Virus record (IMG/VR): IMGVR_UViG_3300037454_000542
Coordinates: 27,095 to 91,094 of that record
Direction: 5' to 3' (one strand)
From: a virus
Taxonomy: Duplodnaviria > Caudoviricetes
DNA length: 64,000 nt
Each line of letters begins with the position of its first letter. Position 1 is the first letter of the stretch. The notes beneath the pieces were generated by a model. It worked only from the letters and a program-made list of their open reading frames with translations. It did no database searches and was not told where the DNA came from. The position numbers and the translations under genes are program-made. This document shows positions 1 through 64,000 of this stretch, one piece after another.

Positions 1-890
1 TGTGCCGATTGCTCTTGGAGAGTCGTTGTTTGGAAAAGCACCATCGAATCTTGACGTGTTCTGAATGATTCTTCAATCGCGCTCGCGTTCGCTGCCGATA
101 TATTGAAAGTGTATTCAAAGCCGCTGCCAGTCCCGGTCAGCGTCACATTCCCAAGATTAACGAAATTGTTGTCGTCAAACGTCGCTTGTTCTATTGCTGT
201 CTGTATTGCATCATATATGCCGGAACTCGCAACAGGATTCGAGCTGCTTGAGGTGACTGTGCTATCGACCGTTATTGCGGGAGGAATAGTAGGCTTGTTT
301 TTAATATAACTCGGCGCAGTAGTGTCCGTCTGATTCCAGTCGGATTGCACATTGCTGCCACCACCGCCGCTAAACGGCACGCCGTGCCCCATCATATCGC
401 CATTGCTGTCAACAAGGTGAATGACGGTTTCGTCATCAATAACCGATGTCCCGAGGTCGCTTGCTCTCGCGGCAATAACATATTCATCGGAGCCGGGCGC
501 GGCGTCCAAATCGTAGTTTGATTTGTCAACCACGATATAGAACGTTGAAGAGGTCAGCAGAACTGTATCAGAGTTCGCGGAAGCGTAAACCGTAATATCA
601 CAGTTTACCACGCCCACAAGATCCATCACATTGCCAGGAATTTTGAAAGTAACGCTTCCGTCACTTTCGATTGTCGCATTAGTGTAGATCGTTGTGTCGT
701 CGGGCTTAGTCATATTGAGCCGCGCCGACGTGCTAACCACTACTTGTCCCGCTGCGCTCATAAGCGTAACGGTAATGTATCTGGAGTTCTTATCATACTG
801 CTTTGCGTAGATATAGGAAGGGGTATTGTGCGACGCATCATCAGTGAAAATTGTTGCATGTGTCACAATTTTGTTATCGGTGGTTGCCAA
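1..890 (-). CDS. BppU/DUF2479-like baseplate upper or receptor-binding protein, 3' end beyond window
   Basis: Manually translated from TTG at 890 (RBS GAAAGGAAG): ...YAKQYDKNSRYITVTL...ARLNMTKPDDTTIY...SSTFYIVVDKS, a BppU N-terminal pattern, followed by tail-fibre-type VQSDWNQTDTTAPSYIKNKP. Not in the ORF track because it is truncated. Confidence 0.65.
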   Translation of the reverse strand, partial: MATTDNKIVTHATIFTDDASHNTPSYIYAKQYDKNSRYITVTLMSAAGQVVVSTSARLNMTKPDDTTIYTNATIESDGSVTFKIPGNVMDLVGVVNCDITVYASANSDTVLLTSSTFYIVVDKSNYDLDAAPGSDEYVIAARASDLGTSVIDDETVIHLVDSNGDMMGHGVPFSGGGGSNVQSDWNQTDTTAPSYIKNKPTIPPAITVDSTVTSSSSNPVASSGIYDAIQTAIEQATFDDNNFVNLGNVTLTGTGSGFEYTFNISAANASAIEESFRTRQDSMVLFQTTTLQEQSA

Positions 891-906
891 TTTTTGCCAC
901 TTCCTT

Positions 907-1290
907 TCATATTGTTATTGCTACCCTGAAATTCGAGGATTTATATATAAAATCATTGTCGTCTTGATCTGTACCCGTAACGCGAATCTCACAGAACAGC
1001 AGACTCGCCACCCGCAATGCTTGCGGTATAGCAAATACTATTTCGCCGTGCGCGCCAATCGTGCAGTTTATGTCCGTTTTTTCGTAGCTGTGTTTAAGCC
1101 GCGCCTTCGTAACGCAGCATTTTGCGGTAAGAGACTGGCTTACCGGAAAGGGTTTCCCATCCGCGAAGAGGTAAACCACAATGTCATAGTTCGTCCTTCC
1201 AGTTAAACGAAAGGTTACTGTTTCGCCGGTGGACTTGTCATCAAGATATGCGATAGTGTCGCAATCCACCCCGTTGATATAGCGTTTCAT
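907..1290 (-). CDS. Hypothetical baseplate-associated protein (BppU-N-like)
   Basis: 127 aa, beta-rich, ends KSSNFRVAITI like a BppU N-domain; lies in the distal tail module. Confidence 0.45.
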   Translation of the reverse strand: MKRYINGVDCDTIAYLDDKSTGETVTFRLTGRTNYDIVVYLFADGKPFPVSQSLTAKCCVTKARLKHSYEKTDINCTIGAHGEIVFAIPQALRVASLLFCEIRVTGTDQDDNDFIYKSSNFRVAITI

Positions 1291-1310
1291 TGCTTCACCT
1301 CGTTAGAGAA

Positions 1311-1334
1311 AGAGGGGAGAATGATCTCCCCTCC
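1311..1334 (-). terminator. Intergenic hairpin, possible terminator
   Basis: GAGGGGAGA-ATGA-TCTCCCCTC inverted repeat downstream of 1338..1703. Confidence 0.4.
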
Positions 1335-1337
1335 ACT

Positions 1338-1703
1338 TCACTTTTCTTCGTCTATGAAATCTAAAAGAGGATACATTTGTTGCAAGGACATTTTCAGTTC
1401 GCTGCTAAGCTCGGACAGAGAAAAGCGGATGCCCGGGTCTTGCGCGTCGGTATTCTGAAGCGCTTCAACTGCGTTCAAAAACTTGTCTCGATGCTCTGCG
1501 CCGACTTCTATGCCGCCGTCGTCATGAACTGTAGCATTGTACTTTTCAATTATCTTTTTTAGCTCTGCGACATAGAAATCTGTGTCGCTTTGCGTGGCAG
1601 CGATGAATTTTGCGAGCCAGTACGCGAGATGCGTGCCGATCTTTTTGTCGGCTGCAATTTCTTCAACCGTAGTGTGAGCCTTAACAATAGTCTTTAGTTT
1701 CAT
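1338..1703 (-). CDS. Hypothetical protein following the tail protein (possible fibre chaperone)
   Basis: 121 aa ORF overlapping the tail protein stop; RBS AAGGAG. Confidence 0.6.
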   Translation of the reverse strand: MKLKTIVKAHTTVEEIAADKKIGTHLAYWLAKFIAATQSDTDFYVAELKKIIEKYNATVHDDGGIEVGAEHRDKFLNAVEALQNTDAQDPGIRFSLSELSSELKMSLQQMYPLLDFIDEEK

Positions 1704-4700
1704 AATGTTTCTCCTTAATGTCCGTTAATTGTTTTTCAAGTTCTGTAATTCGCCGCTTGAGTTGTTGTATCTCCCAAACGTTCATCGCTGCGAACTCAGC
1801 GTAATCCAGCGAGTATGTGTCATCGTGGTGAATTATGCCAAAGTCCTTTTCGCTCATCCCGTTTTCGCCAAGTGCGTCTGCAACGTCTTGCGCGATGAAG
1901 CCAAATCGCTTCTTTCCGGCCGAATCGCTCTTCATTGTGTACACAGCAGGTTTGAGGCTGTTGAAGACGCGGTCTGCAAAAGCAAGATCGTATGAGATGG
2001 CGGTTTTGAGGCACCTGTCCGAAGATGTGTGAACTTGACTTGTATAAACGTCACCAATATATCCGTTTTTCCAATACCGATTGCCTCTTCCTAAGTCGTA
2101 TGTGTTCGCTACGCCGGGAACAACGTTGTTAGTAATACTCATACCATAAACGGGAGTGGTAGCCGTGTTGGATCGGTAAGTATAGCTCGCCGGGGCGTAT
2201 GAAGTGACTTCCTGGCTTGAGGGTGCGCTGGGAGTTGGTGCGACGTGAAAGCGGTTGATTATGTCTACTGTCGTACTGCCACTCGTGGTGCCCTTAGCTA
2301 AATATACATCTATTGATTTGCTAAATGTCGTAGCACTACCATAGTCCGAACCAAAGCTAAAGGTTGCGCTAACGTTGACGGTCACAAACAGCCCCGTTGG
2401 CATTTGGGCATTGCCCCCCGTCGTAACGGTTGCCACGAATCTTACATAATCCGCTGTCGCTGAGCAGTTTACGCTTGCGTTAAAATTTATTGTAGTCGTA
2501 GTAGTAGATGTATAGCATTCGTCATAAATACTCGTATACGGCATTCTTATCGCCAGATGAGCTGTCGTGCTGTCAGCCGGATATAGCGTGATGGTATTGG
2601 CAGTGATGTTGGTGCCGTACATATCACCTCTAACTGCCAGACTTTCAACGCCCAGATTGTCTATGTAGCTCATTTGACCGCTTGTTGACACAACGTCAAT
2701 ACCGTCGCCCATGAACTTTCCACCGGAAGCATAAATAATGCCGCTGAAGACAAAGCTGTTAGTCCCAAGATTAAATGTCACGTACGACGCTTTGTTGTCG
2801 CTGAGAAGCGAAAATCCGTCTGTTCCTAGATATATTCCGCTTCGTGTGCTGCTAAGCGTGCTTTTGGAATTGCTGTACATTTTGCCCGTGCCGATTGTAA
2901 ATCCTGCCAAGCCGCCTATATATCCGGCGTTTGCGGTTATGTTGCCCCGAACAATTACGTTACCATCTGTATCGGCCTGAAATACATTGAGCGATCCTTG
3001 TTTAACGACAATGCCACCGTCATTTATCACGACAGAGCTATTGGCGTTTCTTATTTCAAGAGCCTCACCTAATAGCAGAGACCCAATAAGCACTTCCGCA
3101 ACCAATCCATACGCTGTAACATTGCTTCCGCCGCTGTCTGTGTATGTTATTTTACCCAACGCGGCCTTTGCTGTTGCCCAGTTATCGTCGGTGAATATAA
3201 TCATGTTATTCACTATCCGCAACTGTTCGTTCGCAAATGCGTCTTGGTTGGCATCAGTAAACTTGCGTCCCAAGATGCCAGTGTCGTCAATCTTAAACTC
3301 TTGGTTGTTCATATTAGCGAACGTAGCTCTAAGTGCCGATGAAAGCGGATTCTTAATGAGCGGCGTAATATACGATTTGTCCTTTGAGTATTCCAGCATA
3401 TTTTGCCAGTTCGCGCCAACTTGCTTTGAAACGCTACTCGACGTCGCCATCAAATCGCCGTAGGTATAGCCCCAGTCATCGAGGCGCAGCGCGTTTGCAA
3501 ACGTCAGAGAGAACGTGTCGGTAGTGTCAAGGTTGTATTCCATCTCGAGAAGGGCGGGATAGTACCACAAGCCTTCTTCTTTTTCGACAGTGATTATCTT
3601 GCCGAGCTCGAGTTCAGACATTTGGTTTCTGAACTCATATAGCTTGCTGCAATCCACCGAGGTAATTGAGAACTGCAACTTAGGCTGGCAGACTTTAGAA
3701 AGCTCCAACTCGCCGGCGTGCATCAACTCGAGCGCGAGACTGAGCGTTTGGGCCGCTGTTGTTTCGTCTGTTACTTCAATATTATCGTTGGTATAGTCGC
3801 CTTCGATCCAGTATCTCCCGAGCTCTCTGAGAAGGGCGGGAGTATTGGAGAAGTAGTTGATGATATTACACTGCGAGCTTATGGCTTCAAGAGCTGCGTA
3901 TCGCGTGTCAACGGCCTGCTGAGCGCCGGCAATCAATGTCTCAAGCTGCTTTTTCTTAGTATCGTAGCGTTTCTTCCAGGCGGTTGCAGAATACAAATCT
4001 GCATAACGCTTGAATCCGCCACAGCCAAATTGACCTGCCGACGTAACGGTGGTTGCGTCATGAGAAACCATAAGACACTGCTTTGCGAGATCCCAATGAT
4101 CGTTCTTAATGACGTCCAAGTCTTCAAACCACGCATCCCAATAAGCAGCGTTGTCGTCCCAACTGCCTTGGCGCACATTGATTATGAGCTTCTTGCGAGC
4201 TTTATCTAACCGCAAAAGATCTGCCAAATCCTTAAATCCGCACAATGAGTCTGCGTATTCATATATCTGGCTCTCGGTCAATATTTCGCGATTCTCGCAA
4301 ATTGGTGTCAGGTCGGCAGACCAAACCCCTCCGTTAGAGTCCCACATTTCAACGCCGATGCTGTAAGTCGTGGCCACATTCTCATCTACTTCTTCTGGGC
4401 CGACTGTTATGTTTTCTTCCCACTCAGGATAATATTCAGCCATTTCAATCGGCGAAACGAACGGTCGAAGATGGTAGTCAACATTACCGTTGCAATATGA
4501 GTTATAATCATCGCATAACTGGTTTATCTGTGATATATTACTTGCATATGCCGCAGACTGCGTATCATATTGATAGAACCCAGACGGAACAAGCTCGATC
4601 TCTTTTTGAACGGCAAGTCCCCTCACAGCTCCGGTCAGCTTGCAATAGCTATCAAAGATGGGTCCAGTCATGTCGCCGAAGTAATAATATTCAGCGTTGT

Positions 4701-5994
4701 AACACGCTTCGGCGGTGCCGGTCATAGGTGTTCCGCTAAAAGTATAATATATTCTGCCTCCAACAGTGGTGGTTGTCGGCTGGTTGGCATAGGCCGTTAT
4801 TTGACTATTTGCAGTAAATTCGGCGTTCTTGTATCTGGAGCTTGGCTCAAGAGATTTTTCGCCAGTTTCGACGGTCTCACACCATATGGTTCCATAAGGC
4901 GGGTTCGATCCTTCGACCTGCGCCACCGAACGCTTTTGCTCGGCGTTGTCGAGGTCTGTATAAATCGTTGAAATCTCCGTCAACTGATCCTGATACTTCG
5001 TCAGCCTCAGATAGTCGTCCTGCAATCCTGCAACGTGGGCTACATAATATCCCTGTTGGGAATCGACAAAAGCTTTCCACTGCCTCAGCTTTTCCTTCAG
5101 AGCATCAGACATCCAGCGATTGTCGTTATCCATATAATAGCTAAAGTCGCAGATATATTTTGTGCCGGTCGGGTTAACGCTGGAGATGTCACAATTTGTG
5201 CCTTCACAGTTCATAACCGTGACAATATCTTCGGAGTTTTCCTCGACCTGAACTTCCTTCATAAAGTTACTAAAGGTAAAGAGAACATTGGCCTTTTCGG
5301 TTACTTCCTCGGTAAGCATCGCGTGGATCGTCTTAAATCTGAAGTCGAACAGAATGAGGCACTCATACGCCTCTTCGACAGACTTAACGAGCCACTCATA
5401 ACCCGTGCAGGTTTCCTCTTTGAACGATCTGGCTTTTTGCCTCAAGGCCGAACTTATATATGTTACAGTCCATTCGTCGTAAGGCTCGGCGGGATCTTCC
5501 AGACCTTGCCCGAGTGCAAGCTGCACACCAAGTTGCTGATGAATCTGCCCGATAACAGAAGGAACTGCGCCTTCGTCGCTCGCGTCGTAATTCGCGTCAG
5601 TGGGGTCAGAGGGGTTGTAGAAGTAATAAACTCTATCCTCGCAATACACGCCTTTGTCCTGCAAAACGATCTGCCCGGAAGAACAGGTGACGTCCTTCGA
5701 TTTGACGACGCCGTTATCCGTCTCTGTCACACTGGTTATTATAAACTCGCCGATGCCAGTAGCAATAATTCTGCGGCGAGTTTGGATATAGTCGTAGTAA
5801 TCTAAATCCACCTTTTCGCCCTCGCTGTTTGTCGTGGTCGAAAAGCAAGTGAACGTCAACTCTGACAAATCATTGAAGCGCAGCCTCAAAATGCGGTCTG
5901 TCGCGACGACGGGGAACAGCTCTCTGCCGTCGGGGTTGACAAGGTACAGCTCGGTTTCGTTTAGGTTGTGGTAGTAGTCGAAAGATAGATTCAT
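1681..5994 (-). CDS. Minor tail (Tal/host-specificity) protein with C-terminal intramolecular chaperone (peptidase S74-like)
   Basis: 1437 aa after Dit; C-terminal SSDRCLK...LKPAVY...FGFIAQDV...coiled coil is the chaperone auto-cleavage signature. Confidence 0.8.
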   Translation of the reverse strand: MNLSFDYYHNLNETELYLVNPDGRELFPVVATDRILRLRFNDLSELTFTCFSTTTNSEGEKVDLDYYDYIQTRRRIIATGIGEFIITSVTETDNGVVKSKDVTCSSGQIVLQDKGVYCEDRVYYFYNPSDPTDANYDASDEGAVPSVIGQIHQQLGVQLALGQGLEDPAEPYDEWTVTYISSALRQKARSFKEETCTGYEWLVKSVEEAYECLILFDFRFKTIHAMLTEEVTEKANVLFTFSNFMKEVQVEENSEDIVTVMNCEGTNCDISSVNPTGTKYICDFSYYMDNDNRWMSDALKEKLRQWKAFVDSQQGYYVAHVAGLQDDYLRLTKYQDQLTEISTIYTDLDNAEQKRSVAQVEGSNPPYGTIWCETVETGEKSLEPSSRYKNAEFTANSQITAYANQPTTTTVGGRIYYTFSGTPMTGTAEACYNAEYYYFGDMTGPIFDSYCKLTGAVRGLAVQKEIELVPSGFYQYDTQSAAYASNISQINQLCDDYNSYCNGNVDYHLRPFVSPIEMAEYYPEWEENITVGPEEVDENVATTYSIGVEMWDSNGGVWSADLTPICENREILTESQIYEYADSLCGFKDLADLLRLDKARKKLIINVRQGSWDDNAAYWDAWFEDLDVIKNDHWDLAKQCLMVSHDATTVTSAGQFGCGGFKRYADLYSATAWKKRYDTKKKQLETLIAGAQQAVDTRYAALEAISSQCNIINYFSNTPALLRELGRYWIEGDYTNDNIEVTDETTAAQTLSLALELMHAGELELSKVCQPKLQFSITSVDCSKLYEFRNQMSELELGKIITVEKEEGLWYYPALLEMEYNLDTTDTFSLTFANALRLDDWGYTYGDLMATSSSVSKQVGANWQNMLEYSKDKSYITPLIKNPLSSALRATFANMNNQEFKIDDTGILGRKFTDANQDAFANEQLRIVNNMIIFTDDNWATAKAALGKITYTDSGGSNVTAYGLVAEVLIGSLLLGEALEIRNANSSVVINDGGIVVKQGSLNVFQADTDGNVIVRGNITANAGYIGGLAGFTIGTGKMYSNSKSTLSSTRSGIYLGTDGFSLLSDNKASYVTFNLGTNSFVFSGIIYASGGKFMGDGIDVVSTSGQMSYIDNLGVESLAVRGDMYGTNITANTITLYPADSTTAHLAIRMPYTSIYDECYTSTTTTTINFNASVNCSATADYVRFVATVTTGGNAQMPTGLFVTVNVSATFSFGSDYGSATTFSKSIDVYLAKGTTSGSTTVDIINRFHVAPTPSAPSSQEVTSYAPASYTYRSNTATTPVYGMSITNNVVPGVANTYDLGRGNRYWKNGYIGDVYTSQVHTSSDRCLKTAISYDLAFADRVFNSLKPAVYTMKSDSAGKKRFGFIAQDVADALGENGMSEKDFGIIHHDDTYSLDYAEFAAMNVWEIQQLKRRITELEKQLTDIKEKHYETKDYC

Positions 5995-6009
5995 ATCGCA
6001 ACCCTCTCC

Positions 6010-6792
6010 TTAATAACCGATCATAGCGTACCACGGGCAAGTTATTGTAACGGTGCCCGGGCAAGTGACCGTCAGTGTATTCTGTCCCTGCCTTAATCTC
6101 AGCCAGTTCTTGCTTGTGAACTTTGATAGTTTTTCGCCGCCGAGTGTGCTGGTTATGGTCTTTGTTTCGCAATCAACCGTAACTGTTTCGCCGGCGGTTA
6201 AGCCGGAGAACGCAAACGCTCTGCTGGCGTCATCAGTTGTATTTATGATGCTGATAGAGCCGCCGGTGAATTGCACCGTAGGATAAGTGTATCCATCGCG
6301 GATGTCAGATTTATTCTGTATTGTAACTGTGCGCGTCCCGCTGCCGGTAGAAGTGACTGTCGTGGGTACGCCGCGCGCAAACGGGGAGTCAAGACTGCCC
6401 GTCAGTCTAAAGCCGTGACATTCACCGTTGACATAAACTGTGGACGACGATGTGAACACGCAATAGTAATCAAAATCTTCCCAGTCATCGTTGTGGAACT
6501 TCAGAGGCTTGAAGGTCTTGCGGCCAATAAGCCACGACAAAATCTCGGATCTGAGTTCGATGGGTATGACCGTCTCGCTAACAACGGTGAAGTTGCACGT
6601 CGGGGGAGAGTCATACTCCAAACCGCCATGGTAGAACCGAATCAGCGACGGTACTTTAAGCACGGAAAGACTTGGAGAGAAGGCGTCATTCTCCTCCACG
6701 GACTCTGGCGTGAATCCGGTAAATTCGGCCATCTGTAAACCATAGGTGCCAGAGAAAACGCCGTCATAAGTGAAATATGTTGAGTTTATCAA
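6010..6792 (-). CDS. Distal tail protein (Dit)/phage tail family protein
   Basis: 260 aa between TMP and tail protein; YFTYDG N-terminus and WLRLRQGQNTLTV C-terminal motif. Confidence 0.75.
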   Translation of the reverse strand: MINSTYFTYDGVFSGTYGLQMAEFTGFTPESVEENDAFSPSLSVLKVPSLIRFYHGGLEYDSPPTCNFTVVSETVIPIELRSEILSWLIGRKTFKPLKFHNDDWEDFDYYCVFTSSSTVYVNGECHGFRLTGSLDSPFARGVPTTVTSTGSGTRTVTIQNKSDIRDGYTYPTVQFTGGSISIINTTDDASRAFAFSGLTAGETVTVDCETKTITSTLGGEKLSKFTSKNWLRLRQGQNTLTVTCPGTVTITCPWYAMIGY

Positions 6793-6818
6793 TCTTATTC
6801 TCTCCTTTCTTTGAGTAA

Positions 6819-6848
6819 CGCAGGGTACACATTACGCATACCCTGCGT
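6819..6848 (-). terminator. Hairpin between TMP and Dit
   Basis: CGCAGGGTA...TACCCTGCG inverted repeat. Confidence 0.35.
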
Positions 6849-6860
6849 ACTAAGCATTAG

Positions 6861-9800
6861 TTAGATCGCAATTTTTTGAGCCGACTTGCGATAGCCGGAA
6901 CGAATCATTCCTGTATCAAACTCGCGTTTGATTTGAGTAACGGCCTGCTGCACAATCTGGTTGAGACCAGGAAGCGCATCTTTGGTAACGGTGTCACAGT
7001 TGATATTGATGAGAGGGGCGTTGAAAGCGTTGCTTGCTGCCGTAACAAGGTTAGGCAGAGTTCTGTTCATGAACCGATTCATCATTGCCGGGGTGGAAAC
7101 GAACTCACCTTTGAGAAGTTTCGCAAATTCTTCGGTGGATTTAAGAGTTGTGTTTCCAACTATTCCGCCAGAATGGTGGGTCGCTATCCTTCTCCCCCCG
7201 CCGCTATACGTGTGACCACTTGAAGACTTGTATTCTTCGTGATAATACCGATCGCCAGAGCTGCCGCTCTTACCGCTCAAAAACTCTTTAAGCCGACTGA
7301 CTGACGACGTCACAAAATTCTTGATACTTTGGTCGGGCAGTATGCTGCTTATAACGTCTACGAGATTGGAACCAATCGTGAGGACGGGGGCTATTGCGGT
7401 ATTGATGGCACTTATTGCAGCATTGCTTGCTTCGCTTGCAGCCTTGCTAGCACTATTCTCTGCTAAGTCGGTTTGATCTCTTTCTACAAGTTGTTCCATT
7501 GCTTCGTAGCTTACCCTGACTTTCTCGGTCAAATCCAGTATATTTTGAGAAACTACACCGAGGCTTGAGGCGCCTGATAGTTCGGAAATCCTGTCCTCAA
7601 TCGCGTCAAGCTTGCCATCAATCAACTTCTTATACTCTTCGTATTGCTCATCGAGCTCGTTTGTAACAACATCTATAGCGTGCTCAAGGGTGAAGTCATC
7701 AAGCTCTTCTTGTGCTTCCTTCAGCTCTTTTTCCAACTGGCGCGTTTTTGCGCGACCCGCGGCGGAAGTGTCGAGCTGGGAAACCGCAAGTTTCGTTTGA
7801 AGCGAAGCGACATTTGACTCTTTTTTGGCCAGTTCTTTCTTGTAATCGAGCTCTTCCTTGTATTGTTTAAGCAAGTCTTTGCGCAAATCAATGAGCTCTT
7901 TATAGGCGTTGAGTTGATCCTTCAGGAGATCTTTTTCGTCCTCGTATGCTTTCTTCTGCGCCTCGGCGGCTTTCTTTGCCTGATCCGTAGAAAGTGCGAG
8001 CATTGACAGTGCGACCCTCAAGTTTTTGAGGTTCTCGATGGCGATTTGCTTGGTTTCAAGAGACATGTCTTGAAGTTTAGACACCTGCCCGTAAGTCTCG
8101 ACAAGTCCGCCGATATAATCTTGCATCGCTTCTTCGTCAAGCTCAAAACCATCAGCGGTCTGGATCAGATATTGATCGAGCCCTTGCTTAATCATATCGT
8201 TAAATGTTTTAACGGTGATTGCGCCGTGCTCGTTCATATCATCCATAGAAGAGGCTATGGCATCATACGCGTCTTCAATTTCGCCAAGAATGTCTTTAAC
8301 TTCGTATGACTCTAAAACAAACTCTTTAGTACCTTCCGGCTCTTTCGGCGTGGGAGTCCATGAATCAAGCTCGTCAAGCTTGTTCTTGGCGTCCATGTAG
8401 TTTGTGTACAGGTCTTTATATGTATTGAGAAATTCTGTGACATTATTGTATTGCTTCCGCCAGCTAGCCGTCTTTTGTATTACGTCCCCTGGGACCATGC
8501 CGTCATCGTTGATGTATTCAGAAAGGAGACTGCTACCCCAGACGTAATCTTTTGCGACGTCTTCCGTTGCTCCGTAAGTTGCGACATAATCGAGATCTTC
8601 TTTATACCTGAGAAATTCCTTGTAAAGATCTACGAAGTCATCTGATGGGGCGAAACGAGTAAGGCTGAGGTAAGCTGGGGTTTTATAGGTTATAGTAGTG
8701 CTATTTATAGCCTCTTTTGCAGCAACTAATGCCGACTCGGCTTCTTTCCTGGCTTTTTTAGCTTCTTCTTCAGTAATATTCTGCAGGATACCAAGCTGTT
8801 CTTCCAGCTTGCCATTGACAACATCGATTTGTTTGCCATGATCGCCAACTAGCTCAACGATTCGCTTTTGTATGTCTTCGATTTCGTCCATCGGGGCGTC
8901 TTCTTGACCACCAAGCTCCTTGTACTTCTCGATCAAGGTTGCCAACTCATCAGCGTTATTTTTGTAATCGTCGGCAAGGCTCAAGCTTTCTCTTGATTCT
9001 TCCTTTAATCTGTCAAGGAGTTCCTGGTGTTTTTGCGCGAGGCGTTCTTCGTTCTGCCTAATATCGTTAACAGCTGCCGAAATAGCAGCAGTAATAATAG
9101 CTATTGCCGCAATGACGATTCCAACAACTCCGCCAGACGAGGTTGAGAAGACCTTCTTTAGAGTTTGACCGAAATTCATGCCGGCAGCCCGAGCCGATTG
9201 GAATGACCGGATCATGATTTTAATATGCTTTACCATGCTGAGTATGCTCTTTGCAATCGCAGCTCTCTTTATCCAGACTATTAAAAGGACAATTTGCGCA
9301 AGGGTGCCTTTAGCGCCAAGCAAGTTGTTAGACACTTTGATAATGCCATTAGCTATATTTATAATCGCTTTAAGTAAATCGACAGCCTCTGCAACCAAAT
9401 CGCTACTCAATATGTTCATCGACAGCTCGGCAAATGTGGTTTTAAGCTGATTAACCTTGCCCTGAATGCTATTTGTGTATTTATCCAGCGCTTCCGTAGA
9501 TGTGCCGGCTGAATCCATTGCAGATGCGAATGCGCCGGCGGCATCTCCCCAGTTGCTAAGAATGGAATATATGACGCTGGCCTGTTTCGTGCCGCCCAAG
9601 ATTTCGGCAATTCGCGAAAGGCTTGTTTCATCAAGCTCTCCGGCCACTTTGCCAATGCCCTCAAAGATTTCATATAGATTCTTGAACTGCGTGTCAGAAC
9701 CCTCGACCATGATGTTGAAACCGGAAAGCTTCTTGATTTCCCTGGCATACTTAGACCAAGCCCCTATAAGATCATCCGTATCATCTTGGAGCTCTTTTAG

Positions 9801-12800
9801 GTCGACAGTAGATTTGCGTATGCGCGCAGACACGGTTTTTAGGGCGGTTCCCACAACGCTGGCGTCCTGAACAGCAGCGTTGGCGGCCGCAATCAAACCC
9901 GCCGATTCTTCAAAGCTCGTATTGGAAGCGTTTAATGCTGCGCCGGCTTTCTTATAAGCCTCCATTAACTCTGACGCCGAAACCGCATACTTCTGTCCAA
10001 CTGAAATCAAAACGTCAGCAACATGTTCCGCGTTATCGGGATCAAAGCCATAGCCTTTAATAATCGAAGTCAAACCCTTGGTTGCTTCGTCCGAAGACAC
10101 CGCTGCAACTTTAGACAAAATATTTGCATACTTCGCCAGTTCGGTAGCATCTTCCATTCCGTAACCAAGCCTCGAGAACGTCTCGACGGATTTCAGCACA
10201 TCCGAAATGGTTGCGCCGAGTTCTTTGGCGAGCTTCGTGGAGTTGGTTAAGAACTTGGTCATCTGAGCGTCGGTTGCGCCGGTGACAATCTTTAGCTGCG
10301 TCATGGCGGTATCAATATCTACAACGTTCGTGTAGACTTGCCGTATCGCCATCGTGATTTTGCCGATTATCATGCCAGACAAAATAGAACGCAGTCTCGA
10401 TCCAAAGTTCTTCTTTAGCCTCTGGAACCAAGTTTGCGAGTCAAGGTCGTTCTTGATTATATAGTTATTCGCTTCTTTCATCGCGCGAACAACTTCCTGG
10501 TAGTTAGATGGGTCTGCGTTCTTCGCGAGATCATTAACACGTTTGAGTAATTGGACAGCCGTAGGATCCTTAGCGGCCTTAGTGTCCATCATCTCTTTAT
10601 AATAGTCGCGAGCTCTTCGCTGAAGTTTGGAGTACAACGCGGCAGCGTTTTCTTCCATGTCCTTGAAGCTATTCATATTCTTCAGCTTAACAGTGTTTAT
10701 CTCGGCTAGTATATCATTAGCTAACGCTTTTGCCTCGCCAGAGGCATTGTCTCTAAATAGGACTAGCCTTGCTTCAATATCAGAGGTGGCGCGCTCTGCT
10801 TCGCTATATAGCTGAGCCATTTCTTGCCGTTCTTCACTGAATTGAAGTTTACCGTCAGACCCCATCCAGACCGCCGTGTTGTCCCGCAGCCCGAGGCGAG
10901 CAACACTTTGAATAACGCTGGCATACTTGCGATAATCGCTCAAATAATCATTCAGTTCGGCCCTTTGCTTCGAGAAGATGTCGGCGTCAAAGGCTTCTTG
11001 CTCTTTGGTTTTAATATTATCTAGAGCAACGCCAACACGCTGCATGACGTTTTGCGTCTCGAGGTCTGCACGATCCATTCCTTCGACGATGCCGTTGAAT
11101 GCTTCCGCAACCTCTGGCCTCATCGACTGGGCGGTTTGGGCTACCGCGCTAATGGTCTGCCTCAAATTCTGCGCGGATGCTTGTGCTCTGTTGAAGTTGT
11201 CCTCTAGCGCGCTTCGCGTCGAGTCGAATTGCAGCCCGCCGTTTGCCAGCAACGAAACACCAGAACCAGTCTTGCCGGCCTCGGCATATGCGCTACGTAT
11301 TATATTTTGCGCAGTTTTATATTCGCTGAGAACGCTATTGAGCTCAGAAATCGCCTGCTTGGCGTCCGCGGCTTCGGACTTGAGCATCTCGCTCAAATGT
11401 TGTTGAGACATTTTGTCCCATCTTTTTACCAGCGAGAGTTCCGTGCGATCTATAACGTTCTGTGTTTCGAGGTCAGCTTTCGCTATGCCAGTTTGTAGGG
11501 TTTGGAAAGCGCCGCTAAGCGCGCCTTGTGTCACTTCGCCTTGTTGGGCGAGTTGCGCCATCTTCTCTTTTACCGACTGTATTTTCGCCGCGGCTTCATC
11601 GTATTGCTGCTTCGCGGCCTCGCGAGCGTCGCTAAACATTAGGTTGCCGTCTAGCCCGTAAGTAATACCGGAGCCCTCTTGCGCGGCTTCTTTATAGAAG
11701 GTGCGCATTGTGCGCTGGGCTTCCTTATACTCCTTGAGCATATTGGTGAAGTCTTTGGGGGTCCACGGGTTATTAGGACCACCGGGGCCGCCACCTCCAA
11801 AGATGCCGCCGCCTCCGCCGCCACCTACTTTTTGCACTGCTCCGAGAGCTTCTGCGACGGAGTTTAATGCGTTAGCAAGCTCCACAAGCCCCTGAGCGTT
11901 TCCTTTTGTGATTTTTATGTTGTTGAGGTTCGAAAAATCTATTCCTGCGAGCTTTGCCAGTTTATTGGCATTGACTTCGGCTATTTGCGGCAGATATGTA
12001 GCTAGGTTCTCGTAAGAGGCTTTGCTTATGTGAAGTGCATTAAACTTTGCTGTGTCAAACGTTATTGACTTAGTGTCTATTTTGCTTAACTGTGTGGCAA
12101 GGTTGATGATATTTTTTACTGACCCTTCACCAAAATGACCTTTGGCAAGCAGGGCGATGCTCTCTATAGATTGCGCGACGTAATACAGCCTTTTGTCATC
12201 AATATTGCCATATTCACTTAATGCGTGGAATAAGTTTATTACCGGCTCGGATGCGGCCTGCGCGTCTGAACCCATGTCATTAAGCGCGTTTTGAATACCG
12301 ACAAGTGCGCCGGTTACCTTTTGTGCTTCGTTATCGGCCGATTCTCCAAGCTTCGTCACGCCTTCCGGCGCGTGATCCATCTGCGCTATAATCGTATCAA
12401 GCTTGTCCGAAAGGGTGGTCAACGAGGCAAGAACGCCTTGAAGCGCTTGATTATCAGCGCCGCCTTGTCCACCTCCGAAAAACTCGGGGTGCTCCGTCTT
12501 TATTTTAGTGATCGCCATGTTTGCTGTCATGGCGCCTTCTCGGACGGCCTTGAACTCATCAGCAAATCTAAGTTCACCCGATTCAAATGCGTTTGCAACA
12601 TTGCTTGACCGCAAAAAGGCGGTCAACTCAGCTGCAGCCGCTCTTGCAGTCAATTTGAACTTCTCGAGCTGATTGTTGAGCCCTTTGATGTATCCATTGT
12701 CCTTTAGGTTGCTATTCTCTTCTTCTAGTCTCCTTACCTCTGCTTCTAACTCCACAATTTTATCGGCGGCCTCTTCACAAGATTCTTTAAGTTTTTGGAA

Positions 12801-12893
12801 TTTAAGCTGTAAGTTTTCTAACTGTGTGTCAGTATTTTTATTATTGAAACTCGCAGATACGTCAATCTTTATGCCTTGAGTGATTTCGTCCAT
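6861..12893 (-). CDS. Tail tape measure protein
   Basis: 2010 aa, helical and Ala-rich; TP901-type core (IDTAMTQLKIVT...FSRLGY...VGTALKTVSARIR); C-terminal HHSGG...GEFV motif. Confidence 0.92.
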   Translation of the reverse strand: MDEITQGIKIDVSASFNNKNTDTQLENLQLKFQKLKESCEEAADKIVELEAEVRRLEEENSNLKDNGYIKGLNNQLEKFKLTARAAAAELTAFLRSSNVANAFESGELRFADEFKAVREGAMTANMAITKIKTEHPEFFGGGQGGADNQALQGVLASLTTLSDKLDTIIAQMDHAPEGVTKLGESADNEAQKVTGALVGIQNALNDMGSDAQAASEPVINLFHALSEYGNIDDKRLYYVAQSIESIALLAKGHFGEGSVKNIINLATQLSKIDTKSITFDTAKFNALHISKASYENLATYLPQIAEVNANKLAKLAGIDFSNLNNIKITKGNAQGLVELANALNSVAEALGAVQKVGGGGGGGIFGGGGPGGPNNPWTPKDFTNMLKEYKEAQRTMRTFYKEAAQEGSGITYGLDGNLMFSDAREAAKQQYDEAAAKIQSVKEKMAQLAQQGEVTQGALSGAFQTLQTGIAKADLETQNVIDRTELSLVKRWDKMSQQHLSEMLKSEAADAKQAISELNSVLSEYKTAQNIIRSAYAEAGKTGSGVSLLANGGLQFDSTRSALEDNFNRAQASAQNLRQTISAVAQTAQSMRPEVAEAFNGIVEGMDRADLETQNVMQRVGVALDNIKTKEQEAFDADIFSKQRAELNDYLSDYRKYASVIQSVARLGLRDNTAVWMGSDGKLQFSEERQEMAQLYSEAERATSDIEARLVLFRDNASGEAKALANDILAEINTVKLKNMNSFKDMEENAAALYSKLQRRARDYYKEMMDTKAAKDPTAVQLLKRVNDLAKNADPSNYQEVVRAMKEANNYIIKNDLDSQTWFQRLKKNFGSRLRSILSGMIIGKITMAIRQVYTNVVDIDTAMTQLKIVTGATDAQMTKFLTNSTKLAKELGATISDVLKSVETFSRLGYGMEDATELAKYANILSKVAAVSSDEATKGLTSIIKGYGFDPDNAEHVADVLISVGQKYAVSASELMEAYKKAGAALNASNTSFEESAGLIAAANAAVQDASVVGTALKTVSARIRKSTVDLKELQDDTDDLIGAWSKYAREIKKLSGFNIMVEGSDTQFKNLYEIFEGIGKVAGELDETSLSRIAEILGGTKQASVIYSILSNWGDAAGAFASAMDSAGTSTEALDKYTNSIQGKVNQLKTTFAELSMNILSSDLVAEAVDLLKAIINIANGIIKVSNNLLGAKGTLAQIVLLIVWIKRAAIAKSILSMVKHIKIMIRSFQSARAAGMNFGQTLKKVFSTSSGGVVGIVIAAIAIITAAISAAVNDIRQNEERLAQKHQELLDRLKEESRESLSLADDYKNNADELATLIEKYKELGGQEDAPMDEIEDIQKRIVELVGDHGKQIDVVNGKLEEQLGILQNITEEEAKKARKEAESALVAAKEAINSTTITYKTPAYLSLTRFAPSDDFVDLYKEFLRYKEDLDYVATYGATEDVAKDYVWGSSLLSEYINDDGMVPGDVIQKTASWRKQYNNVTEFLNTYKDLYTNYMDAKNKLDELDSWTPTPKEPEGTKEFVLESYEVKDILGEIEDAYDAIASSMDDMNEHGAITVKTFNDMIKQGLDQYLIQTADGFELDEEAMQDYIGGLVETYGQVSKLQDMSLETKQIAIENLKNLRVALSMLALSTDQAKKAAEAQKKAYEDEKDLLKDQLNAYKELIDLRKDLLKQYKEELDYKKELAKKESNVASLQTKLAVSQLDTSAAGRAKTRQLEKELKEAQEELDDFTLEHAIDVVTNELDEQYEEYKKLIDGKLDAIEDRISELSGASSLGVVSQNILDLTEKVRVSYEAMEQLVERDQTDLAENSASKAASEASNAAISAINTAIAPVLTIGSNLVDVISSILPDQSIKNFVTSSVSRLKEFLSGKSGSSGDRYYHEEYKSSSGHTYSGGGRRIATHHSGGIVGNTTLKSTEEFAKLLKGEFVSTPAMMNRFMNRTLPNLVTAASNAFNAPLININCDTVTKDALPGLNQIVQQAVTQIKREFDTGMIRSGYRKSAQKIAI

Positions 12894-12905
12894 AGTGCAC
12901 CCCCT

Positions 12906-13631
12906 TTAACCATATATTTCTTTTGATATTTTATCTACGTCTTTTTGTATAAGCACTACCTCTTCTTGCCATATACGATTAACGATTTCTCTAAAAGTCC
13001 GTATCATTTCGTCGTTCTCTCCAAATAAGCTGTCTCTAAACATCTTGTATGGAGCATCTGATTGCTTGGCCGGCTTGCTCTTAGGGAACCATCTGCCAAA
13101 ACCGTGCCATTCTGCTTTCCCTGATTTCGAACGCCTGATTTTTCCTGGCCTTCTATAGTATGGCGTGCCCGGATTTGGGTGAACTCCCCATATTTCGGCC
13201 TTGTCGGGGTCTATATATTTCGAACCGCCATGCCATCCTTCCATGAAAACGGTATCGAAAAGGCTGTCGCCGCCGTGTCTGTCTTTATGTATCTGTGTCG
13301 GGTCTATTAAATCCATAACGCACCCGAACTGCGCCGTGCCGTTTTCGTCTTGCTGAATACTAAGCAAATTATAGAGGCTGAGGGTTCTTGGATAGCTCTT
13401 TGGCGCATAGGCATTATAGAATCGAGATACTGCGTTATTGAACATTTCCGTTATTTTCGACCTTTGATATTCGCCAATTTCTTTATACATTTGCGGCACA
13501 GTTTTATTAACATGCTTTTGAAACATCGCCAATACTTTTTCTTGCCATTGCTTGTTCTTTTCTCTCAGCTTTTTGATTTTTGCGATAGCATCATCAATCG
13601 TGTCCATTTGCATCACCCCGCATACCGACAT
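12906..13631 (-). CDS. Hypothetical virion morphogenesis protein
   Basis: 241 aa ORF directly upstream of TMP with a YxRT motif typical of tail-completion proteins. Confidence 0.55.
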   Translation of the reverse strand: MSVCGVMQMDTIDDAIAKIKKLREKNKQWQEKVLAMFQKHVNKTVPQMYKEIGEYQRSKITEMFNNAVSRFYNAYAPKSYPRTLSLYNLLSIQQDENGTAQFGCVMDLIDPTQIHKDRHGGDSLFDTVFMEGWHGGSKYIDPDKAEIWGVHPNPGTPYYRRPGKIRRSKSGKAEWHGFGRWFPKSKPAKQSDAPYKMFRDSLFGENDEMIRTFREIVNRIWQEEVVLIQKDVDKISKEIYG

Positions 13632-13998
13632 ACATATAAATGGAATCCATTAAATCGCGGAGTTGTTCTGCGTGTATGTTTTGAACAATTTGCTCATACA
13701 AGTCAGTGCAAAGAATGAGATCATATAAAGCCTGCGCTTCTTTCGGCAAATCGATAAACGCATATGTTCCAATTATATTTGCGCGAATGGCGAATATAAC
13801 CGCTTCGTAAACGATATTGCCATCGGGATCCTCTACGCTCTTTATTATATTTCGAATTAAAGTCAAATACTCCTGCAAAGGAAGCCGCTCTTTAATCGTT
13901 ATTGTCTGCCCGCGCCAAGTAATGTCTTTGGTTTTACGCGCCGGTATCGCCGCGGCTTTCATTAAATCTTCTTCTGATAAAGTGTGTATTGCGCTCAT
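13594..13998 (-). CDS. Hypothetical protein (possible tail assembly chaperone)
   Basis: 134 aa, RBS AAAGGAGG; resembles 14393..15016. Confidence 0.55.
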   Translation of the reverse strand: MSAIHTLSEEDLMKAAAIPARKTKDITWRGQTITIKERLPLQEYLTLIRNIIKSVEDPDGNIVYEAVIFAIRANIIGTYAFIDLPKEAQALYDLILCTDLYEQIVQNIHAEQLRDLMDSIYMYVGMRGDANGHD

Positions 13999-14016
13999 AG
14001 CGGCCTCCTTTCTCCG

Positions 14017-14355
14017 TTATACGATAGTCCAGCCTTGCATTTCTTCCCAGATTTTATCTACAAATGAGTTTCCGCCCATGTGCTTATAAGCGGCATATAC
14101 TTTAGCCATATTTTCATATTCGTACTGATTGATCTGTTTCTCTTGATTGTGCAGATAATAAAACTGCGTCATAATGTTGCGCAGAGAGCAACGCGATGCT
14201 TCGTCGCGATTGTTTTCTCTCTCGTCTTCTTCTTTTTTGCGATTTTGCAGATTCAAAAACCAGGTACGAAACGGTTTAATGCACAGAAGTAAAAGTGTGA
14301 TTATAGTGGTTACACCTTGTGCGACCTTAATAAGTACGTCCCAAAAAACGCCCAT
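14017..14355 (-). CDS. Holin-like membrane protein
   Basis: N-terminal hydrophobic helix and C-terminal YxxYxxxGGNS motif seen in small phage holin-like proteins. Confidence 0.5.
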   Translation of the reverse strand: MGVFWDVLIKVAQGVTTIITLLLLCIKPFRTWFLNLQNRKKEEDERENNRDEASRCSLRNIMTQFYYLHNQEKQINQYEYENMAKVYAAYKHMGGNSFVDKIWEEMQGWTIV

Positions 14356-14392
14356 AGTTGTCCTCCTTCAGACCGCACAAGGCGATCTTGCA

Positions 14393-15016
14393 TTATTTAT
14401 CTTTTTCCATTTCTTCCTGATAAGCGCGGTTTAATTCTTCTTTCAGCCCCGGGAAGCTTTCTCCGATAAAGTTGAGGAGATCACCCGGATTCACGCCATC
14501 GATTTTGTCGCCCAGTGTGCGTGCAAGCTTCTCTACCGCGTCCAGCACGCCCTGAAGCCGGCTCGCCTTCAGAACGACGTCTTTGCGGTATTCGAGAGCT
14601 TTGTCAATTTCTTCCATCAGGTCATACCAGAACGTGCTGTTGTTGACGGCTTGCTCGATCTTTTCCATAATGTCGGTCTGCCTGAACAGAAGCTCAATGC
14701 CTCTCAACACGTCGGCCGCCTCGTCGCCATTCTGAGCATCGTCAAGGACGATGTTTGTAAAGTATGCAATGTAGTTGTAGTATCTTGCGAAGGTCTCAAA
14801 GTAGGGGCGGTATTCAATACGCCCATCTTCGTCCTCCGCGAAACACATATTTACAATGCTGCTAATCATGCGGCTTCTTTCAGATATGCTGAGCCATCTT
14901 TTTACGCCGATCTCGACCGGCCTTTTATCTCCGTTAATAACTGCGGTTGTCCATTGATCGCCGTAGTCAATTTCTTTTTCGATGTCACTCAAAGCGATTT
15001 CTTTGATTTCACTCAT
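14393..15016 (-). CDS. Hypothetical protein (possible tail assembly chaperone)
   Basis: Track ORF 14393..15079; likely start MSEIKE at 15016 after AAAGGAG. Confidence 0.55.
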   Translation of the reverse strand: MSEIKEIALSDIEKEIDYGDQWTTAVINGDKRPVEIGVKRWLSISERSRMISSIVNMCFAEDEDGRIEYRPYFETFARYYNYIAYFTNIVLDDAQNGDEAADVLRGIELLFRQTDIMEKIEQAVNNSTFWYDLMEEIDKALEYRKDVVLKASRLQGVLDAVEKLARTLGDKIDGVNPGDLLNFIGESFPGLKEELNRAYQEEMEKDK

Positions 15017-15587
15017 GTCCTTTTTCTCCTTTAACACTGTATTTTTTGCACACGCATCCATCTGTTTCTTCTTGAACACGTCCTTCTTTTGCTTTTCGCA
15101 AAATACTGCAATTTCGCGAATAACGCGAGCATTGTCGGCATTTATCTTCGAACTCTTTCAGAGTTTCTTCATCTTTGAAAATACCGACGTAGTCGACAGG
15201 GTGTATTGTTAACTCGATACGAGGGTTTTGCGCATCGTAGTATATTGCCTGTACACGCTCACACGCTACGTTATCATCGATCCAAATTACTTTTGAATCT
15301 GTGATAGAGTCTAAAAGTATTTTGAGATGGTTGTTCGGATCTAAATCAAGCCGCGGAAAATAGAAAACAGCATCAATATAAAAATGTTGCCATTCGTTTG
15401 GCGTAAGATCCCACCCTTGCTTAGCCGCCTCATCCTTGACATATTGCGTAAAATATTTCTTATAGGCCTTTGCTTCTTTAGTGCAATAACTCATCGCCCT
15501 CGGCTTCCCGTCTTGAAAAACGCAGCGATACGATAAATAATGATTGACAGACGGAGGTATGCTGCTCGTTAACTTCAAACTACGCAT
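15009..15587 (-). CDS. rusA: RusA-family Holliday junction resolvase with C-terminal Cys cluster
   Basis: PPSVNHY, DPNNHLKILLDSI and IDDNV motifs; likely start MRSLKL at 15587. Confidence 0.8.
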   Translation of the reverse strand: MRSLKLTSSIPPSVNHYLSYRCVFQDGKPRAMSYCTKEAKAYKKYFTQYVKDEAAKQGWDLTPNEWQHFYIDAVFYFPRLDLDPNNHLKILLDSITDSKVIWIDDNVACERVQAIYYDAQNPRIELTIHPVDYVGIFKDEETLKEFEDKCRQCSRYSRNCSILRKAKEGRVQEETDGCVCKKYSVKGEKGHE

Positions 15588-15765
15588 ATACAAAATGAAA
15601 CCCCCGCATGTTTTTTCGGGAAACCGGCAAACCAAAGAGATTCTCGCTTGATCGAGTCCCAACCAAATTTTGTCGTTTCATTTCAATCACCGTCAAAAAA
15701 AGGGGCCGTGCTTAAAGCAACAGCCCCACTTTCGTTATCCTGTTGAACTAAGCTTATTACACTAA

Positions 15766-16308
15766 TTAGGTGTGATCCGCCTTGGTGATGGTCAGGACTT
15801 TGCCGTTAGCATCTTCGAGCAGGTCGAACACGACGTCAACACTCACGGGATCGCCTTCGCCATTGTAGGAAATGTTGAAAGCGCGTTGAGGGCTGGCCTT
15901 GTGGAAGGTCAGGTTCTCGTCGTATGTATTGCCATCGGCATCCTGCCACACGGTCTCCGCAGTGATGATGTAGTATTTGGGCATCGCGTTCGGAGTGTTC
16001 TCAAACGTAACCGTGGTAGTGCCAGAGCCGGCAGTTCCACCCGCCATCATATTGAGCAGTTCCATGGTAAGAATCTGCGTAGACAGAGTGAACGTTCCCT
16101 GGATGGGGTCGTTGAACCCAATCTTATTGCTGTGAGCCTGGCCACCGGTCGCCCAAGTGCGCTCGCCGCTAATATCAATATCGCTGACGTTGGCAAAATC
16201 GATTGTCATGAGCGCAGTGCTCATGGAGGTGTCGGAACCGGCATAGATTTTTACATTAAGTCCATACCTATTCGCAAATTGAGTAGTCGTAGTAAGATTA
16301 CTAGCCAT
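15766..16308 (-). CDS. Major tail tube protein
   Basis: 180 aa, Thr-rich beta protein ending GEGDPVSVDVVFDLL; between neck genes and TMP. Confidence 0.7.
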   Translation of the reverse strand: MASNLTTTTQFANRYGLNVKIYAGSDTSMSTALMTIDFANVSDIDISGERTWATGGQAHSNKIGFNDPIQGTFTLSTQILTMELLNMMAGGTAGSGTTTVTFENTPNAMPKYYIITAETVWQDADGNTYDENLTFHKASPQRAFNISYNGEGDPVSVDVVFDLLEDANGKVLTITKADHT

Positions 16309-16324
16309 TTTGCCTATCTCCTTT

Positions 16325-17107
16325 TCAAATGTTTTTAGAAATCGGCTTTAACCAGTCGTTAAAATTAAACTCGTCTCCGCCGTGATTGCTGAAAATGCGC
16401 TCGCTCAATTGTATAGAACGCATATAACCGAATTGAAAGAAAGTGTCGTAGAGCTGAAAAATAGTTAGATCGCCAATGTTTAACAGGTTGTACGAAGGGT
16501 GTGAGGCGCATATTTTTGAGACAATGTTGCTCAAATGGTATTCCGGCTTGTCCTCGCCAGACTCTTTCTCAGCTTGCTGTTTTAAGAACTGTTGTGCTTT
16601 TTCCCACAGCCGTTTGGACTCCTCGCTGGAGTACTTCGTTACCACTGTGTCTTTGTCGAGGTTGACGTAGTTCAGTTGAAGCATCATCCCTCGCACTTCC
16701 TCAAAATTCGACCGATTGATCTCTCCAGAGACGTGTTGCCCGTCATCATCGGTAAGTGTTGCAACGAATTTCCTGTTTTCCTCGTCCCATACCAAATCTT
16801 CCATCATAAAGAACGACATAACCTCGGCGCAGAGCTCGCGGCTCGGCTTCAACAGCGTAACCATATCGAATACGCTGAGCACTTCTTCTTTCTCGGCTAG
16901 TTTATCTACGCCGCGAAATTGAAACAGCCTGTCATACTTTAACAGCATCTCTTTGTCCCAAGAGAGGAAGGCCCGGTATAAGTTATACCCTGTGTATCCA
17001 ATCCCAGAGAGGGGATAAATCTCTTTGAGGTGTGGCGAGCGCAAATGCCCGACGCCCTCAACGAATACCGGTTCGCCCGATAAGAGGTCAAAATATTCAA
17101 ATATCAC
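16325..17107 (-). CDS. Hypothetical tail-module protein
   Basis: 260 aa; LLSGEP...VGHLRSPHLKEI and LTIFQLYD motifs conserved in SPbeta-like tail modules. Confidence 0.55.
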   Translation of the reverse strand: MIFEYFDLLSGEPVFVEGVGHLRSPHLKEIYPLSGIGYTGYNLYRAFLSWDKEMLLKYDRLFQFRGVDKLAEKEEVLSVFDMVTLLKPSRELCAEVMSFFMMEDLVWDEENRKFVATLTDDDGQHVSGEINRSNFEEVRGMMLQLNYVNLDKDTVVTKYSSEESKRLWEKAQQFLKQQAEKESGEDKPEYHLSNIVSKICASHPSYNLLNIGDLTIFQLYDTFFQFGYMRSIQLSERIFSNHGGDEFNFNDWLKPISKNI

Positions 17108-17120
17108 TTTGATACCCCCG

Positions 17121-17645
17121 TTACGGCGTTGTATTCTTAGAGACCCCGTTATCTCTGAAGTCAGATACTTTATATGTTAACTCACGCGTGGTGAATCCCG
17201 CGGGAGAGGGAACAGTTCTGATTGTCACAAGGGAAAGTCTTCCCAAGCCTACAAAGGGAAATTTGTCTAAGACAAGGTCAATCGCGCGTACGAGGTTGTC
17301 GCGCCGATTTCCCATCGTCCCTTTGCATTTGCGCGGGTCAAGCTTCATATACTCCTTATGACATATAACAGTCACGTACAGACGAAAGTCTTGCATCGTG
17401 GTCGTGTTATTTTTGTTTAGCTCTGCTTCGACGCAGATATAAGCCTTGGATTCTGCGCTCGTGTTGTCAACGTACAAATAATCGTAAAGATATTTGTCAA
17501 ACACAGAATCGGCCTCATCGCTGTCCATGTCGACTTCCCAGTCGTCAAGCAGCAGGGACACTACGTCTTTGTCTGTGCCGATTGCTCGCAGAACTTTTGC
17601 GGGATACTCCACCAGTTCGTCTAAGTATGTCTTAGCCAACTCCAA
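17121..17645 (-). CDS. Putative tail terminator/neck protein
   Basis: 174 aa; NRRDNLVRAID...GLGRL pattern; synteny. Confidence 0.5.
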   Translation of the reverse strand: MELAKTYLDELVEYPAKVLRAIGTDKDVVSLLLDDWEVDMDSDEADSVFDKYLYDYLYVDNTSAESKAYICVEAELNKNNTTTMQDFRLYVTVICHKEYMKLDPRKCKGTMGNRRDNLVRAIDLVLDKFPFVGLGRLSLVTIRTVPSPAGFTTRELTYKVSDFRDNGVSKNTTP

Positions 17646-18807
17646 TCACCCGCACTTTCTTTACATATGAGCCGTACTCTTGGCTCTGCTCGGACAGCGT
17701 CATCGCTATTTCTTCACCGATTAGAGACTCGTCAAACGGAACAGTAAGCGTCAGAACGCTGGTCGCGCCGCTGTCGGTGCAAGAGTACCCGATGCTATCG
17801 CTTTCTTTCGCCACAGCCCAAATTTTGAGTGTGTCAGAGACGGCCTCGCCAGCCTCGTTGACGCAAGTGCCTTTATATTTGCCCGTTGACCCAATTCGTA
17901 TTGTGTCGCGTCCAACAATCAGGCAGCTCCCCGTTGGCTGCGGCGTCGGGGTATCAGAACCCATCGGCGAGTACACATCGCAAATGTCGTACTCAATACT
18001 GTCGTTTGCCTCGTGGTACACATCGCGCTGCACGGTCAATATCATCAAGTGGTCACCATCGCTGTGGTTGCCGGACTTGATGTCGATGCCGATTATCTTG
18101 TAAACCTCAAGAACGGACTTGAGGTTCTGATCGTATATCGTTCCAAGAGCAAGGCGCTTATCTATGTAGAGATACTGAGAAGCGCTCTCAAGCGAAATGT
18201 AAATCTTGTATGTGTTCGTAGGAACATAAGCATACGGATCTGTGGAACGACGCGAGTACGATCCATCGTCAACAACGATGTAGCGCGTATACACAGTAGG
18301 CGAGTGGTTCTGGAAGTGGATAATGTCATTACAAATCCACATTTTGCCGTTGATTATTCCGATTTTATCTACGTATAGCTCAACAACAATCCAGTTTTCG
18401 TCAAAACATTCGACCATATCGCCAATGTGAATATTGGTGTCAGGAGGAGCTTTAATGCTGCATTCCTGCGAAGATGTACGGGAAAGAATCAGGGGAGTGG
18501 TTTCGCCTTCAACGACCGAATCGCTCTGGTACGCGGGGTCTTCCTCCATACCAGATAAGAAGGCTTCGATGGATTGCTCTATGGCGTACTGGCGAGCGTC
18601 AAAGGCAGACTCGCTATCCAAGCTAAGCAGTTTTTCCCATAGTTCCCAGTCTTCCTCCATAGGGGAGTCGTAACCAGGATCTCCAGACGGTTCGGTATTT
18701 TCGCCCCCGGGAGTTTCGGGTTCGGTGTTTCCTCCGCCTGGTATTTCGGGGTCGGTATTATTGCCGTCGTCAACGACGGGCTCGTTGTTATCATCCTCGG
18801 GGACCAT
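17632..18807 (-). CDS. Putative head-closure/adaptor protein with C-terminal Ig-like domain
   Basis: 391 aa; acidic low-complexity N-terminus (NTDPEIPGG, NTEPETPGG); C-terminal IVGRDTIRIG Ig-like segment. Confidence 0.5.
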   Translation of the reverse strand: MVPEDDNNEPVVDDGNNTDPEIPGGGNTEPETPGGENTEPSGDPGYDSPMEEDWELWEKLLSLDSESAFDARQYAIEQSIEAFLSGMEEDPAYQSDSVVEGETTPLILSRTSSQECSIKAPPDTNIHIGDMVECFDENWIVVELYVDKIGIINGKMWICNDIIHFQNHSPTVYTRYIVVDDGSYSRRSTDPYAYVPTNTYKIYISLESASQYLYIDKRLALGTIYDQNLKSVLEVYKIIGIDIKSGNHSDGDHLMILTVQRDVYHEANDSIEYDICDVYSPMGSDTPTPQPTGSCLIVGRDTIRIGSTGKYKGTCVNEAGEAVSDTLKIWAVAKESDSIGYSCTDSGATSVLTLTVPFDESLIGEEIAMTLSEQSQEYGSYVKKVRVIGVG

Positions 18808-18811
18808 ACCG

Positions 18812-19123
18812 TCACACCTCCCCGAAGTCGCGTGTTAACACGGTTTGTATATGCCTGGTGGATCTCAAAACAGTTGAGCGCCATTTGGTAAAGTCGAGCT
18901 TCAGGTTATCCCGAAGGGCAAATACGTTGCTCTGCACCTCGGCTATCTCTCGGATAGTCGCCAGTTCGGGGTAGCACGCAAATGCGCCCTCGAAGCTCGT
19001 GCAGAGATTTTCAATGTAATCATCCAAATGGTTATCCATGCCGGCGTCATACGCTTCTCGCATAGGCAGCAACTTAAATATTTTACTCTGAAGAGACCTC
19101 AAATATGTTTCTGTAATCGTCAT
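18812..19123 (-). CDS. Hypothetical protein
   Basis: 103 aa ORF with RBS AAGGAGGG in the head-tail module. Confidence 0.6.
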   Translation of the reverse strand: MTITETYLRSLQSKIFKLLPMREAYDAGMDNHLDDYIENLCTSFEGAFACYPELATIREIAEVQSNVFALRDNLKLDFTKWRSTVLRSTRHIQTVLTRDFGEV

Positions 19124-19142
19124 ATTCCGGCATCCCTCCTTG

Positions 19143-19586
19143 TCAATTCTTCAGCGTAGACAAAGTGTTGTCGAAGTACGAATATTGACGCATCCTGCTG
19201 TTAAATTCATCTCGCAAAGTCTTGCGGAGAGTCTGTATTTCCTTCAGCAGGTTTGCTGGGCTATAGTAGTAATAGTCCTTGCTGTTCAGCACATTCTTCA
19301 ACAGCTCGCTGTTCATCGTCTTGTACGACAGCCAGTAAAACGCAATGCCGAGTGCAAGTATTTCAATGACTTCGTCGTTCAAGTCTTCGTTGAACTGCTT
19401 GAGTTCCAAATCGTAATCGTTTAGATCAACCTTACAGATTCTTTGAAACTCCGTCTTAGCCGATATTAAATATTTCTCAAGCACGCCCTCACGAATGTCC
19501 TTATCCTGTTCGAGAAACTTGTAGTCTGCAAATCGAAAAATAGCACGCGCATAAATGTCAGTAAAGGGCGTCGCCATACTATTCAC
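19143..19586 (-). CDS. Putative head-tail connector protein
   Basis: 147 aa; ATPFTDIY...FNEDL...YSPANLL pattern common to SPbeta-like neck proteins. Confidence 0.55.
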   Translation of the reverse strand: MNSMATPFTDIYARAIFRFADYKFLEQDKDIREGVLEKYLISAKTEFQRICKVDLNDYDLELKQFNEDLNDEVIEILALGIAFYWLSYKTMNSELLKNVLNSKDYYYYSPANLLKEIQTLRKTLRDEFNSRMRQYSYFDNTLSTLKN

Positions 19587-19587
19587 C

Positions 19588-20178
19588 TCAGTTTAGTTCC
19601 TGTAATTTACATCCAAGAGCCTCCTCAAAAGCTTTTATCGCTCTGAGTGAATCAAGAACACCGTTCTCGATGTACGCATTAAGCGCCACAATCAGATTGA
19701 GCTTAGCGCCATCGGACATCAGCGAAACCGCTTCTTTAATCTGAGCGGGGGTCATAGAGCAAAGTGATTCATAGTCCGACGGATCTATATAGTGCTTGTA
19801 ATACTGTGTGATATACAACTGCTTATAGATGTCAGCGGGCTTAAAGTCTTCTGCTGTTTCGTCCGCAAATCCAAGGGGGAGAAGCCACTGCTCCTTGAAG
19901 AAATCGATGCACTCCGTTTTGATGTTGCGCAGCGTGCTCATAGTGACCTGCTGCACTTCACCGCAGTTATCCCAGACAATCATTTCGCCGTTTCTGCGGC
20001 TTTTGAAAGTAAGGATGCCGAAAACGTTGCTACGCACGTTAATCAGCGCTGAATCCGGAATCGTGTTCTTGTTGTCCTTGGTTGTGTCGTCCAAATCAAT
20101 CTTGCTAAAAGTGCCCTCGGTCAGAACACCAGCCATATCGACAGCCTTCGATGTTTTTCTAGGTTTTGCATTTGCCAT
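19588..20178 (-). CDS. Hypothetical protein downstream of major capsid
   Basis: 196 aa, RBS AAAGGAG, C-terminal LDSLRAIKAFEEALG. Confidence 0.6.
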   Translation of the reverse strand: MANAKPRKTSKAVDMAGVLTEGTFSKIDLDDTTKDNKNTIPDSALINVRSNVFGILTFKSRRNGEMIVWDNCGEVQQVTMSTLRNIKTECIDFFKEQWLLPLGFADETAEDFKPADIYKQLYITQYYKHYIDPSDYESLCSMTPAQIKEAVSLMSDGAKLNLIVALNAYIENGVLDSLRAIKAFEEALGCKLQELN

Positions 20179-20200
20179 AATAATCTCCTTTTATACCGTG

Positions 20201-20231
20201 TGAAGGGGCGTTATTTCTAACGCCCCACACA
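20201..20231 (-). terminator. Hairpin downstream of major capsid gene
   Basis: GGGGCGTTA-TTTC-TAACGCCCC inverted repeat. Confidence 0.5.
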
Positions 20232-20271
20232 AATAAATCCTACTAAATCATACATTCAAACAAAAACGCTA

Positions 20272-21279
20272 TTAAGCAAGCGGCACCGCGGACACGCCCA
20301 TCTTCTGAGCAACGATAGCGCCCACGCCGAGCTTCTGAATGTACACATACTCTTGAGTCAGGTCAGCGTTCTCGCCAGCGCTGTGCTCAAACAGCATGCC
20401 GTCGCCTTCGTTGACAACCTTAATCGGTTTGTCATCGCCAGCAATGACAAAGATTTTGCCATCGGTGTACGCGAAGGTATCGGTTCCGGGCTTATGGCTC
20501 TGAGCCAGGCGATAGCAAGGCGTGCCATTGAAGTTGCCGTAGTAGCCGAGTTTGTACATGTCATCTTTGTAGAGCTCGCCAGAGATAGCAACTTTCAGGC
20601 CGCGCAGAGCGCCTTTGGTGCCGTAAATCTTGGCGGGTTTGCCGGTAGCGGCTTCCACATGCTCAATCATCGTAACGACCTGAGCTTCGGTAGGAGTACC
20701 GCTCAGAACGTAAACGGCGCTCAGACCATCGGTAGAAGCGCTGATAGCTTCAATGGCAGCCCAAGCGGCGTTCGCAATGTAAGACTTGAACGCATTGCCT
20801 ACGCCCTCAACGAACTTATCGAAGTCGATGCGGCCGGCCATGAGTCTCTCAAGGTCTTCGTAAACGCGGATGATTTTAGCTTCGGTAGGAACGGACACGG
20901 TCGTGCCGCCAACGATGCGCTGACGACGGACTTTCTGGATACCATTCGCAACGGAAGCCACGACAAAGTTCGCATTGTCCTCAACATAGAACTCGGCAGC
21001 GTCGCCGTCTTTGATGTTTCGGTATTCAACGATGTCGCTGAACAGGGGATTCGCGTCGGTCTTAATGCCTTCCTCGATAATCACGGGGATAAGCTCTTCG
21101 ACGAGTTCGAACAGAGCATTGCCGCGATAGAAGGTCTTCGGGTTAATCTTTTTGGAACCACCATTCAGGTCGATAAAAGCCTGTACGAGTTCATCGGAAG
21201 TCTGCTTGGCGGAAAATTTACCATCGGTTCTGCCGCGCACTGCGTCGATGGCAACACTAAGAATTTCATTTCTTTCCAT
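20272..21279 (-). CDS. Major capsid protein
   Basis: About 335 aa from MERNEIL (21279, RBS GAGAGGAG); follows scaffold and decoration genes; codon usage suggests high expression. Confidence 0.8.
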   Translation of the reverse strand: MERNEILSVAIDAVRGRTDGKFSAKQTSDELVQAFIDLNGGSKKINPKTFYRGNALFELVEELIPVIIEEGIKTDANPLFSDIVEYRNIKDGDAAEFYVEDNANFVVASVANGIQKVRRQRIVGGTTVSVPTEAKIIRVYEDLERLMAGRIDFDKFVEGVGNAFKSYIANAAWAAIEAISASTDGLSAVYVLSGTPTEAQVVTMIEHVEAATGKPAKIYGTKGALRGLKVAISGELYKDDMYKLGYYGNFNGTPCYRLAQSHKPGTDTFAYTDGKIFVIAGDDKPIKVVNEGDGMLFEHSAGENADLTQEYVYIQKLGVGAIVAQKMGVSAVPLA

Positions 21280-21305
21280 AGTATTATTCTCCTCTCTGGG
21301 TGCGA

Positions 21306-21803
21306 TTAGGATACGCGCACGACGTACCAAGTAACCGGGCCCTGAACCTCGATGGCTTCAAGGTCGCCAATCTTGGTGGAGCCGGAGGTAACGGAATCGA
21401 CAGCCTTCAGCTTGGTGCCAGCCTGAAGCTCGAATACCGTAGTACCAACGGTGTAGGTGTAGTTATCGGCAGCGGTAATAGCGTCAGCCGTAATGGCAAA
21501 CACGTCGCCTTTAACAAGGATATAGCCTCTCGCGATGGTACCAACTTTGTTGGTGAAGTCGCCGAGCGAATTGTACTTTTTGTCTTTAATGACCTCGGGG
21601 GTGCCGATAATAGCGATGTCGCCAAGAACGTCATTAACAGCAGGAGTGCTGTACTCGCGAACTTCGCGCTCGCCAGTTTTGAGGGCGCCCCACTTAACGA
21701 CGTTGCCGTTGTCAAGGTCATTGGATGCGACTTTCAGACTGACAAGATACTTGCCATCATGAGTTCCTTCAAGGTTATCGGAACGGAACATACCATATGC
21801 CAT
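21306..21803 (-). CDS. Capsid decoration/head protein
   Basis: 165 aa between scaffold and MCP; DLDNGNVV and ARGYILVKGDVF motifs. Confidence 0.6.
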   Translation of the reverse strand: MAYGMFRSDNLEGTHDGKYLVSLKVASNDLDNGNVVKWGALKTGEREVREYSTPAVNDVLGDIAIIGTPEVIKDKKYNSLGDFTNKVGTIARGYILVKGDVFAITADAITAADNYTYTVGTTVFELQAGTKLKAVDSVTSGSTKIGDLEAIEVQGPVTWYVVRVS

Positions 21804-21838
21804 AGTGTATTTCTCCTTTTTTATTTTGATTTTTTGGT

Positions 21839-23314
21839 TTAGTGTAAACCGTATTGTTCGTGAAGCTTGTCACGAGGTGTCAAAGTGGCACTCACTGCAG
21901 GGCGAATTGGCACTGAAGGCTCAGCGCCCTTGTGCGACTTTTGGAACAGACCGTATTTGCCGCGAACGACGTAGCAGGCATTCTTCAGCGCTTCAACGCT
22001 TTCGTAAGCCATCTTGTTTGTGACAACGTTGTCATACTCTTCGTTGCCAGCAAGATCCGCAAACGATTCAAGAACCGCGTCATACGCGTTCTCTTTGTCC
22101 TGCTCTTCGCGCTGAGCTTTGTATTCAATAAGCTCTTCATAGTGCGCGCGGTCGGAATCAACTTTAGCCTTTTCATCTGCCGTCAGCCAGCATACGAACA
22201 TAGGCTCAAACGCGCCGGTAAGCGAAGCCACCTTTGCGGAGTCATCGTAAATGTACTCACAACGGAACTTCTCGCTTTTGCAGCCGTCAGGCGTATACGA
22301 GCAGCGTTCGACGTACACATACTTATCATCAAAGTCGCAGACATAGAAGTACGTATTTTCTGTATTAGGCATTGCGGCGTCTAACGCGCGTGCCATATCC
22401 ATGTACGTGAAGTGTACCTGCGGGGCTTCTTCGACGGTTTCGGCAACAGATTCGGGAGCGGCCTCTTCCTCGCTGAAATTTTCGCCATTAGATTCGGCAG
22501 CCTCCTGAGCGGAAAACTCGGGTTCGCCATTATTAACCACTTCCTCAGTAGCAACAGTCTCGGCCGTGTCAATAGCGTTATCAGTAAATTCTTCGGTCAT
22601 AATCTCTTCTCCCTCCTTTCCGTGATCTCTCATGAAATATGCGGAAAGGTCTTTCTTAAATTCATTCAGCAAGGTCATAAAGGTGTCGTCTGCCGCGAAC
22701 TCATAGTCCGCCGCAACCACCTTAGACTCAGGAAAGCAAGGCTCTGTATTGAACTCGGGGTTGTCCGACTTACCGAGCAAGCAGAGAGCAGAGTATGAAT
22801 AGCGCAACAGATTGGTGTAGTTCTTATCTTCGTCGAGCGGCGCATAATCCAGAACGTTGATTTCCATAGACTGACTGAACATCCAGTCTTCCTCGTAGAT
22901 TGCGTCAAGCAGCTCAGGGAAGCGCCCCGTCCAAAGCAGGCACTCGGCTACGATATAAGTCTTTACGTCGCCGTTCGGCTCTTCCAGGTCTTCGTAATGC
23001 ACGTTGTCTTGCAGCGGGACTACGCCGTAAGGAACGCACAGAGACTTGAAAACGTACTGGCCGTTCTTGTCTTTCTCGACTACACGATCATGTCCGCCCA
23101 TGTGGGCTTCGCCGTTCTCGTCGGTGTACAAATGTCCTATAATCGGTATATTGTACAAACTTTCAAGAGCTTCATCGGCTGCATCCTTAGAAATAAACGA
23201 AAAATTCCTGTTTTTTCCAAGCGCACACACATAAACGGCACATTTAGTAAACTCCTCATTGAGTTTCTCAAGGGGTTTTATCTTCGCGCTAAAAGTAACT
23301 TTCTTCTTTTCCAC
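21839..23314 (-). CDS. Prohead protease/scaffold protein (YonD-like)
   Basis: GKNRNFS, QSMEI, ALCLLG..EPCF motifs followed by an acidic coiled-coil scaffold region. Confidence 0.7.
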   Translation of the reverse strand: MEKKKVTFSAKIKPLEKLNEEFTKCAVYVCALGKNRNFSFISKDAADEALESLYNIPIIGHLYTDENGEAHMGGHDRVVEKDKNGQYVFKSLCVPYGVVPLQDNVHYEDLEEPNGDVKTYIVAECLLWTGRFPELLDAIYEEDWMFSQSMEINVLDYAPLDEDKNYTNLLRYSYSALCLLGKSDNPEFNTEPCFPESKVVAADYEFAADDTFMTLLNEFKKDLSAYFMRDHGKEGEEIMTEEFTDNAIDTAETVATEEVVNNGEPEFSAQEAAESNGENFSEEEAAPESVAETVEEAPQVHFTYMDMARALDAAMPNTENTYFYVCDFDDKYVYVERCSYTPDGCKSEKFRCEYIYDDSAKVASLTGAFEPMFVCWLTADEKAKVDSDRAHYEELIEYKAQREEQDKENAYDAVLESFADLAGNEEYDNVVTNKMAYESVEALKNACYVVRGKYGLFQKSHKGAEPSVPIRPAVSATLTPRDKLHEQYGLH

Positions 23315-23329
23315 ACTTTCCCTCCTTTC

Positions 23330-23572
23330 TCAGAATCTCAGCTTGTTTTCGATTACATACTTCTCAGTTGAAAAATGCTGCTGGAGAACAGCGCTTAACT
23401 CGGGAGTTGCATGAAATACAAAAACGTCACCTTCCTTGATGTATATAAAACCGGCATGTATCAGAAACTCGGATACATCCCGGTCAAATACTTTAACGAA
23501 ACCTTGGTGCGTACAATTATTCACTGCCTTCACCATCTCTCGTTCTTTCTCCTTCGTCAGACAAGTCATCAT
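23330..23572 (-). CDS. Small hypothetical protein
   Basis: ORF between portal and scaffold; true start uncertain. Confidence 0.45.
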   Translation of the reverse strand: MMTCLTKEKEREMVKAVNNCTHQGFVKVFDRDVSEFLIHAGFIYIKEGDVFVFHATPELSAVLQQHFSTEKYVIENKLRF

Positions 23573-25022
23573 CGCTGACTCTGGGCCGTCCGCGTTCGCC
23601 AGTGCCGGTGTCGCCGGACTGCGTAGAAGCGGTTTTCATCGGCGTAAACATATTGTCAATATCAAGAATCTCGTCTGCAACATAGTTTTCGCCCTGAATA
23701 TCGTGTTGCCTGATGTCCATAAGCGCAAGAAACTCAAGCTTGCCGATACCATAGTTCATTGCGCTGCGGTACTGGTCTATCTTCTCGCTGCGGTTGAAGC
23801 AAGATACATCGAGAAAATGGATCTTGAACTTCACGGTGCCGGAAATCAGCTTCAGGAATCTGTTGATGATGCTCTCGCCCTGATACATAAGCCCGAATGC
23901 AAACGCCTCGTCAGCATTCACGGCGAGCTTGGTCACGCCCGTAGTGTTGGACCTGTTAGATCCGTGCAGCGACGCGTTCGTGCCGGCTTCAGCGAAATAG
24001 TTTTCGCTAGCCCTGGCCACCGCATCAATCTGCGCGGCTGTCGCATTCTGCTCAAATGAAAACTCCTTGAGGTCGAACGGACTGATAGCCACTCCGACGC
24101 GGTCTCCGACATTTTGCGAAATGTGCTGATAGTAATCCATAGCCACATTGTAATCAAGCAGCGGTATTCCTTCGTCGTCAATTGGAACCTTGCCGGCTAA
24201 AAGCTTATAGTTAGACATCTCGCCGGATGTCTCGCTCTGCTCTTTGCTGTTCTCGATCTGGAACAGGGTGGGCATAGTCCCCGCGAACACAGGAATACTG
24301 TAGTCGATGATCGACGGATCAGCTTTGAAGCATATTGCAATTTCCGGAGGAACAAGCTGATATTTTTCGCCGGTTCTTTTATATTCTTTATACATATCTG
24401 TGAACGCCGGAGGATAGTATGTGGGAAGATCCCCCTCGTTTACTTGAGACATATCGTATTTGAATTGGAACACTCCGCCGTCAGTAATACTGACAATCGC
24501 GCAATAGTCCGGGTTTAGCTTCTGGAGAATAAAAGAATCTCCGTTGCCTCCCCAAACGCAACCGAAAAAGGCGCCTTCTCTCAGCGCCGTAACGACGATT
24601 GAACGCATTGTCCTCGCAACGCCCATAGACTCCAGAATATTACACACTCTATAATACTGCTTAGTAAAAGCCTCTTTCTTTACTTTTGCCGGATTATAAT
24701 TAACAGGCGAAATCGTATACAGCCAGCAAGGGACACTCGCGTAATAGTTGATAAGGTTGCGATAACGCGGGTTAATCTGGTAAAGATATACAGAACTTTC
24801 CCTTAATTGCTTTTCGCTAGTTGATGGAGAGCGCAGATATTCTTCTATCGTCTCCCGAGTGGGGGCGGAGTAGCTTCTATTTTTGCGTCTTGAAGTTTTA
24901 CCGTCAGGATCGTGCAGTTGCTGACTCGCCAACTTCTTTGCAAACATTATGGCTTGCTGTAATTTAGGAGACACTTCTTGGGCCTCCTCTTGTTCTGGTT
25001 TAATCTTAGCTGTACGTGCCAC
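23517..25022 (-). CDS. Portal protein
   Basis: 501 aa directly after TerL; C-terminal GRPR motif with acidic tail. Confidence 0.75.
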   Translation of the reverse strand: MARTAKIKPEQEEAQEVSPKLQQAIMFAKKLASQQLHDPDGKTSRRKNRSYSAPTRETIEEYLRSPSTSEKQLRESSVYLYQINPRYRNLINYYASVPCWLYTISPVNYNPAKVKKEAFTKQYYRVCNILESMGVARTMRSIVVTALREGAFFGCVWGGNGDSFILQKLNPDYCAIVSITDGGVFQFKYDMSQVNEGDLPTYYPPAFTDMYKEYKRTGEKYQLVPPEIAICFKADPSIIDYSIPVFAGTMPTLFQIENSKEQSETSGEMSNYKLLAGKVPIDDEGIPLLDYNVAMDYYQHISQNVGDRVGVAISPFDLKEFSFEQNATAAQIDAVARASENYFAEAGTNASLHGSNRSNTTGVTKLAVNADEAFAFGLMYQGESIINRFLKLISGTVKFKIHFLDVSCFNRSEKIDQYRSAMNYGIGKLEFLALMDIRQHDIQGENYVADEILDIDNMFTPMKTASTQSGDTGTGERGRPRVSDDDLSDEGERTRDGEGSE

Positions 25023-25043
25023 GCAATCACGCCCTCCTTTCCT

Positions 25044-26804
25044 TTATTGTCTTCGTTTAATATCGGGTTGCCTAAACTGAAAGACCAAGTCCTGCATGGT
25101 CTTTTTGGATCGTTTGGCAATATAATCTTTTTCTATTTGCTTTCCTATCTCGACCGAGTAGGAAAGAGAACTGTATCGGTCTTTACGCATTCCGGACTTT
25201 TCCTTAACACGCACTACTCCGTTATGGTCCTCGTATTGCAGAGAAACCAGCTCGTTAATCAGCAGCGTTGTGTTGATATAAGGCAATCTGAATCGCATCT
25301 TATCTTCGAGTGACAGTTTGTTATAGCCGGCAAGCCCAGATGCAATTTCGTCAAAGTCATCTTCATTGACTAATAGTTGTATCGTGCCTTGCTTTATGCT
25401 TTCTCGAAGCCCTAAAGCGCTGCGTGAGTTAAAGTCGGCGGTCGCAAGTATCGGATAAATAACCCTTGGCGCATTTTTCACCTGACACCGCTCTGCAATA
25501 TCGGGGTTGACCGATGACAACGCACCATAGACAACGCCTGTTTCAGGATCGTATATATCGCCCATAAGCGTATCCAGAACGCCAATACCCACGCCTCTTG
25601 AGTCAATTACAAGGGCATCGGCATCATACTCGTAAAAGAGTTGGCGTATTCGCAGAGCCTGCTCTTCCGTCCGATAACCCTCGTTGTTTTCGCCGTAGAT
25701 AATCTTGTTTACGCTTTTTCCGTTATCATTTAGCAATAATTGGTTGATAAAGATCGAAGTTGCGTCGTTATTACGCCCTTTACCGCTCTTCATCAACGCA
25801 ATATCGGCAGATAGTATGCGAACCTCGTTGTGCATCTTCGGAGGTATCTTTACTCGCTTATCAGATATTAGCCCGGAAACATTTGCAGGGTAGAAAGCGT
25901 ACTTTAACCTGCGGCAAGGTACTAGGTCTCCGTGTTCGTAAAGGCAGCCGTCCGCAGCGCCGGTGTAGAAAAGTGCTTCCATTTCCTGCTGGAAAGTTAT
26001 TTCGTTATACGACGAATCGGCCATTTCTTCCATAACGCGTTCGCGAGTAAGGAGATTTTCCTTGATAGCTATCTGATACGGCAAAGCACAGGCAAAATAC
26101 GGATAGTTGCCGCTTATCATCTGAGCGGACGTAGTTTTGGTTTCGTCATACGCCCAGTTGTCGCTGAAGTAGGCACTCGAAAGCAGAATGGTTTTATTCT
26201 CTTCCGTCGGATAGTGCATATATTCTGCTTTGCGCATATAACCCGGCTGCCGGTTAACGTTAAGGAATTTTCTTAAAACAGTATTGTATATATTTTGATC
26301 TACCTGCCTAAACTCATCTACAAGAAGCAAATGGCACCGCAAACCTCTTGCGTTGTCATTCGCGGTACAAACAACAATCGTAGAAGAGTTCCTGAACGTA
26401 ATGGTAGAGTTATACTGGTTCATCTGAATGTCGCTTATCTCTGTTTGAAGGATTGGCGAGTTGGGCATAAGGATATTTTTAACCTTGCCAATAACCTCGT
26501 TGCTCTGCTTCCGCGTCTTGGAAGCTACAACGATAATTGTGCCCGGATATAGGATACACCTGGCGACACAAAAAACAGCCGTTAAGAACGTCTTGCCGAG
26601 ACCGCGGCAAGTTATCAAGGTAGTCTTTGTGTTGTTATTCATAGCCCAAAGCAGGAACTTTTGAAATAAGCGCAGCCTTACATTGAGCGCATCCTCCACG
26701 AACCGATGAATATTGCTGCGCCAATACGCAACCCACTTCTGGAGCTTGGTATCAAAGTCAGCGCTCTTCATTCGGGTGTTCACCATCCTCACCGGCGTTA
26801 TCAA
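25044..26804 (-). CDS. terL: Terminase large subunit
   Basis: Walker A CRGLGKT, Walker B LLVDEF, LLSSA motif III; nuclease ILSADIA...KDRYSS. Confidence 0.92.
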   Translation of the reverse strand: MITPVRMVNTRMKSADFDTKLQKWVAYWRSNIHRFVEDALNVRLRLFQKFLLWAMNNNTKTTLITCRGLGKTFLTAVFCVARCILYPGTIIVVASKTRKQSNEVIGKVKNILMPNSPILQTEISDIQMNQYNSTITFRNSSTIVVCTANDNARGLRCHLLLVDEFRQVDQNIYNTVLRKFLNVNRQPGYMRKAEYMHYPTEENKTILLSSAYFSDNWAYDETKTTSAQMISGNYPYFACALPYQIAIKENLLTRERVMEEMADSSYNEITFQQEMEALFYTGAADGCLYEHGDLVPCRRLKYAFYPANVSGLISDKRVKIPPKMHNEVRILSADIALMKSGKGRNNDATSIFINQLLLNDNGKSVNKIIYGENNEGYRTEEQALRIRQLFYEYDADALVIDSRGVGIGVLDTLMGDIYDPETGVVYGALSSVNPDIAERCQVKNAPRVIYPILATADFNSRSALGLRESIKQGTIQLLVNEDDFDEIASGLAGYNKLSLEDKMRFRLPYINTTLLINELVSLQYEDHNGVVRVKEKSGMRKDRYSSLSYSVEIGKQIEKDYIAKRSKKTMQDLVFQFRQPDIKRRQ

Positions 26805-27900
26805 ACAACCCTTCGATGTCTTCTATACCGTCGCCATCTTTAGGAAGCTCCACGGTATACTTCGCCATTTCTTCGTCGTACGCGCGCTGGTAGTCATTCT
26901 TGATGTGCAGTGCTTTCGCGAGGTGCCCGAAGAAGAATGTTGAAATATACTTCCGAATGCCGTCAGGGTCTTTGAACTCCTCACTCGGTTCCGGGATCGG
27001 CTCTTCGTCTTCGATCCTCTTAATGAGTTGCCCGAGGCACATCTGCGTAGAACTGGAGTTCGCGGTTTCGCTCGCTTGACGCGGGGTCAGGTTGCAGTTT
27101 GCCATCAAGTCTGTCAGAGACTTCATTGAATCCGTGACCATCTTGCTGTTGCCTAGGGACTGAGCTCTACGCACATTCAACTGTGCAAGGCAAATAGCCT
27201 TTATCAGTTCTTCCTGGCTCTTGCTTTTTACCTCGACCTTGTTACACCAATCGGCATATTCACCTTCGAGGAACTCATACTCTCGAGGCTCCATACCGGT
27301 CGACCATCTTCTGACCATATCTTTGGTAACGACAAAAGGCTCTTCGTCGCCCATATCTATTTGTGAATCGTCAAGCGTCCTCACTATTTTGGATGCCTCA
27401 AATTCGTCGCGGACTGTGTCGAGGAATGTTTCGCCGCGCATACCGACCTGGCGCGTCGCCATCTTCGAGGGATATAGCGTAACTCTGGAAGAACCGTAAT
27501 GGACCTGGGCAAGCGTCATCGCTGAAGCGGCCTCGTCGTAGTACCAGTCAAATATCCGGCACAGATGCTTCAGGGCGTGCTCTTCATTGCCGCCGTAAAA
27601 CGAGGTCATATTCTCCATCAGAGCCTCGCAGCACGACTTGCAGAACGGCAGGTATCCGCCGTTTCCGCGCCACAACGGAGACTTGCTGCTCAGAAAATTG
27701 CCGCTTTGCCTTGAATATTCGTTGCCGCACATGCAGCATCTATATTTTTTAATATCGTCCGGGAGTGGCTTATACCTGATCTCCTGGGGCGTATAGTTTG
27801 GATTGACAAGAATCGGTCTGGCGTTGTCATTCCGCACCCTATCTTTCAGCGCCTTGGTGTCGTTCGGGGCACGCTCAGGCTTCGGCTGAACAATTGACAT
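26758..27900 (-). CDS. Zn-finger protein upstream of TerL (putative terminase small subunit)
   Basis: CxxC...CKSC N-terminal cluster; overlaps TerL start. Confidence 0.5.
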   Translation of the reverse strand: MSIVQPKPERAPNDTKALKDRVRNDNARPILVNPNYTPQEIRYKPLPDDIKKYRCCMCGNEYSRQSGNFLSSKSPLWRGNGGYLPFCKSCCEALMENMTSFYGGNEEHALKHLCRIFDWYYDEAASAMTLAQVHYGSSRVTLYPSKMATRQVGMRGETFLDTVRDEFEASKIVRTLDDSQIDMGDEEPFVVTKDMVRRWSTGMEPREYEFLEGEYADWCNKVEVKSKSQEELIKAICLAQLNVRRAQSLGNSKMVTDSMKSLTDLMANCNLTPRQASETANSSSTQMCLGQLIKRIEDEEPIPEPSEEFKDPDGIRKYISTFFFGHLAKALHIKNDYQRAYDEEMAKYTVELPKDGDGIEDIEGLFDNAGEDGEHPNEER

Positions 27901-27946
27901 ATAACCACTCCATCCTTTTATTCCATTAAATCTTTAACCTAAATGG

Positions 27947-28975
27947 TCAAACTTTGTTAAGATCCACCGCAGACCGTGCGCATATTTCTCCGTTTTCATC
28001 GAAAAATGCACCTATTTGTTCGTCTGCGTCAGAATCGTTGTATATTGAACACATTGCCGATGAACTCCAGCCAAGAATCTCCGTAATCACGGAGTCTGGT
28101 ATCCCGGCCTTCGCCAGCATCGTGCAATAGAAGTGTCTGTATAAATGCACATAATGTGCTATGCCAAATTTCTTTGACATCGTCTCCGACCACCCGTCAA
28201 CCGTGGACGTAGGCATTTGCTGCTCTGGATCGTCGTCACGTGGAAACAGCCATTCGGAACGAATGCCCAAGATTTCTCTCTGCCGCATCCAGGCATCAAA
28301 GAACGGCTTGAACGGTTTTGCCAGCACATAGCAGTTAAGCTGTTTGCCGTCTTTACCTCTCCCTTTGGTGCGTATTGGCGCAGACTTATAAAGCGCGCCG
28401 TTACAAACAAGGCGTGAATCGTCAAAGTCGCTGACCCTGAACCTGCAGAGCTCCGACTTGCGCCTGCCGCTATATGCGGCAAGAGCGAAGTAACAAGCTT
28501 TCTTGTAGTCTCCTTCTTCCAGAAGAACGTTGAGCATATGCTCGACTTCCTCTTTGGAAAGGACTGTCTTTTCGCGCACCGGAGTCTTCGGTGGGCTCTC
28601 GATCTTGCGCACAATGGACTTGAAATCCTTGATCTCGTCATCAAGTATGTTCTCTATGAAGTTGGACAGAGAACTGACGGCTGCTTTTACAGTCCGTAAT
28701 CTATTAGACGACCAGCCCCATTCATTGAGCGCGTGGTTCTGGAACCTCGCAAGCTCACGCTTGGTCAAATCTACAAAGTATTTGTTTGCCAGTTCATCTT
28801 CGCACCAGCAAAAGAATATCAGAAGGTCGGCTTTATAATTCTTGATAGTAGTATCTGCGCGCCCTACGCTCTTCAAATAATCTATGAAGTCGTTCAACAA
28901 CGCGGCGTTCTCTGGATTGATGTTCTCAATCTTTTCGGGCGTGGTAATGTTATTATAAACCGTTTTTCTCCCCAT
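27947..28975 (-). CDS. Tyrosine recombinase (XerC/D-like) in late operon
   Basis: SGRRKSEL (R), HLYRH (HxxR), LGW (H/W), IY (Tyr). Confidence 0.85.
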   Translation of the reverse strand: MGRKTVYNNITTPEKIENINPENAALLNDFIDYLKSVGRADTTIKNYKADLLIFFCWCEDELANKYFVDLTKRELARFQNHALNEWGWSSNRLRTVKAAVSSLSNFIENILDDEIKDFKSIVRKIESPPKTPVREKTVLSKEEVEHMLNVLLEEGDYKKACYFALAAYSGRRKSELCRFRVSDFDDSRLVCNGALYKSAPIRTKGRGKDGKQLNCYVLAKPFKPFFDAWMRQREILGIRSEWLFPRDDDPEQQMPTSTVDGWSETMSKKFGIAHYVHLYRHFYCTMLAKAGIPDSVITEILGWSSSAMCSIYNDSDADEQIGAFFDENGEICARSAVDLNKV

Positions 28976-29050
28976 TAGGCCGACCTCCTTTTATGCCGGA
29001 TTATCGCCGCAAGGTACAGCTTGGCTATACCCGGCGGCGAATATAGCCCG

Positions 29051-29332
29051 TTATTCACACGTACGGGATCTCTCAAATACTATCTTGGTGTGTCCGGGAA
29101 GCTCCATAGACCCGCCGTTAACCAAGTCGCCGATCTTGCGGGGGCCGTACGACTTCTTGCGGAATGTGCCAAACCCGTAGAAAGAAATCCTCTCCCCGTC
29201 ATCCATCTTGTCGAAGCACTCGTTGAGAAGCTCGAGGACGGTGTCGCACGCGTTCGCGGCAAAGATCTTGGTTGTGCCGTATTTTTCTGCATAAAGGTCT
29301 ACAAATTCTTTTCTTCCGATTCCGTTTTCCAT
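29051..29332 (-). CDS. hup: HU-family DNA-binding protein
   Basis: ISFYGFGTF...PRKIGDLVNGGSMELP HU signature. Confidence 0.85.
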   Translation of the reverse strand: MENGIGRKEFVDLYAEKYGTTKIFAANACDTVLELLNECFDKMDDGERISFYGFGTFRKKSYGPRKIGDLVNGGSMELPGHTKIVFERSRTCE

Positions 29333-29369
29333 AATTTAATCTCCTTTTTATTCCATTTATTCCGTTTTA

Positions 29370-30374
29370 TTAGTTCAAACAATGAAGCTTTGTCATTTCT
29401 GTAATCTCTTTACCGTCTTTATCTTGACAAATAAAGATGAACCCTTCCTTCTGGGAAGGAATAAGCCTGCCGTCTGCGTAGTGCAGCTTTGCAACATCGC
29501 AGCAACAACCCTGCTCATACAGCATAGTAGAACCTTCTTTGTACGATCCAACGCGGTGCGTATGAGCCATAACCATCGTCGAGAACGAATATCCTTCGTT
29601 TCTAAAGAAGTGAACTGCGCGGTCTGCGGTTTTCAGGATCGAACTCGAGTATGCAAGCGGGTGGCAGAATATCGTATCGCCAATTTGACAGAACCATGAG
29701 CGCGTGTATTCAATCTCAATATGAGGAAATATGTCTTTGATCGGCTCATAATGCGTCTTGGTGCCAGATTCTTTATCGTAATGATTGAACCCGTCCACCA
29801 TCAGAAGTTCGAGAGCGGTAGAAGGCATCAGTTCAAGCAGATCGCTGTCAAGGTTTTTGGCGAGGTACTGCTGGAAGCGTATATCGTGGTTTCCGTAGTT
29901 GACAATAACTTTGGCGGGGGAGAGGTATTTAATCAGATCGATCACATACTGCCGTCCCTCGATAAGCTCCTTCATCGGGCTCACCCTGTACGCTTTTGGA
30001 AACTTGGAAATCGCCTGGCAGTCCGTAATATCTCCGTTGAGCACGAGGATGTCGCACAGCCCGACATAACGAGAGAACGTCTCGATAGGGAGCTGGAACG
30101 GAACGTGCGTGTCACTTATACTTAATATCCTCGTGTGCGCTTGATCCGGCTTTAACTGACGTTTTGCATAGTTCATCCCCCTGCAGAACGCAGCATATTC
30201 CTTGCGCCATTTGCTTTCGCCATACGAAACACCGGCTTTTGCGTTGAGCAGGTTTGCGATTTCCTGGCAAGAAAGATCATATGCGGCCTTGTTCTGAAAG
30301 AGCCGCACAAAGTAGTCTTGGAATGTCTCGTGACTCTGCTGAGCTACAATCGGTTTGTCAGTCACGTTAAACAC
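29370..30374 (-). CDS. Calcineurin-like metallophosphoesterase
   Basis: SDTHVP, NGDITD, GNHD, AHTHR motifs. Confidence 0.85.
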   Translation of the reverse strand: MFNVTDKPIVAQQSHETFQDYFVRLFQNKAAYDLSCQEIANLLNAKAGVSYGESKWRKEYAAFCRGMNYAKRQLKPDQAHTRILSISDTHVPFQLPIETFSRYVGLCDILVLNGDITDCQAISKFPKAYRVSPMKELIEGRQYVIDLIKYLSPAKVIVNYGNHDIRFQQYLAKNLDSDLLELMPSTALELLMVDGFNHYDKESGTKTHYEPIKDIFPHIEIEYTRSWFCQIGDTIFCHPLAYSSSILKTADRAVHFFRNEGYSFSTMVMAHTHRVGSYKEGSTMLYEQGCCCDVAKLHYADGRLIPSQKEGFIFICQDKDGKEITEMTKLHCLN

Positions 30375-30549
30375 CCCTTTTAACCTGCCGAGCCCTTAAT
30401 TGCTCGAGTACACGCATCACGCGGCCTGTCTCCTCGACGTAATATTTTTTTCTGCCGCGCTTTTTCTGACGGTTTGTAATAGTGATATTTAAGCTATCAC
30501 CAAGTTTGTCACGAAGCGCTATGGCTTCATCTTGAGTAATAAGTAGCAT
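30367..30549 (-). CDS. Small basic hypothetical protein
   Basis: 60 aa, RBS AAAGGAG, RKKYYVEE motif. Confidence 0.55.
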   Translation of the reverse strand: MLLITQDEAIALRDKLGDSLNITITNRQKKRGRKKYYVEETGRVMRVLEQLRARQVKRGV

Positions 30550-30818
30550 TGTATCTCTCCTTTATTTCCATTTACCTCCCGGCAGCTTACGGAGACCCGC
30601 CGTCTGCGAGCCCCCGTAGGAGGAGGTGGCGACTGCTTACCGGGTGGTAACACATGGGGAGCTTGCGTCTCCCTTAACGCGCGTTAATATGGGACTATAA
30701 GAAGCACCCCACAAAAACGTAGACTACATGCGGGTTTTTACATTTTTTTACCACCACGCATGCAGAAAACGCGATATAAATACAACATTTTGTTGTCTAA
30801 AAGTGTATTATTGTTGCA

Positions 30819-33626
30819 TTAAAAGGCGTCATTTTGTTGCGTTATTAGCTTAAATGGAACCTTTTTGAAGCGGAGCCCGTAGTATTCTATGTCGCCATTT
30901 TCATCCTCGACCAGAGTGTACACCGCCTCTCTGCTATCAACAATCATCTTGAAAAACTCTTTATCGGGTCTTCCGAACAGTACCTCAAACACATATCTGG
31001 CGATGTCTCTGTATTCGGGATTGTCAAGTTGTTTGAGCGTGAGGTACATTGTCGAGGTGCAGGAGGACATTCCGCACACTTCCTCAATACAGTCCTGCTT
31101 GATTTCCCACGCTCTCTGCCTGATGTCCTCCTTTTCGGAAGGAGTGAACTCGTCATATCCGACATACAGCTTCTTTGTCTCTTCTTTGGCGGTGCGTATC
31201 ACATTCACGATCTTGTCTCGCTGCGAGTAGTAGTAGCCCTGGTTGGTGTTGCCGTCGGGCTTCTTTACTATGCTCATGAACGGTAATACATCCTTCTTTT
31301 TATCTCGCCCTTCCCGGAAGTTGAACTTCCCGATTATCTTCTGCAAATAGTCCATCGCGGTGGCGAAATACCGGTACTTGATATTGTCGCTGAGCGTGTA
31401 CCCGTTCTCCGTCGTTATCATCTTGAAGAACCAGGGCTTCACGGTACGTTCTCCGTCGGCGATGCGGTACTTTCTCTTCAGGATATTCAGCTCGGTGCCG
31501 CTGTTTATCACGAACTCTTTCTTGGCTCTGTCTATCTCGACATTGGAGAGCACAGCCAGCTTGCATATGTCGCGGTACAGCTCCATGCAATCCCCGACCG
31601 ATGCGCCTTTGTTGATCCTTTCCCACATTAAGCTGTTGAGCTGCTGGGAGAGGTTTACGATCTCGCCGATTTTGTTGACGCTGGTCTTTACGTCGAGGTC
31701 GGCTTTGTCGCTGTTGTCATACTTACGCTTCGTTTTCACGGAGACCGTTAGGTTTGTGGGTACTCCGAAGTCGTGGTAGTGACGCTCGGCGGCTTCTATG
31801 AGCATCGGATGATCCGTAATCAGTATTGTGTCCGAGTCGTAGTCGCACCCGTTGAGCCGCTGCTGGATGTTGTCATTCGCGGCGTTGATGCACACGATCT
31901 CCGGCGTGAGGTTGAAGTATTTGTCGTATAGGTAGCTCGCCACGTTATCGACCAGCAGGACGTTGCCGGCGCAGATGTGAGGGCTACGGGAGCACAGTAG
32001 GCGCTGCCCGTACGGGAATCTTGCGCTGTGTATCTGCCCGGGCTGCAACTCCAGTGCGCCGGTGTACTTGCCAATCGCTGCTCTGAGCATCTCTACGCCA
32101 TTGCCGAGGATGGTGGAGTAGTTGCCGTTCACAAGTACGTGCCCGCGCTTCAGGTTGCGAATTTCACCGCGTATAAGGTCGTCGCGGAAGTCGTAGTACA
32201 TCTTGGTCTGAGCAAACTTGTCGTTGATGCCCATCAGTTTGAAGATGATCTCGTTCTTGGAATCCAGTGCCGACCAGTCATCGGACATTTCCAGTGGGTA
32301 TTTGATGGCGTACCGCAGCACGGCTGGGTCACGGCGTATCGCGGAGATGTAATCCAGCGAGGGCTTCAGGATCTGCTCCATTTCCTCGTAGGAGAGGTGT
32401 AGGGTGTTGAACAGTTGGTAGTGGGCCTGAACCATCTTGCCGTCGAACGGGTGAGGCTTCTTCTCGTACTTGACCAGGCCGAAAGTCGAGGTCACGTTCC
32501 GCAGCCAGCTCTCCACGGTGCCGAACTTCGCGTACTTGATACTTGACACGGTGGTTATCATCTTCACTTCGCTGATGTCTGTCGCCATTGTGTAGCCGTT
32601 TAATTGGTCAATCGAGGTGATGCCGTTGTCTATGAACCACTGCTGCAGGTTTGTGTTGAAGCAGCAGGACTTGAAGAAGCGGTTCCGCAGGAGGATCATT
32701 CCTTTGTTTTCGTACTTGCCGAACAGGGATTTGTCCAGCAGCGACTGCCCGTCGAACAGCTTGTTCTCTACCTCCACCGTCTTGTTCGAGGCAGTCAGAT
32801 GTTCGCCGTCTATCTCCACCGCGACCACATCGTCCTTGAACACGCTTGTGCAGTCCTCCGTTATCAGGATACTGTTCAGCGGGATCTCAATCGTGTCAAT
32901 GATGGAGCTCATAGGCAGCGCGATGTAGGCTTCGTAGGCTGCGAGATCGAGGGGCTGCCCCTCTTTAATGTCGAGCCCGCACTTGTCCCATTTCTCCATA
33001 TCGGCCGCGAGCGCTTTGTTTACGAACAGGCACTTGCCGACACGACTCGAACCGCTGCTTCGCTTGTACCGCACATACTCCACACCGTCGCACTTGAACC
33101 CGTTTTCGTACAGGTAGTTGCGGAGCTCGGCCTTGTCCATTACGGTGGGAATCACGCCGGTCTGAGCGTAGTATCCGTCGCAGTAGGAGAAGTAGCCTTC
33201 CAGCAATTCGTCGTCCACCGGATTTGCGACCTGCACGTTGGTCTGGATTGCAATGAGCCGCCCGTCCTTAATGAACACGCCTTCAGTGAACGTGCAGTCA
33301 CGGTACAGGTACCCGTTCCGTATGTATGTATTCTTGCCCGCCATATTGAACTCTTTGTAGGCGTACTTGAACGTCACGCATATCACGTTCTTGGTGTAAC
33401 TGTGCCGGCCGACGCGGAACTGGAAGTCCTTGCGGCGCATCCGCTTCTCATACACCTCGCGGAGCTTGATATAGTCCAGCGAGTAGTCCAGCGTGTTTGA
33501 AAACTTGCGCAGGCTGAGCGACCCGTTTGCACTACGTATGCTGTACTCGCAGTTGTCGTTGCCCTCCTGGTGCATCGCGGCGAATATATCCTTCGCCTCT
33601 ATTGACATTATCTTTAGTCCTTCCAT
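30819..33626 (-). CDS. YonO-like single-subunit (two-barrel) phage RNA polymerase
   Basis: 935 aa; YKRSSGSSRVGKCLF, FDGQSL, RSPH and metal-binding GCDYDSD motif; sits at the head of the late operon as in SPbeta. Confidence 0.8.
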   Translation of the reverse strand: MEGLKIMSIEAKDIFAAMHQEGNDNCEYSIRSANGSLSLRKFSNTLDYSLDYIKLREVYEKRMRRKDFQFRVGRHSYTKNVICVTFKYAYKEFNMAGKNTYIRNGYLYRDCTFTEGVFIKDGRLIAIQTNVQVANPVDDELLEGYFSYCDGYYAQTGVIPTVMDKAELRNYLYENGFKCDGVEYVRYKRSSGSSRVGKCLFVNKALAADMEKWDKCGLDIKEGQPLDLAAYEAYIALPMSSIIDTIEIPLNSILITEDCTSVFKDDVVAVEIDGEHLTASNKTVEVENKLFDGQSLLDKSLFGKYENKGMILLRNRFFKSCCFNTNLQQWFIDNGITSIDQLNGYTMATDISEVKMITTVSSIKYAKFGTVESWLRNVTSTFGLVKYEKKPHPFDGKMVQAHYQLFNTLHLSYEEMEQILKPSLDYISAIRRDPAVLRYAIKYPLEMSDDWSALDSKNEIIFKLMGINDKFAQTKMYYDFRDDLIRGEIRNLKRGHVLVNGNYSTILGNGVEMLRAAIGKYTGALELQPGQIHSARFPYGQRLLCSRSPHICAGNVLLVDNVASYLYDKYFNLTPEIVCINAANDNIQQRLNGCDYDSDTILITDHPMLIEAAERHYHDFGVPTNLTVSVKTKRKYDNSDKADLDVKTSVNKIGEIVNLSQQLNSLMWERINKGASVGDCMELYRDICKLAVLSNVEIDRAKKEFVINSGTELNILKRKYRIADGERTVKPWFFKMITTENGYTLSDNIKYRYFATAMDYLQKIIGKFNFREGRDKKKDVLPFMSIVKKPDGNTNQGYYYSQRDKIVNVIRTAKEETKKLYVGYDEFTPSEKEDIRQRAWEIKQDCIEEVCGMSSCTSTMYLTLKQLDNPEYRDIARYVFEVLFGRPDKEFFKMIVDSREAVYTLVEDENGDIEYYGLRFKKVPFKLITQQNDAF

Positions 33627-33660
33627 CTGCTCCTCCTTTAAGAACTTTGCTGCTCCTCAT

Positions 33661-33849
33661 TTAAGAACTTTGTTCCTGTAAAAAGTCCCTGTATGCTCTC
33701 TGCCTCATCTCAAGGTCTTCCTCGTACTCCTCTGCGGCGGTCTCATAATCTCCGTCGTCATCCAACGGGGTGTAATCCTCGCACGGTACACCGTCGTCGC
33801 ACTTGTAAGTCCACAGACATCTCTTACAGCTCTTCGCCTTCACGTTCAC
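33661..33849 (-). CDS. Small Cys-rich hypothetical protein
   Basis: 62 aa with CxxC...C...C. Confidence 0.5.
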   Translation of the reverse strand: MNVKAKSCKRCLWTYKCDDGVPCEDYTPLDDDGDYETAAEEYEEDLEMRQRAYRDFLQEQSS

Positions 33850-35158
33850 TCAATTCACCTCCTCGCCGAATCTCGGCGCCTTTTCCTTTGAATTTCACAG
33901 GCTCGAGATCCTTGCCGGCGGCCAGATTCTCAAGCCATTGTTTTAACAGCGAGCGCATCCTCGCACTGGGTACGTACACCCAGACTTCCTCTCCCTTCCG
34001 TATCGCGGAGCGGAATATCCACTGCACGATGATGGAGAGGGCGTACGTGTCCTGATCCACATCGACGCCGTGCTCGCGGTAGTAGCGGGCCTCCCAGGGC
34101 CTCGCGAAGTTGTTCACGCAGTACGCGAGGTACCTGCGGTTCGCGTATTCGTTGGAAGCGCGCTTGTTGTAGGGAACGAACGAGCTCGCGAAGCCCTTTG
34201 CGGCAACCAGGCTGCGGCAGTCCTTGAATACCGTCCACATTGTCTCCTCGGCGGGTGCCTTGAAGATGTTCCGGAACAGGTTGACCAAGTTCCTGCGCAT
34301 CTTATCGCACAGCCCCTCTCCCTCTTCGTGATGGTTAAGCGTATACGAGGAGACGGAGAGGTCGGTGCGCTTCGCGCCGATCTCATTCAGCTTCTTGTGC
34401 TCGAGGATGTGAATTTTGTCACGCAGGTCGCGCCTTCGATCCATTTCGCCAATGTCACAGAACTCATACTTGCCGCCCGCGCCTTTTACCCCTATAAGCT
34501 CGTACTTGAATCCGTAAAGATCAAAGAAGTAACGGAGGAGCTGGGCGTGGAACAGGTAGGTGAGCACGTACGCCTCTTTGAAGCACGCAAATAGCTCCGG
34601 CGGAATAGACCAGAACAGATACCGCCCGTCGTACTCCAGAAGGTTCTTGGACCTCGCAAGCTTGACCTCTTCACTGAACTTGCCCTCGCCGTCGTAATCG
34701 TCAGACTCGTATTCGCTGTAAGACCACTCAACGTGTCCGTCCTCCGCACGAATAATGTCGTGGTTCTTTAAGAGGTTTATATCGCAGGGCTTCAGCCCGG
34801 ACATGTTGAACGTGTTCACGGTCTCATCAAGAACCAGTATGTACTCTTTCTCGCTTACGAGCTGCTTGATGTCCTCCGTATAAGAGGTGAAGAGGGAATG
34901 CGTGGTGGCAATATTACGCCCCTCTTTTAACAACTGGCGTATATCCTTCAGCTTGGTCATTCCGGATTCGAGATCCCCCTCGGGGGAGAGGAACTTCCTG
35001 GCCTTGCACTTCTCTTTAATTCGTTCTACCTCGGAGAGGAACTGCGTTACGAATATAAATCGCGCGTCCGTCCTCTCGTTCATCATCCGTATACACGCGG
35101 AGGTTTTGCCTGCGCCGCACAGCGCGTCACATACTTTAATATGCACCTTCCCGGTCAT
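33824..35158 (-). CDS. P-loop/DEAD-like helicase-domain protein
   Basis: Likely start MTGKV at 35158; DALCGAGKTS Walker A, LVLDE Walker B, QWIFRSAIR motif VI-like. Confidence 0.7.
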   Translation of the reverse strand: MTGKVHIKVCDALCGAGKTSACIRMMNERTDARFIFVTQFLSEVERIKEKCKARKFLSPEGDLESGMTKLKDIRQLLKEGRNIATTHSLFTSYTEDIKQLVSEKEYILVLDETVNTFNMSGLKPCDINLLKNHDIIRAEDGHVEWSYSEYESDDYDGEGKFSEEVKLARSKNLLEYDGRYLFWSIPPELFACFKEAYVLTYLFHAQLLRYFFDLYGFKYELIGVKGAGGKYEFCDIGEMDRRRDLRDKIHILEHKKLNEIGAKRTDLSVSSYTLNHHEEGEGLCDKMRRNLVNLFRNIFKAPAEETMWTVFKDCRSLVAAKGFASSFVPYNKRASNEYANRRYLAYCVNNFARPWEARYYREHGVDVDQDTYALSIIVQWIFRSAIRKGEEVWVYVPSARMRSLLKQWLENLAAGKDLEPVKFKGKGAEIRRGGELSEREGEEL

Positions 35159-35499
35159 CCTTCCTGGGGTCAAATTCAATTTTACCACTACCCCCGGTGG
35201 TAAAATGGGTTTGGGGTATCCCTCAAAGTGTCCCTCGTGGTGGGAGGAAACAGAGCCTCGAAAAATCGATTTCTTATAAATATATAACTCTATGAAAAAT
35301 ACCACCTGTATTGATAGCGTTGCACTCCCATTCCCGATCGTTGTCCTTATTTCTCGCGCTAGCGAGTTTGTACAGATAAGCGCTTTCAGGACAACGAAAA
35401 CGCCGTCTTGTTTCAACCGTACACACCCAACACCCTGCACTGGGGAGAGGAGTATTCGATTGATCTAAGACGGCGTACATAACTTGTATCGTCATTGTC

Positions 35500-35528
35500 A
35501 TTATACAACATTGTTAGACAACTGTCAA
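35500..35528 (-). promoter_or_regulatory. Sigma-A promoter for the leftward operon, overlapped by an operator motif
   Basis: Minus strand TTGACA-17 nt-TATAAT; spacer contains ACAACATTGTTAGACAAC on the plus strand. Confidence 0.75.
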
Positions 35529-36074
35529 GCACTTTTTTCAAAAAAATATCAAGCTCGCCTTTGTTAACTTCTGGTGGCCACAATGTTAACTCTCTCCCGT
35601 ACTGGGGGTCTCCTCAGGTTAAAAATCGCCGGTATGGTTATAAACAACCAATGTAAACAAGACCGAGAAAAAACCCGACCTTTGTGTGCGGTTATTTGCC
35701 ATTTGATCCCGTTTTCCGGAAAGGGCGGGTATATATGTGAGAGGATGACGTGGGGAGGAGGAGACGAGGTCGGGGAGAAGGGAGAGTTGAGGGTGAAATG
35801 GAACACCTAGAGGACGTGTGCGCGGCGCGCCGTTGGCGGCGGTTATAATTGCCCCTATGTTAACAACGGAAAAATGATAACATTATACCCGCAACGGCGG
35901 CGGGCGGCGTTGTCATTGTTGGAAACGCTCAACCGCTTTTATATTTTTTTGCAAATTGTCAAAATTAGGTGTTGACAACGGCAAAAAATAAGAGTAATAT
36001 ACAATTGTACTCACCCGCGGAGTACAACAAAAAAATATTGAGTCTTTACGGCGAGCGGGAGAAGGAACAAAACA

Positions 36075-37025
36075 ATGACAGCGTACAACAACAACAACAG
36101 CAACAACAACGGAAACAACAACGGCGGCGCGGAGTATTTGCGGACGATGGCAACAATTGCGGCGGCGGAGTTGAATGGCAAACTGAACGTTTACGGCGTG
36201 AGACCATTTGCGGACGGCGAGACAATCAACGCGAGCGAGACAGCGGACAACAGCGACATTTTGCGCGCCGTTGTAACGTGTATAAATGCGCTCATTTCCG
36301 GCGCTAAAATTAAACGGGATAATTGCCGGAGTGACGCCATTTATTGTTATTTGCAAGCGCAAATTGATTGTTTGCGGTATTGCCGTTGGAACGCGCGTAT
36401 TGACGGCGGCAAAACGTGTGGCGCGCGGATTGTTTATGGCGCGGAGTGCTGGAACGGCCGCGCCAACATTAGCGACATTATAGACAATATAAACGGCGCG
36501 TATTGCGCGCTATTGCTGTGCGACGGCGAGCAAATGAGCGTTGACATTTTGCGGGCAATCCGCAATGAATATGAACGTGTTTGCGACTTTAGCGACAGCA
36601 GCCGCGCAAACTGGGACAATGAGCGCAAAATGATTGTTTACACCGTCGACAGCGCGGACATTTGCGGCGGGGAGTGGTATGGCGGTAACGTTGCGGCACT
36701 GTGTGACGTTGACGGCATAAAAGATGAGCAATTGCGCGAGACTATCAAGACGGCGCGCGAGCGCGGAGACCTGAAACAATCGGACGTTGATATTTTGTTG
36801 AACGTTGCCAACGGAACAACAACCGCAACAATTGCGGCGTTGTTGGATTGTTCGAAGGGCACTATCTCAAAACATTTCAAACGCGCAACATATTATTTGC
36901 GCTGCATTTGCGGAGACCGCGCAACGGAAACGGAAACGGAAACGGAAACGCGCCGTTGTGTTGTTCCGTCCGCGGATTATTCCCGCATTGTATATGATAC
37001 AGTGCGCGGCGCGTTGAGTGAATAA
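36075..37025 (+). CDS. Sigma-70 region 4/LuxR-type HTH protein
   Basis: C-terminal DVDILLNVANGTTTATIAALLDCSKGTISKHFKRA HTH; upstream TTGACA-17-TAATAT at about 35972-36000; RBS GAAGGA. Confidence 0.6.
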   Translation: MTAYNNNNSNNNGNNNGGAEYLRTMATIAAAELNGKLNVYGVRPFADGETINASETADNSDILRAVVTCINALISGAKIKRDNCRSDAIYCYLQAQIDCLRYCRWNARIDGGKTCGARIVYGAECWNGRANISDIIDNINGAYCALLLCDGEQMSVDILRAIRNEYERVCDFSDSSRANWDNERKMIVYTVDSADICGGEWYGGNVAALCDVDGIKDEQLRETIKTARERGDLKQSDVDILLNVANGTTTATIAALLDCSKGTISKHFKRATYYLRCICGDRATETETETETRRCVVPSADYSRIVYDTVRGALSE

Positions 37026-37047
37026 AGCGCGGACAACGTAAACAACA

Positions 37048-37082
37048 ACGGCGGCGGGCGGCGGCTCGCCGCCGTTTTTTTT
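37048..37082 (+). terminator. Rho-independent terminator
   Basis: ACGGCGGCGGGC-GGCG-GCTCGCCGCCGT followed by a T run. Confidence 0.7.
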
Positions 37083-37084
37083 GC

Positions 37085-37241
37085 CGCCAACGGCGCGGCG
37101 GGCGGCGAGCGGAAACGCTCAACCGCCTATATACGCCAACGGCGCGGCGGGCGGCGAGCGGAAACGCTCAACCGCCTATATACGCCAACGGCGCGGCGGG
37201 CGGCGAGCGGAAACGCTCAACCGCCTATATACGCCAACGGC
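37085..37241 (+). repeat. 49-bp tandem repeat, 3 perfect copies plus a partial
   Basis: Unit CGCCAACGGCGCGGCGGGCGGCGAGCGGAAACGCTCAACCGCCTATATA at 37085, 37134, 37183; partial at 37232. Confidence 0.95.
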
Positions 37242-37257
37242 AATAGGGGGGGAAACA

Positions 37258-37416
37258 ATGAGAGTGAGACTCGAAGACTACTTAATGCGTCACGGTATGA
37301 GAATGACGTTCTCGCGCCGCCGCCTGATCCGGCGTTTCGGTGCGGCGCTTGTGCGTTTAGTTGCGCGCCCGTACTTGAAACGGCACGCGCAAGAGTTTGA
37401 TGCTGAATTGTATTGA
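37258..37416 (+). CDS. Small basic hypothetical protein
   Basis: MRVRLEDYLMRHG..., G-rich RBS. Confidence 0.45.
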   Translation: MRVRLEDYLMRHGMRMTFSRRRLIRRFGAALVRLVARPYLKRHAQEFDAELY

Positions 37417-37419
37417 CAC

Positions 37420-38105
37420 AGCGGGGCTGTGACAAGCCCCAGCTTCTAATGCAGCCTGGCATTTATTGCCTGACGGTCTCAAGCCCGTGCAAATGCAGAG
37501 AGGAAGTGCATAGCTAAGGATGCCTGTAAAAGGGTTGTTGCGGCGTCCCGAGCAATCGGGGATGCCTTGCGACTCCGCGCAAATCGTGCGCGGCGCGAGG
37601 ATGACTACCGCACGGCGGTGCGTGCCTGACCTAAGCCCGGCAATAGGGGCTGAGGGGTACTCTTGCCATCAAGAGAAGTGACCATAACAACACAAAATGG
37701 TGGTGGTTCTGGCCTGCTGGCCAGCGTCGTACGGGAGTAGACCTGCGGCGTGCCTTCTGGTGAAAATGGCAACGGGAATGTCGACGAGCCCAACTCCGGC
37801 TTGGAGAACGACTGTGCGTCGAATGCTTGCATGATGCAAATCAGAATGTTTTGCTCAATGCTCTGGCTGATGTATATCTCTGCGAGGTGTGCGTTATGAA
37901 GGCCGGTGCATTGTGATGGTCAAGAGTCTCTGCGAGATGCCTGCCTGTTAAACGGACTGCATAGTTGACTGCCTGCAAGAGACGTGAACCATCCAAAACT
38001 GAATATAGGGATAAAACACCCCTGCTACGTGCAGGGTTACATAGGCTTCGGGGGCTGTGCCTTAACAGCCCTCACATCGAGGCTTGCCTCACAAAATATG
38101 CCTAA
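37420..38105 (+). ncRNA. Candidate large structured ncRNA (~680 nt)
   Basis: No credible ORF; consecutive GC-rich hairpins including GCAA-capped stems (37423-37440, 37542-37566, 37575-37593, 37630-37655 and others). Confidence 0.55.
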
Positions 38106-38118
38106 AAGGAGAATAACC

Positions 38119-38898
38119 ATGGCTGATCATGAAAAAACCTGCCAGGCGGTGAAGGCAAACGTCGATACGTACCTCGCTGCCGCTAAAGCTGCTCTGAAGA
38201 GCAAAAACATTGACGAATACGAGACGGCAAAAGTAGACCTTGAAAAGACCGTAAAGGAATTGACCAAGGTTACGCGAGAGCTTGCCTACGAACAGTTTAT
38301 GAAGGCTGAAAATCCTCTGATGGCTGCCCTCGAGCAGTTTTACGTGACTTCCTATCGCGTCAAAGAGGAAAAGGGCAAAGAGGGCGAAGACGAAGGCAAG
38401 ACAATCGGCCTGTCCGTTGCTGCCAACGAAAAACAGCGTATCGACTTTGACGATTTTTGCGATTACGCATCGCTTGACCGCGAATGGCTCCACGACTGCG
38501 CAAAACTCCTCGTTTTGCTGCAAATCAGAAAAACTGACATCTATAATATGACTGCCTCCGAGCTCAAACAGTACTCTGAAAACTTCAAGAGCGCTGTGCG
38601 TGCAAAAAAGGCGGGAGAAACGCCTGATAGCAACACTAAAATTGTTGCCCTTCTTCAGAGAATTGTTGACGAAACCATTTTCGTTGACAACGGCAACGGC
38701 AAAAACAAGCATAAATGCACGTGCCGCGACATCGTCTTTATTGAGGACTGTGCCCACCAGTTCAACCCGAAGGCGAAGGCTGGAATAAAGAGCCTCTCGG
38801 TTCGCGTTTTCCAGACCGTCATGTCCTCCGTGCTTTATTCAATTCTGACTGGCGAAGGATACACCGTCAAGAATTATAAAGTCAAAGATGCTGACTGA
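38119..38898 (+). CDS. Hypothetical protein
   Basis: Start MADHEK at 38119 after AAAAGGAG; codon usage suggests high expression. Confidence 0.75.
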   Translation: MADHEKTCQAVKANVDTYLAAAKAALKSKNIDEYETAKVDLEKTVKELTKVTRELAYEQFMKAENPLMAALEQFYVTSYRVKEEKGKEGEDEGKTIGLSVAANEKQRIDFDDFCDYASLDREWLHDCAKLLVLLQIRKTDIYNMTASELKQYSENFKSAVRAKKAGETPDSNTKIVALLQRIVDETIFVDNGNGKNKHKCTCRDIVFIEDCAHQFNPKAKAGIKSLSVRVFQTVMSSVLYSILTGEGYTVKNYKVKDAD

Positions 38899-39077
38899 AC
38901 AACAAACCATGCTCCAATTCGGCCTCCTGCGTTGAGCCTCATCAGCGCTGATTCTAATGCTGCCAATGACAGTCCAAAGCCTGTATGAAAAAAGCAGATG
39001 GGAACCTCCTATCCGAATCCGCGGGGCGCCTGCGTGGTGACTGGTGCCCCGCATCATTTTGCAAAGGATGATCTAAA

Positions 39078-39254
39078 ATGAAATGTGCTGACTGCCCGTA
39101 CTACTGGCGCGAACTGGATGACGATGTTGCACAGTGCCACTTCGTCCGCCTGTTTCCGCCTGAACTGGACCCCGCCCCGTGCGAGGTGAACGACGACGAG
39201 CCTGACGAAAGCCGGCCTGCTGAATTTCCGTATGAGCCGCTGTGCGGCGAGTGA
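39078..39254 (+). CDS. Small Cys-rich acidic protein (58 aa)
   Basis: MKCADCPYYWRELDDD..., RBS AAAGGA; below the track cutoff. Confidence 0.5.
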   Translation: MKCADCPYYWRELDDDVAQCHFVRLFPPELDPAPCEVNDDEPDESRPAEFPYEPLCGE

Positions 39255-39267
39255 GATATGCCAGCAT

Positions 39268-39296
39268 TTGACAATCGTCTGCCGCTGCAGTATAAT
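39268..39296 (+). promoter_or_regulatory. Consensus sigma-A promoter
   Basis: TTGACA-17 nt-TATAAT. Confidence 0.75.
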
Positions 39297-39400
39297 ACTG
39301 ACACCGGCATCATTTGTTGTTGTATGGTGTTGGTACGTTGTCACGGTTTGTGCGTTTCCCGTGTTTTCTAAAAACGCACACATTTCAAAAGGAAGTTATA

Positions 39401-39730
39401 ATGGCTGACGAAGAAAAACGCAAAAGGGGCAGACCCCCGCTGAGTCCAGAACTCAAAGCGGAGCGCGCTGCCGCGAGAAAAGAGTATAACAAAGCCTACT
39501 TGAAGGCACACGGATTCGCCGCTCAACGCAAATACGATAAGACGGAAAAAGGCGTTGCAGCGCGTCGAAATTATGTTAAAAAAAACGCGGGGAAAAGGTA
39601 TGCGGCGCGCATATCGATTCCCGCGTCAAAAAAAGACGTACTACTTGACCTTGTAAAGTCAAGCAATATGTCAATAAATAAGTTCTTCGTTTCTCTTGTC
39701 GAAGAGAAATACAACGTGGACTTATCTTGA
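39401..39730 (+). CDS. AT-hook/ribbon-helix-helix-like DNA-binding protein
   Basis: Start MADEEK at 39401; KRGRPP AT-hook; C-terminal ARISIP...MSINKF RHH-like. Confidence 0.55.
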   Translation: MADEEKRKRGRPPLSPELKAERAAARKEYNKAYLKAHGFAAQRKYDKTEKGVAARRNYVKKNAGKRYAARISIPASKKDVLLDLVKSSNMSINKFFVSLVEEKYNVDLS

Positions 39731-39812
39731 GCAAGTAATCACTTGTGTTAGACGGCTGATAGTTGTCGCAAATATGATGAGTGGCGGCAACTTTCCGCCG
39801 GAAAGGTTCACA

Positions 39813-40238
39813 ATGCAAAACGAAGAAGATTTTTTTGATGGGGAATACCACAACACAGCAGAAGAGGCCGACGCCGAAATCGCCGAAGCAAAAGCGATAG
39901 TTGACAAATGGTTTCCGAAAGAGTTTGTTGCGATGCTTGACCCTGTAAAGTATGCGCGGGTTTACAACTCCATAAAGACAATTATCGCATTGATAAACGC
40001 CTCGACAGACGAAGAATCGCGCCCAACCTACAAAGTCGATCCTGCGATCATCGGAACCTCAATACGTTTCCAGATACAGCTCAATGAGTACGACATCACT
40101 GTTGACTCAAACGTATTAAAAGCGATGGTATCGTCTTTACCGGCGGATGCAGAAATTACATTATTGCCTCAAAAAGGTTATAAGACGTCTATTTTTATCT
40201 ATTATCCAAACGTGCGAGTAATACTTCCAGAAAAATAA
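39813..40238 (+). CDS. Hypothetical protein
   Basis: Start MQNEED at 39813 after GAAAGG. Confidence 0.6.
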   Translation: MQNEEDFFDGEYHNTAEEADAEIAEAKAIVDKWFPKEFVAMLDPVKYARVYNSIKTIIALINASTDEESRPTYKVDPAIIGTSIRFQIQLNEYDITVDSNVLKAMVSSLPADAEITLLPQKGYKTSIFIYYPNVRVILPEK

Positions 40239-40264
40239 ACGACGCATATTGTTACTTGCGTAAT

Positions 40265-40490
40265 CGAAAGCACTCTTATACAAAGAGTGCTTTTTGTATA
40301 TACGCTTGAATAAAGAGTGCAATAATAAATCCATACAAATAATATATAATATATATATATTTATCTTTATTCCTCGGTTACAAGAGTGCATAAATAAGTA
40401 CGCTTTATGCAAGAGTGCTTATATTAGTACGCTTAATACAAGCGTGCTAATACAAGTACGCTTTATACAAGTGTGCAACAACGCACTCCT
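40265..40490. repeat. Iteron-like 29-bp-period repeat array with AT-rich tract (candidate replication origin)
   Basis: AAG(A/C/T)GTGC at 40382, 40411, 40440, 40469 alternating with AGTACGCTT at 40397, 40426, 40455; further copies at 40283 and 40313; AT-rich 40321-40370. Confidence 0.65.
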
Positions 40491-40530
40491 TAAAGAAGAC
40501 AGCGCATGCCAAAAGAATGGAGTGATAACA

Positions 40531-40737
40531 ATGGCAAGCTTAATGTACGGAATCATTGAAAAACTGCTGCATGGCCGCAACCCGCTGAACCTCAAATGCA
40601 GCGAAGCCCGCAAACTGGTCGCCGACTTCTATCTCGAACTCGAAGCAAAGACGATCCAGTACACCGACAAATCGAAAATCGACAAGCTTTCGACCGCGGT
40701 ACTAAAAAAGTACGGGCTCGAATATTTTGCCGCTTGA
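40531..40737 (+). CDS. Small hypothetical protein
   Basis: MASLMYGII..., RBS GGAGTG. Confidence 0.55.
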   Translation: MASLMYGIIEKLLHGRNPLNLKCSEARKLVADFYLELEAKTIQYTDKSKIDKLSTAVLKKYGLEYFAA

Positions 40738-40812
40738 CAAGCGTTTTTTATTCGTGTATAATACAACACGATTAGACAACGCCCGCAGTCAATCACAACA
40801 CAATTAGACAAC
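40734..40812 (+). promoter_or_regulatory. Consensus sigma-A promoter followed by two ACAACA-N3-TTAGACAAC operators
   Basis: TTGACA 40734, TATAAT 40757; motifs at 40763-40780 and 40795-40812. Confidence 0.8.
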
Positions 40813-40825
40813 GGAGGATAAAACA

Positions 40826-41011
40826 ATGAGATACATAGCAACGATGAAGAAACGCAGAATCTCGCTCTGGCGCCGGTTCGTAGCGTTTGACGAAAGAATG
40901 GAACGCGAGCATCCGAGACTGTACGGACTGTTCACTTTTGTGATCGGTTCGATCTCAATCGCGGTCTCGTTCATACTGATTCTGTTAATTTACGCAATCG
41001 TAAACTTCTAA
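40826..41011 (+). CDS. Small membrane protein
   Basis: 61 aa with C-terminal hydrophobic helix; RBS GGAGG. Confidence 0.6.
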   Translation: MRYIATMKKRRISLWRRFVAFDERMEREHPRLYGLFTFVIGSISIAVSFILILLIYAIVNF

Positions 41012-41026
41012 ACCGCGAAAGGAGAA

Positions 41027-41473
41027 GTGAAAATGCCAACAGACCAAATCCCGAGAACCGAAAGATTCAATGCTGAAGTGATAGTTACTCAACCGCCAAT
41101 CGACGGGATTCAGCATTATGAGAACCACATCATAACAGGACTCCCGCTTAACTGGCGCGTTTTGGGAGTGTTCGACTATATCGGGTTTGATTGTCGAAGA
41201 TTCTGGAGCGACGCGACGGTAACAATCAATGGCAACGTGGTTAATGAATACGATCATTTCGACAAACTTGGAATACCAGCCGGCAGCAATGCAATAATAA
41301 AAATACAGTTTGGAGAACAGTATGTCGAGCATGTTAAGCTGATAGAGAAAATCCGAGAAGAAGTGCGGAAATATAGAGAAGTTACGCATAAAACGCAGCG
41401 TCAAGCAGACGCCGCACAAAAGAAAATAAATAAGCAAATTGCAAAAAGGAGAAAGAACTATGCCTACAAGTAA
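41027..41473 (+). CDS. Hypothetical protein
   Basis: 148 aa, RBS AAAGGAG. Confidence 0.6.
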   Translation: MKMPTDQIPRTERFNAEVIVTQPPIDGIQHYENHIITGLPLNWRVLGVFDYIGFDCRRFWSDATVTINGNVVNEYDHFDKLGIPAGSNAIIKIQFGEQYVEHVKLIEKIREEVRKYREVTHKTQRQADAAQKKINKQIAKRRKNYAYK

Positions 41474-41648
41474 AAGAAAAATCCTCAAAGCGATCAGAGA
41501 ACTGTCCGGACTTTACTACTACCTCCGCATCAGATGGGCGGCGCGTAAAGTCTTTCGCTGCGTCACCTGGTTCGGATGGGATCCGGAAGATGTTGCCAGC
41601 GAAATCATCACTCACTACTGGGATCGAAACCTCGAAGCTTTGATATGA
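41460..41648 (+). CDS. Small hypothetical protein
   Basis: MPTSKRK..., RBS AAAGGAG. Confidence 0.5.
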   Translation: MPTSKRKILKAIRELSGLYYYLRIRWAARKVFRCVTWFGWDPEDVASEIITHYWDRNLEALI

Positions 41649-41905
41649 GGAACGCACAAATGGTTATCACAAAAGAGTTTAACATTGTGATCGACATCGA
41701 CGAGATCATCAAAGATTATGGCCTAGATGTTGTCATTGACGACGACGAGGATGATGAGGATCTCGTATTGTGGTGCGCAGTAGACGATTATGTAGCGCGC
41801 AAAAAGCAAGAAAAAGAAATCTACGATCTAATCGACGCTTTTGACATTGATGATGTTGTTTGGGAAATATACGAGAAATTGCATCCCACACCTTCGAAAT
41901 CATAG
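41645..41905 (+). CDS. Small acidic hypothetical protein (possible DNA mimic)
   Basis: MRNAQMV..., very Asp/Glu-rich. Confidence 0.5.
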   Translation: MRNAQMVITKEFNIVIDIDEIIKDYGLDVVIDDDEDDEDLVLWCAVDDYVARKKQEKEIYDLIDAFDIDDVVWEIYEKLHPTPSKS

Positions 41906-41961
41906 CCGCAAGGCTTTGATATAAAAAATTAAACGGGCAAAGCCCAGAAAGGAACAAGTCT

Positions 41962-42357
41962 ATGCAGATCAAAATCTTCAAAGACCTCAAAAAGTTCACA
42001 CTCACCTCCACCCTGACCAAAGAGGACATCGGCCTCGTCAAGAAGTATCGTCCCTCCGCCCTGAAGAAACAGGACGCGGAAGGCAACGACATCTTCGCTG
42101 TGTCGTATGTCGAAGGTCGCCCCTGCATCTCCGCGAACGGTGTCACGTTCGGCGCTGCGAGTGCTAACGGCGGCTACGCTATGGTCTCCGGCGACCTGCC
42201 CGAGAACATAGATGCCGGCAAGTACGGCGAGTACATTGCCGACCTCGTGGGTGCTGCGCTTCCGTTCGTGAACGAACTTGAGGCGGCCATCCCCGAAGTG
42301 GTCAACACCATTAAGGCCGAACGCGCTGCCCTGCTTGGCGGTATCGTAGAAGCCTAA
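41962..42357 (+). CDS. Hypothetical protein at the head of the ubiquitin-like operon
   Basis: 131 aa, RBS GAAAGGA; codon usage suggests high expression. Confidence 0.7.
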   Translation: MQIKIFKDLKKFTLTSTLTKEDIGLVKKYRPSALKKQDAEGNDIFAVSYVEGRPCISANGVTFGAASANGGYAMVSGDLPENIDAGKYGEYIADLVGAALPFVNELEAAIPEVVNTIKAERAALLGGIVEA

Positions 42358-42439
42358 TCACCGCCTTGAGGCGATAACAAGGGATCAACACCAAATTACA
42401 TAGCATAAACAAATTAAACACTCGAAAGGAGAAAAAACT

Positions 42440-42679
42440 ATGCTTTCCATCAACGTAAGAACTAACACCACCCGCCGCACCGTTGCCTATGATGTCACCG
42501 CGACTCCGAGACAGGTGTTCAACGAGCTGAGAATCGACACTTCCACGTCGATGGTCAACCTCGACGGTACCATTCTGTCTGGCGCCGACTTCGACAAGAC
42601 CTTCGAAGAGCTGCGCGCCGTTGACGGTGCCACCGTTAACCTGAACGCAATCGTAAAAGCTGACGGCGCCCGCTGTTAA
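42440..42679 (+). CDS. Prokaryotic ubiquitin-like (beta-grasp) protein
   Basis: 79 aa; beta-grasp pattern (INVRTN...TPRQVF...LDGTIL...DKTFEEL...VNLNAIVKADG); next to E2, JAB and E1. Confidence 0.75.
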   Translation: MLSINVRTNTTRRTVAYDVTATPRQVFNELRIDTSTSMVNLDGTILSGADFDKTFEELRAVDGATVNLNAIVKADGARC

Positions 42680-42709
42680 TTGATCTTATCAGCGAGGAGG
42701 GGAGACAGA

Positions 42710-44227
42710 ATGTTTATTGCAAGAGAAGAACTCGAATTAACAAGCGAAGAGGCAAACGGTTGTTTTGGTCGCCCCTTCTCGCTTGGTGATGATTACTCGT
42801 TGTGTGCTCTGTTTAGGGCGGTCGTAATCAATCACGAAGAAAACCCAAAGGCTGAAGATATGCTCGTGAAGAGAAACTATCACGATCACGCATCGGAAGT
42901 TGCTGATTACTTCATTGGCAATGATCTCATACCTTTGAGAATTATACACTTTGGCGGCTCGTTAGACGACGCAAGAACCGGCATTAAGCAAACAATCGAC
43001 GCTATTAACGAAGTCAATAACGGGAATATGCCGCACTGGGTTACATTTGACGGCGAATCGACTAACGGAACGCCGTTATATTTGAACAAATATTTGAGCC
43101 AGTTTGCAAAAACGCTGGTGTACATTGCTCCGGATAAAAAGGCAATAATTCTGCTTTTCGACGCCAAAGCTTCCGACGAAGCAAAACAGTCTTTGGCTCA
43201 AGCGTTTGGGTCGATGCTGTGGGCAATAATGCCGTGGTACTATCCGGAAAAGGATGAAGAAACGATTGCGTTCTTCAAAAAATTGTCTGTCGAAAAGAAA
43301 CAGACGCAAGCGTCGCTCGACAGAGCAATTAACGCGCTCAAAGAGTATGTCAAGAAAGCCGCAGAAAAAGTCAATCTGCGCGATTTGAAACTTCATAGCC
43401 TGCTTGATGGCATCGCAGATAAAGCGAGACAGAATCAGATTGCTTCGCTCGAAAGCCAATATGAAGATAAAGCAAACAGAATCCGCCGGTATATGGAAGA
43501 GCTCGATCAACTTTATGAATCGATAGAGACGGTCAAATTGACTCTAAACGGGTTGAAGAATATGCCGGCAAAACAAGACGATTACATATTCAATTTCTTC
43601 CATACACACAGAAACATAACTGTTATCGGTTTTGATAGCACTGGCGAAAGCCTGAAGTATGGTGTTACCGACACGCTAGAGTTTTACGATCACGACGAGC
43701 TCGCGAAGCTGTTTGACAACGAAGATGGCTGGGTAAGACGCTTTTACAGCGAAAATGATATATGCTATTTCAAAGAATTGTTGCTCAACCAGCGCGGCAT
43801 TGTAAAAATCAACGCCGTGTTCCAGCTCAGAGACATGAGGTTCGTAAGACCGATTCGTGGAGAAACAATAGACCGTTCTGCTCTGCCAAATCAGCACATC
43901 TACCAGTACGGTTGCAATGGCGGTAACGACAAGTATTATGCCGGCTATGCAGATAGTGGTGATTGGGATTTAGGCGTCGAACAGTCGATTAGCGCAACTA
44001 AAAACTGGGCCGTCGGTGACTCGCTCGTGAGCCAGCGCATGCTTGAATGGATAGTGCGCAGTTCAACGCAGTTCATCTATGTAAGCGACGGCAGCCCGAT
44101 TGAACGTGTGACTCCGGAAATGAAGCTTGTTTCGTTCAACGAATTTAAGACATTAGTAGACAACAAAATAAAAGAAGAGCAGAGCGCGAACGAAGAAGCG
44201 CCGGCAGAAGGAGAAAACAATGGCTAA
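42710..44227 (+). CDS. Prokaryotic E2-like ubiquitin-conjugating domain protein with coiled coil
   Basis: Central coiled coil; C-terminal LPNQHIYQYGCNGG resembles the E2 H...CxG active-site motif; operon context. Confidence 0.55.
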   Translation: MFIAREELELTSEEANGCFGRPFSLGDDYSLCALFRAVVINHEENPKAEDMLVKRNYHDHASEVADYFIGNDLIPLRIIHFGGSLDDARTGIKQTIDAINEVNNGNMPHWVTFDGESTNGTPLYLNKYLSQFAKTLVYIAPDKKAIILLFDAKASDEAKQSLAQAFGSMLWAIMPWYYPEKDEETIAFFKKLSVEKKQTQASLDRAINALKEYVKKAAEKVNLRDLKLHSLLDGIADKARQNQIASLESQYEDKANRIRRYMEELDQLYESIETVKLTLNGLKNMPAKQDDYIFNFFHTHRNITVIGFDSTGESLKYGVTDTLEFYDHDELAKLFDNEDGWVRRFYSENDICYFKELLLNQRGIVKINAVFQLRDMRFVRPIRGETIDRSALPNQHIYQYGCNGGNDKYYAGYADSGDWDLGVEQSISATKNWAVGDSLVSQRMLEWIVRSSTQFIYVSDGSPIERVTPEMKLVSFNEFKTLVDNKIKEEQSANEEAPAEGENNG

Positions 44228-45053
44228 GAAAATCTACATCAACGAAGAAGAGGTAAACAAAATCCTCGCAGAAATCAAGAGTGAGATTACAAGGACGAAA
44301 TGCTATGGATCTGTTGAGATCAAAAAGTCTTTCGCCCAGGACAACCGCAAGGCAATTGTGTACTTCGGCGCCGACGCGTGGAACAAAGTCAGAGCTCTGG
44401 TAAGTGAGTTTGACACCGAAGTTCAGTGGCACGGACTCGTTGACCGCATCTCCGAAAACGAGTTCCTTGTGTACGATATTGTCGTACCGCCCCACGTTGT
44501 CACCGGGGCAACGGTTACATCCGACGAAACGAAATATCGCGAGTGGATCAACGCGCTCGACGATGACACATTCAATCATCTGCGCTTCCACGGTCACAGC
44601 CATGTAAATATGGGTTGTTCGCCGTCGAATGTGGATATGACATATCGCAAAGATATTGTTACGCAGCTTCCGATTCCGGAAGATGAAATGGAAGATTCGT
44701 TCTACATCTTCATGATCTTCAACAAAAAGAGCGAGTGGACGGGAGAGATTTACGACATCACGAACAATGCGCTGTACAGCACGAAAGAAATTGCAATCGA
44801 TGTTTATTGCGACGAACGCCTGTTGAGCGACTTCATCAAAGAAGCGAAAACACTTGCAATTAAAGAGACGCCGAAGCCTGTGACGCCGGTACAGACGACC
44901 GTTACGACTACAAAGGGCGGTAAAAAAAACGAAAGCTTCACGTATAACACGTATACCGCGAACGGTTACTCCGGAACATACAAAAGCTATTGCGACGATG
45001 ACAACGACAGCGGCTACGGAAACAAAGGAACGTGGTGGCGGTTCGACGACTAA
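44220..45053 (+). CDS. JAB/JAMM (MPN+) metalloprotease
   Basis: EVQW glutamate and HGHSHVNMGCSPSNVD (HxH-x7-S-x2-D). Confidence 0.85.
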   Translation: MAKKIYINEEEVNKILAEIKSEITRTKCYGSVEIKKSFAQDNRKAIVYFGADAWNKVRALVSEFDTEVQWHGLVDRISENEFLVYDIVVPPHVVTGATVTSDETKYREWINALDDDTFNHLRFHGHSHVNMGCSPSNVDMTYRKDIVTQLPIPEDEMEDSFYIFMIFNKKSEWTGEIYDITNNALYSTKEIAIDVYCDERLLSDFIKEAKTLAIKETPKPVTPVQTTVTTTKGGKKNESFTYNTYTANGYSGTYKSYCDDDNDSGYGNKGTWWRFDD

Positions 45054-45065
45054 GAAAGGAGTTCA

Positions 45066-45734
45066 ATGATGGATTTATCAAAAAGTTTTGAATACTTCAA
45101 TCCGCTTGAAGCAAAAGGCAAGTGCCACATTATCGGCTGCGGTTCCGTCGGCAGCACGATTGCTGAAAATCTTGCAAGGCTCGGGATTACGAACTTCGCG
45201 CTGTACGACTTTGACATTGTTGAACCTCACAACATAGTCAATCAGATGTTCGTTCAGTCCGATATGAAAAAGCTCAAGGTCGAAGCGACCAAGCGAATCA
45301 TCACCGACATCAATCCTGAAACAGAGGGAACTATTGAACTTCACCCCGAGGGATACACGAATCAAAAACTTAGCGGTTTTGTATTCCTTTGCGTCGATAA
45401 CATCGAGTTAAGACGCAAAATCTGCGAAGAAAATAGAATGAATCGCCAGATCAAAGTCATGTTTGATTGCAGAACAAGACTTGAAGATGCGCAGACTTTT
45501 GCCGCAGATTGGGGCGATTTGAGGCAAATAAAGAACTTAATTGCATCAATGGACTTCACACATGAGGAAGCGACCGCTGCGACGCCGATGTCCGCTTGCG
45601 GACGGGTTCTTGGAGTCGCTCCGACCGTAAGAGTTGTATGCGCTCTCTGCGTTTGCAATTTTATGAATTATGTGCTTGGCAAAGGGCTGAGGCAGGTAGT
45701 CGTGTGCGATCCGTTCAAGATGGAGGTGTTCTGA
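45066..45734 (+). CDS. ThiF/E1-like adenylyltransferase
   Basis: IIGCGSVGS, DFDIVEPHNIVNQ, CVDN...R, SACG. Confidence 0.9.
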   Translation: MMDLSKSFEYFNPLEAKGKCHIIGCGSVGSTIAENLARLGITNFALYDFDIVEPHNIVNQMFVQSDMKKLKVEATKRIITDINPETEGTIELHPEGYTNQKLSGFVFLCVDNIELRRKICEENRMNRQIKVMFDCRTRLEDAQTFAADWGDLRQIKNLIASMDFTHEEATAATPMSACGRVLGVAPTVRVVCALCVCNFMNYVLGKGLRQVVVCDPFKMEVF

Positions 45735-45735
45735 T

Positions 45736-45879
45736 GTGGAAGGATTTGGAATTTGTGTATTGATTACAACCATCCTGTTCTGGATCGAGACATTCTATGC
45801 GCAGCATCAACTTGATAGCCTCGACATACGAATTAGCAAACTCGAAAAGCGAGATGAAGAAAAAGATGAAACACGTTGA
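45736..45879 (+). CDS. Small membrane peptide (47 aa)
   Basis: GTG start after GGAGGTG; [14 protein letters not shown] hydrophobic helix; overlaps rnhA start; not in track. Confidence 0.45.
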
Positions 45880-46300
45880 CATATTCACCGATGGCGCTTG
45901 TGCCGGCAATCCCGGCCCCGGCGGCTGGGCTGCGATACTGAGATATGGGAGAACGGCCAAAGAGATAACCGGTCGTGAGGAACAAACAACAAACAACCGT
46001 ATGGAACTTACAGCGACGATAGAAGCCCTGTATGCGCTGAAAGAACCGTGCGACGTCACGCTTACAACTGATTCGAAGTATGTTGTTGACGGGATTAACA
46101 ACGGATGGGCTAAACAATGGAAAGAGCGAGGCTGGCGGAAAGCCGATAAAAAGCCGGCTCAGAACAAAGACCTTTGGGATGCTTTGCTCGGCCTGATAAG
46201 CGTACACGATGTAACATTCGTGTGGGTTAAAGGTCATAGCGGGCACATGGAAAACGAGCGATGCGACGCTCTTGCCGTCGCCGCCTACCAGAACATTTAA
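45866..46300 (+). CDS. rnhA: Ribonuclease HI
   Basis: [41 protein letters not shown]. Confidence 0.95.
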
Positions 46301-46304
46301 GTAA

Positions 46305-46622
46305 CTTGTGATGTTATCTCCAGGACACTAAACTCTGGAACTTTTGACGAAGGCAAAAGTACAAAAATGTCAGACCGAGGGACGCCGCCCAAGGCGCAGT
46401 GCACAGAGGCCGCAGGTCACCTCCTGACGATTACCACGACCTTACAGGGAAAAGTAGCGTGAAACTACCCCGTTGAACTAACCATTCAACGCAACACATG
46501 TCGAAAATCCGCGACTTTTTCGACACAAACTCCAACCTTGATGCTCAACATCAAGTTGGTGAGTCTGAAGACTTAGCGAATCGCTTCTTTCATGAAGGTT
46601 ACAAAACCTTGTAGATCACAGG
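46305..46622 (+). ncRNA. Retron-like msr-msd ncRNA, copy 1 (directly upstream of RT)
   Basis: Terminal IR CTTGTGAT/ATCACAGG; GTTAT; two stem-loops; AAGTACAAAAATGTCAGACCGAG; 3' part with several hairpins. Confidence 0.8.
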
Positions 46623-46640
46623 ACGAAAGGAAGAATTATT

Positions 46641-47795
46641 ATGCCGTACATTACAACAAGACGCACTCAAAGAACATATCAATTGACATTCGACGATATG
46701 CTTAATGGCTTCGATCCGTCGATGCTCGAAGTAACAAAAGACACATTTGATACTACGACGTGGTATGCAAACCGTGTGTCTGACAAAATGAACAACAAAA
46801 TGGACTACCACGGGATGTGGACTGCGCTGTACGAGTTCAACCAGAAGCACGCAGACCTCATCAATACCGAAGATAAGTCTACGCTGTATCGCAGCTTTAA
46901 GATTCCGAAAAGGTCTGGCGGGCTACGTCAGATCGATGCTCCGGGCGAGCCGCTAATGAACGCGCTTAGCGAGCTAAAAGAGATTCTCGAAAAGACCTTC
47001 TTCTTCACATATCATACTACGGCCTTTGCGTATGTTCATGGCAGATGTACGATTGACGCAGTTAAACGGCACCAGAAGAACGGTTCTCGCTGGGTTCTCA
47101 AGACCGATATGAGCAAGTTTTTTCCTCATACAACACCGGAGTTCCTGTTCAAGATGCTCTATCAGACATTCCCGCTCTGCAATTACATTAACGCGAGCTG
47201 GGGGTACAAGGAAGAGTTCGAAAAAGCGATGTCGCTGTGCTTCCTCAACGGTGGGCTTCCGCAGGGAACGCCGACCAGCCCGATGCTTACCAACCAGATG
47301 ATGATTCCAATTGATTACACAATCAACAAAATGTGCCACGAGTATCATCCGCACCTCGTTTACACGAGATATGCAGACGATATGGACATTTCTTCAGAGT
47401 TCGGCTTCCAGTGGACTGATGTTGTAAACAAGATCGGCGCTATCCTCAAAGAGTTCAAAGCTCCATTCGAGTTTAACAAAGAGAAGACACATTATGGCAG
47501 CACCGCAGGGCGCAACTGGATGCTCGGCGTGATGCTCAACAAAGAAGGCAACATCACCGTAGGCCACGAGAACAAGAAGACCTTCAAAACTTCTTTGTTC
47601 GCGTTTGGTAACTCTATCAAAGACGGCAAGCCGTGGAGCATTGAAGATGTGCAGCACCTGCAAGGAATTGCTGCATATTACAAGATGGTCGAAGGCGAGA
47701 CAATCGACGCAATAATCCAGAACTATTCAAACAGATTCGGGTTTGACTTAATAGAAATGATGAAGAGGGTGATTAAAGGCGAACGGGTTGCGTAA
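46641..47795 (+). CDS. Retron-type reverse transcriptase (standalone, no fused effector)
   Basis: IPKRSGGLRQIDAP, AFAY...DAVKRH (region X-like), DMSKFF, LPQGTPTSP, YTRYADD, MLG at the region Y position; 384 aa. Confidence 0.9.
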   Translation: MPYITTRRTQRTYQLTFDDMLNGFDPSMLEVTKDTFDTTTWYANRVSDKMNNKMDYHGMWTALYEFNQKHADLINTEDKSTLYRSFKIPKRSGGLRQIDAPGEPLMNALSELKEILEKTFFFTYHTTAFAYVHGRCTIDAVKRHQKNGSRWVLKTDMSKFFPHTTPEFLFKMLYQTFPLCNYINASWGYKEEFEKAMSLCFLNGGLPQGTPTSPMLTNQMMIPIDYTINKMCHEYHPHLVYTRYADDMDISSEFGFQWTDVVNKIGAILKEFKAPFEFNKEKTHYGSTAGRNWMLGVMLNKEGNITVGHENKKTFKTSLFAFGNSIKDGKPWSIEDVQHLQGIAAYYKMVEGETIDAIIQNYSNRFGFDLIEMMKRVIKGERVA

Positions 47796-47854
47796 TTAGA
47801 AAAATTGAAACCGTTTATCGCAGCGCAAGCTGTTTGATAAAAACATTTTATCCT

Positions 47855-48104
47855 TCGCGGGATAGGTATTCCATGAATTACATATTTTTGTGGGGACCCG
47901 CAGAATGCGAGTCTAAGAACAACCCTGTAGGGTACGGTTTGAGACCGCCACTGGTACACTTCCGTGCACCGTTAGCTTCCGCAAGCGGAGCTAATGCTGC
48001 ACGAAGTGAACCATGAGGCGTCCAAACCATTGAAAACCACTTCAGGCCGCCCGGCACACTGCAAGAAGCCTGGCAGCCTGAACGCTGTTTTGAGTGTCCC
48101 GCGA
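47855..48104 (+). ncRNA. Retron-like ncRNA, copy 2 (divergent)
   Basis: Terminal IR TCGCGGGATA/TGTCCCGCGA; GGTAT; two stem-loops; long hairpin at about 47957-48008; lacks the AAATGT.AGA motif. Confidence 0.6.
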
Positions 48105-48111
48105 GACACAA

Positions 48112-48444
48112 CTTGTAATCGTTATTTCAGGAAACTGAACTTTCAACTATGTTGGAAGTACCAAAATGTTAGAGCAAGAAACCGTGCTGGCCACGGTCGT
48201 GGACCTAGGTGCACATCGGAAATCCCAGTCTTGGAGGCGAACTTAACACGAGAAGGGAAATAAGTCAAGCAGGTAACCCCAAATTACTTAAATATTTCTT
48301 ACGGATTAAGTACCCCATCGGTAACCCGATACGCCCGACACACACAACAACAGCTCCTACATCGACAATTGCGAGCAGCCCACCAGCCCGCCCGGAAGAC
48401 AAACCCTCGGGTATCCGGATCTGCAATCATATGTGGATTACAAG
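48112..48444 (+). ncRNA. Retron-like ncRNA, copy 3
   Basis: Terminal IR CTTGTAATC/GATTACAAG; GTTAT; TTCAG-GAAA-CTGAA; ACTTTCAAC-TAT-GTTGGAAGT; ACCAAAATGTTAGAGCAAG. Confidence 0.8.
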
Positions 48445-48476
48445 AACAACAGAAAAAATCAGAAAGGAAAGAAGCT

Positions 48477-48689
48477 ATGAACAACAACAAGAAGTACGTT
48501 TACGAAGGTGCTGTATATGCACGAGATTCATTGGTATCCGAGCGCTGGAAAGCGGTAACGTGGGCGTCGTCTGAGTCCAAGGCGATTTCCAATCTGAAGT
48601 ACCGTTTTAGAAATGACTATTACTACGAGCCGTGTGTTCCGTTATCGTTGCCCGGATCGCTTACGGTTATCGGCACAAAGAACAACTGA
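48477..48689 (+). CDS. Small hypothetical protein
   Basis: MNNNKKYVYEG...TWASSESKAISNLKYRF; RBS GAAAGGA. Confidence 0.65.
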   Translation: MNNNKKYVYEGAVYARDSLVSERWKAVTWASSESKAISNLKYRFRNDYYYEPCVPLSLPGSLTVIGTKNN

Positions 48690-48705
48690 GAGGAGAGAAA
48701 AAGAA

Positions 48706-49257
48706 ATGTATACACCCATCAATGCAAAAGTACATATTGCAAACTCCAACGATCCTGAAAAGAACGAGTGGCTTAGCCTTCCCATCGACGAAGACGAGCT
48801 TAACGAAGCCCTCGAGCGTCTCGGAATTTATTCCGACGAAGACGACGACGAGTATGAAGCAATTATAAACGGTGGAGAACCTAAACCCAGCTATATCATC
48901 CTTCAGTGGAACGATGACGAGGATCTGCTCGAAGAGCATTTGGCTCACAACGAAGACATTTTTCACGTCAGCGAGATTGTCGAACAGATCGAAGCTCTTG
49001 ACAACTATGACCGCGAAAAGATGATGGCGCTCATCGAAGACGGCGAAGATCTCGACGACGCCGCGGAACTTGCCACGGATGGAGATATTGAATTTTACTC
49101 CAACACCAACCTGCAGGATTTAGCAGAAGAGTTTGCCGGCGAAGAAATGTTCAGTCATGAATATTTGCTTCAGCATGTTGACTGGGCGAGTGTCGCAAGA
49201 GACCTTGAATACGATGGCTACACGGAAGTCAACGGCGGCGTTCTGGTCAGAAGGTGA
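48706..49257 (+). CDS. ardA: ArdA-family antirestriction protein (acidic DNA mimic)
   Basis: EWLSLPIDEDELNEALERLGI N-terminus, VDWASVARDLEYDGY C-terminus; highly acidic. Confidence 0.75.
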   Translation: MYTPINAKVHIANSNDPEKNEWLSLPIDEDELNEALERLGIYSDEDDDEYEAIINGGEPKPSYIILQWNDDEDLLEEHLAHNEDIFHVSEIVEQIEALDNYDREKMMALIEDGEDLDDAAELATDGDIEFYSNTNLQDLAEEFAGEEMFSHEYLLQHVDWASVARDLEYDGYTEVNGGVLVRR

Positions 49258-49703
49258 TTGGTATGGCGAGCGGCGAGCTTACATTTATCCAGAAGAAAAT
49301 AGACGATAAGCACAAGGACGTGCTGTGGTATGGCGGTAGAATCGCGGAATATCACTATAAAGGATACACGTTTATCCTTGGCGCGTACGGAGATGTGTAT
49401 GCAACTCTTCTCGAGTACGACTACGAGACAGAGGTTGCGTCCGTAAGAGACAAGCGGAACAACGGGTGCTTTTACGACGAAATGGAATCTTTCATACTTG
49501 ATGATTGGGATCTCCGTTTCTTGGAAGATACGGGTAGGCTCGTCCTCGAAAACAACAACTGGTTTGAGATTCTCGTAGATGGGCCGGACGGCACACAATA
49601 CGATACCGGATGGGTGACTGCTTCGGACGACTACGACGAGGCGGTTGAGGAAATGTTGAAAAACGCAGACGATTTTATTAACGAGGTGGTCAACAAAAAG
49701 TAA
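49254..49703 (+). CDS. Acidic hypothetical protein
   Basis: 149 aa coupled to ardA; ENNNWFE motif. Confidence 0.65.
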   Translation: MIGMASGELTFIQKKIDDKHKDVLWYGGRIAEYHYKGYTFILGAYGDVYATLLEYDYETEVASVRDKRNNGCFYDEMESFILDDWDLRFLEDTGRLVLENNNWFEILVDGPDGTQYDTGWVTASDDYDEAVEEMLKNADDFINEVVNKK

Positions 49704-49740
49704 ACGCAGAACTATACGAAAGTTGTAAAAAATAACAAAA

Positions 49741-50083
49741 ATGCAATCGTTATTTATATCAAATTACTGTTTGATATAGCTTTCGGCAATGTCGGAAGTA
49801 TCGAAATGTCAGAGCGAGCGAGCACCTGGAGCCTGTCCGGGCAAACCAGAGTCGTCTCCAGTATGTGTCGTACGAACGGTCATCGTCCCCACCAACGAAC
49901 CTCATCAGTATCTAAAGTGTAGACGAACTGTGCTAACACCGCCAACATCGCGACAACAGAGAAATCGAAAGCCAAACTCGCCACACAAACACTGGCGATC
50001 CAGGCATCAAAGAATACGAAATCTCCATCTCTGGACCCGAGCTGCCGGGCACGCGTCGCAGCAAACGCACTTGTGGATTGCAT
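49741..50083 (+). ncRNA. Retron-like ncRNA, copy 4
   Basis: Terminal IR ATGCAATC/GATTGCAT; GTTAT; TATATCAAA..TTTGATATA; GCTTTCGGC-AAT-GTCGGAAGT; ATCGAAATGTCAGAGCGAG. Confidence 0.8.
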
Positions 50084-50102
50084 CAACTCTCAGGAGGCAC
50101 AT

Positions 50103-50342
50103 ATGTATTTAACAAACAAAGATTTAGAGCTTTTGATTCGCATAGAAAACAAGCTTGGAAGCGAGACTGGCTGGGATGGCCAGTATGTACACGAATTATG
50201 GCAGTTGAATGAAAAACTGATAAATCAGAGGAATAAAGATCGCGCGAAGGTTCGCGCTTTGATCGCCAAAGGAAGAGCCGTAGACAAAAATTACGGCAGA
50301 GGAAAAGGAGGCAAGCATGGCAGTAGTGACAATGGATGTTGA
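50103..50342 (+). CDS. Small hypothetical protein
   Basis: MYLTNKDL..., RBS AGGAGG. Confidence 0.6.
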   Translation: MYLTNKDLELLIRIENKLGSETGWDGQYVHELWQLNEKLINQRNKDRAKVRALIAKGRAVDKNYGRGKGGKHGSSDNGC

Positions 50343-50736
50343 ACGTTGCGGATGCAACGGATGGTATTCCGACGGCAAGCGCGATTTTAAGCGCGTTTCC
50401 CGCTGGATAAAAGTAAAAAATCACCCAAATCCCACACCGAGAAACAGTCTGTGGTATTACGCTACGGACGGTTATGGCCATAACCCATTTAGCAAAGAGT
50501 TCGACCCATCTGAGGGATTGTATCTCGACTACTTCACTTTCGACGGGCGCAATTATGCTATCGAGCAATTTTGGGCTCTTGGAAATCCGTTTTACTCGGC
50601 TCTTACGCTGAGCTACGAAGACAAGAAAGGGAATCGCTGCTTTTTGTCCGGAGTCGATTCAGAGCCGTTGTACGATCCGCTGTACATCGAAATAAGTGAC
50701 GGAGGCGAGTATGTAAGAGTATATAAAGAAGCGTAA
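50317..50736 (+). CDS. Hypothetical protein
   Basis: 139 aa, RBS AAGGAGG. Confidence 0.65.
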   Translation: MAVVTMDVERCGCNGWYSDGKRDFKRVSRWIKVKNHPNPTPRNSLWYYATDGYGHNPFSKEFDPSEGLYLDYFTFDGRNYAIEQFWALGNPFYSALTLSYEDKKGNRCFLSGVDSEPLYDPLYIEISDGGEYVRVYKEA

Positions 50737-50739
50737 AAA

Positions 50740-51078
50740 ATGTGGTTGTTATTGCCTTAATGGCGCTTTTTCTGACAGAAAAAGTACAAAAATGATAGAA
50801 CGAGAGATCACCGGCGGACATGCACGATGGCCGTACGGTACCGGAGCGACACGAGTGAGTGGCCCGCTAAACAGCCGAACGAAGGTAAAGTTCCTGTGGA
50901 ATGTCACTTATAGTCAGCAAAACACGAAGAAGTTAATTGGCAAATCAACTCCAATCACACGCTCAAACGGTCACGATCCGACTATCAACCCAATCCTTGA
51001 GTAAGCAAGCTGTAAACGAGCATCGCCGACGGCGTCGACGCAGGGTTCTGATCTTGCATACACACATGTGAACCACAT
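50740..51078 (+). ncRNA. Retron-like ncRNA, copy 5
   Basis: Terminal IR ATGTGGTT/AACCACAT; GTTAT; GCC-TTAAT-GGC; GCTTTTTCTG..CAGAAAAAGT; ACAAAAATGATAGAACGAG. Confidence 0.8.
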
Positions 51079-51102
51079 AACAAACAATACGGAGATGATT
51101 AA

Positions 51103-51444
51103 ATGAAGGCGTTGAAAGTTCAAGTAAGGAAAACACCAGAAGTAGTAGACATTGACACCTCACTCAAAACAATGCAGTCCGCGGTTGGCGGGCTTATCGA
51201 GATTTGGTGTCCCTATCCCGACCCTGTAGTAATAATATGTAACGAGGAAGGCAAGCTCATTCCTCTTGAAGCGAACAGATATGTGTATGATGAGTTTGAC
51301 GACACCATTGATTGCATATTTGGAGACTTTCTTATCGTCGGCGTCAACCAAGACGACGGAAGTGAAGAAGATTATTGCGATTTGACCGACGCACAAATCG
51401 AAAAGTTCAAAAGGATTTTCAGTAGGGAGGAATGTTATGCTTAA
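51103..51444 (+). CDS. DUF3846-like protein
   Basis: LKTMQSAVGGLIE, ICNEEGKL...NR, IFGDFLIVG motifs. Confidence 0.7.
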   Translation: MKALKVQVRKTPEVVDIDTSLKTMQSAVGGLIEIWCPYPDPVVIICNEEGKLIPLEANRYVYDEFDDTIDCIFGDFLIVGVNQDDGSEEDYCDLTDAQIEKFKRIFSREECYA

Positions 51445-52678
51445 TAAGAACGGCGAGCGTGAACTCGCCTACCTCGTTCAAGTTGACAGCATTACACCGA
51501 TGAATGCAGATCGTCTTGAGTGCGCTCATATAGGCGGGTGGCATTGCGTCGTCGGGAAGGGCGATTTTGCGCCCGGCGATCCTGCTGTATATTTTGAAGT
51601 CGATGCGCAGTTGCCGGATGAAGAACCATTTGCCAGCATTGATTTTTTAAGGTCAAAGAACTTCAAAATCAAAACGCAGAAGATTCGTGGCGAATATTCT
51701 CAGGGGCTTTTAGTCCCGGTGAGCGCGTTCGGCTGGACATACGATCAGATTTGGGAGCCCGGACAGCCAGACACGCGTCTCGGAATTGACGACGGTAAGA
51801 CAATCCGGTTTTTGAATGACGAATCTCGGTTCCTTACAAAGGAATTGAATGTGACTTATGCAGACCCGGAAGATAATAAGCGGAAAGCACCATCGTACGA
51901 TCCGGACAAAGCAACGATGAACATACATAAAAAGTTCTTCAGGCGGCGCTTCGTCAAGTGGCTTATGAAAAATAAGCTAATGCGCAAGATTCTGCTGTGG
52001 TTTTTCAGAGGTAAGGCGCCGAAAAAAGCAGAATGGCCGGCGTGGGTTAAGAAGACGGACGAAGAACGCATACAGAATTGTCCGGAAATCCTAAATCTCA
52101 ACGGGGTGAAATGGATAGCTACCGAAAAAATAGACGGAACATCTACGACATTCACACTCAGATTTTTCAAAGGAAAACCACGCTTTATTGTGTGTTCAAG
52201 AAATGTTGCGTTTAGCGATGGAGACAACAATGTATATACAAGCATGGCCCGCAAGTACGACATTGAATCAGTCATGAAAGATATGTTCGAGGATTTGCGC
52301 AAGGAAACCAACGAGCTTGAGTTCATCACGATCCAAGCGGAGACATTTGGCCCTGGTGTTCAGCGAAGAACATATAGCCAAGACGAGCCGCAAATGGCGG
52401 TGTTCAACCTGATTTATGGATATAAGGACGGTCACACAATCAGGCTGAACCCAATCCGCATGACTATGATTCTCGGCGGCGTGTACGAAATCCCGACTGT
52501 TCCGGTGCTTGGGTATGTCGATTTGCCGAAAACCTGCGAAGAAGTACTGGCGATGGCTGCCGCAGAACCATCCAAGATCGACGGCGGTATGCGCGAAGGA
52601 ATTGTGTTCCGCTCTGACGACGGGGTTCACTCTTTCAAGGCCGTAAACAACGATTATTTGCTGAAATATCATTCATAA
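51437..52678 (+). CDS. RNA ligase (Rnl2/DRB0094-like)
   Basis: N-terminal ADRLE..IGGW..VV..G.F..GD..VYFEVD; motif I TEKIDGTS; REGIVFR; FKAVN. Confidence 0.85.
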   Translation: MLNKNGERELAYLVQVDSITPMNADRLECAHIGGWHCVVGKGDFAPGDPAVYFEVDAQLPDEEPFASIDFLRSKNFKIKTQKIRGEYSQGLLVPVSAFGWTYDQIWEPGQPDTRLGIDDGKTIRFLNDESRFLTKELNVTYADPEDNKRKAPSYDPDKATMNIHKKFFRRRFVKWLMKNKLMRKILLWFFRGKAPKKAEWPAWVKKTDEERIQNCPEILNLNGVKWIATEKIDGTSTTFTLRFFKGKPRFIVCSRNVAFSDGDNNVYTSMARKYDIESVMKDMFEDLRKETNELEFITIQAETFGPGVQRRTYSQDEPQMAVFNLIYGYKDGHTIRLNPIRMTMILGGVYEIPTVPVLGYVDLPKTCEEVLAMAAAEPSKIDGGMREGIVFRSDDGVHSFKAVNNDYLLKYHS

Positions 52679-52691
52679 AGGAGATGCTAAC

Positions 52692-53765
52692 ATGCCGAAT
52701 CATGTACAAAACAGATTAACGTTCGATTGTTCTGAAGAGCGTGCGCTGGACATAATGTGCCAGATAATGTACTCCGACGACAGCAAAGAGGAGACTACCG
52801 GCTTGGGGACATTCGATTTCAATAAAATCATTCCGATGCCAAAAGAACTTGACATTGAATGTGGTACTTCGACAGATAACGCAATATCTGTGTATCTCAC
52901 AGCGGTCAACCCAAAAACTCCGGACTATTGCTTCGAGAAATTGAGCAAAGAGGAGTTTGCCAATCTGGTGCGAGATTTGAATGGTGAGCGCGTGTATTCA
53001 ACATATAATACGGCCATAGATAAAAAAGACCTCCAGAAGTATCTTGGCACGGATTCATTTGACAAAGTTTCGCACTTTGGCGAAAAGATTGTCGAAGCGT
53101 TCAAAAAGTATGGCTCGACAAATTGGTACCACTGGTGCGTTAAAAACTGGGGTACAAAGTGGAACTCATATGATGGCGGCAAAGAGGGCGACAACTTAAT
53201 CTACTTCAATACAGCGTGGAGTCCTCCGACTCCAGTAATAGAAGCGCTGGCACGCAAATACAAAGACGTTCATATCATTCACGAATGGGCTGACGAGGAC
53301 ATAGGCAATAACTGCGGGTCGAAAGAATACGTCGACGGGGAGCTGTTTGCCGTAAACGACTACACGAATATGAGCCATAAAGAGCTGGTAGATTTCGCCC
53401 TCGGAGTTTGGGGCGACACGCCGGAAAGCTACGGTTTCGTGCTTAACAAGTCCGGGACAGGCTATATCAATATGGATTGCGAAGATTACGAAGTCGTCGA
53501 GGTGCTCGGACAGCGCGCGCTGTTTACGAACGACCGCCTCTCGGACGACGACATTCCGGAGGGCATGTATGTATATCATTTGAGACACGATGACGAAGGC
53601 AACTTTGTAACCATAGAACCCAAGGTCATTGTTAATCATGCAGGAAGTATACTGACCGCAAAGCCAATTGATTTCGGCGACAAGGACTACATCGCTTTTG
53701 ACGAGGATAGTTCGCCGAACTTCAAAGGTACGAGCGAGACATTCTACGAATTTTTAGGAGGATGA
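52692..53765 (+). CDS. DUF1281/ferredoxin-like protein with C-terminal LPD28-like domain
   Basis: MPNHV, FDFNKIIPMP, WYHWCVKNWGTKWN, FNTAWSPP; C-terminal ALFTNDR...YHLRHDD...VIVNHAG. Confidence 0.65.
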   Translation: MPNHVQNRLTFDCSEERALDIMCQIMYSDDSKEETTGLGTFDFNKIIPMPKELDIECGTSTDNAISVYLTAVNPKTPDYCFEKLSKEEFANLVRDLNGERVYSTYNTAIDKKDLQKYLGTDSFDKVSHFGEKIVEAFKKYGSTNWYHWCVKNWGTKWNSYDGGKEGDNLIYFNTAWSPPTPVIEALARKYKDVHIIHEWADEDIGNNCGSKEYVDGELFAVNDYTNMSHKELVDFALGVWGDTPESYGFVLNKSGTGYINMDCEDYEVVEVLGQRALFTNDRLSDDDIPEGMYVYHLRHDDEGNFVTIEPKVIVNHAGSILTAKPIDFGDKDYIAFDEDSSPNFKGTSETFYEFLGG

Positions 53766-53772
53766 ATGACAG

Positions 53773-54006
53773 ATGGATGAGTATTACGAGAGCTTGAAAC
53801 GTAGGAATCTAATATTTACGATGCACAACATCGATCCGAAGCAGCCGTATTTGGCTGCAGATCCGGCGAAAAACTACAAAATCCTTGAGATGCCCGACGG
53901 CCCGAGCTATTGGAGCCATAAATCAGGACGATACAGAGACGCAAACGAGCAAGAAGAATACATAGCGTCTGGATGTGTTGACAGAGAACTGCCGCCCAAA
54001 AAATAA
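53773..54006 (+). CDS. Small hypothetical protein
   Basis: 77 aa, RBS AGGAGG. Confidence 0.5.
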   Translation: MDEYYESLKRRNLIFTMHNIDPKQPYLAADPAKNYKILEMPDGPSYWSHKSGRYRDANEQEEYIASGCVDRELPPKK

Positions 54007-54019
54007 GGAGAGTGATGCA

Positions 54020-54253
54020 ATGAACGAGGCAAGGCGCAAAGAACTAAGAGAAATCATGCACAACATGGAAGAAGCGAACCGCGCATTAGGAAATGTGATT
54101 GCGGACGAAGAAGAAGCCCTCGACGCCATTCCGGAGAACTTACAAGGTACCGACAGATACCAAAACTCGGAAGAGGCTGTTGATCTAATGTCTGACGCGC
54201 AATCGTCAATCGAAGATGCGATAGAAGCGATCGACGACGTTTTATCCCTATAA
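54020..54253 (+). CDS. Small acidic coiled-coil protein
   Basis: MNEARRKEL...EEEALDAIPENLQGTDRY, a common phage family; RBS AAGGAG. Confidence 0.65.
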   Translation: MNEARRKELREIMHNMEEANRALGNVIADEEEALDAIPENLQGTDRYQNSEEAVDLMSDAQSSIEDAIEAIDDVLSL

Positions 54254-54275
54254 CCACATAGGATGGAGGGTTTTT

Positions 54276-54620
54276 ATGTTACATCGTGGTGAGATTTACT
54301 TGATTGACCTGAGCAATCAGGTTGGGTCAGAACAAAGCGGTGTGCGGCCTGCCATCATAGTCCAGAACGAAATAGGCAATATGTATTCACCAACGACTAT
54401 CATTGTTCCTTTGACTTCAAAGACAAAAAGCATGGCAGCTACACATGTCGCATTGACACCAGAAGATGCTGGGGTATTGAAGGACAGCACTGCATTGTGC
54501 GAACAGGTCAGGGTGATTGATAAGACCAGGATTCAAAAGAAACTTGGCGAAGTAAAAAATATCAAAAAGATCGAAGACATTAACAAAAAAATAATGATTT
54601 CATTCGGAATCGGGGTGTGA
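54276..54620 (+). CDS. mazF: PemK/MazF-family endoribonuclease
   Basis: RGEIYLIDL..VGSEQSGVRPAIIVQNEIGN.YSPTTIIVPLTS...LCEQVRVIDKTRI. Confidence 0.9.
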   Translation: MLHRGEIYLIDLSNQVGSEQSGVRPAIIVQNEIGNMYSPTTIIVPLTSKTKSMAATHVALTPEDAGVLKDSTALCEQVRVIDKTRIQKKLGEVKNIKKIEDINKKIMISFGIGV

Positions 54621-54624
54621 TCGT

Positions 54625-54813
54625 ATGGAGAGACTTACAAAAGTAGTTCAGAAAGATGGGAAAGAATGCGTTACTTGCATTTACAATGGCACTGATAAGT
54701 GCCGCATACATAACTTTGGTAACACATACGGCTGTATGAATTGCCCGGTAATGGGTGCTATTCTCAACAAACTGAACGCAATTGAAGAAATCCTAGAAGA
54801 AAATGACAAATAA
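54625..54813 (+). CDS. Small Cys-rich protein
   Basis: 62 aa with C..C...C...CxxC. Confidence 0.55.
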   Translation: MERLTKVVQKDGKECVTCIYNGTDKCRIHNFGNTYGCMNCPVMGAILNKLNAIEEILEENDK

Positions 54814-54821
54814 TAACTAAA

Positions 54822-55808
54822 ATGGAGGTGGTTGTAATGCCGGAAGTAGCAAGTGTGCAAGTAGAAGTAAGTCCAGAGATATATCTTATGCAGATTAAGA
54901 AGCTGCAAGAGCGAGTCAACGAACTCGAATCTCAAAATCGTTCCCTCGGCGCTCAGGCGAGAATGGGCCAGGATCTCATAGGTCAGTTGCTCACAAGCAA
55001 AAGCAATATGGCAGACACCCAACCACCTAAGCAGAAAAAAGAGAAGCGTAAGCCCCGGGACGAAACTTATTCAGAATATAAGTCCGACGGAAAACTCAAG
55101 GCCCACGCCGCGGATTCAATCAGGTCGTACAGCGATTTCAAAGCAATACAGGATTATTTCCTAGCAAAGGGAAGAGTGCGCGATTGGATGATGTGGACGG
55201 TTGGTGTTAGTCTCGGACTGCGGGTCTCGGACCTGTTGTCGCTCAAGTGGCGCAACGTTATTGAAGATGACAAAGTAACTATCAGGAAACGGATAGAAAT
55301 ATACGAGAAAAAAACTGGCAAATTGAACAATTTGCTCATCACAGAGGCTGTAAAAAAAGCAATTTCTCGATATTTGGTATCTATAAACTACACGTTTGAC
55401 CTTGATGGATATTTGTTCGCCAGCAGGAAAACTGGCGGCAAGATGTATGAGGAACACGGCTGGAGAATATTATCCAGAGCCGGACGGGAGCTTGGATTGC
55501 CCATCGTGGTTGGGTCGCACACGATGAGGAAATCGTTCGCAAATATAGCGGCCTGCGTAGATAGATCGACGGTTGATATGAACTCAATCACAAAGGTTCA
55601 AGGGCTGCTCAACCACAGCGATCAGAAGGTAACAATGAGGTACCTGGGCACGTATCAGGAAATGTTTGACCGGGCACGCGTCGCTGTTAGCGACTTTGTT
55701 CTCGGCAAGACGGGAATCGACAGGATCATCGCCGGCAGTCAGCACACCGTCGATGACATTATGGATAGGCTCGAGGCGCTTGAAAATGCGCTCGCGGCTC
55801 AGAGGTGA
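54822..55808 (+). CDS. Tyrosine recombinase-family protein
   Basis: LGLRVSDLL, EKKTGK, HTMRKSF, LNHS, TMRYLG. Confidence 0.85.
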   Translation: MEVVVMPEVASVQVEVSPEIYLMQIKKLQERVNELESQNRSLGAQARMGQDLIGQLLTSKSNMADTQPPKQKKEKRKPRDETYSEYKSDGKLKAHAADSIRSYSDFKAIQDYFLAKGRVRDWMMWTVGVSLGLRVSDLLSLKWRNVIEDDKVTIRKRIEIYEKKTGKLNNLLITEAVKKAISRYLVSINYTFDLDGYLFASRKTGGKMYEEHGWRILSRAGRELGLPIVVGSHTMRKSFANIAACVDRSTVDMNSITKVQGLLNHSDQKVTMRYLGTYQEMFDRARVAVSDFVLGKTGIDRIIAGSQHTVDDIMDRLEALENALAAQR

Positions 55809-56185
55809 TTGTAACGATAGAGGCAAACGGCAGACAGAACCATTCTGGCGTCAACATCAAAGTGCTCGGCGATTTCCCACAGAGAGCGTCCGGAAGAAAT
55901 AAGAGATTCAAGTTCTTCTTTTGGAATGATGTGATTTATAGCCCACTTTTGAGCCTTGGTTTCTGCTCTGCCGCGAACCGAATAAGGTGAAGAAGCGTCG
56001 TAAAAAGACATAGTAACGCAATGACCGATCTCGTGCGCAAGCACGCCGGTGTTATGGTTTTTAATTCCGACAACGCAAGAGCCGTCAGACAGCATTGCAG
56101 AAACGCCATCGCGGGAGAGGGACGGGCAGTCAATGATTTCGATATGATCGCGTTCGGCGAGATTGTACAAGTCAATCGCGGTCAT
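55799..56185 (-). CDS. ImmA/IrrE-family metallopeptidase (anti-repressor)
   Basis: LAHEIGH and E..A..WA motifs; downstream of an XRE repressor. Confidence 0.85.
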   Translation of the reverse strand: MTAIDLYNLAERDHIEIIDCPSLSRDGVSAMLSDGSCVVGIKNHNTGVLAHEIGHCVTMSFYDASSPYSVRGRAETKAQKWAINHIIPKEELESLISSGRSLWEIAEHFDVDARMVLSAVCLYRYNHL

Positions 56186-56549
56186 TCTTAGAGTCCCTTC
56201 TCTGCTTGATGTAATCGGCGAATTTTCTTATGTCTTCCAAATCTTCCGGCGTAACTACAGAAGAATCCCCAAATAAGGCAAACGCAAGAATGTCGTCTGG
56301 GGACTGTGCGTTCAACGCCTCGTCATCATCAAGATCGAGCAAGTCAGAAACAGACACGCCGAGGGCATCAGCGTAAAGGCGAATCTTGCTCTGCGCAATA
56401 TCTGAATGACCGCTCTCGATCTTATTGATTGTAGATTTTGAAGTAGGAGAGTTGTACCCGACAGCTCTGGCGAGTTCTTCTTGAGTCATTCCTCTCTTGA
56501 TTCGCAGCTCGCGAATACGCTTTCCTATCTTATCGTTTGAAATAATCAT
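56172..56549 (-). CDS. XRE-family (ImmR/CI-like) repressor
   Basis: IGKRIRELRIKRGMTQEELA...STINKIESG HTH. Confidence 0.9.
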   Translation of the reverse strand: MIISNDKIGKRIRELRIKRGMTQEELARAVGYNSPTSKSTINKIESGHSDIAQSKIRLYADALGVSVSDLLDLDDDEALNAQSPDDILAFALFGDSSVVTPEDLEDIRKFADYIKQRRDSKNDRD

Positions 56550-56571
56550 CGCAACGCCTCCTTGGCGGTAG

Positions 56572-56683
56572 CATTATATAGCAAAGTTGAATAAAAGTCA
56601 ACAATAGAATTTTTTTCAACAAAGTGGTTGACAAGCGTTCAACAAAGTGGTATCATCCAATCAGAAGTTGAATTACTTTCAAC
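56572..56683. promoter_or_regulatory. Divergent promoters with three GTTGA-N7-TCAAC operators
   Basis: Operators at 56586, 56627, 56667; rightward TTGACA-17-TATCAT; leftward TTGACT-17-TATAAT. Confidence 0.8.
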
Positions 56684-56694
56684 CGTAGCATAAG

Positions 56695-57054
56695 ATGGAG
56701 GGACAGAAAAAGATGGCGTGTTTTATGAGCAGTTGCTACGATCCAATGTATTTAACAGAACGCTTGAAACGAGACGAAAGCGGGGTGCTTATCGTTGATC
56801 GTTCCGGTGTTGATTGCTTTGCGAAATTCATAGTAACGTTAAACGTGGACTACAAATGGGACTATTCGACAGACCCGTTTTCCACCTCAGTTTATTTTGA
56901 GTATAACAAAGGTGTTGTGTATGGTGGCGTATATGACGAGCGCCGGCACATAGCGCTTAACCGCATTGCGATAGCATCAACAACAACCAAAACTCCATAC
57001 ATATATCAAGTGCAAGACATAAGAACATTGAAAGACAGGTTAAAAAATAGTTGA
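56695..57054 (+). CDS. Hypothetical protein
   Basis: 119 aa, first gene downstream of the repressed promoter. Confidence 0.55.
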   Translation: MEGQKKMACFMSSCYDPMYLTERLKRDESGVLIVDRSGVDCFAKFIVTLNVDYKWDYSTDPFSTSVYFEYNKGVVYGGVYDERRHIALNRIAIASTTTKTPYIYQVQDIRTLKDRLKNS

Positions 57055-57105
57055 CCGTTGTCTATCGATGTGTTATAATGTCGGAAAGCAAGGGAGGCTT
57101 TTGAG

Positions 57106-57999
57106 TTGGACTTTACGCCATTCTATGAAAAGTGCAAAGAACTACCGGAGAACGATAGAAAATGGGCGACAGTATTTTGTCGCAACGTCGACGAAGTATT
57201 TGGCAATAGCGACGCCCAACTTCACAACATAGACAAAGTTTGCGCTTTGTTTTACGGGTATGGCAACGGGCTGAGCAAAGCGCAGTATTATCGTAAGCGA
57301 AAACTCGTACTGATGCTTTACTCGTGGCTGCTCGAAAACGGCCGCATTGATCGAGAAACATATGAGAAAGTTGCCACCCTGCGGTTGGAAGACGTTGTCA
57401 GGGCAGAGGAGCTCAACAGATATTACTTCAAAAGCCTTGACTCTGCTCTCGGATTTGTTTCTGTTGTAGCAAGAGTTAACGGGCTCTCGCCGGACGACGA
57501 TCTTTTGAATATAAAGTCGCTTGTAATTCTACTGTGGCACGGCGTCGATTTGAGTGACATAATCAATATTAAGAAGAAAGATGTGTCAGAAACCGGCGTT
57601 GTTATTGGTGATAATATCGTTGCAATCGGCGAAAAATATTCCAGCATCTTAGCCGAATTTGCAACAACAGATATTCACAACGGCTTTCCGTCAGGGAAGA
57701 CGCAAGATTACTTGCCGTCGAGCTACTTGTTCCGTTCATCAAAAACAGCGCAAATGAGTACGAACAATATCAATTGTATGTTGAGAAGGTTCAACGAGGA
57801 GGCTAAGCGATACGGACATGTGCTAAGCGTTGTGGCGCTCAAGCAGAATGGAGCATTTTGCAGAGTAAAAGAAAGCGGTGAAGATGTAAAATCAAAGTTA
57901 AATGAGATACTTCGCTGCAATCATAGAGCTGAATTATATGGATATGTACACTTATATCAAGGTTGGAAGAAAAAGTTTAACGAAGGGGATGATGACTAA
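57106..57999 (+). CDS. Integrase-fold repressor (MrpR/YopR-like), catalytically degenerate
   Basis: KSLVILLWHGVDLSDIINIKKKDV integrase-fold box lacking the catalytic R and HxxR; own promoter TTGACC-17-TATAAT at 57051-57079. Confidence 0.55.
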   Translation: MDFTPFYEKCKELPENDRKWATVFCRNVDEVFGNSDAQLHNIDKVCALFYGYGNGLSKAQYYRKRKLVLMLYSWLLENGRIDRETYEKVATLRLEDVVRAEELNRYYFKSLDSALGFVSVVARVNGLSPDDDLLNIKSLVILLWHGVDLSDIINIKKKDVSETGVVIGDNIVAIGEKYSSILAEFATTDIHNGFPSGKTQDYLPSSYLFRSSKTAQMSTNNINCMLRRFNEEAKRYGHVLSVVALKQNGAFCRVKESGEDVKSKLNEILRCNHRAELYGYVHLYQGWKKKFNEGDDD

Positions 58000-58002
58000 A
58001 AA

Positions 58003-58689
58003 ATGGCACTTGTATTTGTGGTGGTACTAATAATTTATTTCTTTGTGAAATCGTCGGAGAACATGAAAGAGTTCTCTACGATGGAACCGATCAAGCAAAA
58101 GGGAAGTCTCAAGACAAACGCAAGGCTTGAGAAAGAGCTCATCAACAAACACTTCAAAGAGCTTTACGATGCAAACGGTACTGGTGGTTGGAAGGACTAC
58201 GAGGAAGCATACGAGGCGCTGAAGGAATCGCATCCAAAAGCTCAAAAGGAAGTCGCAGAGCTCGGATTCATTCCTTGCATACCGCTTGATGAGTGCTGCA
58301 TCAGGTGTGACACAATATACATCCCGAATGTCGACAAATTTGACAGCGAATATGTCAAGGTCAGGAGAGAACGTCTCATGGCTGACAACGGGCAGTGTAC
58401 TGATGAGGAACTATATGCCGACTTCAAAGATGGATCGCTGTCGATAGACAGGTATTATTTTGACAACGAAGAAAAGCGTCGGACAATACAGTACAGCATC
58501 CACTTCAAGCCCGGGGATCTCGTGACTTGCGTATTTGGATTGTGCAGGGTTAAAGAGATTCAGCATAATTGGGATGGCACAAAAGCGTTCTACCTGCTGG
58601 AAACCCTGGACAAAGATGCGATATTCAAGACGGTAAGACTTCCGGTGACTGATCGTATTTGCTCGACAAATCAGATGATAGACGATTAA
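58003..58689 (+). CDS. Membrane-anchored hypothetical protein
   Basis: N-terminal hydrophobic helix, 228 aa. Confidence 0.6.
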   Translation: MALVFVVVLIIYFFVKSSENMKEFSTMEPIKQKGSLKTNARLEKELINKHFKELYDANGTGGWKDYEEAYEALKESHPKAQKEVAELGFIPCIPLDECCIRCDTIYIPNVDKFDSEYVKVRRERLMADNGQCTDEELYADFKDGSLSIDRYYFDNEEKRRTIQYSIHFKPGDLVTCVFGLCRVKEIQHNWDGTKAFYLLETLDKDAIFKTVRLPVTDRICSTNQMIDD

Positions 58690-58756
58690 AAAATGCCGCT
58701 GGCATCAACCATTTCTTTGCTGTTACACAACATTATTAGACAACAAGGAGGCAAAA

Positions 58757-59185
58757 ATGAAAATAGGAGATTTTGAAAAGCGTGGCAATGTCATAAGGCT
58801 TTACTTCGTAGAAGACGATTGCGACGACTACTGGGGGGACGATTGGGACGACAAACCCTACGAACATAACGCTGGCACGATCTACGACAAGTTCGTCGTC
58901 GGAACGATGGACATTGGATTCTCGCTCGAGTATGAACTTATCGAGCCGGCTGACGATTATCATTACGGCGGCAACTCGCCGTTCTGCAAAGAGGACTTCA
59001 AAAACACGAAAACGCCGTTCGTAGTTGTTAGACTTGACCCCGACAGATGGGAAGCGAAAAATTACCGCGATACAGTAGTTAAGCAAGACTACGTGTTCGC
59101 GTTCCACTTTAACGACAACATGAGCCTGGCGATGGAATGCCCGGGACATGTGCTGGGTATGACATTTAAGGATAGAGAAATCTAA
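58757..59185 (+). CDS. Hypothetical protein
   Basis: YWGDDWDDKPYEHNAG motif; RBS AAGGAGG. Confidence 0.65.
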   Translation: MKIGDFEKRGNVIRLYFVEDDCDDYWGDDWDDKPYEHNAGTIYDKFVVGTMDIGFSLEYELIEPADDYHYGGNSPFCKEDFKNTKTPFVVVRLDPDRWEAKNYRDTVVKQDYVFAFHFNDNMSLAMECPGHVLGMTFKDREI

Positions 59186-59190
59186 TCAAG

Positions 59191-59406
59191 ATGCTGCCGA
59201 AGATTGATAACTATGGAGATATATTGAGCGTTAAAGACGTTTGCGAGATTTTGGGCATAGGTGCAAATAATGCTTACAAAATACTTGCAAAAGGTGAAAT
59301 TATTAACTTCAAAATAGGCTCCGTACGTAAGATCCCGAAGCAATGTTTGCAGGAATACATAAACAACAAGATTGCGAGATCGCATTCTTCCGCAAATGAT
59401 ACATAA
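59191..59406 (+). CDS. xis: Excisionase-like HTH DNA-binding protein
   Basis: DILSVKDVCEILGIG..NAYKIL..GEI..FKIG..RKIPK; directly upstream of the integrase. Confidence 0.8.
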   Translation: MLPKIDNYGDILSVKDVCEILGIGANNAYKILAKGEIINFKIGSVRKIPKQCLQEYINNKIARSHSSANDT

Positions 59407-59427
59407 CAAATGAAAGGAAGATAGAAC

Positions 59428-60591
59428 ATGACCGCAAATCTACAAGTTAAAAACGATAGGTACTACGCCGTAGTAAACTACAAGCAGAACGGCAAGTACA
59501 AACAGAAGTGGATTGCCCTCGGCTTGCCGGTAAAAAACAACAAGCGCAAAGCCGAGGCGATGCTTCCGGCGATTTTAGCAAAGTTTGAGAGCGATATACT
59601 TGGGCCGACGGCAGACACGCTGCTCACCGATTACGCAATGGTGTGGTTGCGCAAGAAAGCGGAACGTCTCTCTCCAACGACACGCTATTCGTATGAAAGA
59701 GCAATAAAGAACCACATTATAAAATACTTTGAACCCATGAACTTGAAGCTCAAAGAAGTGAGGCCGAAGCACGTACAGGATTATCTTGAATACCAAACAA
59801 CACACGGTAAGCGCGGAGGCGGAAAAATGTCGTGGTCGCTCACAAAGAAGGTAAAGTATTACTTGTACGCAATGCTGCAAGACGCGGTAGCGCAGGAGAT
59901 AATCAACCGTAATCCAGCAGAAGGAGTCAAGCCACCGTCGCTGAAACGCGAGGACAAACCGAAGCGCTGTTTCCTTACGGCGGAGCAAGCAAACAAATTG
60001 CTGGAGTCGCTGGCGGGTAGCGAAATATATCCTATTGTATATATAACACTTCTTTATGGGTTGCGCCGGTCTGAAGTTCTCGGGTTGCAATGGAAGTCGA
60101 TTGACTTCAAAAAAGACACGCTGTCGTTAAACCACGTTGTTGTTGTGACGACGAAAGTTGTCGAAAAGGACGATATGAAAACGCGGGCAAGCAATCATGT
60201 GTACAGACTGCTGCCGAACGCAAAGAAGGTGTTGATGGAAGAATATGAGAAATATCTTGAGAAGAGAAGGAGCCCGATATTCGAAGACAAAGGATATGTG
60301 TTTTGCTCGGCGGATGGCAACGCACTTCATCCGCAGAAGGTCGTGAGGATGTTTGCGCGGGCGTTAGAAGAGTGCGGGTTCCCGAAAATGCGGTTCCACG
60401 ATCTCCGGCATAGTACAGCAAGCATACTGTACGACAAAGGTTGGGGGTTAAAGGACATCCAAGCGTGGCTGAGACACTCTTGTATATCCGTAACGAGTGA
60501 TATTTACACTCACATAACCGACACTCGCGAGTCGCAAATCGCGTCGAATATAAATGATATTTTACCGTTTACAAAGGAGGTGAAAGAATGA
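59428..60591 (+). CDS. int: Site-specific tyrosine integrase
   Basis: N-terminal arm-binding domain; YGLRRSEV, FHDLRHS, LRHS, DIYTH. Confidence 0.92.
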   Translation: MTANLQVKNDRYYAVVNYKQNGKYKQKWIALGLPVKNNKRKAEAMLPAILAKFESDILGPTADTLLTDYAMVWLRKKAERLSPTTRYSYERAIKNHIIKYFEPMNLKLKEVRPKHVQDYLEYQTTHGKRGGGKMSWSLTKKVKYYLYAMLQDAVAQEIINRNPAEGVKPPSLKREDKPKRCFLTAEQANKLLESLAGSEIYPIVYITLLYGLRRSEVLGLQWKSIDFKKDTLSLNHVVVVTTKVVEKDDMKTRASNHVYRLLPNAKKVLMEEYEKYLEKRRSPIFEDKGYVFCSADGNALHPQKVVRMFARALEECGFPKMRFHDLRHSTASILYDKGWGLKDIQAWLRHSCISVTSDIYTHITDTRESQIASNINDILPFTKEVKE

Positions 60592-60821
60592 GAGATCCGA
60601 AAAGAATTAAGCCGTTTCTTGAGAAGCTGGGCAAATACTGGGAAGGCAGAGCGCCGGATTGGAGGTTCGGGCAGTTGATGTCAAACTTCCTGGGATTCGC
60701 GTGGGACAGAGCAAATCGCGACATCTTCTTCATAGAAGACGACGAGATGTCACGAGCGCTTGATGAGTTTTTCAATCACGAGGTGGGTGCGGGACATGAA
60801 GAGACTACAAATAAAGAGTAA
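60588..60821 (+). CDS. Small hypothetical protein
   Basis: MRDPKRI...PDWRFGQL...DIFFIED, a common phage family. Confidence 0.65.
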   Translation: MRDPKRIKPFLEKLGKYWEGRAPDWRFGQLMSNFLGFAWDRANRDIFFIEDDEMSRALDEFFNHEVGAGHEETTNKE

Positions 60822-60949
60822 AAACCTAACGCATCCCAGGGAAGTCCGGTGGTAAAATTCTAAAAAGTGTGCCACTACAAGGGCACATTCGGGCTTCTTC
60901 CTAAAGGGAGTTCACTAAGCTTCTATAAGGGGAGAAAAACAGAAAACGG

Positions 60950-61250
60950 ATTTCGTAGAAAATTCGTAGAAGTGCCGCCGGCGTAAAAATGCAACGGCAA
61001 ATTACGTACAAAAACGTAAAGAAAAACAAATCAATACATAGTCAAAATAGTCAAAAACAAATCGTTTTGAAAATCCAGCAAATTTTGTTTTGGGAAATTT
61101 ATTCCCAAAACGGTTCGTTATCTTTGATTATCCGTGATTATATGTAGTGTTTTATTTTCGGATTTGTACCGAACACCACAAGATGTTGTGTTTGCCGTTT
61201 TTGATCCACTAAACCAAGTATAAAAAAATTCGTAGAAAAATTCGTAGAAA
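60950..61250. other. Candidate attP site with integrase arm-type repeats
   Basis: Paired TTCGTAGAA direct repeats at 60952/60963 and 61229/61241 flanking an AT-rich core with the IR TTTTGGGAA-N5-TTCCCAAAA. Confidence 0.6.
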
Positions 61251-61300
61251 TCGCTAAAGATTTGGGAACGAATAAAAGTTAACATTAAAGGAGGACCATA

Positions 61301-61723
61301 ATGGGACTTGACAACGGATTCTTGTTACATACCAAAGGCGACGAGAAAATTGAAATCGCCTATTTCAGAAAATTTTACGAGCTTGACGAATGGGTGCATA
61401 TGCACGTCAAAGCATACGATAACCACCAGACGATATTCGAAATCACAAAGGCCGATCTCGAGAAGCTTGAACGCGATCTTGCGCCGACGATTCTCGTACT
61501 CGACAAGCTCTCGATGAGAAACGTCAACTATTACGACGACAACGGCTACCCCGAGGAATACGTAATGGAGATGTACGGACAGACATTTAACCCCGTAGAT
61601 TCAACCAGCGCATTCGCCGGCGCCAAAGTAGTGAGGCTTTACCACAGCGTCGTAACGATGCTAAACCTGTTCGAACTTAACCCAGATAAGGACATCAAAT
61701 TGTCGTTTTATAGTTCGTGGTAA
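61301..61723 (+). CDS. Hypothetical protein
   Basis: MGLDNG...EIAYFRK...FYSSW conserved phage family. Confidence 0.65.
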   Translation: MGLDNGFLLHTKGDEKIEIAYFRKFYELDEWVHMHVKAYDNHQTIFEITKADLEKLERDLAPTILVLDKLSMRNVNYYDDNGYPEEYVMEMYGQTFNPVDSTSAFAGAKVVRLYHSVVTMLNLFELNPDKDIKLSFYSSW

Positions 61724-61740
61724 TTCAGGAGGAGGACAAC

Positions 61741-62457
61741 ATGGAAATACTGAATTTACATCAAAAAATACTCAAAATCGCAAACATGGCGGGCGTGCTT
61801 CAGAAAACGAAAGACGGCTTCTCTTACAAGTACGTTCCCGAGGAAGACATTCAGGCGAAAGTAACGTCCGGCCTTCAGAAGTTTGGCGTTATGCTCTACA
61901 CAACAATTGTGCCCGGGACATTGAAAGTGACGCCGTATCACTACGAAAAATACGATACCAGAATCAAGGGCGTTAAGCCGGTCAACGAAGTGATCGTATC
62001 CGCCGAAACAACATACACCTGGGTTAACGTTGACAACCCCGAAGAGCGCGTTGAAACAACGTGGTGTTTCGTCGGCCAGATGGAAGACGCAGCGCAGGCG
62101 ATGGGCGCCGGACTTACATACGCAAACCGCTACTACCTGATGAAGCAGCTCCAGCTCGCTACCACAGAATCTGATCCGGACAATTACCGCAGCAAACAGC
62201 GCGAAGCCGAAAATTACGAAGAGCAGGCTGCCGCAAAAGCCGCCGCCGAGGAACTTCAGAAACACATTTCGGAAGTCGTGGCGATGGGCTCAAAGCTCAT
62301 TAAGGGCGGGCTTAACAAGGCCGACATGATGGCGACCGTTGCTAAATATAACAACGGCAAAGGCAATCCCAGCAGCATCGAAGATGTGGAAACCTGCGAC
62401 AAAATTCTTGAAGAACTCAAAAAAATAGAAGCCAAGCAGAAGGAGAAAAACTCATGA
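61741..62457 (+). CDS. ERF-family single-strand annealing protein
   Basis: YKYV...DAAQAMGAGLTYANRYYLM...DPD. Confidence 0.8.
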   Translation: MEILNLHQKILKIANMAGVLQKTKDGFSYKYVPEEDIQAKVTSGLQKFGVMLYTTIVPGTLKVTPYHYEKYDTRIKGVKPVNEVIVSAETTYTWVNVDNPEERVETTWCFVGQMEDAAQAMGAGLTYANRYYLMKQLQLATTESDPDNYRSKQREAENYEEQAAAKAAAEELQKHISEVVAMGSKLIKGGLNKADMMATVAKYNNGKGNPSSIEDVETCDKILEELKKIEAKQKEKNS

Positions 62458-62840
62458 TTTTCTGTAACAACACAATTTACGCAAAAGTATGGAAAGTAAA
62501 ACCCGCCGAGAAATATCTCGATCTTCAGATTTCGACATCTGAGAAAGGCCAAGATGGCTCATACATAAACTCGAGCTGGTTCCCGCGTTGCATCGGCCAC
62601 GCTTTCAACTCTCTGAAAGACAAACTTAAAGAAGGCGACAGACTCGTAATCACTAAATCTAAGTTCACGAATGAGAAGTACACCGCTCAGGATGGATCGA
62701 TTAAATCCGCGTTCCGCTTCCTGATCCTGGAGGCTTCCATCGAACAGGGCCAGAATCCTGCTAATGCCGAAACGAAAGCTGCGACCACGCCAGAGCCTGC
62801 GGCGACGACAACGGCAAAAGAGGATGAATGTCCTTGGTAA
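62454..62840 (+). CDS. ssb: Single-stranded DNA-binding protein
   Basis: OB-fold-like sequence with acidic tail ending EDECPW; between ERF and a nuclease. Confidence 0.65.
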   Translation: MIFCNNTIYAKVWKVKPAEKYLDLQISTSEKGQDGSYINSSWFPRCIGHAFNSLKDKLKEGDRLVITKSKFTNEKYTAQDGSIKSAFRFLILEASIEQGQNPANAETKAATTPEPAATTTAKEDECPW

Positions 62841-63619
62841 CAGCCCAAACAGGAACGTCCGCCAAGGAGCGATATAGCTTTTCAAAATTAAGCTCTTGGC
62901 GGACGTGTCCCTACGGCTGGAAACTCAGATACATAGACGGTCGTTCTGGCGAAGGGAACGCGTTTTCATCCTACGGCACATTCGTCCACGGCATAATGGA
63001 GCGATACGCCAACGGAGAACTCGAAATATGGGATCTCCCAAACGTTTACGAGTGGGAGTTTGAAAGCGCAATTCCCGAAAAGTTCCCTAAAATTGCCAAG
63101 CTCAATATGAAAGACAACTACTACAAACAAGGGTTGTCGTTCTTGAAAGAGTTTGAGGGATACGATAAGTACGAAATACTTGACGTTGAACGCTCTTTTG
63201 ACATCGATATTGATGATTGGACTTTTAACGGAGTTATCGACCTTGTATTCAGAGACGAAGCCGGTAGGCTAATAATCCGAGATTACAAATCAAAAGCGTC
63301 CTTTACAAGTAAGAAAGAGAAGGCCGAGTACGCGAGGCAGTTATATCTCTACTCGATGTATGTAAAGGAAAAATACGGCGAATATCCCGCAGAACTTCAG
63401 TTCTTGATGTTCAGAAAGAACGATTTGGTTGTTATACCATTCGATCCGGCGGGTGTTGAAGAAGCAATAAACTGGGCTCGTGAAATAGTTGCGGAAATAC
63501 GCGAGGCTTTCGATTATCCGCCTATGTGCAGATTTCAGACAAAGAACGATACGTTCTACGCAGACAATCTGTGCAACCACAGGGGATATTGTGAGTTCAA
63601 AGCGGGGCGAGAAGATTGA
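62828..63619 (+). CDS. PD-(D/E)XK (RecB/AddB-like) exonuclease
   Basis: YSFSKL...CP, GTFVH, GVIDLV, IRDYKS, QLYLY, C-terminal Cys residues. Confidence 0.85.
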   Translation: MSLVTAQTGTSAKERYSFSKLSSWRTCPYGWKLRYIDGRSGEGNAFSSYGTFVHGIMERYANGELEIWDLPNVYEWEFESAIPEKFPKIAKLNMKDNYYKQGLSFLKEFEGYDKYEILDVERSFDIDIDDWTFNGVIDLVFRDEAGRLIIRDYKSKASFTSKKEKAEYARQLYLYSMYVKEKYGEYPAELQFLMFRKNDLVVIPFDPAGVEEAINWAREIVAEIREAFDYPPMCRFQTKNDTFYADNLCNHRGYCEFKAGRED

Positions 63620-63933
63620 CGGAAGATTATTCTGTGCATTACGCCCAAGAGAGACATGACCGCGAGACGTTCATAGAGGAACAGGTCGGAGATGGCAACA
63701 TTGTTGACACCTTCGTAGTAGATCGGGGCCACCCGAACGGTGATGAAACCCACAGTGTTACGGATACGGGCGTGATAATCGTCCGTAACCGCCTCACTGG
63801 AAAACTAATTACGAAGTTGATCGCGAGGCCGGAGCAGTTGAGAAGGCTTTACGCCCTACGTAATTCAACTCCACCGAAAAAATTGCTGAGGTTAGCCTAC
63901 AAAAATAATTCCAAGAATTTTAACAACATGTAA
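63616..63933 (+). CDS. Hypothetical protein
   Basis: 105 aa; VDRGHPNGDETH...LITKLIARP. Confidence 0.6.
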   Translation: MTEDYSVHYAQERHDRETFIEEQVGDGNIVDTFVVDRGHPNGDETHSVTDTGVIIVRNRLTGKLITKLIARPEQLRRLYALRNSTPPKKLLRLAYKNNSKNFNNM

Positions 63934-63949
63934 TGGAGGAGGGCAAGAC

Positions 63950-64000
63950 ATGCTTGTTGAACTTGACAAAATAATAGCTGCGAAGCAAGCAATATCGGAG
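63950..64000 (+). CDS. 5' fragment of next gene (possibly primase)
   Basis: RBS GGAGGAGG, MLVELDKIIAAKQ...; truncated by window end. Confidence 0.35.
   Translation, partial: MLVELDKIIAAKQAISE

Follow-up and report, generated by a model that had tools for sequence, protein, structure and literature searches.

Bil systems, according to PMC11601596, encode a ubiquitin-like protein (Ubl), an E2, a JAB/JAMM peptidase and an E1 in one operon. They have no E3, and target choice is ascribed to the E2 itself. For type I Bub (formerly 6E.1), the same paper describes the Ubl-E2 fusion BubAB, which is cut by BubCD after Gly229 in a JAB-dependent manner, together with oxyester chemistry and a DUF6527 serine protease. 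In type II CBASS (Cap2/Cap3), the cyclase's own C-terminus is conjugated. Cassettes of the Prok-E2_D/PRTRC type, carrying a JAB and a ThiF family protein, occur on plasmids and integrative elements. Like the cassette described here, they are functionally uncharacterised; the 15 papers listed out of 45 literature matches for PRTRC were genome or transcriptome studies, with no functional study among them.

We analysed a phage cassette that resembles Bil in holding the same four activities in one operon without an E3, the E2 activity being that of a candidate. It differs from Bil in that its 222-aa E1 has just one domain, its tag ends in Asn-Ala or Gly-Ala and not in the C-terminal Gly usual for Ubls, the fold of its E2 candidate is unconfirmed, the whole is phage-encoded and locked to a reverse transcriptase (RT), and a further protein, p131, has no counterpart in Bil. 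As in type II CBASS, a JAB peptidase lies alongside an E1 domain, which scores best against the CBASS E1-E2 (Cap2) models in PADLOC (2.6e-16). However, the E1-E2 fusion of CBASS is absent, a search of the record for a CD-NTase yielded no SMODS match, and the cassette has a dedicated beta-grasp tag in place of the cyclase C-terminus. Our preferred reading, to which we give a probability of about 0.5, is that the cassette is a self-contained ubiquitin-like activation/transfer module that functions as a unit with the neighbouring retron-type RT. A retron or RT with a Ubl-ThiF-JAB type effector was not described in the literature searched, within which the pairing of a phage ubiquitin-like kit with a retron-type RT is apparently new.

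Gene content of the phage locus

The window, the 64,000-nt stretch of DNA analysed here, belongs to a 91,094-nt virus record in IMG/VR. Genes for a tape-measure protein, portal, terminase and integrase in the window indicate a tailed temperate phage, in agreement with the proposal of the first-pass annotation that the Ubl/JAMM/E1 module is borne by the phage itself. The host phage of the cassette is a temperate siphophage, and the cassette is located in its early, anti-defence-type arm, with ArdA, RNA ligase, LPD28 and integrases as neighbours. The source is a temperate gut phage.

Table 1. Genes of the cassette and the adjoining RT region (positions in the window)
Feature	Position	Strand	Remarks
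p131, 131 aa	41962..42357	+	AAAGGA ribosome-binding site; fold not assigned to any family
Ubl, 79 aa, ThiS/MoaD-like beta-grasp tag	42440..42679	+	ends ...IVKADGA-RC
E2L, 505-aa His/Cys protein, candidate E2-like transfer enzyme	42710..44227	+	
JAB/JAMM metallopeptidase, 277 aa	44220..45053	+	complete active-site motif
Minimal single-domain ThiF-type E1, 222 aa	45066..45734	+	PF00899
RNase HI	45797..46300	+	PF00075 4e-45; NF001236 1.9e-65
Retron-type RT	46641..47795	+	RVT_1 8.8e-19; PADLOC RT_II-A 1.6e-47

All the genes named in the first-pass annotation were found on the plus strand, and an AGGAG-type ribosome-binding site stands before each of the five cassette genes. The ATG at 42710 is favoured as the start of E2L over a TTG at 42680 because a GAGGAGG ribosome-binding site precedes it, and the end of E2L and the start of the JAB gene overlap by 8 nt. 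The p131 gene falls within the interval covered by the earlier annotation, which did not describe it.

The tag, its partner p131 and the processing enzymes

The identities of the beta-grasp tag, the JAB and the E1 are well supported. In hhalign, the Ubl aligned with a ThiS/MoaD alignment of 30 sequences in register over nearly the whole domain (Prob 58.6%, P 9.5e-5), and its nearest named clusters in the ESM Atlas were all beta-grasp (ThiS, TmoB, YukD and ubiquitin; scores 0.83-0.84). One homologue carries the JGI annotation ThiS. All 83 Ubl homologues, with 56-85% identity, contain DGA followed by 1-3 variable residues. Across the family, the C-terminus reads K-x-D-[N/G/S]-A and the tails after it vary from 0 to 3 residues; the Gly before the final Ala is restricted to the subfamily of the window, most relatives ending in Asn-Ala. 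The end K-x-D-N-A was found in 70 related loci, and the reading frame stops immediately after that Ala in 41 loci, whereas p131 follows directly on it in 9. Since tags of this family end in Asn-Ala or Gly-Ala, in many cases with nothing behind the Ala, Ala77 is the probable mature end, and RC rather than ARC would be removed. The earlier suggestion that the JAB trims ARC to expose a C-terminal Gly therefore appears unlikely. The canonical Gly-Gly end is absent from the tag, which counts against the preferred reading.

p131 matched no family in Pfam, PHROGs, NCBIfam or PADLOC, showed no similarity to Ubl or ThiS profiles in hhalign (P 0.46-0.5), and has no invariant Cys. In every locus that extends far enough, it is conserved on the upstream side of the Ubl. 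We found that in 9 IMG/VR loci the two are fused, with p131 on the C-terminal side and beginning right after "...DNA", and that the p131-Ubl pair is duplicated in tandem on one contig (L028); both arrangements are newly found here. Since the sister phages have these fusions and the pair can be duplicated, p131 therefore belongs to the tag as its obligate partner. By analogy, the cleavage of BubAB would be the best precedent for the fusions, although the partner in Bub is an E2, while here it is p131, which lacks an invariant Cys, and the JAB and E1 are separate proteins.

The JAMM peptidase carries HSHVNMGCSPSNVD, which corresponds to HxHx7Sx2D, together with an upstream Glu. The residues E67, H126-x-H128, S136 and D139 were invariant among 13 aligned homologues, and HxHx7Sx2D was present in 75/75 IMG/VR homologues. 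PADLOC JAB models matched weakly (E 0.008-0.03), and the C-terminal tail is rich in Tyr and Asp. In addition to the CBASS models, the E1 matched PF00899 (1.5e-21) and the 6A-MBL cap2_3 model (9.5e-18); its score against PRTRC_ThiF was 30.6 bits, under the 144.75-bit cut-off. UBA5, Uba1, Cap2, MccB, MoeB and TcdA were among its PDB sequence matches. Its invariant residues are G24xG26xxG29, D48, K71, D111, R116/R117 and C178, the nucleotide-binding and Mg-binding residues being intact; GxGxxG was found in 77/77 homologues and TPxSAC in 72/77. In place of the Arg of the SNLxRQ motif, this E1 has Asn (HNLANQ), which counts against the preferred reading.

E2L, the plasmid cassettes and a proposed reaction path

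In E2L, residues 1-195 form an N-terminal alpha/beta domain, residues 200-283 a coiled coil (with a helix at 235-283) and residues 290-500 a C-terminal His/Cys domain. The first-pass annotation had described an E2-like coiled-coil protein with an H...C-x-G motif. The coiled coil and the motif are present, and the latter is invariant: H396, C402 and G404 do not vary, and H-x5-C-x-G occurs in 75/75 distant homologues of 15-47% identity. The UBC fold is not proven, however, so that "E2-like" is an interpretation. AlphaFold2 gave a pLDDT of 91.1 for the whole protein and of 93.8, with a pTM of 0.88, for the C-terminal domain, but Foldseek of the two models (pLDDT 91-94) against the PDB returned nothing significant (E values 0.2 or higher). 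No E2 match for E2L was found in Pfam, NCBIfam or PADLOC, nor an E2 family among 49 family members scanned against Pfam at E<=1; the family, which comprises 2170 representative clusters at E<=1e-3, is without a Pfam family. The weak Foldseek rows repeatedly include E2 and RWD chains, and an ESM Atlas lead is a viral cluster with Prok-E2_D in 11% of its members; unrelated folds (asparagine synthetase/beta-lactam synthetase, Taspase and proteasome chains) also appear among the weak Foldseek and Atlas rows. In the model, the C-terminal domain runs helix, four strands, His...Cys loop and three helices, which is a UBC-like order, and Cys402 is located in a loop, unlike an Ntn nucleophile, which stands at the start of the central strand. 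The predicted topology, the universal H-x5-C-x-G and a gene position matching that of Prok-E2_D support a putative E2 role.

This position became evident from a comparison with PRTRC-type cassettes (PF14460 is named "PRTRC system protein B"), which, like the phage cassette, reside on mobile elements and have the same order of overlapping genes: two small upstream genes, E2, JAB and a single-domain ThiF. In a 6x5 hhalign matrix against a Firmicutes plasmid cassette (x-x-Prok-E2_D-JAB-ThiF), the best pairs were the positional equivalents, namely E1-ThiF (P 1.3e-9, Prob 96.4%), JAB-JAB (P 2.2e-4, Prob 45.5%) and the E2L C-terminal domain with E2_D (P 0.018), and all remaining pairs had P>0.05. 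In the first two pairs, the best match was reciprocal. Cys178 of the E1, the conserved crossover-loop Cys, aligned with the plasmid-cassette ThiF. Alignments of E2L with Prok-E2_D (P 0.0097-0.018, probability 2-4%) matched strand beta4 and placed the Cys-x-Gly of E2L on the Cys-x-Gly-x-Asn of Prok-E2_D. In contrast to Prok-E2_D, the 505-aa E2L has an additional N-terminal domain and coiled coil and is without the YPxFN segment. The curated PRTRC cut-offs are reached by none of the cassette proteins, PF14460 and the other PRTRC models were unmatched, and ParB_N was not found in the 91-kb record. The partners also differ, a retron-type RT here as against Rad52, DnaN or a helicase in the plasmid cassettes.

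The following path is our inference as regards its chemistry, the part played by E2L as an E2, and its target. The JAMM peptidase would trim the 79-aa tag just behind the invariant Ala77, the last residue of ...K-A-D-[G/N]-A, and, in the sister phages, free the tag from the Ubl-p131 fusion. The minimal ThiF-type E1 may then adenylate the new C-terminal carboxylate using ATP and probably hold the tag as a thioester on Cys178, from which it would be transferred to Cys402 of E2L. The N-terminal domain and coiled coil of E2L would choose the target, and the tag would end on a target lysine. Candidate targets are p131, a host protein (conceivably one of the defence proteins named in the first-pass annotation) and either the RT or the RNA-DNA complex that it produces. 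The JAMM peptidase could also undo this attachment.

Linkage to the reverse transcriptase and alternative explanations

The earlier annotation had linked the cassette to the neighbouring RT, and the comparison of related loci substantiates this link. E1 lies upstream of the RT in 77/77 related IMG/VR RT loci with upstream sequence, and in 66 of 80 related RT loci all six genes, p131-Ubl-E2L-JAB-E1-RT, keep this order on one strand; the other 14 loci are cut or interrupted upstream. When loci were seeded with E2L, E1 was directly followed by the RT in 8 of the 9 with enough flank; the divergent cassette of L028 had no RT within 6.9 kb downstream. The cassette parts and the RT co-diverge (Spearman 0.84-0.92), down to 15-35% identity, and the genes flanking the six-gene block do not recur in the 80 more distant loci. 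The RT matches retron RT models, and an accessory gene set strictly co-inherited with it is reminiscent of retron effectors; it differs from retrons in being carried in a phage early arm and in scoring under the cut-off of the NCBIfam St85 family (1.2e-51; 175.7 bits against 235 bits).

Prophage-borne anti-phage defence is conceivable, though we regard it as rather unlikely. The locus would then be a new retron type, in which the RT and an ncRNA sense infection and the cassette is an effector tagging superinfecting phage proteins like Bil. The RT indeed falls among retron RTs (PADLOC RT_II-A, 1.6e-47), the phage is temperate and has integrase genes, and Bil, Bub and type II CBASS, which are known Ubl-E1-E2-JAB systems, act in or are assigned to defence according to PMC11601596 and PMC10097602. 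Retention of the six-gene block as a unit with unshared flanks is also expected of a mobile module. However, none of the related phage contigs examined lacked the block, a distribution that is not patchy, its neighbours ArdA, LPD28 and RNA ligase in the early arm are typical counter-defence or establishment genes, no toxin-type effector was apparent, and co-divergence with the RT to such depth would fit a function that phages have long kept better than a defence island that is swapped.

The preferred reading, a transfer module acting with the RT, assigns catalysis to E2L, and the persistence of H-x5-C-x-G at 15-47% identity argues for this. The exact Prok-E2_D place of E2L in the E2-JAB-ThiF order, with E2_D as its best hhalign partner, the UBC order of its secondary structure and the non-Ntn position of Cys402 likewise speak against E2-free conjugation, in which E1 alone would activate and transfer the tag, as in archaeal SAMP/UbaA and Thermus TtuB/TtuC, and E2L would serve as target or adaptor, or be some unrelated cysteine enzyme. 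This we consider improbable, although the E1 possesses its own invariant Cys178, E2L has no significant UBC match by Foldseek, HMM or hhalign, and unrelated folds share its weak rows. Still more doubtful is a sulfur-carrier or acyl-adenylate pathway, in which the E1 makes a tag thiocarboxylate or other activated form to modify nucleic acid, such as the RNA/cDNA of the RT, and the JAMM only matures the carrier, as with CysO/Mec+ or TtuB. In its favour, the tag has ThiS/MoaD sulfur carriers as its closest detectable relatives, with one homologue annotated ThiS, the PDB sequence matches include E1-like enzymes such as MccB and TcdA, Ubl, E1 and JAB triads of sulfur metabolism are described in PMC1779556, and the cassette is locked to an enzyme that synthesises nucleic acid. 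Against this, scans of seven proteins with four libraries identified no rhodanese, cysteine desulfurase or PP-loop thiolase, the Asn-Ala or Gly-Ala end is not the Gly-Gly typical of sulfur carriers, a large His/Cys protein occupies the E2 position, and the Ubl-p131 fusions resemble the conjugation-type precursor BubAB.

An RNase HI gene stands between E1 and the RT only in the window and in two further loci (L001 and L013). Among the 80 RT-seeded loci, RNase HI occurred in 3 and was between E1 and the RT in none of them. Judging from these sequences, RNase HI is an optional add-on outside the conserved block.

Genomic setting of the cassette

The window makes up the right-hand 64 kb of an IMG/VR virus record that is 91,094 nt long and, by CheckV, an estimated 77% complete. 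Genes for tail proteins, a tape-measure protein of 2010 aa, a portal, a terminase and an integrase lie on the minus-strand arm and identify it as a temperate tailed phage. The plus-strand arm carries seven co-directional genes at 41962-47795, encoding p131, a ubiquitin-like tag (Ubl), a His/Cys protein considered as a candidate E2 (E2L), JAB, E1, RNase HI and a retron-type reverse transcriptase (RT). AGGAG-type ribosome-binding sites were present before all cassette genes, and the start of E2L was assigned to the ATG at 42710, not to the TTG at 42680, because GAGGAGG precedes the ATG. In a pattern scan, promoter-like and terminator-like sites were not more numerous than in shuffled sequence, and the scan was therefore uninformative on transcription units. 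When p131, Ubl, E2L and JAB were searched against Pfam, PHROGs, NCBIfam, PADLOC and PDB sequences for a direct assignment to a family, only weak PADLOC hits for JAB were obtained. No near-identical DNA was found among GenBank phages. The same cassette was present in contigs of three metagenome-assembled genomes, all uncultured, two of which are labelled Clostridia and one Bacteroidales.

The arm downstream of the RT, which includes the ArdA, RNA ligase and nuclease genes listed in the table as well as two further integrase-family proteins, looks like an establishment or counter-defence (anti-defence) region. As a separate observation, integrase-family genes occur three times in this one phage record: the minus arm has a PHROG integrase, and the plus arm encodes two proteins of the Phage_integrase family.

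Coordinates of the cassette genes, neighbouring genes and related loci (window numbering; for L loci, the contigs compared with the window, numbering of the respective contig)
Feature	Coordinates	Strand	Remark
p131	41962-42357	+	131 aa
Ubl	42440-42679	+	79 aa
E2L	42710-44227	+	505 aa
JAB	44220-45053	+	277 aa
JAB C-terminal tail	44890-45053		residues about 225-277
E1	45066-45734	+	222 aa
RNase HI	45797-46300	+	167 aa
Retron-type RT	46641-47795	+	384 aa
ArdA	48613-49257		downstream of RT; 2.9e-09
RNA ligase	51437-52678		downstream of RT; PHA02142 OB domain
LPD28 + DUF1281_C protein	52692-53765		downstream of RT; Api92-like
PD-(D/E)XK nuclease	62828-63619		downstream of RT
PHROG integrase	27947-28975	-	minus arm
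Phage_integrase protein	54822-55808	+	
Phage_integrase protein	59428-60591	+	
Ubl-p131 fusion, L069	1986-2681		Ubl first, p131 right after ...K-x-D-N-A
Ubl-p131 fusion, L070	2845-3543		as L069
Ubl-p131 fusion, L071	2169-2885		as L069
Ubl-p131 fusion, L072	2060-2677		as L069
Ubl-p131 fusion, L103/L104	3121-3795		as L069
Ubl-p131 fusion, L113	2920-3648		as L069
Ubl-p131 fusion, L117	2881-3489		as L069
Ubl-p131 fusion, L130	3181-3789		as L069
Divergent cassette, L028 (G002:C51)	6901-12190	-	two tandem p131-Ubl pairs, E2L, JAB, extra acidic protein, E1

The tag, its C-terminus and p131

Ubl was matched by none of the library HMMs (Pfam, PHROGs, NCBIfam, PADLOC). When a profile of 91 family members was compared with one of ThiS/MoaD proteins drawn from 30 genomes, nearly the whole domain was aligned by hhalign with a Prob of 58.6% and a P of 9.5e-5, as compared with P values of 0.002-0.57 for control profiles. 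The named ESM-Atlas clusters nearest to Ubl, which we take as leads only, were all of the beta-grasp type (ThiS, TmoB, YukD and ubiquitin; 0.83-0.84). These profile data support a beta-grasp affinity of Ubl.

The C-terminus of the tag proved to be conserved in an unusual form. All 83 homologues of the window's own subfamily carry ...KADGA followed by 1-3 variable residues (...DGA-RC in the window), and the tag motif of the wider, RT-seeded family is K-x-D-N-A, giving a family-wide C-terminus of K-x-D-[N/G/S]-A. Out of 70 loci, 41 have a Ubl reading frame that ends exactly at the Ala; a further 15 motif-bearing loci have tails of 1-3 residues past it. In nine loci, the Ala is joined straight to the p131 domain within a single reading frame, as represented by ...VVKADNA-AKIKV... 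in comparison with the M-Q-I-K-I start of a separate p131; these fusions, found in nine sister-phage contigs, reverse the gene order of the unfused loci, where p131 precedes Ubl. The exchange of Gly and Asn beside the Ala points to a requirement for backbone conformation, rather than for a reactive terminal Gly, and the simplest reading of these sequences is that Ala77 may be the mature, activated end of the tag. The first-pass annotation had proposed that JAB trims 'ARC' to expose a Gly; the C-termini of the family instead favor the loss of 'RC' alone, which would leave Ala77 as the end. That a Ubl can be freed from a larger fusion in a JAB-dependent manner has a direct precedent in BubCD, which cuts the Ubl-E2 fusion BubAB (PMC11601596).

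No match to p131 was obtained in Pfam, PHROGs, NCBIfam, PADLOC or further searches. The gene adjoins Ubl in all loci examined, and the divergent contig L028 has two p131-Ubl pairs arranged in tandem. Judged from this adjacency, the nine fusions and the duplication of the pair, p131 is tied to the tag, and it could act as a cargo, a target or an adaptor. The idea that p131 is a second beta-grasp protein found no support, with hhalign P values of 0.46 against Ubl and 0.5 against ThiS.

Candidate E2, JAB and E1

The E2L family is large: at 50% identity, 2170 clusters reached E<=1e-3, and neither the window E2L nor 49 relatives had a Pfam match at E<=1. Confident AlphaFold2 models of E2L (pLDDT 91.1 for the whole protein; 93.8, with pTM 0.88, for residues 285-505) show a long coiled coil between an N-terminal alpha/beta domain and a C-terminal domain. 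The latter starts with a helix and two strands, continues through an insert of three helices and two more strands to a loop with His396 and Cys402, and closes with three helices, an order of elements that is, in the models, that of the UBC core. The H-x5-C-x-G motif was kept in 75 of 75 distant homologues, with Cys402 invariant. A Foldseek search of the models against PDB gave no significant match (E 0.2 or higher); among the weak rows (E about 0.7-3.5), E2, E2Q and RWD chains recurred alongside unrelated folds. In BFVD, the sole significant Foldseek hit was an E2L family member, and a giant-virus E2 ranked third (E 0.45). The ESM-Atlas lead for E2L was a viral cluster (score 0.83), 11% of whose members carry Prok-E2_D.

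Since only one of 401 host-phylum genomes had a Prok-E2_D match, references for this family were drawn from plasmid records, and profiles were built from homologues of the one genome hit and from Firmicutes plasmids. E2L aligned with them at P 0.0097-0.02 and a Prob of 2-4% (controls, P 0.07-0.6), and strand beta4 and the P-x-P-H...C-x-G stretch of E2L were paired by hhalign with Y-P-x-F-N...C-x-G-x-N of Prok-E2_D. On these data combined, E2L is a plausible, highly diverged E2-like enzyme, with the chances about evenly divided, and it was not placed in any of the families with which it was compared. Of the earlier description of this 505-aa protein as 'E2-like', the coiled coil and the H...C-x-G motif are borne out; the order of elements is UBC-like, and no significant UBC fold or profile match was obtained.

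Two other readings of E2L were rejected. A second activated C-terminus was considered, as Gly is the last residue in 80 of 176 family members, 70 of which have 'NG'; this ending arises because the last 8 nt of E2L, AATGGCTAA, overlap the JAB reading frame, whose start Met-Ala-Lys is conserved, and other C-terminal ends are found in distant homologues. The reading of 'GCSGGN' as belonging to an Ntn-hydrolase, class II amidotransferase or PP-loop enzyme was unsupported. It derived from weak rows of beta-lactam/asparagine synthetase, Taspase and proteasome chains, all with E of at least 0.3; the model places Cys402 in an inter-helix loop, and in most relatives the Cys is followed by L, M or I, which misfits SGGxDS.

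JAB, scarcely detected by library HMMs (PADLOC E 0.008), carries a complete JAMM signature, Glu67 and H126-x-H128-x7-S136-xx-D139, which was invariant in 13 homologues and found in 75 of 75 IMG/VR homologues. Its C-terminal tail is of low complexity and rich in Tyr, Gly and Asp (...YTANGYSGTYKSYCDDDNDSGYGNKGTWWRFDD), and the divergent JAB of L028 has a comparable acidic, aromatic end (...LYDDDDDIYYGALSNFYNTKGI). The tail could be a docking motif.

E1 matched ThiF (PF00899, 1.5e-21), CBASS Cap2-type models (2.6e-16) and the 6A-MBL cap2_3 model (9.5e-18), and its PDB sequence matches were UBA5, Uba1, Cap2, MccB and MoeB. It is a stand-alone, single-ThiF-domain protein whose Cys178 lies in a loop and was invariant in ten homologues together with G24xG26xxG29, D48, K71, D111 and R116/R117. 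In the usual SNLxRQ motif, the Arg is replaced by Asn (HNLANQ). The family pattern at residues 55-60 is HN[IL][AV]NQ, as against SNLxRQ in canonical E1/MoeB/ThiF enzymes; the same Arg-to-Asn change (NLKNQ or NLNNQ) was seen in three of six plasmid-cassette ThiF proteins.

Linkage to the RT and comparison with known systems

The RT matched PADLOC retron RT models at up to 1.6e-47 and the NCBIfam St85 family at 1.2e-51 (175.7 bits, under the 235-bit cut-off), and by these matches it is placed in the retron clade. Except in L028, the RT directly follows E1 in every E2L-seeded locus with enough downstream sequence, these loci being the window, L001, L004, L006, L007, L008, L013 and L015. Seeding of IMG/VR with the RT retrieved at least 542 relatives, of which the best 80 were kept. 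The whole block was present in the same order and strand in 66 of these 80 loci; 11 of the other 14 keep E1, with the cassette cut by the contig end or interrupted upstream, and in the remaining three only 143-1070 nt separate the RT from the contig end, leaving upstream sequence unreadable. E1 was found at all 77 RT loci having upstream sequence, and RNase HI, in 3 of the 80, is an occasional add-on. The linkage of operon and RT noted in the first-pass annotation was borne out by co-occurrence. Pairwise identities correlated with those of the RT (Spearman 0.84 for E1, 0.89 for JAB and 0.92 for E2L); since the sequences are mutually related, the correlation reflects co-inheritance and cannot count as independent evidence. 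In the 80 loci, the genes that flank the block in the window were not recognizable, and therefore the block itself is the conserved unit. The sole cassette seen to lack an adjoining RT was L028, in which the two Ubl copies are identical and the 190-aa acidic protein sits between JAB and E1; no RT was found within 6.9 kb downstream, where a Bro-N-like protein follows.

Work published in 2006 (PMC1779556) predicted operons of Ubl, E1, E2 and JAB on mobile elements of bacteria, and Bil, Bub and CBASS type II were characterized after that prediction. In the literature searched, we found no description of a Ubl kit that is carried by a phage and coupled to an RT. JAB has the JAMM catalytic motif, as in Bil; the K-x-D-[N/G/S]-A end differs from the Bil Ubl C-terminus, and the small, single-domain E1 does not match the Bil E1 architecture as given in PMC11601596. 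The E2 of Bil has a UBC fold and a catalytic Cys; E2L shows an invariant Cys402 and a UBC-like order of elements, with Foldseek E values of 0.2 or higher and no E2 HMM match. CBASS type II has a CD-NTase and an E1-E2 fusion, whereas E1 is separate here and no SMODS match was found in the phage record. As for PRTRC and Prok-E2_D cassettes, E2L does not match PF14460, E1 scored 30.6 bits against the 144.75-bit cut-off of TIGR03736, and no ParB_N (PF02195) match, as would mark the ParB-related protein of PRTRC, was found in the 91-kb, 77% complete record. The E2 - JAB - ThiF order on a mobile element is nevertheless common to both, being present in five of the seven plasmid loci that were inspected, where the middle gene encodes a JAMM motif, and the plasmid cassettes share the window's order of two small genes, E2_D, JAMM protein and ThiF. 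E1 aligned with Firmicutes plasmid-cassette ThiF at a Prob of 96.4%, including the conserved Cys. In a 6x5 hhalign matrix of phage kit against plasmid cassette, positional equivalents were the best pairs: E1 with ThiF (P 1.3e-9), JAB with JAB (P 2.2e-4) and the E2L C-terminal domain with E2_D (P 0.018), all other pairs giving P >0.05.

We prefer the reading that activation and transfer of the tag work jointly with the RT system: JAB would mature the tag, E1 would adenylate it and form a thioester, and E2L would transfer it. In a more novel reading, to which we assign a probability of about 0.2, cassette and retron would be one undescribed machine, in which the N/G-A-ended tag, with p131, is ligated to the RT, the RNA-DNA product complex or host immune proteins under control of the product, coupling reverse transcription to tagging in phage takeover or counter-defence. 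A prophage-borne retron-type defence with the cassette as effector would draw on the retron-clade RT and the co-inherited accessory genes typical of retrons; the anti-defence appearance of the downstream arm fits it less readily. E2-independent conjugation, with another job for E2L, would accord with the insignificant structural matches, and has to be weighed against the invariant Cys402. The ThiS/MoaD affinity of Ubl would suit a pathway of the sulfur-carrier or another acyl-adenylate type, with nucleic acid as its substrate. ThiS/MoaD carriers have a Gly-Gly end, and sulfur-donor and sulfur-acceptor enzymes are encoded close by; the present tag ends in N-A or G-A, and no rhodanese, desulfurase or ThiG/MoaE-type partner was found among the neighboring proteins scanned.

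To our knowledge, bacterial ubiquitin-like conjugation is so far known as host defence (Bil, CBASS type II and probably Bub). Here, a complete-looking kit is owned by a virus, and its p131, Ubl, E2L and JAB families are without a Pfam match, the E2L family alone amounting to about 2170 clusters. Should the kit tag proteins, it would provide a testable handle on the purpose of phage-borne retron-type RTs and on whether phages turn ubiquitin-like chemistry on their hosts; the N-A/G-A end and the natural Ubl-p131 fusions offer simple and decisive biochemical read-outs: where the tag is cleaved and which residue is activated.

In five Firmicutes plasmids (L021-L024 and L026: NZ_CP077640, NC_019898, NZ_CP026119, NZ_CP033050 and NZ_CP068596), the Prok-E2_D, JAB and ThiF proteins of the cassette are mostly annotated 'hypothetical protein'. 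The cassette is placed after Rad52-family and dnaN genes in three of the plasmids and after a DEAD-box helicase gene in one other, which suggests that it is linked to how the element replicates or establishes itself and not to a defence island.
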